NCBI GenBank assembly: GCA_030672415.1
Contig: DAOVGL010000024.1
Location: 1 to 43,576 of the forward strand
Direction: 5' to 3'
Length of the DNA: 43,576 nucleotides
Origin: Candidatus Bathyarchaeota archaeon
Lineage (GTDB): Archaea > Thermoproteota > Bathyarchaeia > Bathyarchaeales > Bathyarchaeaceae
This document shows positions 1 through 43,576 of the stretch, piece after piece. Each line of letters begins with the position of its first letter. Positions within the stretch are counted from its first letter, which is position 1. The notes beneath the pieces are model-generated. The model was not told where the DNA came from and ran no database searches. It saw only the letters and a program-made list of their open reading frames with translations. A program made the position numbers and the translations under genes.

Positions 1-215
1 AGGATAATGGCATAGGCATACCTAAAGCAGAGAAAGAGAAGATTTTCAGAGAAGGCTACGGGAAAGGCACAGGCTACGGATTATTCTTGATAAAGAGAAT
101 GTGCGAAGTGTACGGTTGGATCATACGAGAAACAGGTAAGCGGGGCAAAGGAGCCAAATTCACCATAACCATACCTAGAATGGGTGAAAAAAAAATAAAC
201 TATAAACTTCATTAA
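1..215 (+). CDS. sensor histidine kinase, C-terminal fragment (HATPase_c; 5-prime end outside window)
   Basis: Frame 3 reads DNGIGIPKAEKEKIFREGYGKGTGYGLFLIKRMCEVYGWIIRETGKRGKGAKFTITIPRMGEKKINYKLH*. It contains a G1 box (DNGIGI) and a G2 box (GKGTGYGL) of the GHKL ATPase fold. Stop TAA at 213-215. Confidence 0.8.
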   Translation, partial: DNGIGIPKAEKEKIFREGYGKGTGYGLFLIKRMCEVYGWIIRETGKRGKGAKFTITIPRMGEKKINYKLH

Positions 216-260
216 CCCGTGGTCATCGAAGCCAAAAACGAGAATGCGCACACTTTACTG

Positions 261-869
261 CTATTTGAGGCGTGATTTTCCGGTTATGATGAAGATTGTT
301 TTGCCTTTAGTTTGAGAAAGATGCCTCGCCCTTCTTAACACGTTGCACGTGATATCCAAGAGATCCTCAAGACTATTTGTGTAGTTTTTTCTTTCTATCC
401 TTGATGCCAATTCGGTTTTGATTAGATGTTCAGCTAGGATGGACGTTCCACAAACTTCTCCGTTTCTAATCAGCGCTTTTACTAAAATGTCTTCGATTTT
501 ACTACGATTCCCATGTTGTCTCCATACGCGTTCAGCTTGGTCTAGTCGTTTGAGATTTTTCTTCAAGCGTTGAGATTCTTCGGGTTCTGTGACAAGCTCA
601 ACCCTTTCATTCCATTTTTTCATCCAAATTCCACACCAAATGTTCATGAACTCTTTGAGTTCTTCAGGTTCTTCATGAACGTATCTGCGTATTCTTTCTG
701 TAAATTCAAGTTGAGCTATTTCTTGGTCTGTGAGTTTCCAGTGAAACATCAAATAATTCGTGAAGTCTTGGCTGGCTATGCGTAGAAGTCTCTTGTCTGA
801 CCTTTGTAGGTCGAATTGGGGATTTCTGTTTCTTAGGCTTTCTGATAGAAGCAACTTAACAAGGTTCAT
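261..869 (-). CDS. hypothetical protein (202 aa, charged, probably all-alpha)
   Basis: Long uninterrupted ORF. The overlapping + strand ORFs (570-785, 760-945) are low-complexity shadows. I recognise no family motif. Confidence 0.5.
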   Translation of the reverse strand: MNLVKLLLSESLRNRNPQFDLQRSDKRLLRIASQDFTNYLMFHWKLTDQEIAQLEFTERIRRYVHEEPEELKEFMNIWCGIWMKKWNERVELVTEPEESQRLKKNLKRLDQAERVWRQHGNRSKIEDILVKALIRNGEVCGTSILAEHLIKTELASRIERKNYTNSLEDLLDITCNVLRRARHLSQTKGKTIFIITGKSRLK

Positions 870-870
870 C

Positions 871-891
871 TCGGTTCTCTATGAGAACCGA
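871..891. promoter_or_regulatory. perfect 9-bp inverted repeat (tcggttctc-tat-gagaaccga) abutting the start codon of the 261-869 ORF
   Basis: Read directly: arms at 871-879 and 883-891 are exact reverse complements with a 3-nt spacer. The repeat starts 1 nt upstream of the ATG (869-867, minus strand). Confidence 0.3.
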
Positions 892-977
892 TTGTTGCTA
901 GTGTATTATTCTGTTATTTCAGTCTGTGGCATATATCAAGTCTAGAAAATACGTGCGTGCATGTCACAGTTTATGAG

Positions 978-1353
978 TTAAGTTGGTGAATGTTTCCAGA
1001 ACAGGTAAACTTTTGATTGATTAAGCTGCGCTAGACGTCTAAGCCCTCGAGCGAGATTCTCTATATCAGTTCGTTGCAACCATTTTCTGTAGTCTTCCAT
1101 GGTGAAGTACCCATGCTGGCCTGCGATTCTTCTGTTGTAAGGATAACTGAAACAGCTGAGGATCCTGCATTCTTGTTGATAGAAGCTATACCCCCAGAAA
1201 ACATAGCATTCATACTCTAAGCCGGCATTGTTTTTGACACGTATTCCCTGTCGTTCCAGAAAATTCTATAGGGGGAAGATTTTTCCTTAAAGTTTTAAGC
1301 ACACACAGTTGTTCTTCAAGAAAAAAACTGCCATTGACGGCTGAAACGGACAT
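978..1353 (-). pseudogene. possible frame-disrupted gene remnant (unknown family)
   Basis: Minus-strand translation gives protein-like stretches in two different frames. One is SFFLEEQLCVLKTLRKNLPPIEF. The other is NFLERQGIRVKNNAGLEYECYVFWGYSFYQQECRILSCFSYPYNRRIAGQHGYFTMEDYRKWLQRTDIENLARGLRRLAQLNQSKVYLFWKHSPT*. The frame breaks lie at or near homopolymers (A7 at 1321-1327, G5 at 1271-1275). No ORF of 60 aa or more survives in this 400-nt gap. Confidence 0.3.
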
Positions 1354-1357
1354 GGTT

Positions 1358-1627
1358 TTACTCTTTACTCGATCTTTCGGCAAGAATAGTCACACTCTTC
1401 ACACCGAATGTTTCAGTAGCCCATTGTGCAGATTTTGAAAGAAACAGGTATTGTGGATTTTCCCTTATCTTAATAATTTTCATGTCTCCAGATTCTATAG
1501 CTCGTTTGCATCTGTACACTCTATTCTGGTCAACAGACTTCACCTTCTTCCAAAACATAGTGGTTACCGTTATCTCCTTCATTGTTGCAGGGGCTGTCAT
1601 CGGTCTAGTGTGGATTATCTGGGGCAC
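1358..1627 (-). CDS. hypothetical protein (89 aa), possibly the N-terminal part of the decayed gene downstream
   Basis: ORF from the track. No recognisable motif. The next protein-like reading frame starts 4 nt after its stop, in another frame. Confidence 0.35.
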   Translation of the reverse strand: MPQIIHTRPMTAPATMKEITVTTMFWKKVKSVDQNRVYRCKRAIESGDMKIIKIRENPQYLFLSKSAQWATETFGVKSVTILAERSSKE

Positions 1628-1704
1628 TAGATGGCTACACGCCTTCTGACTGAAAATGCATTTCCCTAAACTGCATAACTTCCCTTTTTGTGCTAAAATA
1701 ACGG

Positions 1705-1711
1705 TTATAAA
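1705..1711 (+). promoter_or_regulatory. TATA-like box (ttataaa) 23 nt upstream of the parvulin ATG, suggesting a leaderless-type transcript
   Basis: A/T box position read directly. The spacing fits archaeal TATA-to-TSS distance. Confidence 0.35.
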
Positions 1712-1734
1712 CGAATTGGACGTAATTACTCTTT

Positions 1735-2010
1735 ATGCCAAACAAAGTTCATTGCGCCCACATCCTTGTGAAGACCGAGAAACAGGCAAACACGGTTTTG
1801 GACCGGCTGAAGAACGGAGAAAAGTTTGCAAACATTGCTAAGGACGTTTCGCTGTGTCCCTCAGGAAAACGCGGCGGAGACCTAGGAACCTTCGGCAGAG
1901 GAAAAATGGTGAAAGAGTTTGAGAAAGCCGCTTTCGCTCTTCAGAAAGGACAGATTTCGCCCACTGTAAAAACGAAGTATGGATATCACATAATAAAGAG
2001 GCTTGAATAG
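1735..2010 (+). CDS. parvulin-type peptidyl-prolyl cis-trans isomerase (single-domain PpiC/PinA-like)
   Basis: 91 aa: HCAHILVKTEKQA...FANIAKDVSLCPSGKRGGDLGTFGRGKMVKEFEKAAFAL...KTKYGYHIIKR. This matches the parvulin rotamase signature (HIL, S-CPS-GGDLG-F, M-FE, GYHII). Confidence 0.85.
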   Translation: MPNKVHCAHILVKTEKQANTVLDRLKNGEKFANIAKDVSLCPSGKRGGDLGTFGRGKMVKEFEKAAFALQKGQISPTVKTKYGYHIIKRLE

Positions 2011-2074
2011 CCTATTCTCTTTAATTTGCGTGGACCGTTTCTGTGCTCACACATGCGAAGGGAGAAACATATGC

Positions 2075-2296
2075 ATGCAGGTGAAGCTTCTTCGGGAGCT
2101 TTGGGAAAGCGGCGTACACGACTTGAGCGTGCTAGCACAAAAAATAGAGCGATCTGAAGGAACCATTAAAGAAAAACTGAGGCGTATGGGCGTACTTGTT
2201 GTTGTGCAAAAACCGCAGAAAAAGCACACAACAACAAGTGTGTCTCTCAGTAAAGATCTGTTTACGCACGAACAGGCTTTTCAATTTTTAGTATAA
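2075..2296 (+). CDS. small hypothetical protein, possible helix-turn-helix
   Basis: Internal ATG at 2075 (MQVKLLRELWESGVHDLSVLAQKIERSEGTIKEKLRRMGV...) preceded by GGGAG. The Cys-rich, low-quality N-terminal extension from 2003 looks non-coding. Confidence 0.3.
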   Translation: MQVKLLRELWESGVHDLSVLAQKIERSEGTIKEKLRRMGVLVVVQKPQKKHTTTSVSLSKDLFTHEQAFQFLV

Positions 2297-2402
2297 TAAA
2301 TGGTGAGTGTTTAATCCTTCAAGAGTCACGCTGAGGTTGAGCTCGAAAACCCGAGAACTTTTCATCTCTGCAGGAAAACGTCGTGAAGCTAAGAATGGGT
2401 TT

Positions 2403-3815
2403 TTAAACTGTGCTTCTCCATCTAGTTCCATCTGCTGTGTCTTCCAAGGTGATTCCCAGATCCCTTAACCTTAACCTGATCTTGTCGGACATTTGCCAAT
2501 CTTTGGTTTCTCTGCACTCTTGCCTTAATTCAATAAGCAAATCTACCAAGTCGCCTACGATTCCCAAGTCGACCTTTCTCTCTTCCTTTTGAAGTATGTT
2601 GAATATACCACCTAACTCTCTGAAAGCATTCACGACTTTTTCAAGCAAGTTCGCGTTTATTGTTTCGTGGCTGTCGACAAACTTGTTTACTTCGTTAGCC
2701 AAGTCGAATAATGCTGTAAGAGCGTAAGGGGAGTTGAAGTCGTCGTCCATCGCTTTTACAAACTTATCGCGGCATCGCAGTATCTTCTTCTCTAACTCCT
2801 CATTCTTTTCGATTTCCGGTCTAGACGCAAGTTTCCGGACGTTACTTAAGGCGTTACGGAGAGTTTGAAGACTTCGCTCCGCCTGCCCCAAACTTGCCTC
2901 ACTGAAATCAATGATGCTTCTATAGTGCGCAGAAGCAAAGAAGAACCTCAGAACTTCGGGGTCATGCCTTTTCAAGGCGTCTCGAACTGTGACAAAATTG
3001 CCCAAAGACTTCGACATTTTCTTCCCGTCAACCTTGAGAACTCCCGTATGCACCCAATATTTCACAAGCGGTTTTCTCCCTGTTGCAGCTTCGGCTTGGG
3101 CGATCTCAGCTTCATGATGGGGAAATATGAGCTCAACTGCGCCTCCGTGGATATCGTATTGCGGTCCGAAATAGTGCGTTGTGATCGCCGTGTCTTCTAT
3201 GTGCCAGCCTGGTCTCCCTCTCCCCCAAGGCGAGTCCCAGCCCAACTCCTCTGGCCCTCGCTTCTTCCATAAGGCAAAGTCGGGGGCGCTTTTCTTCGTT
3301 GGATCGGGTTCTATCCTGTGTTTCCTGAGTTCCGAAGGGTTTTGGTGAGAGAGGACGCCGAGGTCCTTAAACTTGGTGATGTCATAGTAAACGCCTGTTT
3401 CCGTCTCGTACGCGTATCCCTTGTCGATGAGGGTCTTCACTTGGTCGATGATCTCTGGGATGTGCTCTGATGCTCTGGCGAATAGGTTCATGCTTCGAAT
3501 GTCGAGCGTAGCCATGTCTTCGTAAAAATACTTTTCATATTCCTGCGCTAATTCAAGCGGCTCAGTTCCGATGTTTTCTGCTCTGTTTATGATCTTGTCG
3601 TCTACGTCTGTGATGTTCATGACATAAAATAAACTGTACCCCTTGTACCTGAGATAACGTGCGATAATGTCGTAGGATACATAAGTCCTTGCGTGTCCTA
3701 GGTGAGAGAGGTCGTAGGTTGTTGGACCGCACACGAACATGTTCACTCTGTTTCCACGTATCGGTTTGAAAACCGCTCTTTTTCTGCTCAAAGTATTGTA
3801 AATCCTTAAGACCAT
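2403..3815 (-). CDS. cysS: cysteine--tRNA ligase
   Basis: 470 aa. Class I aaRS HIGH motif (SHLGHARTY) and KMSKS motif (KKMSKSLGN). N-terminus and length are typical of CysRS. A GAGGTG Shine-Dalgarno lies 6 nt upstream of the ATG. Confidence 0.95.
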   Translation of the reverse strand: MVLRIYNTLSRKRAVFKPIRGNRVNMFVCGPTTYDLSHLGHARTYVSYDIIARYLRYKGYSLFYVMNITDVDDKIINRAENIGTEPLELAQEYEKYFYEDMATLDIRSMNLFARASEHIPEIIDQVKTLIDKGYAYETETGVYYDITKFKDLGVLSHQNPSELRKHRIEPDPTKKSAPDFALWKKRGPEELGWDSPWGRGRPGWHIEDTAITTHYFGPQYDIHGGAVELIFPHHEAEIAQAEAATGRKPLVKYWVHTGVLKVDGKKMSKSLGNFVTVRDALKRHDPEVLRFFFASAHYRSIIDFSEASLGQAERSLQTLRNALSNVRKLASRPEIEKNEELEKKILRCRDKFVKAMDDDFNSPYALTALFDLANEVNKFVDSHETINANLLEKVVNAFRELGGIFNILQKEERKVDLGIVGDLVDLLIELRQECRETKDWQMSDKIRLRLRDLGITLEDTADGTRWRSTV

Positions 3816-3830
3816 TTTGGCACCTCTTAG

Positions 3831-3904
3831 AGCCTAGGAGGGGATTTGAACCCCTATGAAACCGCTCTGCAGGCGGTTACCTTACCGGACTCGGTCACCT
3901 AGGC
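3831..3904 (-). tRNA. tRNA-Cys (anticodon GCA), 74 nt, no encoded CCA, no intron
   Basis: Reverse complement is GCCTAGGTGACCGAGTCCGGTAAGGTAACCGCCTGCAGAGCGGTTTCATAGGGGTTCAAATCCCCTCCTAGGCT. It folds by hand into a cloverleaf. Acceptor stem GCCTAGG/CCTAGGC. Anticodon stem ACCGC/GCGGT with loop CTGCAGA (anticodon GCA). T arm AGGGG-TTCAAAT-CCCCT. Discriminator is U73, the Cys identity base. Confidence 0.9.
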
Positions 3905-4135
3905 ACTGGGCTATCCTTATATTTCATCACCTAGTTTGCTCTTTGAGGCTCACTTAAATTTTACTTTGTCCATCATTTAGGCTTGCGGTTGTTGCATTAA
4001 ACTTTAGAAAGGTGTTTATTTTCCATTCATAACCGTCTACGGATCATTTATTGAAAGAACACCTAAATAATGCGAATGCATATTCTCGTTAACAAAATGT
4101 GTATCTAAAAACACGCATGTTTTTGTCAAAAACCC

Positions 4136-4143
4136 ATAAATAA
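4136..4143 (+). promoter_or_regulatory. TATA-like box (ataaataa) 22 nt upstream of purF ATG 4166
   Basis: Read directly. It lies 1 nt upstream of the alternative GTG at 4145, which argues against that start. Confidence 0.4.
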
Positions 4144-4165
4144 TGTGGTCTATATCTTAATATTT

Positions 4166-5653
4166 ATGTTAAAGCCTTTAAAAGAAGCCTGCGGCGTCTT
4201 CGGAGCTCAAAATTTCGAACACAAACCAGTGTTTCCACACATTTACTGGGGATTAAGAGCACAGAACCACCGCGGTCACCAGTCGCATGGCTTCCTCACG
4301 TTTCACAATAATTTTCATGTACATAGAGACTTAGACTTAGTTCCGAAAATAAAAAAAGAGGAAATTCAAGGATGGCTTAACCGGTTGCCAGGTTATGTTG
4401 GTATAGGAAGCATACGATACACAACTTCCGGTGGAACCGACGAACAATCGTTGGTAAAGGGTGCTCAACCCATATTAGCGCAGTCAGAAAAAAGGGGAGT
4501 TGGGATATCGTTTAATGGTAACATTGTTAACAATTTTGGGTTAAAGAGAGAACTTGAGAAACGATTTCCAAGTTTTTCTTGTGAATGTGACGCAGAAGTG
4601 ATTTGTAGAAAACTTCTCATGGAACTAGTGGAAAACGATGATTTAGCTTCGTCGGTTAGAACGTGCATGAAGGAACTAGAAGGCGCCTTCTCCATAGCAG
4701 GAGTAACTCAAAACGGGGAACTCTTCGCCTTCAAAGACCCTCATGGAATAAGACCGCTCTGTTGCGGATGCAGCGAAGACCGCAAGACATACGCTGTATC
4801 CTCAGAAACTGTTGGTTTAGACATCAACGGCTTTGAACAGTGTTTCGAAATAAATCCTGGAGAACTCGTGATCGCGTCAAAGGATGGTTTCGTGCGAAAT
4901 CAACTCGTTAGAGGCGAGAAAAAAGCGTTCTGCTGCTTTGAATTTGCGTATTTTTCTAGACCAGACTCAACTATTGGAAACAAACATGTTTATGAAATAA
5001 GAGAAGATTTTGGAAGAAATCTTGGAAGAGAGTATTCTGAAATCGCAGAAAAAGCAGACATAATTATGTCAATACCAGAAACTGGCAATGACGCTGCGTA
5101 TGGGCTTCATGAAGAAACTGGCGTGAGGTGGGAGAGAGCTTCAAGAAGGCATAGATACGTGACTGAACGAGCGTTCATTCTGTTGTCACGTGAACGATTC
5201 ACAACAATCGACAGAAAAATCAACATCCTTGACCGCAGGATTAGTGGAAAAACCATTGCGGTGGTTGAGGACAGCATAGTAAGAGGCGACACTACAAAGG
5301 TGATTATAGAAAAACTGCGCAAAAAAGGAGCAAAGAAGGTTCATGTGTTCATTACGTTTCCAAGAATAACAAGTCCCTGCTTTTACGGAATTGACATGGC
5401 AACCTACAACGAGCTGATAGGGTCCAGATATGGTGCTGAAGAAATAGCTGAGAGAATAGGTGCAGACACCGTTAACTATCAGTCAATTGATGGTCTCGTT
5501 AGAGCCACCGGCATGAAGAAAGACGAATTGTGTTTAGGATGCGTCACCGGAAAGTATCCCACTCCCTTGGCTCAAAAACTGGCAGACGAGATGAAGGAAA
5601 AATTTGATAGAGGATTCAAAGAAACTGGGAGAATATACGAAATTATGGCTTAG
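4166..5653 (+). CDS. purF: amidophosphoribosyltransferase (glutamine PRPP amidotransferase)
   Basis: Short propeptide then the Ntn nucleophile Cys (MLKPLKEA-CGVFG). PRTase loop VVEDSIVRGDTT. Cys residues in positions typical of the 4Fe-4S type (CCFEFAYF, SPCFYGID, CLGCVTGKYP). Confidence 0.95.
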   Translation: MLKPLKEACGVFGAQNFEHKPVFPHIYWGLRAQNHRGHQSHGFLTFHNNFHVHRDLDLVPKIKKEEIQGWLNRLPGYVGIGSIRYTTSGGTDEQSLVKGAQPILAQSEKRGVGISFNGNIVNNFGLKRELEKRFPSFSCECDAEVICRKLLMELVENDDLASSVRTCMKELEGAFSIAGVTQNGELFAFKDPHGIRPLCCGCSEDRKTYAVSSETVGLDINGFEQCFEINPGELVIASKDGFVRNQLVRGEKKAFCCFEFAYFSRPDSTIGNKHVYEIREDFGRNLGREYSEIAEKADIIMSIPETGNDAAYGLHEETGVRWERASRRHRYVTERAFILLSRERFTTIDRKINILDRRISGKTIAVVEDSIVRGDTTKVIIEKLRKKGAKKVHVFITFPRITSPCFYGIDMATYNELIGSRYGAEEIAERIGADTVNYQSIDGLVRATGMKKDELCLGCVTGKYPTPLAQKLADEMKEKFDRGFKETGRIYEIMA

Positions 5654-5665
5654 GCCTATGTTTTA

Positions 5666-7093
5666 ATGGTGTTCATAATGGACCGGGTAGGCATTTTGGT
5701 TGTCTGCTATGGTTCAAGAGGAGTCGCCATAGTGGACTCTTTCAGCCGTAGTCAAAATTACGCCACCGAAATCTATGTTATAGACAAGCAAAGGAATCCC
5801 TACAACGTGAAAAAGGCGAAGAAACACGTTGTTATTCCCGATTTTGATGTGGAAAAGATTTGTAAGTTTGCCAAGAAACATGAAAGAATGATTGATTTTG
5901 GAATAGTTGGTCCTGAAAAACCGATAATCAACGGTGTCAGAGATGTTGTTGAAAGAGAAACCGAGATACCAATGATCTGCCCAACCAGAGAATACGCTAT
6001 TGAGGGAAGTAAAGTTGCACAAAGACGCCTGTTTCAGAGGGTTGTACCCGAAGCAAATCCAAGTTTTAGAGTGTTTGACCCAAAAGATTACAGCACCCTA
6101 AGTAAAGTGAAGAGAAACCTCAACGTGTGGCTAGACGAACTTAACAACAAGGTTGCCATAAAACCTGACCGACCTGCCGCGGGAAAAGGCGTCGGCGTCT
6201 GGGGCGACCACTTCAACACTCGAGAACAGCTACTAGAACATTTTTTATCCAACTACGAATATGGCGCAGTGATAGTGGAAAAAAAGGTTGATGGTGAAGA
6301 ATCCAGTTTCCAAGCGTTTTGCGACGGAAAACACTTAGCGCCGTTGCCAGAAACACGCGACTACAAGAGAGCCTTCGATGAGGATAAAGGACCTAACACG
6401 GGCGGAATGGGCTCCTACAAAGATGTGAGCGACTGGTTACCCTTCATGACACCAGCTGACAAAGAGAAAGAGATCCAAATCGTAAACAAGATTTTCAAAA
6501 AGTTAAAGGGAAAAGGCAGCAACCCCGGATTGCGGGGTGTTCCATTTTACGAGGCCTTTATACACACAGGAAGAGGACCAAAAATCTTGGAAAACAACAG
6601 TAGACCCGGCGACCCGGAGATACAGAATTTGTTACCTATATTGAAGGACGATTTTGTGGACGTATGCTTCAGAATACTTGATGGAAACTTGAGGCGGGTC
6701 CGATTTGAAAAAAGAGCAACCGTCGTAACTTACATGGCGCCGCCAAACTACGGCGGGTTCAAGAACGTCTTCCCTGAACGTGTAAATTCAAGCGAGATTG
6801 ATAAGCCAGTGGATTTAAGCGGAGCCTATGGTTTGACTAAAAAATATGAAGAGAGAGTCAGAATTTACCCGGGCTCAATGGAACTGAGAGATGATGGACA
6901 AACCTATGCCCTCGACTCTAGAACATTGTGCGCTGTTGGCATCGGAGAGAACATTGAAAACGCTAGGGAAAATTCGTTAGATGGTCTTAGGGCGGTTAAA
7001 GGTGGAGCATTGTGGTTCAGAGCTGACATTGCCTCGAGAGACCACATAACAAAAAGCATGGAACACATGAAGAGGCTGAGGAGCCAGTGGTGA
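5666..7093 (+). CDS. purD: phosphoribosylamine--glycine ligase
   Basis: ATP-grasp protein with IKPDRPAAGKGV, PNTGGMGSY and ENNSRPGDPE motifs. It follows purF after 12 nt. The start could be ATG 5666 or ATG 5678. Confidence 0.9.
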   Translation: MVFIMDRVGILVVCYGSRGVAIVDSFSRSQNYATEIYVIDKQRNPYNVKKAKKHVVIPDFDVEKICKFAKKHERMIDFGIVGPEKPIINGVRDVVERETEIPMICPTREYAIEGSKVAQRRLFQRVVPEANPSFRVFDPKDYSTLSKVKRNLNVWLDELNNKVAIKPDRPAAGKGVGVWGDHFNTREQLLEHFLSNYEYGAVIVEKKVDGEESSFQAFCDGKHLAPLPETRDYKRAFDEDKGPNTGGMGSYKDVSDWLPFMTPADKEKEIQIVNKIFKKLKGKGSNPGLRGVPFYEAFIHTGRGPKILENNSRPGDPEIQNLLPILKDDFVDVCFRILDGNLRRVRFEKRATVVTYMAPPNYGGFKNVFPERVNSSEIDKPVDLSGAYGLTKKYEERVRIYPGSMELRDDGQTYALDSRTLCAVGIGENIENARENSLDGLRAVKGGALWFRADIASRDHITKSMEHMKRLRSQW

Positions 7094-8193
7094 GTCCAAA
7101 AGCATCCCAACAGAGGAGGCTGTTTATTTCCGATTGTGAAGGCCCAATATCAAAAAATGACAACGCTTACGAATTGAGCGAACACTTCATTCCAAAAGGA
7201 GACTCATTTTTCGCCTTAGTTAGCAGGTATGACGACGTTCAAGCTGACGTTGTTAAGAGACCAGAATATAAGGCTGGAGACACTTTGCGGCTGATACTGC
7301 CCTTTCTAAAAGCGTACGGAGTAACCAACGAAAAAATAAAAAAAGTCTCTAAGGATCGTATTTTGTTGGTTCCCGGCGCTAAAGACACGCTTCATTTTGT
7401 CAATAACCTTATGCCTTCTTTCATTGTAAGCACCAGCTATGAACAGTACATACACGCATTATGTAACTTGGTAGAGTTTCCATGCGAAAATGTTTATTGC
7501 ACTGCATTGGACCTAGACAGGTATCAAATCAGCAAGAAAGAAGTTGAACGGTTGAGACAGCTAAGAGAAGAAATAACCGCCTTGAATATGATAGAGATTC
7601 CCAAAGGCGCAGTCTCAATCAACGACTTTTCTGAAAGAAACAAAAAAACAATCAGAAGACTAGACGATATATTCTGGGAAGAAATCACTGAGATGGAATC
7701 TGGCAAGATGTTGAAAGATGTTAATCCTGTGGGGGGATTTGAAAAAGCACATGCCATTGAAGATATAGTAGAAAAGACGGATAGTCGCCTCTCAGACGTG
7801 ATGTATGTGGGAGACAGCATCACAGATGTTCAGTCGTTTCAGTTAGTGAAACAGAACGGTGGGCTAACGGTTTCCTTCAACGGCAACCGCTACGCTGTAC
7901 GTGAAGCTGAAGTCGCCGTGCTTTCCAAAAACACAATCGTAACATCGATTCTAGCGGATGCCTTCAGCAAATTTGGCAAAAGTCACGTTGTTAAGTTGGT
8001 TGAAGAATGGAGTTATTCCGCGTTAAAACGCTATCGCGTCACCTCTGCACTACGAAACCGCATAGTTGAATTGTATCCCGAAACTCTTCCTCAAGTCGAG
8101 ATGATAACTTCTGAAAACAAGGAGAGGCTGATGGAGGAAAGCAGTGCTTTCAGGAAGACAGTTCGAGGAGAAGCTATAGGAAGGTTAGGATAA
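7087..8193 (+). CDS. HAD-superfamily-like protein with large cap (resembles proteins annotated EhaR in methanogens; function unknown)
   Basis: 368 aa. HAD-like motif I variant FISDCEGP (D-x-E instead of DxD), motif II IVSTS and motif IV VGDSITD. The GTG start overlaps the purD stop by 7 nt. The EhaR resemblance is from memory only. Confidence 0.6.
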   Translation: MVSPKASQQRRLFISDCEGPISKNDNAYELSEHFIPKGDSFFALVSRYDDVQADVVKRPEYKAGDTLRLILPFLKAYGVTNEKIKKVSKDRILLVPGAKDTLHFVNNLMPSFIVSTSYEQYIHALCNLVEFPCENVYCTALDLDRYQISKKEVERLRQLREEITALNMIEIPKGAVSINDFSERNKKTIRRLDDIFWEEITEMESGKMLKDVNPVGGFEKAHAIEDIVEKTDSRLSDVMYVGDSITDVQSFQLVKQNGGLTVSFNGNRYAVREAEVAVLSKNTIVTSILADAFSKFGKSHVVKLVEEWSYSALKRYRVTSALRNRIVELYPETLPQVEMITSENKERLMEESSAFRKTVRGEAIGRLG

Positions 8194-8213
8194 ATTAAAA
8201 TCGGGATGACTTT

Positions 8214-9119
8214 ATGGTCGTCAAGATCGAAGACACCTACGCAGAAGCCTTCGAAGGCTTGTACTCTCGAGTTATAATAACTGCAGACGACGAGGAAGTT
8301 TTGAGAAAAGCCGCTGAAGACGCCACAGCCAACCCATCAATTGTCATCGGCAGAATCGAAGGAAGCATAGAGAAATGGCTAAGCGAAGACGACACGCCGA
8401 ATGAACGCAAAGGCGCAATCATACAGTTTTGGGGAGGCATAGATGAAAGAAAACCCCTTAACGACTCAATCAAGAAGTTTGAAATTGAAATGTCCTATTC
8501 CATACGCCAAAACATACTTGTCAAACCCTTCACCTCCGTCTTCGACGCCCTTCCCAACCCAGATGGAAAAATTGATATTATGAAACATATAGGGCATTGT
8601 GGAGACGGATTTGAGTGGGAAGAGAAACTATACGGACGTAACATGATCAACGTCCCTCTAATGGTCTCCAATTTCCATATAGAGCGCTATCTAGGCTATG
8701 GACGAGGGGTAATGGGCGGCAACTTCTGGTACATGTGCAAAACCAAGCAAGCAGTGATGAAAGCTGGAAAGAAAGCGCTAAAAGCCATAAGCCAAATAGA
8801 AGGCGTCATCACACCATTCGACATCTGCTCAGCAGGTTCAAAACCTGAAACTAATTTTCCATGGATAGGACCCACCACAAACCATCCCTACTGTCCAACG
8901 CTTAAAAAGAAGCTGGGAAACCAATCGAAAGTTCCAGAAGGTGTCAAGTATATTCCAGAAATCGTGATCAACGGCGTATCCATCCAAGCGGTTAAGGAAG
9001 CGATGAGAGCTGGCATCCACGCAGCCATGAATGTGAATGAGGTGTCAAAAATCTCTGCTGGAAATTACGGAGGAAAACTGGGAAAATACCGGATATATCT
9101 GCGAGAGTTGTTTCCATGA
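8214..9119 (+). CDS. formylmethanofuran--tetrahydromethanopterin N-formyltransferase family protein (Ftr-like)
   Basis: 301 aa, Ftr-like over its full length: N-terminal [56 protein letters not shown], and C-terminal [22 protein letters not shown]. Confidence 0.85.
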
Positions 9120-10018
9120 GTCTGGATGTTGTTTGTTTCGGCGCCTTAAACATGGACAAACTCTACCGAGTGAACAGAATAGCTAGGGAAGAGGAAGAAA
9201 GCGTTATCAGGAGCTTCAAAGAGTCTCCGGGAGGTTCTGCCGCAAACACAGCGGTTGGCTTGGCGAGACTGGGAATAAAAACTGGTTACATAGGAAAAGT
9301 TTCCAATGATCGTGAAGGCAAACTTCTACTAGACAACTTCAAAACGGAAGGCGTTGATACACGCGGAGTAATAGTTTCAAAAGAGGATAGAAGCGGAGTT
9401 GTCATCGGCTTTGTTGATGGAAAAGGTGAGAGAGCGCTCTACGTGGACCCAGGCGTAAACGATACAATCGAACTTAAAGAAATAAATTTAGAATATGCTG
9501 GATCAGCCAAAATTCTACATTTAACGTCGTTTGCTGGAGAGAAACCGTTCAAAGTCCAAAAAACACTTGTAGAAACACTTTCAAACATCAAAGTAAGTCT
9601 TGACCCAGGAGAACTGTACGCGAGAAAAGGACTCGCAACGTTAAAACCCGTAATAAAGAGAAGTTTTGTTATGTTTCTAAATGAAAATGAGATAAAACTG
9701 CTCACAGGAGAGAACTACAAGGAAGGCTCAAAGACTCTAGCGAACGAAGGCATAAGCATAGTTGCGGCTAAGCTGGGCAAGAGAGGATGCTACGTTACGG
9801 ATGGCAAAGAAACTCATCTGGTTAAGCCGTACAAGGTGAAGGTTGTGGACACCACAGGCGCTGGCGACGCGTTCTGCGCCGGCTTCCTATATGGTCTGAT
9901 TAAAAACAAAGATTTACATGAATGTGGAAGATTGGGAAGTTTTGTTGCGTCTCGCTGCATAAGAGAGGCAGGAGCCAGAGAAGGGCTGCCCAAACTTTCA
10001 GATTTGGAGGAAATGTAA
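9116..10018 (+). CDS. PfkB/ribokinase-family sugar or nucleoside kinase
   Basis: 300 aa. N-terminal [15 protein letters not shown] and C-terminal anion-hole motif [20 protein letters not shown] overlap with the Ftr-like stop. Confidence 0.85.
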
Positions 10019-10020
10019 CG

Positions 10021-10839
10021 CTAAAATTTCTTTGTCAGGTATTCAACCACAGATTCAAAGATTAACCGTCCATCACCATATGTGAGAGTTCTCTCTCTCC
10101 TCGTCCAGTCAGGCAACTGCCAACCGTAATACGATCTTTCAGGATGAGGCATCAACCCGAAAACCGTTCCAGCCGGGTTGCAGATACCAGCGATGTCATG
10201 AAAGGCACCATTCGGATTTATGGGATATTGTCCGTTTGCGGGTTCACCGTTTTCGGCGCAGTATCTAAAGACAAGCTGATCGTTACCATACAACTTTTCT
10301 AAGTAACGGTTCTCATTCTCTTTTGGAAGGACAAATCTTCCCTCAGCATGAGCTACTGGTATTCTTAACACCTTTCCCTTCGCAACTTTCCGGGTGAAAA
10401 TGCATTTGCCAGAGTTTTCGTGTCGGACGTAAACCCAGCTACAATGATACCCTATTGGAGTGTTGGTGGCTAAAGCCGCTTCTGGATACTCAGCGATTCC
10501 TTCAAAGCCCGGCAACAAACCGATTTCCACCAGCACTTGAAACCCGTTACAAATCCCCAAAATAGGTCTCTCTTCTTCAACAAACTCTTTTAAATCGTCG
10601 CCAATCTTAGCTAAAGCTTCTTTAGCCCAGATGGCTCCAGCTCTCACGTAATCGCCGTGAGAAAAACCGCCGGGAAATATGAGGGCACTGTAGTCAAGGA
10701 GGTTTCTCTTTTTGACTATTTCGTTTGAATGAACAACCTCGGCTTTTACTCCTAAATCGTCGAATGCCCTTTTGGTTTCTGCGTCGCAGTTGGTTCCAGC
10801 AACCCTCATTATGCAAACGTTGATGTCTTCTTTTTTCAT
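10021..10839 (-). CDS. purQ: phosphoribosylformylglycinamidine synthase, glutaminase subunit
   Basis: Class I amidotransferase triad context: GICNGFQVL, HAEGRF, MPHPER. ATG 10839 forms an ATGA overlap with the purL stop, so I prefer it over the track's upstream ATG at 10866. Confidence 0.9.
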   Translation of the reverse strand: MKKEDINVCIMRVAGTNCDAETKRAFDDLGVKAEVVHSNEIVKKRNLLDYSALIFPGGFSHGDYVRAGAIWAKEALAKIGDDLKEFVEEERPILGICNGFQVLVEIGLLPGFEGIAEYPEAALATNTPIGYHCSWVYVRHENSGKCIFTRKVAKGKVLRIPVAHAEGRFVLPKENENRYLEKLYGNDQLVFRYCAENGEPANGQYPINPNGAFHDIAGICNPAGTVFGLMPHPERSYYGWQLPDWTRRERTLTYGDGRLIFESVVEYLTKKF

Positions 10840-13241
10840 TTTTGTCCTCCAAAGGTGCTTTTCCAAGCGTCTCTTAATCTGCCTAAACTGGCGTTAACTA
10901 CTCGTTTACCATTTAGACCAAATACAGAAAGACGCTTATTCTTCTCAACTCTACCTACTGCTGAACAAACATTCCTTTCCATCAATGCTTCGAACTGTTC
11001 TCTACGTTTCTCTGGAACTTCCATCAAGAACCTGCTGTTGGATTCCGAGAAGATAACATAGTCATTTCTTTTCATATTCCTAGCTCTCGGAACACTTCCC
11101 AGATTCAGTTGTATTCCATATCCCCCGCTGAAAGCCATTTCAGCAGCTGCCACCGCTAAGCCTCCTTCAGAAAGGTCATGGCATGACGTTACATATCCAG
11201 AATCGATTGCTTCAACAACCGCGTTTATGGTTCGTTTCGCCTGCGCTGTCCTAACCTTAGGAACAGCTTTCCCTAGAAAACCTCTCAACCCATAATATTC
11301 GGAGCCACCCAGCTCATGGTATGTTTGACCAACCATGTAAATCAGATTTCCCGGACTTTTCACATCCGCTGAAACCGTTTTTCTTATGTCCGGGATAATC
11401 CCAATCGCTGTGATTAGGAGAGTTGGAGTAACTGGATTTGAAGCATCAGGTCCAATGCGCAACTCGTTGTAGAGACTGTCTTTGCCAGAGATGAACGGAG
11501 TTTCAAATGCCTTCGCGAAATCGTAGCAGGCTTGGCAGGCTCTAACCAGTGATCCAGTTCTATCTGGTTTTTCTGGGCTGCCCCATGTGAAATTGTCTAG
11601 TAACGCGATTCTTCTTCCTCCAACTGAAATGTTGTTTCTGATTGCTTCATCCACTGCGGAGGCAGCCATCCAGTATGGATCAATTTTTCCATAGTTAGGG
11701 TTCATTCCACAAGAGATGACGATTCCCTTCCAAGAGTTTGATAATGGTTTTATAACAGCCGCGTCACTCAGTCCACCGTATCTTCCTTGCAGCGGTTTTA
11801 ACACGGTGTTCCCCTTAACTTCATGATCATAGGTTCTTATCACTGACTCTTTGCTTGCAACGTTTGGGGAAGACAGAATTTTCAACAGGTCATGGGTTAA
11901 GTCGTTTGGTTCAGCAAAACTTGGTTCGATAAGATTTGGTTTTTTCCATCTTGCGACTCTTCTAGCTTTCGGTGGATTATACAGGAAATGCAAGTCTAGT
12001 TCCGCAACTGTTTGTCCACGGTAATAGGCTTGAAGCATTTTGTTGCCGGTAAATTTTCCAACAGGAGTTGCTTCTATGTCCTCACTTTCAAAGATGTCTA
12101 AGACTTTCTGGAGGTTTTTCTCTTTAACAGATAACAGCATTCTTTCCTGTGACTCGGAAACGTAAATTTCCCACGGACTCATTCCAAGATGTTTGAGAGC
12201 AACCTTTTCAAGTTCAACTTGAACCCCACAATTCGATCTGTGAGCCATCTCACCTGTGGCGCAGGATAACCCTCCGCCGCCCAGGTCGGTTATGGCAGAG
12301 CCCAGTTTTCTGTCTCGTATTTTAATGATGGCGCGCTTGAGTTTTTCTTCTTCTATAGGATTTGCGATTTGAACTGCTGATCTAGAAACCTCCTCCGACT
12401 CCTTTGTCAGTTCGGCTGATGCGAAGGTTACTCCGTGAATTCCATCTCGGCCGGTTCTTCCACCCGCTAAAACAGCTATGTCTCCGGGCATTGTGTTTCT
12501 TGTAAACTTGTTCGTTGGAAGAACTCCTATGCAGCCGCAGTAAACCACAACGTTGCCCACATAGCTTTCATCAAAATATATTGCACCGTTAACGGTAGGT
12601 ATGCCCATGTTGTTTCCATAGTGGCCGATGCCAGCGACAACTCCTTTGAAAAGGTAATTTGGATGTTTTGTTCCAAGAGGAAGCTTTTCATAGTCATAAT
12701 TTAAGGGTCCGAAACAGAGAACATCTGTGCAGGCTATGGGGTCAGCCCAAACCCCCAGTATATCTCTAATAACTCCGCCTGTGCCAGTGGCAGCGCCTCC
12801 AAAAGGTTCTATGGCTGATGGATGGTTATGGGTCTCCACCTTCGCGGCGATTGCGTAACCGTTTTCAAAGTCAACTATGCCTGCGTTGTCCTCGAACACG
12901 GAGAGGCACCATGGCAAGTTGAGTTCTCGCGTAACCTTTGCTATGTATTCTTTGAACATGTTGGTTACGAGTAATTTTCCCTTCGCCGTCACAATGTCGC
13001 CCTTGAAGGTTTTGTGGCAGCAGTGTTCTGACCAGGTTTGGCCAATGGTTTGGAGTTCAACGTCGGTTGGGTTTCTTCCTTTTTTTGAAAAGTGTTGTTT
13101 AACGTGTTTCATTTCCTTGAGGCTTAGACCAACTCCTAGTTCACTGCTGATTTGAAGTAGTTCTTTTTCATCCGCATCTAACACGTTTATTTCAGAAAGC
13201 TCGAAGTCCAAGTTTCTCTTAATGTAAAGACGAGAAGTCAT
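10836..13241 (-). CDS. purL: phosphoribosylformylglycinamidine synthase subunit PurL (small PurL)
   Basis: About 800 aa. The N-terminus has PTDVELQTIGQTWSEHCCHKTFKG, followed by duplicated AIR-synthase-like domains. ATG 13241 forms an ATGA overlap with the purS stop. Confidence 0.95.
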   Translation of the reverse strand: MTSRLYIKRNLDFELSEINVLDADEKELLQISSELGVGLSLKEMKHVKQHFSKKGRNPTDVELQTIGQTWSEHCCHKTFKGDIVTAKGKLLVTNMFKEYIAKVTRELNLPWCLSVFEDNAGIVDFENGYAIAAKVETHNHPSAIEPFGGAATGTGGVIRDILGVWADPIACTDVLCFGPLNYDYEKLPLGTKHPNYLFKGVVAGIGHYGNNMGIPTVNGAIYFDESYVGNVVVYCGCIGVLPTNKFTRNTMPGDIAVLAGGRTGRDGIHGVTFASAELTKESEEVSRSAVQIANPIEEEKLKRAIIKIRDRKLGSAITDLGGGGLSCATGEMAHRSNCGVQVELEKVALKHLGMSPWEIYVSESQERMLLSVKEKNLQKVLDIFESEDIEATPVGKFTGNKMLQAYYRGQTVAELDLHFLYNPPKARRVARWKKPNLIEPSFAEPNDLTHDLLKILSSPNVASKESVIRTYDHEVKGNTVLKPLQGRYGGLSDAAVIKPLSNSWKGIVISCGMNPNYGKIDPYWMAASAVDEAIRNNISVGGRRIALLDNFTWGSPEKPDRTGSLVRACQACYDFAKAFETPFISGKDSLYNELRIGPDASNPVTPTLLITAIGIIPDIRKTVSADVKSPGNLIYMVGQTYHELGGSEYYGLRGFLGKAVPKVRTAQAKRTINAVVEAIDSGYVTSCHDLSEGGLAVAAAEMAFSGGYGIQLNLGSVPRARNMKRNDYVIFSESNSRFLMEVPEKRREQFEALMERNVCSAVGRVEKNKRLSVFGLNGKRVVNASLGRLRDAWKSTFGGQK

Positions 13242-13489
13242 TTCACTTCCTCTATGTTGAAACGATAGTTGTCTTTGGTTGGATTTGCCAGTAGTCTCCG
13301 GCACATTTCATCTGCATGTCTCTGGACCTCTTTTAGAGATTTTGCGTGAAGGAACACCTCATAAACCTTACTTACCTTAACTGTTTCCACTGGGTACCTT
13401 AACCCTTTCAGAGATTTTGCGGTAGTTTCTCCTTCAGGATCAGAATGACCTGGTTTGAGAGAAACCTCGATTTTAACTCTGTATCTCAT
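13238..13489 (-). CDS. purS: phosphoribosylformylglycinamidine synthase subunit PurS
   Basis: 83 aa: VKIEVSLKPGHSDPEGETTAKSLKGLRY...CRRLLANPTKDNY. This is the typical PurS pattern, at the head of purS-purL-purQ. Confidence 0.9.
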   Translation of the reverse strand: MRYRVKIEVSLKPGHSDPEGETTAKSLKGLRYPVETVKVSKVYEVFLHAKSLKEVQRHADEMCRRLLANPTKDNYRFNIEEVK

Positions 13490-13558
13490 GAGATATTATT
13501 AAACAATTAAAAATTTAAGTTTTTCTCAGATAAAAATTTAAATGAATGTTTAAAAAAT

Positions 13559-14641
13559 TCATAGCTCGATTTTCTTTTCTTTATACAAAGCAACAATTTT
13601 TCTTGAATCAGTCACTCTCCCGATCTGCTCAGTCTCCACAGCGTTCTTTTCAAAATTATCAATAAGATCATCTCCATCCGCTCTATCAGCAATCACCGCA
13701 AAGCCCCATCCCATGTTGAAGGTTTTCAGCATCTCCTCATCCCTAATTACGCCGCCCATCTCTAAGGCAGTTTCCTGAATCAGTTGAAATAGGGGTTGCG
13801 GCTTAAAGTTGTTGAACTCAAACCCGATTCCCTTAGAAAACTTCATCAACCTATCAAATTTCAAGTAGGCGTCACCAGTGATGTGAACTAACCCCTTAAC
13901 CTCATGATTTTTTGCAATATTCAACACTGGCTTAACGTAGATTCTCGTTGGCTTCAGAACTTCATAAATGAGTTCTCTTTCAAACCCGTCAGGAACATCG
14001 TGCAGTTCATACTTGCCATCCCACTGTTTGAAAAGAACTTTTCGTGCTAGTGATATTCCGTTGCTGTGGATGCCAGAACTTCGTAAGCCTATAACTACGT
14101 CTCCTGGTTCAATGTTGTTGCCGAAGACTGTGTCTTCTTTGAACAATTCTCCTATACAAGCGAAAATCATGTCGAACCCTTTTCCTTCCACTGTTCCTCG
14201 GATAATTTCGGCTACATCTCCTATTTCTCCGCTTGGCACAAAACATTCAGCTCCAGTTGCGCCCTTCACTATGCCTTTCATCCATTCGCTTACCAAATGA
14301 GGATCCGACATCTGAGCGTGGATGTTGTCCACAACTGCGATGGGTCTTGCACCGGATCTGATTACATCATTTACTGCCATCGCAACTCCGTCAATGCCGA
14401 TAGTGTCGTATTTGTTTGCTAGTTGTGCCAGAAGAACTTTGGTTCCGATGCCTTCTATAACAAAATCGAAGTATCGATTGCCAACTGGGAAAATGTTGCC
14501 GTAGGGAAGTTTAATGACTTTTCCATATCTGCTGAATCTATAGGTTTGTTTAAGAGCCGTCAAGGCGGCTTTGGACTTCGCTCTTAATTCTCTGTCTACT
14601 CCCGCCTCCGCGTACGTAAACTCTCTTGACATAGGTTTCAC
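13559..14641 (-). CDS. purM: phosphoribosylformylglycinamidine cyclo-ligase (AIR synthetase)
   Basis: 360 aa with PurM-type N- and C-domains (EGIGTKVLLA, DGVAMAVNDV, SSGIHSNG). Pur operon context. Confidence 0.9.
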   Translation of the reverse strand: MKPMSREFTYAEAGVDRELRAKSKAALTALKQTYRFSRYGKVIKLPYGNIFPVGNRYFDFVIEGIGTKVLLAQLANKYDTIGIDGVAMAVNDVIRSGARPIAVVDNIHAQMSDPHLVSEWMKGIVKGATGAECFVPSGEIGDVAEIIRGTVEGKGFDMIFACIGELFKEDTVFGNNIEPGDVVIGLRSSGIHSNGISLARKVLFKQWDGKYELHDVPDGFERELIYEVLKPTRIYVKPVLNIAKNHEVKGLVHITGDAYLKFDRLMKFSKGIGFEFNNFKPQPLFQLIQETALEMGGVIRDEEMLKTFNMGWGFAVIADRADGDDLIDNFEKNAVETEQIGRVTDSRKIVALYKEKKIEL

Positions 14642-14652
14642 TTGTTACGTAA

Positions 14653-14823
14653 CTATCTTCTGAAGCCTCTTGCTCTTTGCGGAGTTGTGTAGATTATGCT
14701 TCTGAAACCATAGTCTCTCTGCTCTACCCAGGCGTCAAGAGCAGAGTGGCCTCCCAAGTTGAGTCCAACTGGTTCTCGGTAGGATTTAGCGATTTCTTGC
14801 ATTTCTTCTCTTTCTATGACCAA
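14653..14823 (-). CDS. unannotated 56-aa ORF between purC and purM (unknown function)
   Basis: Below the track's size cut-off. TTG start 5-6 nt downstream of a strong GAGGTGA Shine-Dalgarno. Sequence (M)VIEREEMQEIAKSYREPVGLNLGGHSALDAWVEQRDYGFRSIIYTTPQRARGFRR*. It fills an otherwise unexplained 209-nt gap in a tightly packed operon. Confidence 0.4.
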   Translation of the reverse strand: MVIEREEMQEIAKSYREPVGLNLGGHSALDAWVEQRDYGFRSIIYTTPQRARGFRR

Positions 14824-14850
14824 ACTAAATCACCTCATGAGCGAGCTATA

Positions 14851-15702
14851 TCAGAACTTTCTACCAGTTAATCTTTCATATGCTTGGATGTATCGTTGAC
14901 TTGTTTTATTTATGATCTTCTTAGGTAAGATGGGTTCAGTTAATTTTGTTCCCGGCGCTGGCTGATTTTTATCCCAGCCCTTCACTTTTTCAAGATAGTC
15001 TCTAACAATCTGTTTATCAAAGCTTTCCTGTATTTTGTTGGGCTGATACTTGCTTGCGTCCCAAAACCTGCAACCATCAGGTGTTTCCGCTTCATCAGCT
15101 AAAATTATTTTTCCCTCTTCATCTATTCCAAATTCCAATTTGAAGTCGGCGAGAATGAACCCAGCTTTCTCCGCATCCTTTAACATCAACTCGTTTAATT
15201 GCAGTGTAATTTTTTTAATTTGGTCAATTTCAGGAGTTCCTAACCATCCTCTAGATATTACCTCTTGCTCAGTTAGCGGTTTATCTTTAGTCTCAAACTT
15301 GGTGGTAAACTCAATTAACGGTTCACTTAGCTTCGCAGCTAACACGCGGTCTGTTCCTTCTGGAAGTTGAACTTCACCGCGTTGGTATCGTTTCCAGTAC
15401 GAACCGTAAACGTAGTTTCTCCCTATCACCTCGATTGGTATGAGAAATAACTTCTTAGCTAGCATCTCGTTGGGAGCAGGAACATCTATCATGTGAGTTT
15501 CAATACCATTGTCTTCGCAGTTCGCAAAACAGTGGGCAGCGAGACGGCAAAGAACTTGACCTTTTTGCGGAATCTTGTCAGCCAACATTACATCATGGGA
15601 AGACAGCCGGTCTGTAAAAACGAACAGAAGCTCTTCTTTACTCACGTCATAGACATCCTTAACTTTGCCGCTTCGCAAAAACCGTTTTTCTATTTTGCTC
15701 AT
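14851..15702 (-). CDS. purC: phosphoribosylaminoimidazole-succinocarboxamide synthase
   Basis: 283 aa, long-form SAICAR synthetase: GKVKDVYDV, LLFVFTDRLSSHDV, LADFKLEFG. Confidence 0.95.
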   Translation of the reverse strand: MSKIEKRFLRSGKVKDVYDVSKEELLFVFTDRLSSHDVMLADKIPQKGQVLCRLAAHCFANCEDNGIETHMIDVPAPNEMLAKKLFLIPIEVIGRNYVYGSYWKRYQRGEVQLPEGTDRVLAAKLSEPLIEFTTKFETKDKPLTEQEVISRGWLGTPEIDQIKKITLQLNELMLKDAEKAGFILADFKLEFGIDEEGKIILADEAETPDGCRFWDASKYQPNKIQESFDKQIVRDYLEKVKGWDKNQPAPGTKLTEPILPKKIINKTSQRYIQAYERLTGRKF

Positions 15703-15715
15703 TTTTTTGCCTCTA

Positions 15716-16222
15716 TCAGTCTTTTAAGTTAGAAATTTTCTTTCCTCTCACTTTTTTGTCAGCGGTTTTAACTTCTAGCTTCTTCTCCAGCTGGAACTTA
15801 CCAACTTTTTCGGATAGCGCCGGGTTTTCCATGCCTAAAATTTTTGCCGCCGCTAACGCGGCGTTTTCCGGGTTAAGTACAACTAATGGAGCGACTCCAC
15901 TCGGGGTTCTTAGGGAGGAGTAAATGTCGGCGCCTCCAAACTTTTCTGAGTATGGGGGGCAAGCTATAACTGGATGTTTTGTGTTGGCGTCCACTAGTCC
16001 GGAAAGCGCGTTAGACCTGCCAGCAACTGTAATGTAAACGATGTTGTTTCCAGACTTTTCATATTCCTCTAATAGATTCAGTAAATCTCTGGGTGTTTTG
16101 TGCGCCGAGGCTATTCTATACTCGTAGTCAACGCCAAATTTTTCTAGGACATGACCTATGGAAGCTGCAAAGTTGAGGTCACGTTTGGAACCCATTATGA
16201 TGACGACTTGTTGCTTTTGCAT
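15716..16222 (-). CDS. purE: phosphoribosylaminoimidazole carboxylase catalytic subunit / N5-CAIR mutase family (PurE)
   Basis: 168 aa: VVIIMGSKRDL, IASAHKTP, VAGRSNALSG. No purK in the window. Confidence 0.95.
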   Translation of the reverse strand: MQKQQVVIIMGSKRDLNFAASIGHVLEKFGVDYEYRIASAHKTPRDLLNLLEEYEKSGNNIVYITVAGRSNALSGLVDANTKHPVIACPPYSEKFGGADIYSSLRTPSGVAPLVVLNPENAALAAAKILGMENPALSEKVGKFQLEKKLEVKTADKKVRGKKISNLKD

Positions 16223-16246
16223 GAGAGTCTATATTTAGAGAAAACC

Positions 16247-16254
16247 TATATAAA
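16247..16254 (-). promoter_or_regulatory. TATA box (TTTATATA on minus strand) 24 nt upstream of the purE ATG, suggesting a leaderless purE-purC-orf-purM transcript
   Basis: Read directly. No Shine-Dalgarno lies between the box and the ATG. Confidence 0.45.
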
Positions 16255-16297
16255 CGCAAAGGGTCGTTTTCGGCTTTTTACGATTATTAAGATAGCC

Positions 16298-17446
16298 TTA
16301 TTCTTTCACGAATAATATTAGGGCTGTTGCTAGGATTGTTAATCCTAGAGAGAAGTAGAATGGTGCCAACTTTCCAAAACTGACCCACAGCAGGCCAGCG
16401 ATAACTGAAGCGGGTAATGCGCACAATCCAATGGTCATTTGAAACGCTCCTAACATGCTTGCGCGATATTCTGTTGGCGACAGTTCAGAGACAAATGTTC
16501 TTTGTATCGGCTCTATCGCTGCTCTGTGCAGACCGTACAAGACAAACAACAGCATAACTCCTGTGTAAGATTCAATGTAAATGAAGCCTACGCACGTTAA
16601 TCCCCAAAAGAGATAAGACAAAACTAACACCAATTTTCTATTTAGTTTATCTGCGAGTTTTCCAAACGGCAATGACATTAATGAAGCTGCAGCCGTGAAG
16701 ATCAAGTACAAAACTGGAATAAACATTTCTTCAAAACCGAATTCTCGTGCATAAACCAGCAGGAAGGAATAGCTGAAGGAGCCCAAGGCGAACACGGCGC
16801 TTAGTATTAGAAACAGCTTCAAATTGAGAGTCAAGTCTTTCAAGGAAAGTCTCTTATAGATTTCCTTAGTTTTTCTGTCCTTTATGAATACGAGAATCAA
16901 CAGAACGCCGATTAGGGATGGAATCGAAGCGAGCAGGAACAAGTTTCTGTATCCGAGATAGCTCAAGAGCAGGATAGAAACTATCACGCCGCAGGCAGCG
17001 CCCAAGTGATCCATGGCCCTCAACAAACCGAAGTTTCTTCCCCTGTTTTCCCTTGTAGAAATATCAGCAACGATGGCGTCTCTTGGTGCTCCCCTTATCT
17101 TTCCGAATCTGTCCAAAATTCTGAAGGGAATTAGAGATTGCCATATGGTTGATAGGGCATAACCGACTCTGGACAGTGATCCTAACAAGTAGCCAGTCCA
17201 GATGAAAACCTTTCTTTTCCTTAGCCTGTCAGAAAGATATCCGGAGCCTGCTTGGGACACTGAAACGACAGCGTAACCTATGCCATCTATTAACCCAAGA
17301 ACAGCTACATTTGCTCCTAAGAATGAGGTTACAAATAGGGGCCAGATAGGATAAATCATATCCGAACCGAAGTCGTTCAGAAAGGACGCTGACGAAAAGA
17401 CTGCCATGAACCTTTTAGTTTTGTTGTGCATTAATTGTGCTCCCAC
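16298..17446 (-). CDS. MFS transporter
   Basis: 382 aa, about 10-12 hydrophobic helices, MFS loop motif G-YLSDRLRKRK between TM2 and TM3. The start could be GTG 17446 or ATG 17431. Confidence 0.8.
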   Translation of the reverse strand: MGAQLMHNKTKRFMAVFSSASFLNDFGSDMIYPIWPLFVTSFLGANVAVLGLIDGIGYAVVSVSQAGSGYLSDRLRKRKVFIWTGYLLGSLSRVGYALSTIWQSLIPFRILDRFGKIRGAPRDAIVADISTRENRGRNFGLLRAMDHLGAACGVIVSILLLSYLGYRNLFLLASIPSLIGVLLILVFIKDRKTKEIYKRLSLKDLTLNLKLFLILSAVFALGSFSYSFLLVYAREFGFEEMFIPVLYLIFTAAASLMSLPFGKLADKLNRKLVLVLSYLFWGLTCVGFIYIESYTGVMLLFVLYGLHRAAIEPIQRTFVSELSPTEYRASMLGAFQMTIGLCALPASVIAGLLWVSFGKLAPFYFSLGLTILATALILFVKE

Positions 17447-17501
17447 TCTTAGCTTTTCATCAATTGATAATTGTACTTTATGGGAGATATCCAGCTAAGT
17501 T

Positions 17502-18116
17502 TCATAAAGTTCTTTTGAGATTTTCGATGCTGAACCATGTGTTGGTGCAACCGTTCTTGGCGAGAGGAACCGACTGACCTCGCAGCTCACTGTTTGCAAT
17601 ATGTTCTCCTCCCATCTTCAGTTCTTGGCTACATGCAACCCCTACAATCCCCTTGTATGAGTGGTTTTTCAGTATTTGGGGAACACAGGAGCCGCCAGCG
17701 AGCACATAGACATCATATCCTCTCGTTTTCCCCAGCTCTGTTGCCTGATTAACCAGACAGTCTGGGGAACATTGGTTGCAGTGGTAGGATGGACCATTTG
17801 GGTCGAAATGTGCTTGACATCGTTTGTCCATGTATTTCCTTGCGCAGTGGGGCAGGAATAGCACTCTCCTTTTGGTTTCCAGAAATTTTTTCCTCTCTGA
17901 GAGGTTTCGGGCGTGTATGTCCACGAGGTCTTCGACGAGCGTGATGGCGTCGGAGACGTTTAAGCCTGTGAGTTCGTGGATTCTGAACTTTTCAGCCAGA
18001 CTTCTCGCTCGCTCTCCAATTCTTCTGTGCACGTTCTTTTCACGTGCAACTCTAGCGAGTTCTTTGAAGAAAGACTTGGACATTTTCGTTAGGTCGAAGC
18101 TGAATCCGTATGGCAT
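17502..18116 (-). CDS. DUF116-family Cys-rich protein
   Basis: 204 aa with the conserved block VLFLPHCARKYMDKRCQAHFDPNGPSYHCNQCSPDCLV...GGSC...GVAC, which I recognise as the DUF116 pattern. From memory, not searched. Confidence 0.55.
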   Translation of the reverse strand: MPYGFSFDLTKMSKSFFKELARVAREKNVHRRIGERARSLAEKFRIHELTGLNVSDAITLVEDLVDIHARNLSERKKFLETKRRVLFLPHCARKYMDKRCQAHFDPNGPSYHCNQCSPDCLVNQATELGKTRGYDVYVLAGGSCVPQILKNHSYKGIVGVACSQELKMGGEHIANSELRGQSVPLAKNGCTNTWFSIENLKRTL

Positions 18117-18247
18117 AATTATAGTTTTAGCATCCTAAGCTTTAAGATTTCCGATTATTAGTGAACCCAGCTTTTTCACGAGGCATGTTGTTTTCTACTA
18201 GAACTTGTTCATAGAGCAATGTTCCTTAGGCTTTTAAATAATGGAAG

Positions 18248-18634
18248 TTGCTTGTTTATTTTGAGAAGGGAGAAGGTTGGGGTATTTTGAACATTCCTAA
18301 ACCTAACATTGTTGTAGGTTTTAACAATAACTACTATGGAATGTACGTTCCAGCGATGAAAACTATCTTCTTAACATCCCTAACCAACGAATTTAATGTG
18401 GAATGGATATTGAACCATGAAACTATGCATCACATTTTAGAGCACAGAATGAACCATGATGTGAGTGTAAAATTTGATAACATAGACTTTGACTTATGGG
18501 TGCTTCTACGTGAAGATTCAGAGGGTGTTTTGAATAATCCGTTTGAAGACGAGAACATTCTGAAAAAAATATGGAGAATTACAAAATCCTCCCTTACCAA
18601 ACTTCCATCCGCTTTGTTATTTAAACGAGTTTAA
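18248..18634 (+). CDS. small putative zincin-like metallopeptidase (HExxH), SprT/WLM-like arrangement
   Basis: HETMH (HExxH) preceded by GMYVPAMKTIFLTSL, which resembles the SprT-like strand-turn-helix layout. The start codon is uncertain (TTG 18248 or ATG 18341). Confidence 0.4.
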   Translation: MLVYFEKGEGWGILNIPKPNIVVGFNNNYYGMYVPAMKTIFLTSLTNEFNVEWILNHETMHHILEHRMNHDVSVKFDNIDFDLWVLLREDSEGVLNNPFEDENILKKIWRITKSSLTKLPSALLFKRV

Positions 18635-19031
18635 ACTCGTACGCTATCCTGTCTGCACCTACTCTACGCGTTATAACCTGAACCAGCATGCCAACTCTCA
18701 GCATATTTAAAGTGACACCAGTTAGCTGCGCCAATAGTCTTGTTTTATCTTCAAGCTTCACTACTGCCACCATGTAGGGCGCGTATTTAGACATACTCTC
18801 AGGAGGAACCACAACCGGAGTGTAAGTTAAGATTTTTCCTCGACGTGGAGCTTCATACCACTTTATATCCGCTGAGCCACATTTACAGTGAGCTCTCGGT
18901 GGCAGGTATTTGGCTCCGCACTTTTCGCATTTGGTTCCCATTAGCCTACCGTTATTAAGCTCTTCTACAAATCTCGTGATTAGGGGGGTCTCAGGTAGAC
19001 ATGAGACGTATCCAAACTTCATTTTTTTCAC
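18621..19031 (-). CDS. DUF35 OB-fold/zinc-ribbon protein (thiolase-associated scaffold)
   Basis: 136 aa. Rubredoxin-like CEKCGAKYLPPRAHCKCGS followed by an OB-fold region. The start overlaps the thiolase stop by 4 nt. Confidence 0.85.
   Translation of the reverse strand: MKKMKFGYVSCLPETPLITRFVEELNNGRLMGTKCEKCGAKYLPPRAHCKCGSADIKWYEAPRRGKILTYTPVVVPPESMSKYAPYMVAVVKLEDKTRLLAQLTGVTLNMLRVGMLVQVITRRVGADRIAYEFKLV
18625..18640. repeat. 16-nt perfect palindrome acgagtttaaactcgt at the overlapping 3-prime ends of two convergent genes
   Basis: Read directly. It contains the + strand stop TAA (18632-18634) and lies 2 nt from the - strand stop (18621-18623). Confidence 0.6.
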
Positions 19032-20185
19032 CTTGAGTATATGTGGACGAAACAGTACTGCCCGATCTGTCCAACGTTGTGGCTGAGCCCTATTTCCGCT
19101 CCGTTTACCTGTCTTTTTCCAGCTTCGCCTCTCAACTGCTTCGTTATCTCGATGGTCATGGATACTCCTGTGGCTCCAAGCGGGTGCCCCTTTGATTTGA
19201 GCCCACCGTCAGTGTTAACTGGAGTTTTTCCACCGATGTAGCTCTGTTTCTCCTCTATGAACTTCCCTCCCTTCCCCTTTTTGCAGAATCCGAGGTCTTC
19301 GTATGCCATGATCTCGGCGATGGTGAAGCAGTCATGAACCACGGCTACGTCAACCTCCCTAGAAGTGATTCCCGCCATCCCATAGGCTTTCTCCACCGCT
19401 ATCTTAGTTGCTCTTAATTCAGTTAGAGTCTCCCGCTCGCTGATCATCATGGTGTCGGATGCTGCTCCTAAACCCGTTAGCCAGATGGGTGTGTCACTGA
19501 TCTTTTTTGCCTTCTCTTCGTTAGCCAAAACGACTGCAGCTGCTCCGTCCGATATTAAGCAACAATCATAAAGATTCAATGGATAACATATCATACTGGA
19601 TTTCATCGCTTCCTCCAGCGTGATTGCTTTCTGTATATGCGCGTACGGGTTCATAGCCCCATACATGTGGTTTTTAACCGAAACCATGGAAAGCTGTTCC
19701 CTTGTTGTGCCATACTGGTGCATGTGAGCATTAGCCATCATAGCGTAGAAGCTTGGAAACGTGGTGCCGAAGGGATACTCCCATCGGGTGTCTCCAGCCC
19801 GAGCAATCACATCTGTAGCTTTCAATGTGCCCAAATGCGTCATAGTTTCAGCTCCGACCACAAGAACGACATCCGCGAGACCAGCCTTTACAAGCGACCA
19901 AGCAGCTTGTATAGCAGCGCTACCGGTGGCACAGGCGGCTTCAGCCCTGAACACGGGTTTGTTTCCCATCCCCACATAGTCGTGTACTAGAACCGCGGGG
20001 GATACTTGTGCTGCAAACTCTTCACAGGCAACTCCTATAACTGAAGCGTCTATGTCTTTCACGTTGATTTTAGCGTCTTCTAGCGCTCGTGTTACGGCTT
20101 CGTGCGCCAATTCTCGTAGAGTTGCGTCGGTTCTTTTGCCAAATTTCGCGTGTCCTATACCGGCAATTCCCACTTTTTGAGTCAA
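19028..20185 (-). CDS. archaeal-type thiolase (acetyl-CoA C-acetyltransferase)
   Basis: 385 aa. Active-site Cys context AEAACATGSAA and C-terminal NTDGGLKSKGHPLGATG. TTG start preceded by GGAGAG. Confidence 0.9.
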   Translation of the reverse strand: MTQKVGIAGIGHAKFGKRTDATLRELAHEAVTRALEDAKINVKDIDASVIGVACEEFAAQVSPAVLVHDYVGMGNKPVFRAEAACATGSAAIQAAWSLVKAGLADVVLVVGAETMTHLGTLKATDVIARAGDTRWEYPFGTTFPSFYAMMANAHMHQYGTTREQLSMVSVKNHMYGAMNPYAHIQKAITLEEAMKSSMICYPLNLYDCCLISDGAAAVVLANEEKAKKISDTPIWLTGLGAASDTMMISERETLTELRATKIAVEKAYGMAGITSREVDVAVVHDCFTIAEIMAYEDLGFCKKGKGGKFIEEKQSYIGGKTPVNTDGGLKSKGHPLGATGVSMTIEITKQLRGEAGKRQVNGAEIGLSHNVGQIGQYCFVHIYSR

Positions 20186-20344
20186 GATGGTTCTCTCCGA
20201 AATCTAAAGAGTGATGTTTTAGAAACTATATATACGTTAATTGCTTGAACGAATTCTTGTTTTATACAAATGGGATTGGTTACGATTGGGAAAACATTAA
20301 GTGTGTAATCTTCTTAAAACCATGAAAATGTAGAGGTGATGCAA

Positions 20345-20593
20345 ATGGTTGAACTACTCGAAATATATGTGCTCAACCTAGCGATTACGCTATTTATGTT
20401 CATCATCCTAACCTTCCGAGCATGGATCGAACTAAAGAACTACCGAATCATGTGGAAGGAGCTAGAATGGAGAAAAACCCGTGAGGTTGCAGGGAAAATT
20501 CTGAGGGCTGAGAAGGACATGTTTGCAGGAGTGGAAGGCGGGGAGGAACTGTACAAGCTACTCTGCGAAATGTTCAAAGTGTCAGAGAGTTAG
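20345..20593 (+). CDS. hypothetical small membrane-anchored protein
   Basis: GAGGTGAT Shine-Dalgarno a few nt upstream of ATG 20345. One N-terminal TM helix (LNLAITLFMFIILTF) and a charged tail. Confidence 0.4.
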   Translation: MVELLEIYVLNLAITLFMFIILTFRAWIELKNYRIMWKELEWRKTREVAGKILRAEKDMFAGVEGGEELYKLLCEMFKVSES

Positions 20594-20694
20594 CAGATAA
20601 AAATAGAAGACCACCTGTGCCTAAAATCCGCTTTCACAACCCCCATTACTAAATTACATCATGGGCAAGAGAAAGCAAAACGGAAAACATCAAG

Positions 20695-20702
20695 AAAAAA
20701 AA
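20695..20702 (-). terminator. oligo-T tract (T8 on minus strand) about 55 nt downstream of the 67-aa membrane protein gene
   Basis: A8 run on the plus strand, read directly. Archaeal intrinsic termination commonly uses oligo-T tracts. Confidence 0.3.
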
Positions 20703-20756
20703 GGAAGGCGCACCTAACTTCTAGGGGCTTGTCTTGTGTAGAGACCGGTAGAAATG

Positions 20757-20960
20757 TTATGTCGGTGGTTGTTTTCTCAGTTCTAAGTAATCCGTTAATA
20801 TCAGTATTCCTTGGATTATCAGAAACAAACCAACTATCCATTGCAGAAGGTTTGGGAATATTATTACTAGCACACCAAAGATGATGCATATTGTGGCTAA
20901 GACTGGTTTTGAAAATGTCATGCCAAACTTTTTCAGTTCCTTCTCTACTGTCCCTGCCAT
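20757..20960 (-). CDS. small two-TM membrane protein (DUF308/HdeD-like appearance)
   Basis: 67 aa with two clear hydrophobic helices (VLATICIIFGVLVIIFP, IVGLFLIIQGILIL). Preferred over the overlapping 105-aa ORF in another frame. Confidence 0.5.
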   Translation of the reverse strand: MAGTVEKELKKFGMTFSKPVLATICIIFGVLVIIFPNLLQWIVGLFLIIQGILILTDYLELRKQPPT

Positions 20961-21114
20961 TGTCTTTCTCCTCCAATCACAGGTTACAGAATACGATGGT
21001 TATCGGATTTAAAATGTTCGATCAGCTTCTTCACTGTTGTAAGTGGGATGATAGGCTTTTAGGCAGATAAAAAATTAATTAAAGAAACAATATCATTTAA
21101 TGAGGGAGTAAATA

Positions 21115-21837
21115 TTGACTGAAAACGTGCCCATTAATGAAAAGATAGTTGAAAGAAAGACAATTGTTTACAAAACTCTTGTTGATCCTACGGTGATAAA
21201 GGTTGCTGGGGAGAAGCTGAAGAATAAAATGTTTGTTAGATTTGGGTTTTTGAAGCCTAAACCTGAAGAAATACAATTTGTTTCCATTGACAAGTATTAT
21301 GAGTCATACATCGTGATTAACGGAAAATATGTAATTGATTATTACCGTAAATGCGCCTACACAATTAATGTTGACGAGAAAGTGCGGGAAGTTATTCTTT
21401 TAAACCAGAAATTTAAGCCTAAACAAACAGAGGAACCATCTGCGAAAGGTTATAAGGCGATTAAACTTGAGGGTGAAGAACACTTGCTGTATGAGGATAA
21501 AGCTTCTCTCATTCTAGACAAAACTGGTCATGATGTTCCACTCAAACAATTACCATCTGCTCCTTCCGAGGAGCATCCTACGGAAATGTTAGCTAAACTC
21601 GGCGAAAACGCGAAAAAACTTGAAATCGCCCCAGACGCAGATGTAGGTATCATCAGATCCAAAATAGTTAAACGACCAGAGGACATAAAGCGGATTGTCC
21701 ATGAACTGTTTGAAGTTACAGAGCGCGCTGTAATCTACACTCCAATCTATAAAGTCTTGTTTCAAAACGTAAAGACAGGCGAGGTGAAGGCTATAGAATT
21801 TGACGGCGTCACCTCCAAGAGAATCCAGCAGAGATAG
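21115..21837 (+). CDS. hypothetical protein (240 aa)
   Basis: TTG start 7 nt downstream of GAGGGAG. Balanced composition, no family recognised. Confidence 0.55.
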   Translation: MTENVPINEKIVERKTIVYKTLVDPTVIKVAGEKLKNKMFVRFGFLKPKPEEIQFVSIDKYYESYIVINGKYVIDYYRKCAYTINVDEKVREVILLNQKFKPKQTEEPSAKGYKAIKLEGEEHLLYEDKASLILDKTGHDVPLKQLPSAPSEEHPTEMLAKLGENAKKLEIAPDADVGIIRSKIVKRPEDIKRIVHELFEVTERAVIYTPIYKVLFQNVKTGEVKAIEFDGVTSKRIQQR

Positions 21838-21906
21838 ATCCAGAGCGTGGAGACACTAGTCTCAGTATATAATTCGAAAGCGTAGTGGAAAAGAAAAAAT
21901 GGAAAA

Positions 21907-22845
21907 TTAGAGGGTAACGACGAACATAAGGCGCTCAACCAGTTCCTTATAGCGGTTCCGAATCGTAACCTCAGTTACTTGAGCTATCTCAGCTATTTCC
22001 CTCTGGGTTTTTCGTTCACCAGTGAGCACGGATGCAATGTAGCTGGCGGCTGCAGCTATGCCTGTGGGTCCCCTACCAGATGTGAGTCTAAGCTCTTTTG
22101 CGGTGGCGAGGATTTTGTGGGCGACTTCCTCCACCATTCCCTGCATGCCGAGTTGATTGGAGAATTTAGTGACGTATTGACTAGGTTTTAATGGTGGAAT
22201 GAAATAGTCAAGCTCCTTAACGAGGAATCGATAGCTGCGTCCCACCTCTTTCTTGTTGATGTTGGAGGCTTGAGCTATCTCCTCAAGGGTTCTTGCGAGT
22301 TTACACTGTCGACAAGCCACGTATATGGCGGCAGCTGTGACACCTTGGATAGACCTTCCTCGAATTAGACGTTCCTTAACGGCCTTCCGATAAATGATGG
22401 AGGCGGTTTCAAGAATGTTCTTGGGAAGGTTAAGCCTGTTGGCTATCTTCGAGATTTCGGACAGGGCAAAGGCGAGGTTTCGTTCAGTAGCATCGGAGAC
22501 TCTGATGCGCCGCTGCCACTTCCTAAGTCTATAAATCTGGGCTTTTTGACCGGGACTGAGTCTCTTGCCGTATATGTCGCGGTCATGCCAGTCAATCATT
22601 GTGGAAAGCCCTTTATCGTGGATGGTGAAGGTGAGAGGAGCACCAACACGAGTCCGTTTGGCTCGCTGTTCAGTGTCGAATGCACGCCACTCTGGCCCTC
22701 GATCTGCAAGCCTAGCTGCGACGACAAAACCGCAACTCATACACACGATTTCGGCGCACTCATAGTCTCGCATGAGTCGGTTGCTACCGCATTCTGGGCA
22801 CTGTTGAACCTTTGCGGGCTGGGGTAAGGGGGATTCTCGGCTCAT
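21907..22845 (-). CDS. tfb: transcription initiation factor IIB (TFB)
   Basis: 312 aa. N-terminal Zn ribbon [25 protein letters not shown]-finger region, and two cyclin repeats ([34 protein letters not shown]). Confidence 0.95.
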
Positions 22846-23162
22846 CTTCTTTTCCTTCTTCTCTTCATTTTTGGAGTGGAGGGGATTGCGTAAAGGACAT
22901 GATTAACGAGATGATGTGTTTTCTCCGTGTTAGGTTTTACTGCAACATAAGGGGCGGAGGTGGGTCCAAACACGTCGAAAACGGTTCCCACAGATTTGAG
23001 GTTTTCGTTCACGACTTTATCGCCGATTCGCGGTGTTTTTTCCGCCTTAAGAATTAAGTTTTTATTAGAACTTATGTGAAGTACACAACCTATTCTCTGC
23101 AATCTTTTCCCTCGCAAAAGCCAAAGTTTTGGACTGCCCGCTTTATTTAAAGTTTTCTCCAA
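22842..23162 (-). CDS. gar1: H/ACA RNP protein Gar1
   Basis: 106 aa. [19 protein letters not shown] is the Gar1 core signature. ATGA overlap with tfb, matching the conserved archaeal gar1-tfb pairing. Confidence 0.8.
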
Positions 23163-23173
23163 TCTTGGCGAGC

Positions 23174-23464
23174 TTATCTCTGTTCGCGAACTTTCAAAAG
23201 TTCCTTGGCAACCGTTCGCAAGATTTGAGTTTTAGGGCCTCTCTTAGGAACCACGATTAGACCGGTTTTTTGCCATGGAACACTTGGATGTCCAGCGTCT
23301 AAAACAACTTCAGGTTGAAGACCTATTTGCTTTACCGCTCTTTGAATTTCCTTCAGTTTTGGTGTTGACGTTGCAAGGCTTTTAGGGACTCTCCGCCCTT
23401 CCAGTCGGGTTTTGGTTGAATCAAAGTAAACGGGCCACAAAATGATTTTATCTCTTTTCCGCAT
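23174..23464 (-). CDS. srp19: signal recognition particle protein SRP19
   Basis: 96 aa. ILWPVYFDSTKTRLEGRRVPK is the SRP19 signature. Confidence 0.9.
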   Translation of the reverse strand: MRKRDKIILWPVYFDSTKTRLEGRRVPKSLATSTPKLKEIQRAVKQIGLQPEVVLDAGHPSVPWQKTGLIVVPKRGPKTQILRTVAKELLKVREQR

Positions 23465-23550
23465 GTTTCCTGCCCAAGTTGTTGTGGATTTTGAGCGTTT
23501 TAATTGTTGTGGCTTGAGTGAAGAAAAAACTGTTTAAACATTTGAAGGTG

Positions 23551-23943
23551 CTAAGTTTTTTTAGGAATGAGAATGGCGTTTACAACGCCGTTTTGTCCGG
23601 GGCGAGAAATCACACGTGCAGTGCCCAACTGAGTCTCTATTATCGCTCCTTTTGTGATTACTCCTCGGCGGTCGTAGTCTACGCTGGCTGGGTTCTTAAC
23701 CACACGGAGGATTTTAGTTCTCTCGGTTTTTCCAGTGGATGGGTTGGAAAGGTTTGCGTGGGTTGCGCTTAGCAAACGGGTTTTCACCGTGCCTCCATGT
23801 CCTCGTTTGGTTTTTCTCTTGAGTTCACCTAACGAGGTTTCCGCTGGGAAAGAGCCTTTCTCGAACTTTCTTTTCTTTCGGTATGCTCGTTTTCTGCCGC
23901 CTGAAGGTTTCTTTTTGCGTAGGGTTCCGTGCCACACTGACAA
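23551..23943 (-). CDS. rps8e: 30S ribosomal protein S8e (eS8)
   Basis: 130 aa. N-terminus SVWHGTLRKKKPSGGRKRAYRKKRKFE is typical of eS8. TTG start. Confidence 0.9.
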   Translation of the reverse strand: MSVWHGTLRKKKPSGGRKRAYRKKRKFEKGSFPAETSLGELKRKTKRGHGGTVKTRLLSATHANLSNPSTGKTERTKILRVVKNPASVDYDRRGVITKGAIIETQLGTARVISRPGQNGVVNAILIPKKT

Positions 23944-24002
23944 GTTTGATAGTTCTCCATGTAATCTCGTTGAGACTACAAAAACTCAACATATAAGCTT
24001 AT

Positions 24003-24587
24003 CTACTCTGAGGGAATGAGTTCTTCAAATATGTTTTTGAGTTGTTTCTTCAAACCTCGTAAATCATGGCTTAAACCAAAGTAGTCAGCGAAAAACTCGG
24101 TGGTGCGTATAATCTTGGTTCGTCCAGCCCTTTCCCGCTCAATCAAACCCAACCCCTCCAACTGTTTAAGATGATTGTAGGAGTGGTGTCCCCGTACGTC
24201 AATGACTTGAGCTTGAGGCACAGGCTGACGATAAGCAATGTAGGACAGCGTTTTCAGCGGACCCACGCTGAGGAGAGGTTTTATTGCCAATCTCCGAACT
24301 TTTGGCGTGTACTCCGACTTTAACTGCAAAACAAATCGTTCATCCTCAACCTTAATAATTTCAAGAGCAGTGTCGCGTTTTTCATATTCCTTCATCAGCG
24401 TGGTTGCAAGTGTCCGGATCTTCCTCTTAGAGCGGGTGTTAATCATAGACCCTAACGTCTTCAAATCCAGTGGGCGACCAGCCACGTAGAGCGCTGCCTC
24501 TATGAGAGACAACATACGCCTCGTTTTTTTCTGTTCAAAAAGTTCAGATGATTCCTGTTCATTATCCGTCAATGGGTGGACCCTCAC
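24003..24587 (-). CDS. scpB: segregation and condensation protein B
   Basis: 194 aa with tandem winged helices. LIEAALYVAGRPLDLKTL is an ScpB hallmark. The start could be GTG 24587 or ATG 24515. Confidence 0.85.
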   Translation of the reverse strand: MRVHPLTDNEQESSELFEQKKTRRMLSLIEAALYVAGRPLDLKTLGSMINTRSKRKIRTLATTLMKEYEKRDTALEIIKVEDERFVLQLKSEYTPKVRRLAIKPLLSVGPLKTLSYIAYRQPVPQAQVIDVRGHHSYNHLKQLEGLGLIERERAGRTKIIRTTEFFADYFGLSHDLRGLKKQLKNIFEELIPSE

Positions 24588-25245
24588 GGAGGGTTATGTA
24601 AATTTCGCTGAAGTTTTCTTCTTCTTGCCATAGGCTGACTTTACCAGTCTGAGCGAGAAAAAGAAGAGTGATGAAGATTTTAACGGCTTCCAGTTTTTTC
24701 ATTCCAGCTATGAACTTAGAGAAAGTGATTAATCTTCCTTCATCAGCAAACTGGAGAATAGAACTATACAGCTTCTCCATCATCTTCTCAATTTCCATCA
24801 AGTACAAATCAACGGGAGGAATAAGCTCCGGTGGAGGCGGCAACATAGGTTCCACACGCGGTTTCAAAGCAAGTATACGTTCACCAGTAAGCACCTCATC
24901 CAGCGCCTTTAACAAATGCTGGATAGTCGTGGATGTCAACTCGTAACGAAGAGGAAGAAACAAAGGCGGAGGAAGAAAACCTGGTGGAGGCTTAGCAGGA
25001 GCAGGAGGATCCTCCAGTTTTAACAGAAGTTTGGATTTCATGAGATATATGGTAGAGGATGAGTCGAGCGCCATCCCTGAAGCTCTAAAATCAACTTCTC
25101 CTCTCTTCTCCATTTCCTTTAATAGGGAAGTCAACAAAAAAGATATGTTCACATCCCACGGCCTTATTTTTTTCAGCTTGTGGAGTTCAAAAAGCACATT
25201 CAATGGAGGCTGAAAGTAGAAAGGTTTACTGGCTAGTGAAGGCAC
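24562..25245 (-). CDS. scpA: segregation and condensation protein A (kleisin)
   Basis: 227 aa. N-terminal LHKLKKIRPWDVNISFLL, Pro-rich linker, C-terminal winged helix (FLAQTGKVSLWQEE). The GTG start overlaps the smc stop by 1 nt. Confidence 0.8.
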   Translation of the reverse strand: MPSLASKPFYFQPPLNVLFELHKLKKIRPWDVNISFLLTSLLKEMEKRGEVDFRASGMALDSSSTIYLMKSKLLLKLEDPPAPAKPPPGFLPPPLFLPLRYELTSTTIQHLLKALDEVLTGERILALKPRVEPMLPPPPELIPPVDLYLMEIEKMMEKLYSSILQFADEGRLITFSKFIAGMKKLEAVKIFITLLFLAQTGKVSLWQEEENFSEIYITLREGPPIDG

Positions 25246-28200
25246 TAAACGGCCTCCTTAAACACGGTTGAAACCACGTGGGAGGCACCGTTGTGCTCAT
25301 ACACGCCGTAGACACTCTTTGCTTTGCTGACCATCTCAGGCTTAAGAGTGACAACCAAAAACTGGGATTTCGTTGACCCCTCAGCCAACAACTCGCCCAG
25401 CCTAGATACGTGAAAGGCATCCAGATGCGCGTCGACTTCGTCAAACAAGTAAAAGGCTGCGGGTGCGAAGTCTTGCAAGGCAAATATGTATGCAACAGCG
25501 GCTACGGACCTCTCTCCGCTGCTGGCTCCATTCACGGGTATTGGAGGCTTACCCGGGAATTGAACAATCATGTCCATCCCGCCAGTGAATGGTTCTTCTG
25601 GGTTATCTAACTTAAGCGCGGCTTCTCCTTCATCAGTAAGTTTCGAGAAATACTCAGCGAATTTTTCGTTTATCTCATTGAAGGCTTTCATGAAAACTTT
25701 GCGTTTTTTCAGTTCAATTTCGTCCATGAAAGAGATTATGGCTTGTTTTTCTCGCTCCAATTCGTTCATGCGCACGGACAATTCTTTGTATCTTGAAACC
25801 TGTTCAGCGTAGTGGGACTGAGCTAATTGATTAACGGCTCCGAGACGCTCCAGCTCTAATCGCATCAGCCTGAGTGATGATTCCACCGTTGTGAGCTGAT
25901 CTGGCGAAACCTTTACAGGTTCCTCGCAGCCGATTTCCCTTAGATGATGACGATGCTGGTCTGCCTGTAACCGAAGTGTTTGCAGTTCAAGCTGAAGCCG
26001 ATTGTGCAATTCCTCAGCTCGCTCGTACTCAGCGTCTAGTCGACGCAGATGCTTGTCGATGTTGTCAATTTGAGATGTGAACTTCCCTACTTCTTTTCTG
26101 GCAGTTAAAATTGAACGAGAAAGTTCTTCCTTAGAGGTTTCAAGTCTTTTCACCTCTTGCTCTAGCGTCTCCCTTTGTTCTAGCGCTTCCTCAACCTCCC
26201 TTTCTAAAATAGAGAGTTGTGCACTCACTTTTCTAAGCTGAATTTTAATGTTAACGGAACCCATTTTGAGAACGTTTTCAAATTTAGACCGGAGAGTTGC
26301 TAGTTCGGTTTCCACGCTGCCAAGCCTTTGCCTCAACTCTATGATTTCTTCACCTAAAGTTTCTCGCTGAATCTCCATTCCCTGAATTCTAGACGGATCC
26401 GTTTTCTGTCGTAGGATGGCTAATTCCTTGTTTAGCTCTTGTATCTTCTTTTGAAGGGCTTTACGTTGTGATCTTTGAAGCTCCACACTTGTCTTTCCCT
26501 TTTCAATCCGTCTTTGAGTACGTTGAGTAAGCCCATCAATACGTTTCATGTTACGCCTAGTTCGCTTGATGCTTCTGCGTATTCGCGTGATTTCGCCTTC
26601 AAGAGTAGTGATAGCTTCGGCTAGACGAACGATTTGCACGCGAGTCTTAGCGATTTCCTCTTCGAAGGTGGTCATCTCGTCTCCTCTCCTCGTCAAGTGT
26701 TCTTGAAGAGTTTTTACAGCATCCTCTAGGCTTTTGACAGCGGACTCGCTTGGGATGATTGTGGAGAAGTCGATTGGAGATCGGTAGTATCCGCTTTCTA
26801 TTCCTCCACCAGCTTCGTAGAGGTCTCCGCTAACAGTGACTGTTCGATAACCACTGCGAGAAGCGGCAATAGCTGTTTTATCGTTCTCTGCTATCAAGGT
26901 GTCTCCGAAAACGAAAATTACTGCTGGCTCATACCGTTTTTCACGTTTAACAAATTCGGAGGCGACCCCTCTTACTCCTCTGATTTTTGTGGGATTAATG
27001 GATTTAGCTGGCAAATTCTCGAGTGGAATAATTTTCACTCTGCCGAGTTTCAAGCGTTTCAGTGTTTCAGCACACGTGAAGGCTGCGTCAAAATCTTTAA
27101 CAATAATAGAGTTGAGCCACCCAGCTGCCGTCGCCTCCATCGCTTGCCAGTAAGCCCCATCCACTTTAATCAGATTTTTGAACCTACCGTAAACTCCTGG
27201 GATCACGCCAAGCTCCCCAAGCTCCTCGATGTTTCTCAACGCTTTTTCCTCACCCGCAACAGTTTCAGCGAGTCCCCGCTGAGTGACAAATTCTACCACT
27301 GCCTCTCTAGCTGACTCTGCGATCTTTCCCGCCTGTGTAATCTCCTTCGCTATGTAGTCTTTCTGAATGGATTTTCGGTCCAAAGTTTGTTGAAGACTCT
27401 TAAACCGACTCTTCTGCTCCTTTTGAACGTTTTCAAGTTCCTTAAGAGATGTTTTCAGTTCATTGAGGGTAGATGCAAATCTGTCCTTGCGGGCGTTGAG
27501 ATCATATAGCCTGCCTGAGAGAGTTCTAATTGTTGTTTTACTTTGTACGTAGTCGCTTCGAATATCGATGAGGTTTTGGTAAATCTTGTCCAATCGTTGT
27601 TCAATCTGCCGAATTTTTGTGCTGTTTTCACCTAAGTTTGCCCAAAGCTGTGCGGTTTCGTTTTGGAGGACATCGTGTTGGGATTGTTTAATCATGATCT
27701 CCTTGGATAAGTGATCATACGCTCGTTTCAGTTTTCGAATTTGTTTGCGGTTTTCAACAATTTCATTTTTGATGGCTTCAAGTTGTTGAGTGTTGTTTTC
27801 TTTCACTCTTCTAAGTCCTTCAAGGCTTGCTGTTCCTGCACCTGTTTTTGTTGTGAGTTCGGTTAACTTCGATTTTATGTCACCTATCTTGATTTGAACT
27901 TCGAGAACGCGGGTTCCGCGCTCTTCAACTTTTTCTGTGCTGAGTTGTCTCCATTCGTTTTCGATTCCGCGACGTTGAGACCTTTGCTCTTCTCTTAGTT
28001 GCCTTGAGTTTTCAACTTTGTCTCTGACTTCTTCGGTCTTTGATGAAAGATCATGTATTTTTCTTTCAGTTTCTAAAAGTTCATAGGAAACTTTCATTGC
28101 TTCGAACTGCCTGATTTCATTTTGAATGAAACCGTAGCGAAGCAGCTCGTTTCGTTCCCTCTCTAAATCATCTACTCTCTTCTGCACCTCATCTACTCGA

Positions 28201-28802
28201 CCCATAGCGGTTCGAATAGATATTTCGGCGGCTCGAAGCTTCTCTTCGGCTTCAGCCTTTTCAGCATCATACTGAGCTATCCCAATCATGCCCTCTATCA
28301 TTTTTCTGCGTTCATGAGGAGAAATCTCAGCTATGCGCGTAATTGTTCCCTGCACAATCACGTTGTGTCCAGTGGGACTAATCCCAGCCATGGATAATAT
28401 GTCAATGATGCGATTTCTGGAAATTCGCCTTCCGTTAAGCCGATAGACGCTTTGACCATTTTTGTGGACTTCGCGAGAAATGGTTACTGTGTTAGTGTCC
28501 ACAGGTATACGTTTGTCAAAATTGTCAAATTGAATAACAACCTTAGCTGCTTTAGCCTTCTCCACCCCTACTTCCGGGGAGCCATGAAATATGAGTTTTG
28601 AGAAACTTTCAGCGCGAAGCCTTCTAGCGCTCAGTTCGCCTAATCCGAATAAAACGGCGTCCACAATGTTTGTTTTGCCACTGCCATTTGGGCCTGTAAG
28701 CACGGTGAAACCTTTGTCTATCCGGATGGTTGCAGTTTTTGGACCAAAGGACTTAAAGCCCTTAATTTCAATTTTTTTAATATGCGGCATTTTTTTGAAC
28801 AT
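25245..28802 (-). CDS. smc: chromosome segregation protein SMC
   Basis: 1185 aa. Walker A GPNGSGKTN, long coiled coils, hinge (GVYGRFKNLIKV...), Walker B FYLFDEVDAHLD. The signature motif reads ASSGE rather than LSGGE. The likely true start is ATG 28790 (MPHIKKIEIKGFKSF). Confidence 0.95.
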   Translation of the reverse strand: MFKKMPHIKKIEIKGFKSFGPKTATIRIDKGFTVLTGPNGSGKTNIVDAVLFGLGELSARRLRAESFSKLIFHGSPEVGVEKAKAAKVVIQFDNFDKRIPVDTNTVTISREVHKNGQSVYRLNGRRISRNRIIDILSMAGISPTGHNVIVQGTITRIAEISPHERRKMIEGMIGIAQYDAEKAEAEEKLRAAEISIRTAMGRVDEVQKRVDDLERERNELLRYGFIQNEIRQFEAMKVSYELLETERKIHDLSSKTEEVRDKVENSRQLREEQRSQRRGIENEWRQLSTEKVEERGTRVLEVQIKIGDIKSKLTELTTKTGAGTASLEGLRRVKENNTQQLEAIKNEIVENRKQIRKLKRAYDHLSKEIMIKQSQHDVLQNETAQLWANLGENSTKIRQIEQRLDKIYQNLIDIRSDYVQSKTTIRTLSGRLYDLNARKDRFASTLNELKTSLKELENVQKEQKSRFKSLQQTLDRKSIQKDYIAKEITQAGKIAESAREAVVEFVTQRGLAETVAGEEKALRNIEELGELGVIPGVYGRFKNLIKVDGAYWQAMEATAAGWLNSIIVKDFDAAFTCAETLKRLKLGRVKIIPLENLPAKSINPTKIRGVRGVASEFVKREKRYEPAVIFVFGDTLIAENDKTAIAASRSGYRTVTVSGDLYEAGGGIESGYYRSPIDFSTIIPSESAVKSLEDAVKTLQEHLTRRGDEMTTFEEEIAKTRVQIVRLAEAITTLEGEITRIRRSIKRTRRNMKRIDGLTQRTQRRIEKGKTSVELQRSQRKALQKKIQELNKELAILRQKTDPSRIQGMEIQRETLGEEIIELRQRLGSVETELATLRSKFENVLKMGSVNIKIQLRKVSAQLSILEREVEEALEQRETLEQEVKRLETSKEELSRSILTARKEVGKFTSQIDNIDKHLRRLDAEYERAEELHNRLQLELQTLRLQADQHRHHLREIGCEEPVKVSPDQLTTVESSLRLMRLELERLGAVNQLAQSHYAEQVSRYKELSVRMNELEREKQAIISFMDEIELKKRKVFMKAFNEINEKFAEYFSKLTDEGEAALKLDNPEEPFTGGMDMIVQFPGKPPIPVNGASSGERSVAAVAYIFALQDFAPAAFYLFDEVDAHLDAFHVSRLGELLAEGSTKSQFLVVTLKPEMVSKAKSVYGVYEHNGASHVVSTVFKEAV

Positions 28803-28905
28803 CCTCTCCGTGATTTAGGCTTGAAGAGTTATACCTAATCGTTTTTGGGCTTCTTCTAGAAAAATATTATAGAAAGTGGTTTTAACTCTTGTGCAAGCGA
28901 AGCTT

Positions 28906-29445
28906 CTACTCTCTTTCCTGTTTTCTTTTAATCTGATACTTTTTTGCTATATTTTTGACAAAATCTTTGACTTTTTTAACATCGCCATAAACGAGCATAT
29001 ACCCGTTTTTTTGCATTTTGCAGGTAAGGCTATTTGCCTTAGCCAATCTTTCCATTTCACTCTTGGAAGTTTCTTTTGAAACCTCAATTCGCACCCAGTG
29101 TTCACCACGCGGGATTCCCGCGACAAACTTTGGTGGGGCTTTTTCTTCCTCCTCAGAAGCTTTTCTAGCCTCTTCTAGCTTCTTCATCCATTGTTCAGCG
29201 TAGTCTGCGCTGAATTTTTCTTGTGCCGTGAATATGAGGTGTGATTCCACATTTTCCAGGTACATCTCAATCCTTGGAAGATTTTCAACGTGTGTGGGAT
29301 CGGCTTTGAGAATCTGTATCATAGTCTTAGCAGAGTGTAAATCGTTCATCACGTGTTTTGGGATAGTTTCTCCTTTCTTCCGGATTTCAGTAATCAAATC
29401 AGCCAGTACATTCCATGCTTCTCCGTAGCCCATTTTCAATACCAC
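28906..29445 (-). CDS. conserved-looking hypothetical protein (179 aa)
   Basis: Long ORF with helical N-half, acidic linker and compact C-domain. Family not recognised with certainty. The start could be GTG 29445 or ATG 29433. Confidence 0.55.
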   Translation of the reverse strand: MVLKMGYGEAWNVLADLITEIRKKGETIPKHVMNDLHSAKTMIQILKADPTHVENLPRIEMYLENVESHLIFTAQEKFSADYAEQWMKKLEEARKASEEEEKAPPKFVAGIPRGEHWVRIEVSKETSKSEMERLAKANSLTCKMQKNGYMLVYGDVKKVKDFVKNIAKKYQIKRKQERE

Positions 29446-29570
29446 TTCAGTCGTTTTTACTCCTTCAGGTATCCATTATTCTCTTTCCTTTAAATTTTCT
29501 GCATAACTGTTTTATATCTGCTTCTCTACAACTGAACAAGTAAAATATGTTTAATTAGCGAGTGGAGGAA

Positions 29571-30308
29571 ATGAGTGTGTTTGCGGTGCCCGGGGCTTAT
29601 GATCGAGCCATAACAGTGTTTTCCCCAGATGGGCGCCTTTTTCAGGTTGAATACGCCCTCGAAACGGTGAATCGCGGAGCAACTATATTGGGAATTGCTT
29701 GCTCCGAGGGAATTGTATTGGGGGCGGAAGAGAAAATTGAAACAAAACTACAAGACCCCAAATTCACTTGGAAACTTTATGAGATAGATGATCATCTAGG
29801 CGCTGCGGTTGTCGGTTTGGGATCCGATGCCCGCATTCTCATCGACCAAGCAAGAGTTTACTCTCAGAGCAACAGATTGATGTACGATGAACCCATCGAT
29901 GTTGAGATTCTAACAAAGCGCGTCGGAGACATAAAACAACTGTATACTCAACACGCTGGAGTCAGACCTTTCGGGGTTTCAGTCATCTTTGGCGGCATAG
30001 ACAAAACTGGAAACCGAGTGTTCTCAACTGATCCAAGCGGATCCTACAGAGGATACAAAGCTGTTGCGGTAGGGATTGGCCGCGAAACGGTTGAAGCCAT
30101 CTTAAAGGAAGAATATCGGGAAGACTTGAAACTTGATGAGGCAATTAAACTCGCCACGAAATGCCTAATTAAGGCGCTTGAGGCAAGAGGAGAAACGATA
30201 AGACTCAAGTTAGCCGTGGTCCCAACTACAACAAAAAGGCTTCGAATGCTTACCAAAGAGGAAATCGAAGGCTACAAGAAGGGTCTCCAAGGCAGTGGAG
30301 CCCCATGA
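29571..30308 (+). CDS. psmA: proteasome subunit alpha
   Basis: YDRAITVFSPDGRLFQVEYA is the alpha-subunit signature. GGAGG Shine-Dalgarno 2-3 nt upstream of ATG 29571. Confidence 0.95.
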   Translation: MSVFAVPGAYDRAITVFSPDGRLFQVEYALETVNRGATILGIACSEGIVLGAEEKIETKLQDPKFTWKLYEIDDHLGAAVVGLGSDARILIDQARVYSQSNRLMYDEPIDVEILTKRVGDIKQLYTQHAGVRPFGVSVIFGGIDKTGNRVFSTDPSGSYRGYKAVAVGIGRETVEAILKEEYREDLKLDEAIKLATKCLIKALEARGETIRLKLAVVPTTTKRLRMLTKEEIEGYKKGLQGSGAP

Positions 30309-30994
30309 GTGAACGTTTCACAATTGCGCGTTTAACCCATGAAGGAGAACACTTCGAAATCCTCGTCAAACCGCAATCAGCTCTTTCCTATAGACTTGGA
30401 AAAGTCACGTCGATCTCTGAAGTGTTGGTCACTGACACCGTTTTCACAGACTCTAACAAAGGGTTGAAGCCTTCGGAAGATAAACTGTCTAAAGCCTTCG
30501 GAACCACGGATCCTCTTAAGATAGCCAGTATAATACTGAAGAAGGGCACATTACAGTTAACCACTGAGCAACGAAAACAATTAATCGAAGAAAAGCGAAA
30601 ACGGATTATCTCCTTCATATCCCGCCAATGCGTTGACCCAAAAACAAACCTTCCCCATCCCCCTATACGCATAGAGCGAGCGATGGGACAAATTCACTTC
30701 TCCATTGATCCCTATAAAGAAGTTGAGGAACAAGCAAAAGAGATTGTAAAGCTCTTGCGCCCAATCCTACCCCTCAAAATGGAGAAAGTCTCCGTGGCCA
30801 TCCATATCCCACCTGAGCACGCAAGTAAAGTTTACGGAACCGCTAAGGGATTTGGCACTATCAAACGTGAAGAGTGGCGGGCTGACGGATCATGGTTCGC
30901 AGTTGTGGAATTACCCGCTGGACTTTATGGGCCCTTTCTGGAAAAGCTTGGAGACATGACTCGGGGTAAACTTGAAACGAAAATGGTTAGATGA
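30305..30994 (+). CDS. sdo1: ribosome maturation protein SDO1 (SBDS family)
   Basis: 229 aa. FTIARLTHEGEHFEILVKPQSALSYRLG is a typical SBDS N-domain. ATGA overlap with psmA. Confidence 0.9.
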   Translation: MSERFTIARLTHEGEHFEILVKPQSALSYRLGKVTSISEVLVTDTVFTDSNKGLKPSEDKLSKAFGTTDPLKIASIILKKGTLQLTTEQRKQLIEEKRKRIISFISRQCVDPKTNLPHPPIRIERAMGQIHFSIDPYKEVEEQAKEIVKLLRPILPLKMEKVSVAIHIPPEHASKVYGTAKGFGTIKREEWRADGSWFAVVELPAGLYGPFLEKLGDMTRGKLETKMVR

Positions 30995-31725
30995 TTAAAA
31001 CTTTATTATGTAAGGTGATGAATTTGCCTACTTTCTACGAAAGAAAACAGATCGTAACTCCTGGAGATTTGTTAGCAGAAAACGATTACGTGGCTGGCGA
31101 CAACACATACAAAGAAAATGGCAAGATTTACGCCACACGAGTTGGACTCGTCGATTATGACAATCGTGAAGTCTTTGTGGTCGCTTTGAAAGCATTTTAC
31201 GTTCCGTTCATTGGAGATGTGGTCATAGGAAAAGTGACTGAAGTTTCTCTTGGTGTATGGCTATTAGACATCAAGGCGCCATACCCAGCAGTGCTTCGAG
31301 CGTCAGATGCTTTTAACCGACCGTTTAAGCCCCAGAGAGACGAGATGCCCTCCATATTTGACGTAGGCGACCTTGTCATAGCTAAAATAGTTGCCTATGA
31401 CCGAACACGAGACCCTCTGTTAACTGTTAGTGACCTTGGTCTCGGAAAGATCAAGCGGGGACAGATTGTTGAGATCACTCCTACAAAGATTCCTCGAGTT
31501 ATTGGAAGACAAGGTTCAATGATAACTATGTTGAAGCAAGAAACGGGCTGCCAAATAACTGTTGGCCAAAACGGCGTAATTCTTGTTAGCGGCAAGTCTC
31601 CTGAAGATGAGCAGCTCGCTGTTATGGCTATTCGCAAAATCGGAGAGGAAGCCCATACGAGCGGGTTAACGGATCGCATAACTGAAATGATTAAAAATGA
31701 AAAGAGAGATGTTGAACATGCCTAA
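30991..31725 (+). CDS. rrp4: exosome complex RNA-binding protein Rrp4
   Basis: 244 aa. N-terminal domain, S1 domain ([11 protein letters not shown]) and KH domain ([23 protein letters not shown]). Confidence 0.9.
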
Positions 31726-32458
31726 GAAGAAAACTAAAAAATTAATAGATAAAAATGGTGTTCGGATAGATGGAAGAGAATTAAACAAGTTAAGACCTAT
31801 AAAGTTAGAAGTTGGTATTCTCGACAACGCTGATGGCTCTGCATACATCGAACAAGGAAAAAACAAAATTCTCGTTGGGGTGTATGGACCAAAGGAAGTT
31901 CACCCTAAACACTTAGCTATATCTGATCGAGCTTTGCTTCGCTGCCGCTACCATATGGCACCGTTTTCAGTTCAAGAGAGAAAGTCACCTGCCCCCTCAA
32001 GAAGGGAGAGAGAGCTTTCAAAAGTGATCAAAGAAGCCCTCCAACCCGCCATCTTCGTAAAGTACTACCCACGAACCTCCATCGAACTGTTCATCGAAGT
32101 TCTACAAGCCGACGGTGGAACAAGATGCGCAAGCCTCACAGCTGCCTCTTTGGCACTGGCTGACGCAGGCATCCCTATGCGAGATTTGGTAGCAGCATGT
32201 GCAGCTGGAAAGGTTGAAGGACATTTGGCGCTGGACTTGAACGATACCGAAGACAAGGAGGGTGAAGCGGACTTGCCCGTGGCATGGATACCTACCTTAA
32301 ACGCCGTGACGTTGCTTCAGATGGATGGAAAAGTAACGCTTGAAGAGTTTGAACAACTTGTGAACATGGCGATAGAAGGGTGCAAACAGATATATCCACT
32401 TCAAAAAGAGGCTTTAAAAGCGAAGTATATTGCGGTTAAGGAGGAAGTGAAAGAATGA
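31697..32458 (+). CDS. rrp41: exosome complex exonuclease Rrp41
   Basis: RNase PH fold: [43 protein letters not shown]. The start is uncertain (31697, 31709 or 31718). Confidence 0.9.
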
Positions 32459-33252
32459 AATCTCCAATCATTATTCGCGTGAAACAGAAGCAGATCGCTC
32501 AGTTGGTTTCCCATGGAAAGAGGTTGGACGGACGAGGATTAACCGACTATCGTGAATTACAACTAGAGACAGGAGTCGTTGGACGCGCTGAAGGTTCAGC
32601 TCGTGTGCGCCTAGGCAAAACCGAGGTGCTAGTAGGGATAAAAATTGAGGTGGGCAAACCGTTTGCCGACGTACCAAATAAGGGAGTCCTCACCGTGAAC
32701 GCTGAGCTGACGGCTCTCGCTTCACCATCATTTGCACCCGGACCGCCTAGCGAAAACGCTATAGAACTCGCGAGAGTCGTTGACCGCGGCATACGAGAGT
32801 CAAAGGCAATTGTTCTCGAGGAGTTGTGTGTGGAGCCCGGGAAAAAGGTTTTCATCGTCTTTGTCGACGTTTACATTCTTAACCACGACGGAAACCTTAT
32901 AGATGCCTCAGCTATGGCGGCATTAGCAGCTTTGATCAACACTAAGATGTTCAATTATGAAGTGAAAGAAGGCGAAATTAAGGTGAAGCCAGGCTACACT
33001 CCGCTTCCAGTGAAAAACTACCCCATAGCTGTGACTTTTGCCAAGATAAATGACAAACTTATAGTGGACCCATGGCTAGAGGAGGAGCAGGTTATGGATG
33101 CAAGGCTCACCATAACCACAGACAAAGACGGAAATATTTGCGCGCTACAAAAGGGTGGCTATGGCTATTTCACGACACAACAAATCTTAGAAGCTGCAAA
33201 AATAGCTAAAAACAAGGCAGAAGAACTGCGAAAGCGCGTGGTGAAAGGTTGA
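32455..33252 (+). CDS. rrp42: exosome complex component Rrp42
   Basis: 265 aa, second RNase PH-like subunit ([32 protein letters not shown]). ATGA overlap with rrp41. Confidence 0.9.
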
Positions 33253-33552
33253 ATGGGCAGACGAAAGCGAAAAAAGAAGGTGGGCCCAACAAGAGGACTC
33301 GGACCCCGCTACGGTTCAACCCTCCGAAAACGAGTTGTTAAAATCCTTTCAGGAATGAAGAAAGCCCACAAGTGTCCCCAGTGCGACAGCGAGTCGGTTC
33401 GAAGAAAAAGCGTGGGCATATGGAGTTGCAGAAAATGTGGCTTCACCTTCACTGGCGGCGCCTACGTTCCAGTTACAAAATTGGGTATCATAGCAAAGCG
33501 AACGGCTAAGGGCTCGCTAACCGTGGAAGTGCCTCTGGAAGAGGAAAAATAG
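33253..33552 (+). CDS. rpl37ae: 50S ribosomal protein L37Ae (eL43)
   Basis: 99 aa. GPRYGSTLRKRV plus Zn ribbon CPQCDS...CRKCG. Confidence 0.9.
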   Translation: MGRRKRKKKVGPTRGLGPRYGSTLRKRVVKILSGMKKAHKCPQCDSESVRRKSVGIWSCRKCGFTFTGGAYVPVTKLGIIAKRTAKGSLTVEVPLEEEK

Positions 33553-33553
33553 A

Positions 33554-34111
33554 GTGACGTTGTTAACAACCTCTCGGAGGCCAACACCAAGAATACGAAC
33601 GTTTTGTCGTGACCTCGCTCGTTCTATCCCTAATGTTGTTCGAGTTAATCGTGGTAAGCTGAGTCTTGATGGGATAGCTGAAAAGGCTCTTGAATTTAAC
33701 GCTGACCGAGTTGTTATTGTTGATCGATGGAAGGGTGGACCTGGCAAAATCGAATTTTTCAAGATAGGACAAGAAGGTTTAGTCTCTGTTCCTCCCATAA
33801 TGTACGTCGCAAGCATAAAGCTTCAAAGAGAATTTAATGGGGCAAAGACCAGACCTATTCGCTCACTCATCATAACTACACCATCCGAAAAATCCAATGA
33901 AATCGTAAGGATTGCACGGTCTTTGTCAAACTTTCTAAACGTTCCACTGCCCCAGATGGATAAGGCGGTTTCAAAGTCTCAGGCCTCGATGCACATTTCA
34001 ACTGATGATCTGCATCGTATTCAAGTTACGTTCATGCTTCTCTTTCCTGAGACCGTTGAAATAGGCCCTTGTATCACCCTGTCACATGTGGTGTGGGAAA
34101 TCAAAAAATGA
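33554..34111 (+). CDS. Brix-domain (Imp4-like) ribosome biogenesis protein
   Basis: 185 aa. TTSRRPTPRIRTFCRDLARSIPN is a typical archaeal Brix N-terminus. Superoperon position after eL43. Confidence 0.8.
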   Translation: MTLLTTSRRPTPRIRTFCRDLARSIPNVVRVNRGKLSLDGIAEKALEFNADRVVIVDRWKGGPGKIEFFKIGQEGLVSVPPIMYVASIKLQREFNGAKTRPIRSLIITTPSEKSNEIVRIARSLSNFLNVPLPQMDKAVSKSQASMHISTDDLHRIQVTFMLLFPETVEIGPCITLSHVVWEIKK

Positions 34112-34383
34112 AGTCTCATGTTATTGTACGGCTAAATTTTCCGTCTGAAAGACATTTAGAAATCGTGCTGAGTGCTTTACAGCCTGAAACCAAGACTCCG
34201 CCTTCTTTTCGCTCTAAAGTGAAAGTGGAAGGGGTAGGCGCTACTTTAACGTTGAGTTTTGAGGCGTCAGACACTTCCGCCTTAAGAGCTGCTTTGAACT
34301 CTTACCTTCGCTGGGTCAATATTATCAATGATTCGTGTCTCGTTTTGGATTCTATGTGCAAGGAACAAATTAAAAACACTTAA
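34108..34383 (+). CDS. pcc1: KEOPS complex subunit Pcc1
   Basis: 91 aa from ATG 34108, which forms an ATGA overlap with the Brix stop. The sequence LNFPSERHLEIVLSALQPE...LSFEASDTSALRAALNSYLRWV fits the Pcc1/CTAG pattern. Confidence 0.7.
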   Translation: MKSHVIVRLNFPSERHLEIVLSALQPETKTPPSFRSKVKVEGVGATLTLSFEASDTSALRAALNSYLRWVNIINDSCLVLDSMCKEQIKNT

Positions 34384-34446
34384 TTAACGCTTGACCCTTA
34401 ATGCTGAGTTCAGAAAAGAAATATGTGAGGCTATGGAGGAATTACG

Positions 34447-34815
34447 ATGAGTAACGAAGTTTCGAGGCTCCCACCCCAAGTTCAACAACGATTGTTGAGG
34501 CTTCAGCAGTTGCAACAGACACTACAGTCAGTGTTGACGCAAAAGCAGCAGCTTGAGCTGGGACTCACCGAGGTTGAACAGGCTTTAAGTGAACTAGAAA
34601 AACTTACTAAGCAAGCTGTCATTTACAAGTCCGTTGGCTCGCTTCTAGTGAAGGCAAAGAAGAAAAAAGTGACTAAGGAATTGAAGGAACAGAAGGAACT
34701 CCTTAACATGAGAATCAGCGTGTTAGGTAAGCAGGAGGGACGTCTGCGGACTCAACTAAAGGATCTGCAAACTAAACTTCAGCAAGATTTACGTCCAGTT
34801 TCACCTCCACCTTAA
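34447..34815 (+). CDS. pfdB: prefoldin subunit beta
   Basis: 122 aa coiled-coil / beta-hairpin / coiled-coil layout (QQLQQTLQSV...VIYKSVGSLLVK...LQTKLQ). Confidence 0.85.
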   Translation: MSNEVSRLPPQVQQRLLRLQQLQQTLQSVLTQKQQLELGLTEVEQALSELEKLTKQAVIYKSVGSLLVKAKKKKVTKELKEQKELLNMRISVLGKQEGRLRTQLKDLQTKLQQDLRPVSPPP

Positions 34816-35132
34816 TGGTGGAAAGATTTTTGGAAGAAATGAGCATACCAGAACTTACCTCTGAGCAGGTGGAAGAATTATGCGAGGTTGCAGAGAAGGC
34901 GGCGAGAAAATACGTGTTGTCAAGAGTTCCTTCCCGCAGAATCTCTGTGCTCAATATAACCGTTGAAACCGAAGGAACAAAACCAGTCTCCGTAAACGTT
35001 GATGTGGAGATTGCTCTGTCGTCTCTGATGAAAAACTATGATGTAAAAAAATTGGCTAACGAAGCCATGAAAAAAGCCTTCGCATCCGTTGAAAGGTGTT
35101 TAAGGGATTTTACATGCAAATCGACAAAATAA
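34815..35132 (+). CDS. small conserved archaeal protein (DUF3194-like)
   Basis: 105 aa. TAATG overlap with pfdB. The position after prefoldin beta matches what I recall for DUF3194. Not searched. Confidence 0.55.
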   Translation: MVERFLEEMSIPELTSEQVEELCEVAEKAARKYVLSRVPSRRISVLNITVETEGTKPVSVNVDVEIALSSLMKNYDVKKLANEAMKKAFASVERCLRDFTCKSTK

Positions 35133-36109
35133 CAACGCTCATAGACAAAACTGACGCAAAACTGGCTGTTCTTTTATGTCATCATAACGCTGACCCAGAC
35201 GCTGTATGCGCAGCATTCGCATTCTCCAGGCTACTAAAACGTCTGCGACCCAAACTGAAAGTTACAATATCGGCGGCTCAAGGACCCAGCAGACTTTCCA
35301 AATCCTTGTTGAAATCGTTGCCCATAAAGCTGACAGCACAGCCACATATTGAAGAAGCAGATTTAATTGTGTTGCTGGACACAAACACTATTCAGCAGCT
35401 CGACGAGTGGAGCGGACAGGTCAAAGCATCAAACTCCCCAATCGTCGTGATTGATCATCACGCCAGTCACCCGGATACAGAACGCCTTGCAACAGTAAGT
35501 TTGACTGATGAAAAAGCAGCATCTACCTGCGAAATTGTACACCAGCTTTTTAGAGAGGCAAAAGTTAAGCCAACGAAAGTTGAAGCCAAAGCACTGTTCC
35601 TCGGGATAGCGTTTGACACTAGACACTTCATTATAGCTAGCTCCGCCACATTTAAGACCGTAGCCAACCTCATAGACGCAGGGTTGAACGCCGAAGAAAC
35701 CTTACCTCTGCTTTCTTTGCCAATAGATCTATCAGAGCGTATAGCACGACTTAAGGCGAGCAAACGAGTTAAGCTCAAGAAGATGAATGAGTGGCTGATC
35801 GCGTTATCTCATGTTAACGCTTATCAAGCATCAGCTGCGAGAGCCTTAATTAGGCTGGGGGCCCACATGGCGGTTGTTGTGGGTCAAAGAGGAGATAAGC
35901 TTCAAGTTAGCCTGAGAGCTTGTCGCGACTTCTACGAAAAAACTGGTATACACTTGGGTCGGGATGTAGCTAAACCACTTGGTGATTATCTTCACGGCAT
36001 GGGTGGTGGACACTCGACTTCAGCTGGAGCTAATGGAGTAGGAGACGTGAACCTCGCCCTTAAGTGCTGTGTGAAGATTTTAAGGGAGAAGTTCAAGAGA
36101 AATATTTGA
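35114..36109 (+). CDS. DHH-family phosphoesterase (NrnA/RecJ-like core)
   Basis: DHH motifs HHNADPDAVCAA, LLDTN, VIDHHASH and DHHA1 motif GGGHSTSAGA. The start could be ATG 35114 or GTG 35096. Confidence 0.8.
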   Translation: MQIDKITTLIDKTDAKLAVLLCHHNADPDAVCAAFAFSRLLKRLRPKLKVTISAAQGPSRLSKSLLKSLPIKLTAQPHIEEADLIVLLDTNTIQQLDEWSGQVKASNSPIVVIDHHASHPDTERLATVSLTDEKAASTCEIVHQLFREAKVKPTKVEAKALFLGIAFDTRHFIIASSATFKTVANLIDAGLNAEETLPLLSLPIDLSERIARLKASKRVKLKKMNEWLIALSHVNAYQASAARALIRLGAHMAVVVGQRGDKLQVSLRACRDFYEKTGIHLGRDVAKPLGDYLHGMGGGHSTSAGANGVGDVNLALKCCVKILREKFKRNI

Positions 36110-36118
36110 ACGAGTAAC

Positions 36119-36415
36119 CTATCCTTTCTTAAATCCATACATGAGTCCAACGAAAAAACTACCTAAAAAGGGTAGAGCAGATATGAAAGGTGCTAGTAAC
36201 CCCAGCACTGGATCGGCTAGGTTAGGCCATAATTTTATCAACTCATCATAGTTTACATTGATCACGTTCGTGTAAGCCAAATATACAAGGGAAAATACAA
36301 CAACTCCGATAATTATCGCAATCCTAGTAATCTTCTTAACCGTGTATCCGACGAAAAATCCGCCAATACCACCTACCCCTAATTGGTACGCAATAGGGAT
36401 TAAAACCTCACTCAT
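36119..36415 (-). CDS. FUN14-family small membrane protein
   Basis: 98 aa. GVGGIGGFFVGYTVKK and three hydrophobic helices, typical of FUN14. Confidence 0.65.
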   Translation of the reverse strand: MSEVLIPIAYQLGVGGIGGFFVGYTVKKITRIAIIIGVVVFSLVYLAYTNVINVNYDELIKLWPNLADPVLGLLAPFISALPFLGSFFVGLMYGFKKG

Positions 36416-36423
36416 TTTTTATT

Positions 36424-36597
36424 TCACTTCGCCAGTTCAACTCCACATTCTGGACAAGCAGGTTTTTTGAAGACCAAACCAACCTTTGGGCAACAGTCCT
36501 TGCAAAATATTTTTTGGCACCTAGTGCACTTCCATGCTGTGGGTTTTAAAAACCCTCCAATTTCCCTTCCACATGTTGAGCAGAATCCCCTAACCAT
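36424..36597 (-). CDS. unannotated 57-aa Cys-rich zinc-ribbon miniprotein
   Basis: Below the track's cut-off. Sequence MVRGFCSTCGREIGGFLKPTAWKCTRCQKIFCKDCCPKVGLVFKKPACPECGVELAK*, with Cys pattern CxxC-14-CxxC-4-CxxCC-11-CxxC. It ends 8 nt upstream of the FUN14 ATG. Confidence 0.5.
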   Translation of the reverse strand: MVRGFCSTCGREIGGFLKPTAWKCTRCQKIFCKDCCPKVGLVFKKPACPECGVELAK

Positions 36598-36828
36598 GCT
36601 GTATCACTACTAAAATGTTTTCGATTAGTCTTTAAGAATTGCGCTTTTGATTTGGAAGTTTTTTATGAACATTTAACGAGTTCTGGAACTTTTCTGTGAT
36701 AGAGCTATGTATAGATTATCAATGAACATGTCAATTTTAACCGTGGAAGTGGTTGATCTTGACCAGTAACCTTTTCATTTTAGACGCGGTTCAGCCGGGT
36801 CTCGCCAGCCAACTGGATACTTCTTTTT

Positions 36829-36840
36829 GAGTAGCTACTC
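36829..36840. promoter_or_regulatory. 12-bp perfect palindrome gagtagctactc about 45 nt upstream of ecfA1
   Basis: Read directly. It is flanked by a T5 tract and a weak TATA-like cttttatg. Candidate operator. Confidence 0.25.
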
Positions 36841-36885
36841 TTTTATGGGAGAAATCTGTGCCACTATATGAAGCGGGACTAGAAG

Positions 36886-37734
36886 TTGGCAGTCATCGAA
36901 ACAAAAGGTTTAACGTATACATATCCTAGTGGAACAAAACGGGCTCTTGAAGACGTGTCCATAACCATTGAAAGAGGAGAGTTTGTGGTTCTCACCGGCC
37001 CAAGCGGTTGTGGAAAGACGACTCTTTGCCGATGCTTCAACGGTTTAGTTCCTCACTTTTACGGCGGAAAACTTGAGGGTAATGTCTTAGTTACAGGTCT
37101 CAATGTGCACGAACACTCAATTTACGAACTCGCTCGACATGTTGGGCTTGTTTTTCAAAACCCAGAAAATCAGCTTTTCGCGTTGTCTGTGGAGAAGGAC
37201 GTGGCTTTTGGGCTTGAAAATTTAGGAGTACCAAGGGATGAAATGAAAAAGCGAGTGGACTGGGCTCTCCAAACAACCGACATAGAAGACCTTCGTGAAA
37301 GAGCACCTCACGAGCTTTCAGGTGGACAGCAACAACGAGTTGCCATTGCATCTGTACTTGCAATGCAGCCGAACGTGATGGTGCTTGATGAGCCTACTTC
37401 CTTCCTTGATCCTTTAGGTGCCCAAAGAATTTTTGAAGTGATTAATGAGTTGAATAAGAACTTGGGCATAACGGTTGTTCTGGTTGAACATAGACTGGAC
37501 TTGGCTGCGAGATACGCTGATCACGTTATCATTATGGACGAAGGAAGAGTGATGCTGGATGGCAAGCCTCGAGAGATTTTTGGGTTGGAGAAAACCAGAC
37601 TGATGGGCATCGGCATCCCCAAATCAACTAGGCTTTATCAAGTTCTTGAAAAAAGCGGAGTGCATCTAAGCAAGGTTCCAATCACCTCGGAGGAAGCAAC
37701 CCAAATTCTTAAGGAAGTTTTGAATCGTGATTGA
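36886..37734 (+). CDS. ecfA1: ECF transporter ATPase component EcfA1 (CbiO family)
   Basis: Walker A GPSGCGKTT, signature LSGGQQQRVAIA, Walker B VLDEPTS. TTG start. Confidence 0.9.
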   Translation: MAVIETKGLTYTYPSGTKRALEDVSITIERGEFVVLTGPSGCGKTTLCRCFNGLVPHFYGGKLEGNVLVTGLNVHEHSIYELARHVGLVFQNPENQLFALSVEKDVAFGLENLGVPRDEMKKRVDWALQTTDIEDLRERAPHELSGGQQQRVAIASVLAMQPNVMVLDEPTSFLDPLGAQRIFEVINELNKNLGITVVLVEHRLDLAARYADHVIIMDEGRVMLDGKPREIFGLEKTRLMGIGIPKSTRLYQVLEKSGVHLSKVPITSEEATQILKEVLNRD

Positions 37735-38548
37735 AGTTAAAGACGTTTCCTTCACCTATCCAAATGACGTTGAAGCCTTACATGGAGTCTCTCTCAAAAT
37801 TCAGGACGGCGAATTCGTTGCCATAATGGGTCAGAACGGCGCGGGCAAAACAACGCTGGTGAAGCACTTTAATGGGTTGCTGAAGCCGACAAAAGGAGAG
37901 GTTGTGGTTGACGGAGTTAACACCACAAAGGCGAGTGTGGCTACTCTTTCCCGAAAGGTTGGGTTTGTGTTCCAAAATCCTGATCATCAACTCTTCTGTG
38001 AAACGGTTAAAGACGAGATTGCTTTCGCTCTTAAAAACTTCGGCTTCAAGGAAAACACAATCAAGAAACGGGTGACTTGGGCCCTTAACCTTTTAGACTT
38101 AAAAAAGTACCGCAAAACCTCGCCTTTTATGCTCAGTGGTGGAGAGAGAAAACGGGTTGCTTTGGCATCCGTTCTCGCTTGGAACCCAAAGGTGATTATT
38201 CTAGATGAACCAACGATTGGTCAAGACCAGAAACAAAAGGATAGGTTGCGACAGTTCATCAATCAGTTGATTACTCAAGGAAAAACCGTGGTCATAGTTA
38301 CGCATGACGTTGAATTCGTGGCGGAATGTAACCCCAAGATTGTGTTGATGGCTAACGGAAAGATTTTGGCTGAGGGCAGTGCCAAACAGATACTTACCAA
38401 CCGTTATCTTCTCACTCAAGCTTCTATTGTGCTTCCGCAGATCGCTCAAATTTTCACGGGGCTAGCTGATTTGGGGTTGCCCATCGACGTGATTAATGTC
38501 CACGAGGCGAAAAAGGTTCTGCTTGATTTCATGGAGGTTAATTCGTGA
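37727..38548 (+). CDS. ecfA2: ECF transporter ATPase component EcfA2
   Basis: Walker A GQNGAGKTT, signature LSGGERKRVALA, Walker B ILDEPTIGQD. 8-nt overlap with ecfA1. Confidence 0.9.
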   Translation: MIEVKDVSFTYPNDVEALHGVSLKIQDGEFVAIMGQNGAGKTTLVKHFNGLLKPTKGEVVVDGVNTTKASVATLSRKVGFVFQNPDHQLFCETVKDEIAFALKNFGFKENTIKKRVTWALNLLDLKKYRKTSPFMLSGGERKRVALASVLAWNPKVIILDEPTIGQDQKQKDRLRQFINQLITQGKTVVIVTHDVEFVAECNPKIVLMANGKILAEGSAKQILTNRYLLTQASIVLPQIAQIFTGLADLGLPIDVINVHEAKKVLLDFMEVNS

Positions 38549-39351
38549 GCGTTTTTGAAGGCTTAAGATTTAGAAGAGTTTCATCACCTATCCACCGATT
38601 GGATCCGAGAGTAAAATTCTTCTACGTCTGTGTGTTGTTTGTGATAACAATTATGTTTGGGGGGACTATCAATAATCCTGAGTTATTACCTCTCATCGTA
38701 TTATTTTTTATTCAGATACCGTTCGTGTTGGCGGCAGGTGTTAAACGAGAATGGGCTCGATCTATGAGGGGAGCAGCATTCCTAGTAGCCTTCATTTTTG
38801 CGTTCAACTTTATCTTCCGGTACATATATGGTAACTACGAATCCTTTGCGCTTCTTTTAGAATATTCTTTCGCCATGGCACTCCGCTTCCTTGTGTTGGT
38901 GGAATCCTTCTCCATATTCTTCCTCACCACATCGCCAGACCATCTAGGTTTAGCGTTAGAGCAAACTCACGTGCCATACGAGTTTTGCTTCGCCTTCACT
39001 ACCGCCGTTCGATTTGTTCCCGTTTTAGCTGAAGAGGCACAGACAATTATGGATGCCCAAAAAGCCAGAGGACTGGAGCTAGAGCGTGGAAACTTCATAA
39101 AAAGAATAAAAAATTATATTCCCCTTCTCATTCCGCTCATCGTGAACGCCATCCGCAGAAGCCTTGAGCTCGCAGAAGCAATGGAGTCTCGAGCCTGGGG
39201 CGCCACCGAAAAGCGCACAAACCTTTATGTTCTCACGCTGAAGAACTCTGACTACATTTTAGTCGTCCTCTCAGTTCTTATGTTAATCCTTGCTGTGTAT
39301 GTACGCCTCCTCCCTCCAATTCCACCGCTAACAGTGCTCCTGCATATCTAG
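38545..39351 (+). CDS. ecfT: ECF transporter transmembrane component EcfT (CbiQ family)
   Basis: 268 aa polytopic protein with coupling-helix Ala-Arg-Gly motif (MDAQKARGLEL) and a second AxxxR helix (RRSLELAEAMESRAW). 4-nt overlap with ecfA2. Confidence 0.85.
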   Translation: MSVFEGLRFRRVSSPIHRLDPRVKFFYVCVLFVITIMFGGTINNPELLPLIVLFFIQIPFVLAAGVKREWARSMRGAAFLVAFIFAFNFIFRYIYGNYESFALLLEYSFAMALRFLVLVESFSIFFLTTSPDHLGLALEQTHVPYEFCFAFTTAVRFVPVLAEEAQTIMDAQKARGLELERGNFIKRIKNYIPLLIPLIVNAIRRSLELAEAMESRAWGATEKRTNLYVLTLKNSDYILVVLSVLMLILAVYVRLLPPIPPLTVLLHI

Positions 39352-39420
39352 CCATCTAGCAAATAGCCTACGATAAGCACTTACGTTTGCGCGCGCATTT
39401 CATTATGATGAAACAATGTT

Positions 39421-39430
39421 TTTATATAAA
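39421..39430 (+). promoter_or_regulatory. TATA box (tttatataaa) about 70 nt upstream of ATG 39502
   Basis: Read directly. It lies only 15 nt before the track's TTG 39445, which argues for the downstream ATG preceded by GGAGGG. Confidence 0.4.
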
Positions 39431-39501
39431 AATGAGCCTAATTATTGAAAAGCAGTCTACATAAGAGGTTGAGAACAAAAGTCTTGTTTTGGAGGGAAAG
39501 G

Positions 39502-40755
39502 ATGTCTAGTGAAAATAGCGCCAAAGAAATGGTTCTTAAATATAGCTCGCCGCCGAAAGAAATCCCATTCTCTGTAAACGAGTATCGAGAGCGGTTAAAT
39601 CGGGTCCGCAAGCTCATGGCCCAAGAGAAAATCGATCTTCTCTTTCTATCAGCACCAGCGAGTCTCTTTTACATAAGCGGATATCAGGCGGAATGGTATC
39701 AATCCCAAAGCCCCAAGATATGGCCGCCCGCCAGCGGAATTGCTATTCATGTGGATCATGACAACTTCATAGACTTTGATACGGAAGAGGAAGAAATCCT
39801 AGCTCGGTACACGAGCATATCTAGCGATACTCGGATATATCGAGAGACGGCTGAAACGACCGGAATGCTTTCTTGGATAGTACAAGAACTGAAGAAAGAA
39901 GAATGGCTTCCCGGAACTGCCGGGCTTGAAATGTGGAGCTACCGGCCAAATCGAGCGGTTAGTGAAATGTTCCAGTCAGCCTTGGAAAAGGAAGGCTGTA
40001 GGGTTATTGACGGAACGGATATTGTAAGGGAGGTCCGTGCCATCAAATCTCCTCAAGAAATCGCTTATGTAGAAAAAGCGGCAAAAATCGCCGAAGTTGG
40101 CCATAAGGCAGCAATAGAAACAATGAGACCAGGAATGACGGAACTTGATGTTTATGGAGAAATCGTTAATGCTATGGCAAAGGCAGGCGGCGAGAACCCT
40201 GCGATACCTGTTCTCGTTACATCCGGGCCTAAGTGTGCCTGTTTGCACGCGCTAGCAAGCCGAAAGAAGATTGAGAAAGGGGAGATTGTCAATATTGATG
40301 TCTGCGGAGTTTTTAACCGATACCACGCCAATATGGCGCGAACCTATTCGATGGGGAAACCAAATCCCGACGTAGCGAGGGTCGTTGAATTATCAGCAGG
40401 AGCTTTCGATGTAATAGCCGAATTGATCAGACCAAATCTACCCGTCGGCGAATTCAATGAAAGGATGAAGGCATATTATCAAGAGACAGATATATTGCGA
40501 GACGCATGGTGGTTCGGCGGTTACGAACTTGGAATAGCTTTCCCTCCTGACTGGGTCGGTGAGTTCGTTTATGATGTTAATATTGATGCTGGAGATCAGC
40601 TATTTGTCCCGGGAACGGTTGTCAATTACGAGAGCAATTTCTATCTTCCGCATAAAGCGGGGGCATCATATCAGATCAACACCTTGATCTTTACCGAAGA
40701 AAGGGCAAGAATTCTAGGTGAAATTCCGAATGACATAATTGTAATTGAAAGATGA
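39502..40755 (+). CDS. M24-fold (creatinase/Xaa-Pro peptidase family) hydrolase with non-canonical metal-ligand positions
   Basis: Creatinase_N-like N-domain plus pita-bread C-domain (VNIDVCGVFNRYHANMARTY, PGTVVNYESNFY, LIFTEE). GGAGGG Shine-Dalgarno lies upstream of ATG 39502. Confidence 0.75.
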   Translation: MSSENSAKEMVLKYSSPPKEIPFSVNEYRERLNRVRKLMAQEKIDLLFLSAPASLFYISGYQAEWYQSQSPKIWPPASGIAIHVDHDNFIDFDTEEEEILARYTSISSDTRIYRETAETTGMLSWIVQELKKEEWLPGTAGLEMWSYRPNRAVSEMFQSALEKEGCRVIDGTDIVREVRAIKSPQEIAYVEKAAKIAEVGHKAAIETMRPGMTELDVYGEIVNAMAKAGGENPAIPVLVTSGPKCACLHALASRKKIEKGEIVNIDVCGVFNRYHANMARTYSMGKPNPDVARVVELSAGAFDVIAELIRPNLPVGEFNERMKAYYQETDILRDAWWFGGYELGIAFPPDWVGEFVYDVNIDAGDQLFVPGTVVNYESNFYLPHKAGASYQINTLIFTEERARILGEIPNDIIVIER

Positions 40756-40774
40756 TGTTAATATTGTTCCATGT

Positions 40775-43228
40775 TTAATACTTGGCGACAAAACGAACGT
40801 TTGGGTATTCTTGCACTTCCTTGCCTTCACCCTTTTCCGGCAATATTTCGATCTTCTCCGCTTTACAGGTTCCTTCAATGTCCTCCATTGCCTGATTCAA
40901 AGTGTGCGCATCCTTTTTGTTTCCCATGTAGACCATCAGTTTCTTGACAGGCGCGTTTAACGGCATCCTTCTCTCCGCCTTTTCCCTCCGAACCGCACCT
41001 ATCACCGCCATGATCATGTCACCCTGCTTCTCCACCTCATCATCAATTTTCTCCTCTTCCACAGTGGGCCAGTTGGAAACGTGAATGCTCTTGTGTTTCT
41101 TATCCGTTGCGTACATAACTTGATATATTTCTTCGGTTATGTGCGGGGAAACTGGTGCGAGAAGCTGTAGGATTCGGTAAATGGCAGTATAAAGAGTGTA
41201 TTGAGCAGCAACTTTTTTTCCTTCTCCATACTTGTCGGGTCTGTACAGCCGATGCTTTATAGCTTCAATGTAATGATCGCAAAATATGTGCCACGTAAAG
41301 TTTCGAGCTTCATCAGTTGCTATGTTAAATTGACAGTTTTCAAAAGCTTCAGTTGCCGTTTTAGTAACCCTTTCCAGTTTGCTGAGTAACCATCTGTCTA
41401 AAAGTTCCAACTCCACCTTTTCCTGTGGCACGTAATCTTGTAGATGTTGACTGGCGAAACGAGCAACGTTCCACAACTTGACAAGGAATCTCCATCCATA
41501 TTCTACATCTGGCTTGCGAAAAGGTATGTCCGAGCCGGTTGCTCCTCCACTCGCTGCCCATTGTCGTGTGGCGTCGGCTCCATATTTACTGAAGACGTCA
41601 GGGGTGGCTACGTAGTTGCCTAGCGATTTGCTCATCTTTCTACCATCATTTCCAAGAACCATGCCGTTGATCAAACAGCTCTTGTAAGGTTTCTCATTAA
41701 ACAGTGCAAGGTGTCGAACCATGAGGTAATATGCCCAGGTGCGGATGATGTCGGCTCCTGAAGGATGTACACTGGCTGGAAAAAGCCTGTGCCAATCTTT
41801 TCGATCCGGCCAGCCAGCGTGAACTGCACAGGTGATGGAGGAGTCAAACCATGTGTCCATCACGTCTTTTTCAGGAGTAAAACTGGTGGAGCCGCATTTT
41901 GGACACTTGTCAATCTTGGGCTTCTCTATTCTAGGATCTATAGGAACCCAGTTGGGCTCTGCAAGAATAGTTTCCTCACATTTTGTGCAGTACCAGATGG
42001 GGATGGGGGTGGCGAAGACTCTTTGTCTGGAGATCACCCAGTCCCAGTCAAGTGATTTTGCCCAGTCGATTAGGCGCGTCTTCATGTAGTCTGGATACCA
42101 CGTGATTTCTAGGGCGTTTTTCTCAACTTCGTTGGTTAGTGCTCTGTTTTTCATGAACCATTGTTTTCGTTCAAGGATTTCAACTGGGGTTTTACATCTC
42201 CAGCAAACTCCGACTTCTTGTTGGATGCTCTCAGTTTTTTCTAATAGGTCTTCTTTTTCTAGGTCCTTTGCCACAGCTTTCTTGGCTTCTTTAACGGTTA
42301 GTCCAGCGTATTTTCCGGCGGTTTCGTTCATTTTGCCTGTTTCAGTAATGCACATGATAGCGGGTAGATGGTGTTTTGCGACGCATTTTACGTCTGCCTT
42401 GTCGCCGTAGGTGCATATCATCACGACGCCAGTTCCGAAGGCGGGGTCCACCATGTCCTCTGGAATGATCTTCACCTTTCTTTGGGTAAGGGGTACAGTG
42501 ATTTCTTTTCCAATGTATTGTTGATATCGTTCATCGTTGGGATGCACAGCCACGGTTACGCATGCGGGTAAGAGTTCTGGACGGGTGGTGGCTATGGCTA
42601 AGGATTTTTTGTCTGCCAACTTGAATTGGATGTAGTGCAAGGTTCCCTCCCTTGTTTCGTGCTCCACCTCCGCGTCAGCTATGGCTGTTTCGCAGCGGGG
42701 GCACCAGTTGATGGGGTGGGTTCCTTGGTAGATGAATCCTTTCTTGTAGAGGAGGATGAAGGAAAGTTGGGTTTTTCTCCAGTAGTCTGGATCCATGGTT
42801 TTGTATTCGGTTGTCCAGTCGATGGAGCATCCGAGGCGGATGATGGCTTTTTTCATTATGGCAATGTATTTGTTGACGAGGCTTTCACATAGCTTTCTGA
42901 ACTCGTCTGGCGGAACTTCTGTCTTTTTGATGTTGTATTGAGACTCGGTTTCTACTTCTGTGGGAAGACCGTGGCAGTCCCATCCCTGCGGGAAATAAAC
43001 GTTGTATCCTTTCATGCGTTTGAATCTAGCTACGATGTCGAAATAGGACCAGTTAAGGACGTTTCCCATGTGGAAGTCACCTGAAGGATAAGGTGGCGGT
43101 GTGTCGATGCTGTAGGCAGGGCTTTCAGTGTCTTTCCAGTTGAAGCGATAAATGCCCATTTCTTCCCATAGTTTTTGCCACTTCTCCTCGATCTGGAGGA
43201 TATCGCATTTTTTGGGAATTGTTATCAT
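40775..43228 (-). CDS. valS: valine--tRNA ligase
   Basis: 817 aa. IDTPPPYPSGDFHMGN (HIGH region), FPQGWDCHGLPTE, editing domain, KMSKSLGN. The overall pattern is archaeal ValRS. Confidence 0.9.
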   Translation of the reverse strand: MITIPKKCDILQIEEKWQKLWEEMGIYRFNWKDTESPAYSIDTPPPYPSGDFHMGNVLNWSYFDIVARFKRMKGYNVYFPQGWDCHGLPTEVETESQYNIKKTEVPPDEFRKLCESLVNKYIAIMKKAIIRLGCSIDWTTEYKTMDPDYWRKTQLSFILLYKKGFIYQGTHPINWCPRCETAIADAEVEHETREGTLHYIQFKLADKKSLAIATTRPELLPACVTVAVHPNDERYQQYIGKEITVPLTQRKVKIIPEDMVDPAFGTGVVMICTYGDKADVKCVAKHHLPAIMCITETGKMNETAGKYAGLTVKEAKKAVAKDLEKEDLLEKTESIQQEVGVCWRCKTPVEILERKQWFMKNRALTNEVEKNALEITWYPDYMKTRLIDWAKSLDWDWVISRQRVFATPIPIWYCTKCEETILAEPNWVPIDPRIEKPKIDKCPKCGSTSFTPEKDVMDTWFDSSITCAVHAGWPDRKDWHRLFPASVHPSGADIIRTWAYYLMVRHLALFNEKPYKSCLINGMVLGNDGRKMSKSLGNYVATPDVFSKYGADATRQWAASGGATGSDIPFRKPDVEYGWRFLVKLWNVARFASQHLQDYVPQEKVELELLDRWLLSKLERVTKTATEAFENCQFNIATDEARNFTWHIFCDHYIEAIKHRLYRPDKYGEGKKVAAQYTLYTAIYRILQLLAPVSPHITEEIYQVMYATDKKHKSIHVSNWPTVEEEKIDDEVEKQGDMIMAVIGAVRREKAERRMPLNAPVKKLMVYMGNKKDAHTLNQAMEDIEGTCKAEKIEILPEKGEGKEVQEYPNVRFVAKY

Positions 43229-43451
43229 AGGGTGAATCAGCTCTCAGCTAAAGATATGGTTATGAATAGGAAATAACCAAATAAATAATAATTATCCTTA
43301 ACCATGGCAATAAGGCTAATTCCTCTTTAATATCTTTAAGGAGCAAAGTTGGTACGGTAGACCAGATTTGAATCTTATGGGTCTTTATGGGAAAGAATCT
43401 TGAGTATACCCACATGCCAGGGTGAAAAAGCTAAACTCGTTTTGTAGCAAT

Positions 43452-43462
43452 AAAATTATATA
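43452..43462 (+). promoter_or_regulatory. TATA-like box (aaaattatata) about 30-35 nt upstream of the riboswitch aptamer
   Basis: Read directly. The spacing is compatible with a TSS just before the aptamer P1. Confidence 0.35.
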
Positions 43463-43494
43463 CCATAAAGCTCCTTTAATTGGTTCAATTAGGA

Positions 43495-43576
43495 TGAACG
43501 GGAGCTGGGCTTAACCCGGCTGAGAGGACGGTTGAGTGACCGCCGACCGTTTGAACCTGATCCAGGTAATGCTGGC
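43495..43576 (+). ncRNA. TPP (THI-box) riboswitch aptamer, 3-prime end truncated by the window edge
   Basis: Sequence: GAACGGGAGCTGGGCTTAACCCGGCTGAGAGGACGGT...ACCGTTTGAACCTGATCCAGGTAATGCTGGC. It contains the invariant CUGAGA junction after a GCTGGG/CCCGGC hairpin. It also has the ACCUGAUC-CAGG-UAAUG-CUGG pyrophosphate-sensor helix, closely matching the bacterial thiM/thiC consensus ACCUGAUCUGGAUAAUGCCAGC. Confidence 0.75.

Follow-up and report, generated by a model that had tools for sequence, protein, structure and literature searches.

A gene set encoding a HAD-like protein, a paralogue of formyltransferase (Ftr2) and a PfkB-family kinase, orthologous to EhaR, EhaS and EhaT of the Methanobacteriales, is coupled to purD in the DNA analysed here, and the recurrence of this arrangement across dozens of Bathyarchaeia species means that it is not due to chance. 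Our preferred reading, to which we give slightly better than even chances, is that the EhaR/S/T orthologues constitute a purine module acting at step 3, in which Ftr2 would be a methanofuran (MFR)-dependent GAR formyltransferase and the HAD-like protein and the kinase an accessory pair. On this reading the triad would be neither a set of hydrogenase subunits nor a part of the Wood-Ljungdahl pathway. If this is true, the module would account for the purine formylation enzyme that several archaeal groups have seemed to lack since 2011.

The window (the whole stretch of DNA that was analysed, 43.6 kb) contains the triad within the following locus.

4145-5653, + strand: purF, amidophosphoribosyltransferase, purine step 1, opening the + strand unit (TIGR01134, E 6.9e-97; GATase_6/7 domains)
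5666-7093, + strand: purD, GAR synthetase, step 2, its stop codon overlapping the start of the HAD-like gene (GARS_N/A/C domains; TIGR00877, E 2.1e-75, 254 bits, slightly below the cut-off of 288)
7087-8193, + strand: HAD-like protein of the EhaR / AF1437 family, 368 aa
8214-9119, + strand: Ftr2 / EhaS-type protein of the Ftr family, 301 aa
9116-10018, + strand: PfkB-family kinase of the EhaT type, 300 aa, a frequent third member of the module
10021-10866, - strand: purQ, FGAM synthase glutaminase subunit, step 4 (NF002252, 314 bits, above the cut-off of 298)
10836-13304, - strand: purL, FGAM synthase, step 4 (TIGR01736, 697 bits, above 526)
13238-13489, - strand: purS, FGAM synthase small subunit (PF02700, E 2.9e-20; TIGR00302, 73 bits, above 39)
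13559-14641, - strand: purM, AIR synthetase, step 5 (TIGR00878, 253.5 bits, above 236)
14653-14823, - strand: purP relic, a 56-codon remnant of formate-dependent AICAR formyltransferase, between purM and purC
14851-15702, - strand: purC, SAICAR synthetase, step 7 (TIGR00081, 252 bits, above 190)
15716-16222, - strand: purE, AIR carboxylase / N5-CAIR mutase, step 6 (PF00731 AIRC, E 2.6e-41)

Open reading frames and the sequence itself bear out the coordinates and junctions of the preliminary description. The purD and HAD-like genes overlap by 7 nt (GTGGTGA), a 20-nt gap separates the HAD-like gene from the Ftr gene, and the latter joins the PfkB gene in an ATGA overlap. The + strand unit converges on purQ-purL-purS-purM-purC-purE, with the stop codons of PfkB (10016-10018) and purQ (10021-10023) lying 2 nt apart on opposite strands.

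We searched the window by tblastn and found neither purN nor purT, and no intact purP or purH. Both formyl-transfer steps had been described as lacking an enzyme here, and for step 3 this stands within the 43.6 kb of the window. For step 9 it is true of the window, which holds no intact gene, but the step is not generally unaccounted for: purP adjoins purM in sister Bathyarchaeia, and three related loci (L002, L032 and L038) carry an intact purP at the position of the relic. Because relatives carry purP and the window holds its remnant, an AICAR role for the module is unsupported. The relic, a detail that the preliminary description missed, comprises the first ~51 codons of purP, then 4 others and a stop, with 11 nt between its end and the start codon of purM; it is 78% identical to the PurP of L002 over residues 1-51 (tblastn, E 3e-22).

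Assignment of the three proteins to the HAD-like, Ftr and PfkB families holds in domain searches, in a PDB match and in their motifs. The Ftr-family protein contains FTR and FTR_C domains (E 5e-59 and 2.8e-42) and is 63-66% identical to EhaS of the Methanobacteriales (63% for M. formicicum), as against 39-41% to characterised Ftr1. It belongs to a distinct paralogue clade, Ftr2, which is separated from every characterised Ftr in 100/100 bootstraps. It scores 346 bits on the broad Ftr subfamily model, above the cut-off of 297, and fails the equivalog model TIGR03119 (238 bits, cut-off 292.6), on which true Ftr1 enzymes score 476-482. Ftr2 shares with Ftr (PDB 1FTR, 1M5H, 1M5S) and FhcD (6S6Y) the two lobes of the FTR/FTR_C fold, a C-terminal AGNxGGKLG motif and the catalytic glutamate, which is Glu245 in M. 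kandleri. Unlike the other two, Ftr2 has lost the PG of the FPGGIV loop, and its gene is linked to purD instead of mch/mtd; its alignment also reveals an insertion of 7-9 aa and changes at 49 of the 94 positions that are invariant in Ftr1 and FhcD. A second ftr is present in Bathyarchaeum tardum, which encodes one Ftr beside mch/mtd (WGM88604.1) and another linked to pur genes (WGM89568.1); the pur-linked Ftr is therefore not the Wood-Ljungdahl enzyme. A complete Bathy-6 genome has two Ftr genes as well, in different orthologue groups.

Comparative evidence suggests Ftr2 as a candidate methanofuran-dependent GAR formyltransferase. The protein would keep the Ftr fold and catalytic glutamate around a rebuilt substrate pocket and would move the formyl group from formyl-methanofuran, or less likely from N5-formyl-H4MPT, onto the free amino group of GAR, thereby replacing PurN and PurT in archaea without folate. 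Those enzymes make the product proposed for Ftr2 (FGAR) at the same pathway and operon position, but they are of unrelated fold and use 10-formyl-tetrahydrofolate or formate plus ATP as donors instead of the proposed methanofuran-bound formyl group.

The domain search signal of the HAD-like protein is weak (E 9e-6) but is firmed up by a match to PDB 1Y8A (E 6.5e-29) and by the motifs DxEGP, STSY, K and GDSITD, which are invariant. Its AlphaFold model (pLDDT 93.6) retrieves 1Y8A in Foldseek (TM 0.79/0.92) and then phosphoserine phosphatases (PSP), and catalytic activity as a PSP-type HAD phospho-enzyme is probable. It is 44% identical over its full length to EhaR of M. formicicum, and its JGI family is named 'energy-converting hydrogenase A subunit R'. 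The 1Y8A protein, AF1437 of Archaeoglobus fulgidus, is a structural-genomics HAD protein of the same family with the same DxEGP / STSY / GDSIxD motifs; its gene is solitary, whereas that of the window lies between purD and Ftr2. The kinase (PfkB domain, E 2.2e-60; 52% identity to M. formicicum EhaT) reaches no NCBIfam equivalog cut-off (169 against 299.65 for ribokinase; 152 and 143 for ribose-1-phosphate kinases). Orthologues with 37-53% identity adjoin the HAD-like gene in Thermoplasmata, Altiarchaeia, Chloroflexi and one Thermococci metagenome-assembled genome (MAG), and in Geoglobus the pair is called as overlapping genes. The kinase is dispensable in some relatives, being absent from some purD-HAD-Ftr loci, in one of which (L001) a Fae gene takes its place.

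Genomic neighborhoods strongly support the proposed link to GAR formylation, through gene order, through replacement by PurN-like proteins or co-occurrence with PurT, and through gene fusions. The HAD-like gene comes immediately after purD in 46 of 80 related loci, and Ftr comes next in 41; most of the Bathyarchaeia loci also have purF upstream of purD. The linkage extends over ~50 Bathyarchaeia species and Ca. Mnemosynella, and the order purD-HAD-Ftr(-PfkB) answers the question, raised from the window alone, whether pur linkage exists elsewhere. The HAD and Ftr2 phylogenies agree with each other, hence the module has been inherited as one unit. The formyltransferase slot is occupied by Ftr2 in 41 loci and by a PurN-like protein of ~270 aa in 8 (Thermoplasmata, Methanomassiliicoccales, Chloroflexi, Thermodesulfobacteriota and Thermotogae), and no locus has both. 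The Thermococci MAG has an operon purT-purF-purD-HAD-PfkB-purL-purQ-purM-purC-purE-purP with a genuine PurT (394.9 bits, cut-off 339); the position equivalent to that of Ftr2, next to HAD-PfkB, is filled in other lineages by PurN-like proteins and PurT. The HAD-like domain is moreover fused to a PurN-like domain in one protein (P0187; best NCBIfam match PurN, E 3e-15) and to PurT-like ATP-grasp domains in two (P0198 and P0221; best match PurT, E 4e-9 and 6e-9).

The idea that the triad is a functional module is supported as regards the GAR step, but the three genes do not make up a single methanofuran-specific unit that cannot be divided. What stays constant is the HAD-like protein, in most cases together with PfkB, and the pair also accompanies PurN-like proteins and genuine PurT, including in bacteria without methanofuran. 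The HAD-like protein appears to be the constant partner of candidate GAR-formylating catalysts and may work with any of them (Ftr2, PurN-like or PurT), most likely by binding or processing the 5-phosphoribosyl intermediate passed on by PurD. It would form a kinase/phospho-enzyme couple with PfkB, and the earlier suggestion that the two handle a phosphorylated intermediate is plausible.

The same three gene types do stand at the tail of the eha operon, as the preliminary description stated. In M. formicicum EhaE..O and two polyferredoxins are followed by a 341-aa HAD-like protein, Ftr and PfkB; in Methanothermobacter ehaR/S/T share a transcript with ehaA-R (PMC3087415); and EhaR-EhaS-EhaT, the last three eha genes in Methanobacteriales, are orthologous to the window triad in the same order, with the eha-tail and Bathyarchaeia proteins in one clade of both the Ftr and HAD trees. 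In contrast to the eha tail, the window triad comes without hydrogenase or polyferredoxin genes and is translationally coupled to purD. The eha cotranscription, and the eha-tail arrangement in M. formicicum and other MAGs, could mean that these are Eha accessory subunits, maturation factors or general C1 proteins whose adjacency to purD is meaningless. We find this scarcely credible, given that no hydrogenase gene occurs in the window or the ~50 Bathyarchaeia loci, that the HAD-PfkB pair is found in bacteria and Eha-less archaea, that translational coupling to purD is seen in two unrelated archaeal lineages, and that fusions join the HAD-like protein to purine-type formyltransferase domains.

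Ftr2 might instead be an ordinary formyl-MFR:H4MPT formyltransferase for biosynthetic C1 flux, with the other two proteins merely purine-related, either as purine nucleotidase and nucleoside kinase or as a pair leading from ribose-1-phosphate through ribose-1,5-bisphosphate to ribose-5-phosphate. The subfamily score and retained glutamate of Ftr2 fit this, as do the moderate matches of PfkB to ribokinase, ribose-1-phosphate kinases and the MJ0406 nucleoside kinase, a nucleoside phosphorylase gene after the HAD-like gene in one locus (L046), and HAD-PfkB pairs without any formyltransferase in Altiarchaeia and Geoglobus. A precedent for such a pair is the PfkB kinase domain of HldE and the HAD phosphatase GmhB, a couple acting on one sugar phosphate in ADP-heptose synthesis, although neither is related in sequence to the window proteins beyond superfamily level. 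We nevertheless judge the explanation unlikely: it does not account for HAD fusions specifically to PurN-like and PurT-like domains, for the mutually exclusive slot occupancy, or for the remodelling of half the invariant positions, and because N-formyl-H4MPT is not considered a usable purine donor, an extra Ftr isoenzyme beside purD would have no obvious use. It is distinctly unlikely that Ftr2 or its PurN-like counterpart frees formate from a carrier for PurP or PurT while another enzyme performs step 3. Many methanogens have no established formate source for PurP/PurT, which would suit formate supply; also in its favor are the relatives with purP beside purM, the Thermococci operon with PurT and HAD-PfkB and no extra formyltransferase, PurU (which serves PurT in E. 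coli) as second-best match of the PurN-like partners, and FhcD, an Ftr homologue acting within a formate-releasing complex. However, Ftr-family proteins are transferases; hydrolysis in Fhc is due to a separate subunit, FhcA, and these loci contain no FhcA-like gene. The best matches of the fusion partners, PurN and PurT, both bind GAR, and since Methanobacteriales possess just one PurP and lack PurT, step 3 would still be orphaned.

A variant of the preferred reading has the HAD-like protein dephosphorylate GAR, the glycinamide riboside formylated, and PfkB re-phosphorylate the product to FGAR, at the cost of one ATP, as for PurT. This would be wasteful and has no known precedent, and we regard it as highly improbable even though in many lineages a formyltransferase accompanies a phosphatase-like protein and a kinase resembling ribokinase, the HAD catalytic motifs are all invariant and PfkB has ribokinase-type NxD and DTxGAGD motifs; the substrate of the Thermococci PurT is GAR itself, and some purD-HAD-Ftr loci do without PfkB. 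The step-3 reading in general has evidence against it too. The Methanobacteriales triad is cotranscribed with eha and not with pur genes, the HAD-like gene is solitary in M. kandleri, A. fulgidus and Hydrothermarchaeota, some Bathyarchaeia loci have no formyltransferase near purD-HAD, and the PurN-like partners score 56-66 bits against a PurN cut-off of 150, so that GAR is a putative substrate for them too. The HAD and PfkB roles also lack a convincing chemical rationale, as neither canonical PurN nor canonical PurT needs a helper.

The distribution of these genes among archaea can be compared with published surveys. Both purN and purT are missing in Methanobacteriales, Archaeoglobi, M. kandleri and ANME-1 (PMC3261824, PMC9012536), which are the groups reported to have Ftr2, and the HAD-like protein occurs in them as well. 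PurN and Ftr2 are both reported in ANME-2a and ANME-2b, and the anticorrelation between the two is therefore imperfect. Acetate C2 was found to be the source of purine C8 in M. stadtmanae, whereas in M. smithii it was not, and the labelling was called inconsistent (Brown et al.); a donor derived from MFR or H4MPT would reconcile the two results.

The HAD-like, Ftr-family and PfkB genes of the window follow purF and purD on the forward strand:

4145-5653, forward strand: purF, 502 aa
5666-7093, forward strand: purD, 475 aa
7087-8193, forward strand: HAD-like gene, 368 aa
8214-9119, forward strand: Ftr-family gene, 301 aa
9116-10018, forward strand: PfkB gene, 300 aa

The gene coordinates in the preliminary description match the ORF table exactly. 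As read from the sequence, purD and the HAD-like gene overlap by 7 nt at the junction GTGGTGA, a 20-nt gap separates the HAD-like gene from the Ftr gene, and the Ftr/PfkB junction is ATGA. Profile searches confirmed the neighboring genes as purF, purD, purQ, purL, purS, purM, purC and purE, and matched the triad itself to FTR and FTR_C, to PfkB and, with a weak signal, to HAD. Elsewhere the window encodes standard archaeal housekeeping functions (TFB, SMC, a proteasome-exosome cluster and tRNA synthetases), and every protein tested has its nearest homologues among proteins named Bathyarchaeota, in line with a Bathyarchaeia genome. Within the window we found no gene for PurN, PurT or a second Ftr, none of the Wood-Ljungdahl/methanogenesis C1 genes (mch, mtd), and no Eha, NiFe-hydrogenase or polyferredoxin genes. 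The observation that the triad stands here without a hydrogenase partner is therefore borne out; its upstream neighbors are purF and purD.

The convergent stop codons of PfkB and purQ (10016-10023) lie 2 nt apart, too close for a terminator to fit between the two biosynthetic units, both of them highly expressed; similar tail-to-tail packing, overlapping at times, is seen in many Bathyarchaeia loci. Directly downstream of purE, and on the same strand, are genes for an MFS transporter (16298-17446, reverse strand) and a DUF116 protein (17502-18116, reverse strand), which may be co-expressed with the pur genes.

The preliminary description was right to place the same three gene types at the tail of the eha operon. 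The operon of Methanobacterium formicicum runs from EhaE...EhaO through two polyferredoxins and a 341-aa protein lacking Pfam matches to Ftr, PfkB and a further polyferredoxin, and this arrangement is also found in two further MAGs. The HAD-like, Ftr and PfkB proteins of the window are 44%, 63% and 52% identical to the M. formicicum proteins over their full length and in the same R-S-T order, and the JGI label for the HAD-like family is "energy-converting hydrogenase A subunit R". The genes are thus already known as EhaR, EhaS and EhaT. The window shares with the EhaR-S-T module of Methanobacteriales all three orthologues and their order, but not the position at the 3' end of an eha operon. 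In Methanothermobacter EhaS and EhaT are annotated as Ftr and ribokinase and are cotranscribed with ehaA-R, their function being unknown (PMC3087415); no function has been assigned to EhaR, EhaS or EhaT from the first description of the eha operon onward.

The Ftr-family protein carries the domains of the two-lobe FTR/FTR_C fold (PF01913, E 2.8e-42; PF02741, E 5e-59) and aligns over its full length to 1FTR, 1M5H and 1M5S, with 39-41% identity to characterized Ftr enzymes. Against the curated Ftr equivalog model TIGR03119 (cut-off 292.6 bits) it scores 238.1 bits; EhaS scores 210, the pur-linked Ftr of Bathyarchaeum tardum 239 and the Ftr of locus L044 277, all of them under the cut-off, and characterized canonical (Ftr1) enzymes score 476 and 482. 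The window protein passes only the broad subfamily model NF002554 (346 bits against a cut-off of 297). In a neighbor-joining tree it groups with all pur-linked Bathyarchaeia Ftrs, the Methanobacteriales EhaS proteins and the proteins of L044 and L086, a basal uncultured lineage. This clade, termed Ftr2, is split from the enzymes of M. kandleri, A. fulgidus and M. barkeri (1FTR, 1M5H, 1M5S) and from FhcD in 100 of 100 bootstraps, which answers in the affirmative the question of whether the Ftr belongs to a distinct paralogue clade. Methanobacteriales EhaS and EhaR nest within, not outside, Bathyarchaeia diversity in the Ftr and HAD trees, a pattern suggesting that the complete module moved laterally between the two groups. 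The HAD tree mirrors the Ftr2 tree, which indicates that the module is inherited as a unit.

We then compared the Ftr2 pocket with that of the canonical enzymes, a comparison based purely on alignment. Among 94 positions invariant in Ftr1 and FhcD, the Ftr2 clade keeps 45, has switched 14 to another conserved residue and is variable at 35. The invariant P201-G202 of the FPGGIV loop is deleted, and 7-9 residues are inserted. The catalytic glutamate, whose role has been described (Glu245 in M. kandleri, Glu252 in FhcD; PMC6926001), is conserved in no fewer than 90% of Ftr2 proteins, that of the window among them (motif EIVING). The alignments suggest that fold and chemistry are retained in Ftr2 and that the pocket is remodelled.

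The complete genome of B. tardum encodes two Ftr genes: WGM88604.1, which adjoins mch (WGM88600.1) and mtd (WGM88599.1), and WGM89568.1, which by exact look-up is the pur-linked Ftr of its locus L031. Two Ftr genes, belonging to different orthologue groups, are likewise present in a complete Bathy-6 genome. The objection that this Ftr might be the sole copy in a complete Wood-Ljungdahl set fails for the lineage, since a second Ftr lies beside mch and mtd in B. tardum. The window-type Ftr is a distinct paralogue and not the C1-pathway enzyme.

An exhaustive search yielded 650 representatives of the HAD-like family, for which the closest solved structure is AF1437 (1Y8A), a protein of unknown function; nothing of relevance was found in the literature searched for "EhaR" or "AF1437". 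The window protein has the four HAD catalytic motifs (nucleophile Asp, Ser/Thr, Lys and acidic motif IV) on a Rossmann-like core. Among 40 diverse members there is no variation in motif I (DxEGP), in motif IV (GDSITD), at the Lys of motif III or at positions two and four of motif II (STSY), and the other motif II positions are nearly invariant. Motif I has Glu instead of Asp at position +2. The model (pLDDT 93.6) has a PSP-like fold and matches 1Y8A and phosphoserine phosphatases; beyond 1Y8A, a Foldseek search with it recovered just generic PSP-type neighbors and no clue to the substrate. Judged by its motifs and modelled fold, EhaR is most likely an active HAD enzyme. Both DxEGP and GDSITD are lost in a subgroup of the family (representatives P0182, P0196, P0228, P0232, P0240, P0242, P0246, P0248, P0256 and others), which is therefore probably non-catalytic. 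The PfkB protein matches PF00294 (E 2.2e-60) over residues 4-293 and has the NxD and DTxGAGD motifs in its translation. It scores 169.3 bits against the ribokinase equivalog TIGR02152, under the cut-off of 299.65, and all 23 of its 23 NCBIfam matches fall under their cut-offs.

In order to identify the genes that accompany the HAD-like family, we annotated locally 80 loci that carry it, taken from a scan of species-representative genomes. The gene directly upstream is purD in 46 of the 80 loci, and PfkB is present in 49. Ftr2 follows the HAD-like gene in 41 (Bathyarchaeia, Ca. Mnemosynella, Methanobacterium and L044/L086). A gene for a PurN-like protein of ~270 aa, scoring far under the PurN cut-off, is adjacent in eight (Thermoplasmata, Methanomassiliicoccales, Chloroflexi, Thermodesulfobacteriota and Thermotogae), and none of the 80 loci has both partners. 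A MAG of the class Thermococci has the operon purT-purF-purD-HAD-PfkB-purL-purQ-purM-purC-purE-purP, with a genuine PurT (394.9 bits, cut-off 339). In these neighborhoods the HAD-like protein, usually together with PfkB, is what stays constant; the third member varies and is in every case a formyl-transfer catalyst belonging to one of three unrelated folds. Additionally, three of the HAD-like representatives are fusions. In P0187 the HAD-like protein is preceded by a formyltransferase domain of PurN type (PF00551), with PurN as its best NCBIfam match, and in P0198 and P0221 it is preceded by a divergent PurT-like ATP-grasp domain, whose best NCBIfam and PDB matches are PurT and whose motifs are collinear with those of PurT, including "NEISYRPDDAGF" against "EVSPRPHDTGM" in PurT. 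An assignment of the N-terminal part of these long fusions to PurD was considered and rejected in favor of the PurT-like one.

The HAD-like gene is solitary in M. kandleri, A. fulgidus and Hydrothermarchaeota, and we found no informative neighbors of it in the first two. Some Bathyarchaeia loci have purD-HAD without Ftr; no other formyltransferase is encoded downstream of HAD in these loci, which have only pilin-like, PNP, ThuA, GH4 and cupin genes there. A 544-aa gene upstream of HAD-PfkB in Geoglobus, considered as a divergent PurT-like domain, was rejected because it encodes a MutS-like ATPase.

The preliminary description had assigned the triad a possible role in both formyl-transfer steps of purine synthesis. 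It overlooked a purP relic of 56 codons (14653-14823, reverse strand) between purM and purC. The first 51 residues of the relic are 78% identical to the N-terminus of intact PurP, and its stop lies 11 nt before the purM start codon. Three relatives (loci L002, L032 and L038) have full-length purP at the equivalent position, so purP was lost at that site in this genome. A general role of the triad in AICAR formylation is unsupported because the relatives carry purP; step 9 is left open in this particular genome by the relic. The earlier interpretation is thus partly supported and sharpened: the eha-type triad and the distinct Ftr stand, the link to step 3 is strongly backed, and the AICAR half is not supported in general.

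The literature has acknowledged a gap at step 3 (GAR to FGAR) since at least 2011 (PMC3261824; again in 2022, PMC9012536), for Methanobacteriales, Archaeoglobi, Methanopyrus and ANME-1. Brown et al. reported that neither purN nor purT could be found in two Archaeoglobi, four Methanobacteria and M. kandleri, with pathways otherwise intact; a later survey found M. kandleri to be without purT, and Chadwick et al. described the same purN/purT gap in ANME-1. The genomes of A. fulgidus, Geoglobus, M. kandleri and Methanobacterium encode the HAD-like protein. The overlap between gap and module is striking yet imperfect, because ANME-2a and ANME-2b also have PurN. M. stadtmanae is not known to make formyl-MFR from CO2. 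Brown et al. deemed the labelling of purines inconsistent, C8 being derived from acetate C2 in M. stadtmanae and not in M. smithii. If M. stadtmanae indeed makes no formyl-MFR in this way, the two results would agree with a formyl donor that comes from the MFR/H4MPT pool. The B. tardum paper concludes that the organism has "multiple deficiencies in purine biosynthesis" and relies on a partner (PMC10477458). The purF-purD-HAD-Ftr2-PfkB and purQ-purL-purS-purM genes of L031 are intact, so that some of the inferred auxotrophy may stem from missing annotation at step 3.

Gene context, the fusions and the phyletic pattern make the triad a candidate for the conversion of GAR to FGAR. PurN has a Formyl_trans_N fold with an Asn-His-Asp catalytic triad; it is absent from the window triad, none of whose three proteins matches PF00551 (Formyl_trans_N), and any role as a GAR formyltransferase would therefore be by analogy rather than homology. 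PurT, a formate- and ATP-dependent enzyme of the ATP-grasp fold, is likewise absent from the window; elsewhere, PurT and PurT-like domains are partners of the HAD family. [quoted passage not shown] Judging from established physiology, Eha could provide the reduced ferredoxin with which formyl-methanofuran is replenished, as a biosynthetic drain requires, and placement of the triad on the eha operon would fit such a supply.

The chemistry of the HAD/PfkB pair is the weakest part of this proposal. A detour in which the two enzymes dephosphorylate and re-phosphorylate an intermediate is hard to square with the genuine PurT in the Thermococci operon, and the same co-occurrence led us to reject the pair as a replacement for PurT. 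A role of the pair in ribose-phosphate metabolism or nucleoside salvage fits only in part: it agrees with one Bathyarchaeia locus (L046), where a purine/uridine nucleoside phosphorylase gene (3229-4047) follows purD-HAD with a different PfkB nearby and hints at a connection to ribose-1-phosphate, but it does not agree with the fusions of HAD to formyl-transfer domains. Returning to GAR formylation, the most far-reaching version is one that we consider rather unlikely to hold as a whole. According to it, Ftr2/EhaS would constitute a third class of GAR formyltransferase, one with a new mechanism in which formyl-methanofuran, the first intermediate of CO2 reduction, is the direct donor. EhaR and EhaT would be obligatory and widespread components, working with Ftr2, PurN-like or PurT-type catalysts in folate-poor anaerobes in a previously unrecognized manner, and where purP has decayed, as here, Ftr2 might formylate AICAR as well.

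The purine role, the fusions and the three-way exchange of formyltransferases beside an unchanging HAD/PfkB pair all appear to be new to the literature; in the literature searched we found no published link between Ftr2/EhaS and GAR formylation, although a paper in a subscription journal is possible. The locus, the fusions and the in-place replacements join the puzzle of EhaR, EhaS and EhaT to the gap at step 3, providing a concrete, clonable candidate and turning a long-standing gap into a direct experiment. If the proposal is true, it adds a third type of GAR formyltransferase and gives purine synthesis a direct connection with the methanofuran C1 pool, and thereby with the anaplerotic role of Eha. 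In addition, the labels "Ftr" and "Eha subunit R" now carried by these paralogues (at least several hundred sequences) would be corrected, false calls of "purine auxotrophy" would be removed from metabolic reconstructions of Bathyarchaeia such as B. tardum, and an uncharacterized pair of HAD and PfkB enzymes, which some bacteria have as well, would come to light.

Several other genes were observed beside the HAD-like family. In Bathyarchaeota CP070709.1 (locus L001) a formaldehyde-activating enzyme, Fae (10903-11514), occupies the PfkB slot in the order purF-purD-HAD-Ftr2-Fae, which places another H4MPT-linked C1 enzyme within the module. In two Chloroflexi/Dehalococcoidia loci a PHP-domain phosphoesterase is encoded directly upstream of PurN-like-HAD-PfkB (L020, 2526-3185; L021, 5661-6359) and could be a fourth component of the module as it occurs in bacteria. 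A gene for an M24 (Xaa-Pro/creatinase-type) peptidase adjoins the HAD-like gene in two unrelated lineages (L044, 9010-10032; L086, 9261-10277; L021, 4383-5519); the M24 peptidase gene of the window (39445-40755) lies 30 kb from its HAD-like gene. In Methanopyri, an ORF of 172-176 aa without Pfam matches overlaps the start of the solitary HAD-like gene (L003 of M. kandleri, 9493-10023; L007, 7493-8011) and is a possible unrecognized partner of it. Finally, a thermosome (Cpn60/TCP-1) gene adjoins HAD or HAD-PfkB in Hydrothermarchaeota and Thermoplasmata (L012, 6248-7912; L017, 10014-11678; also L011, L013 and L019).
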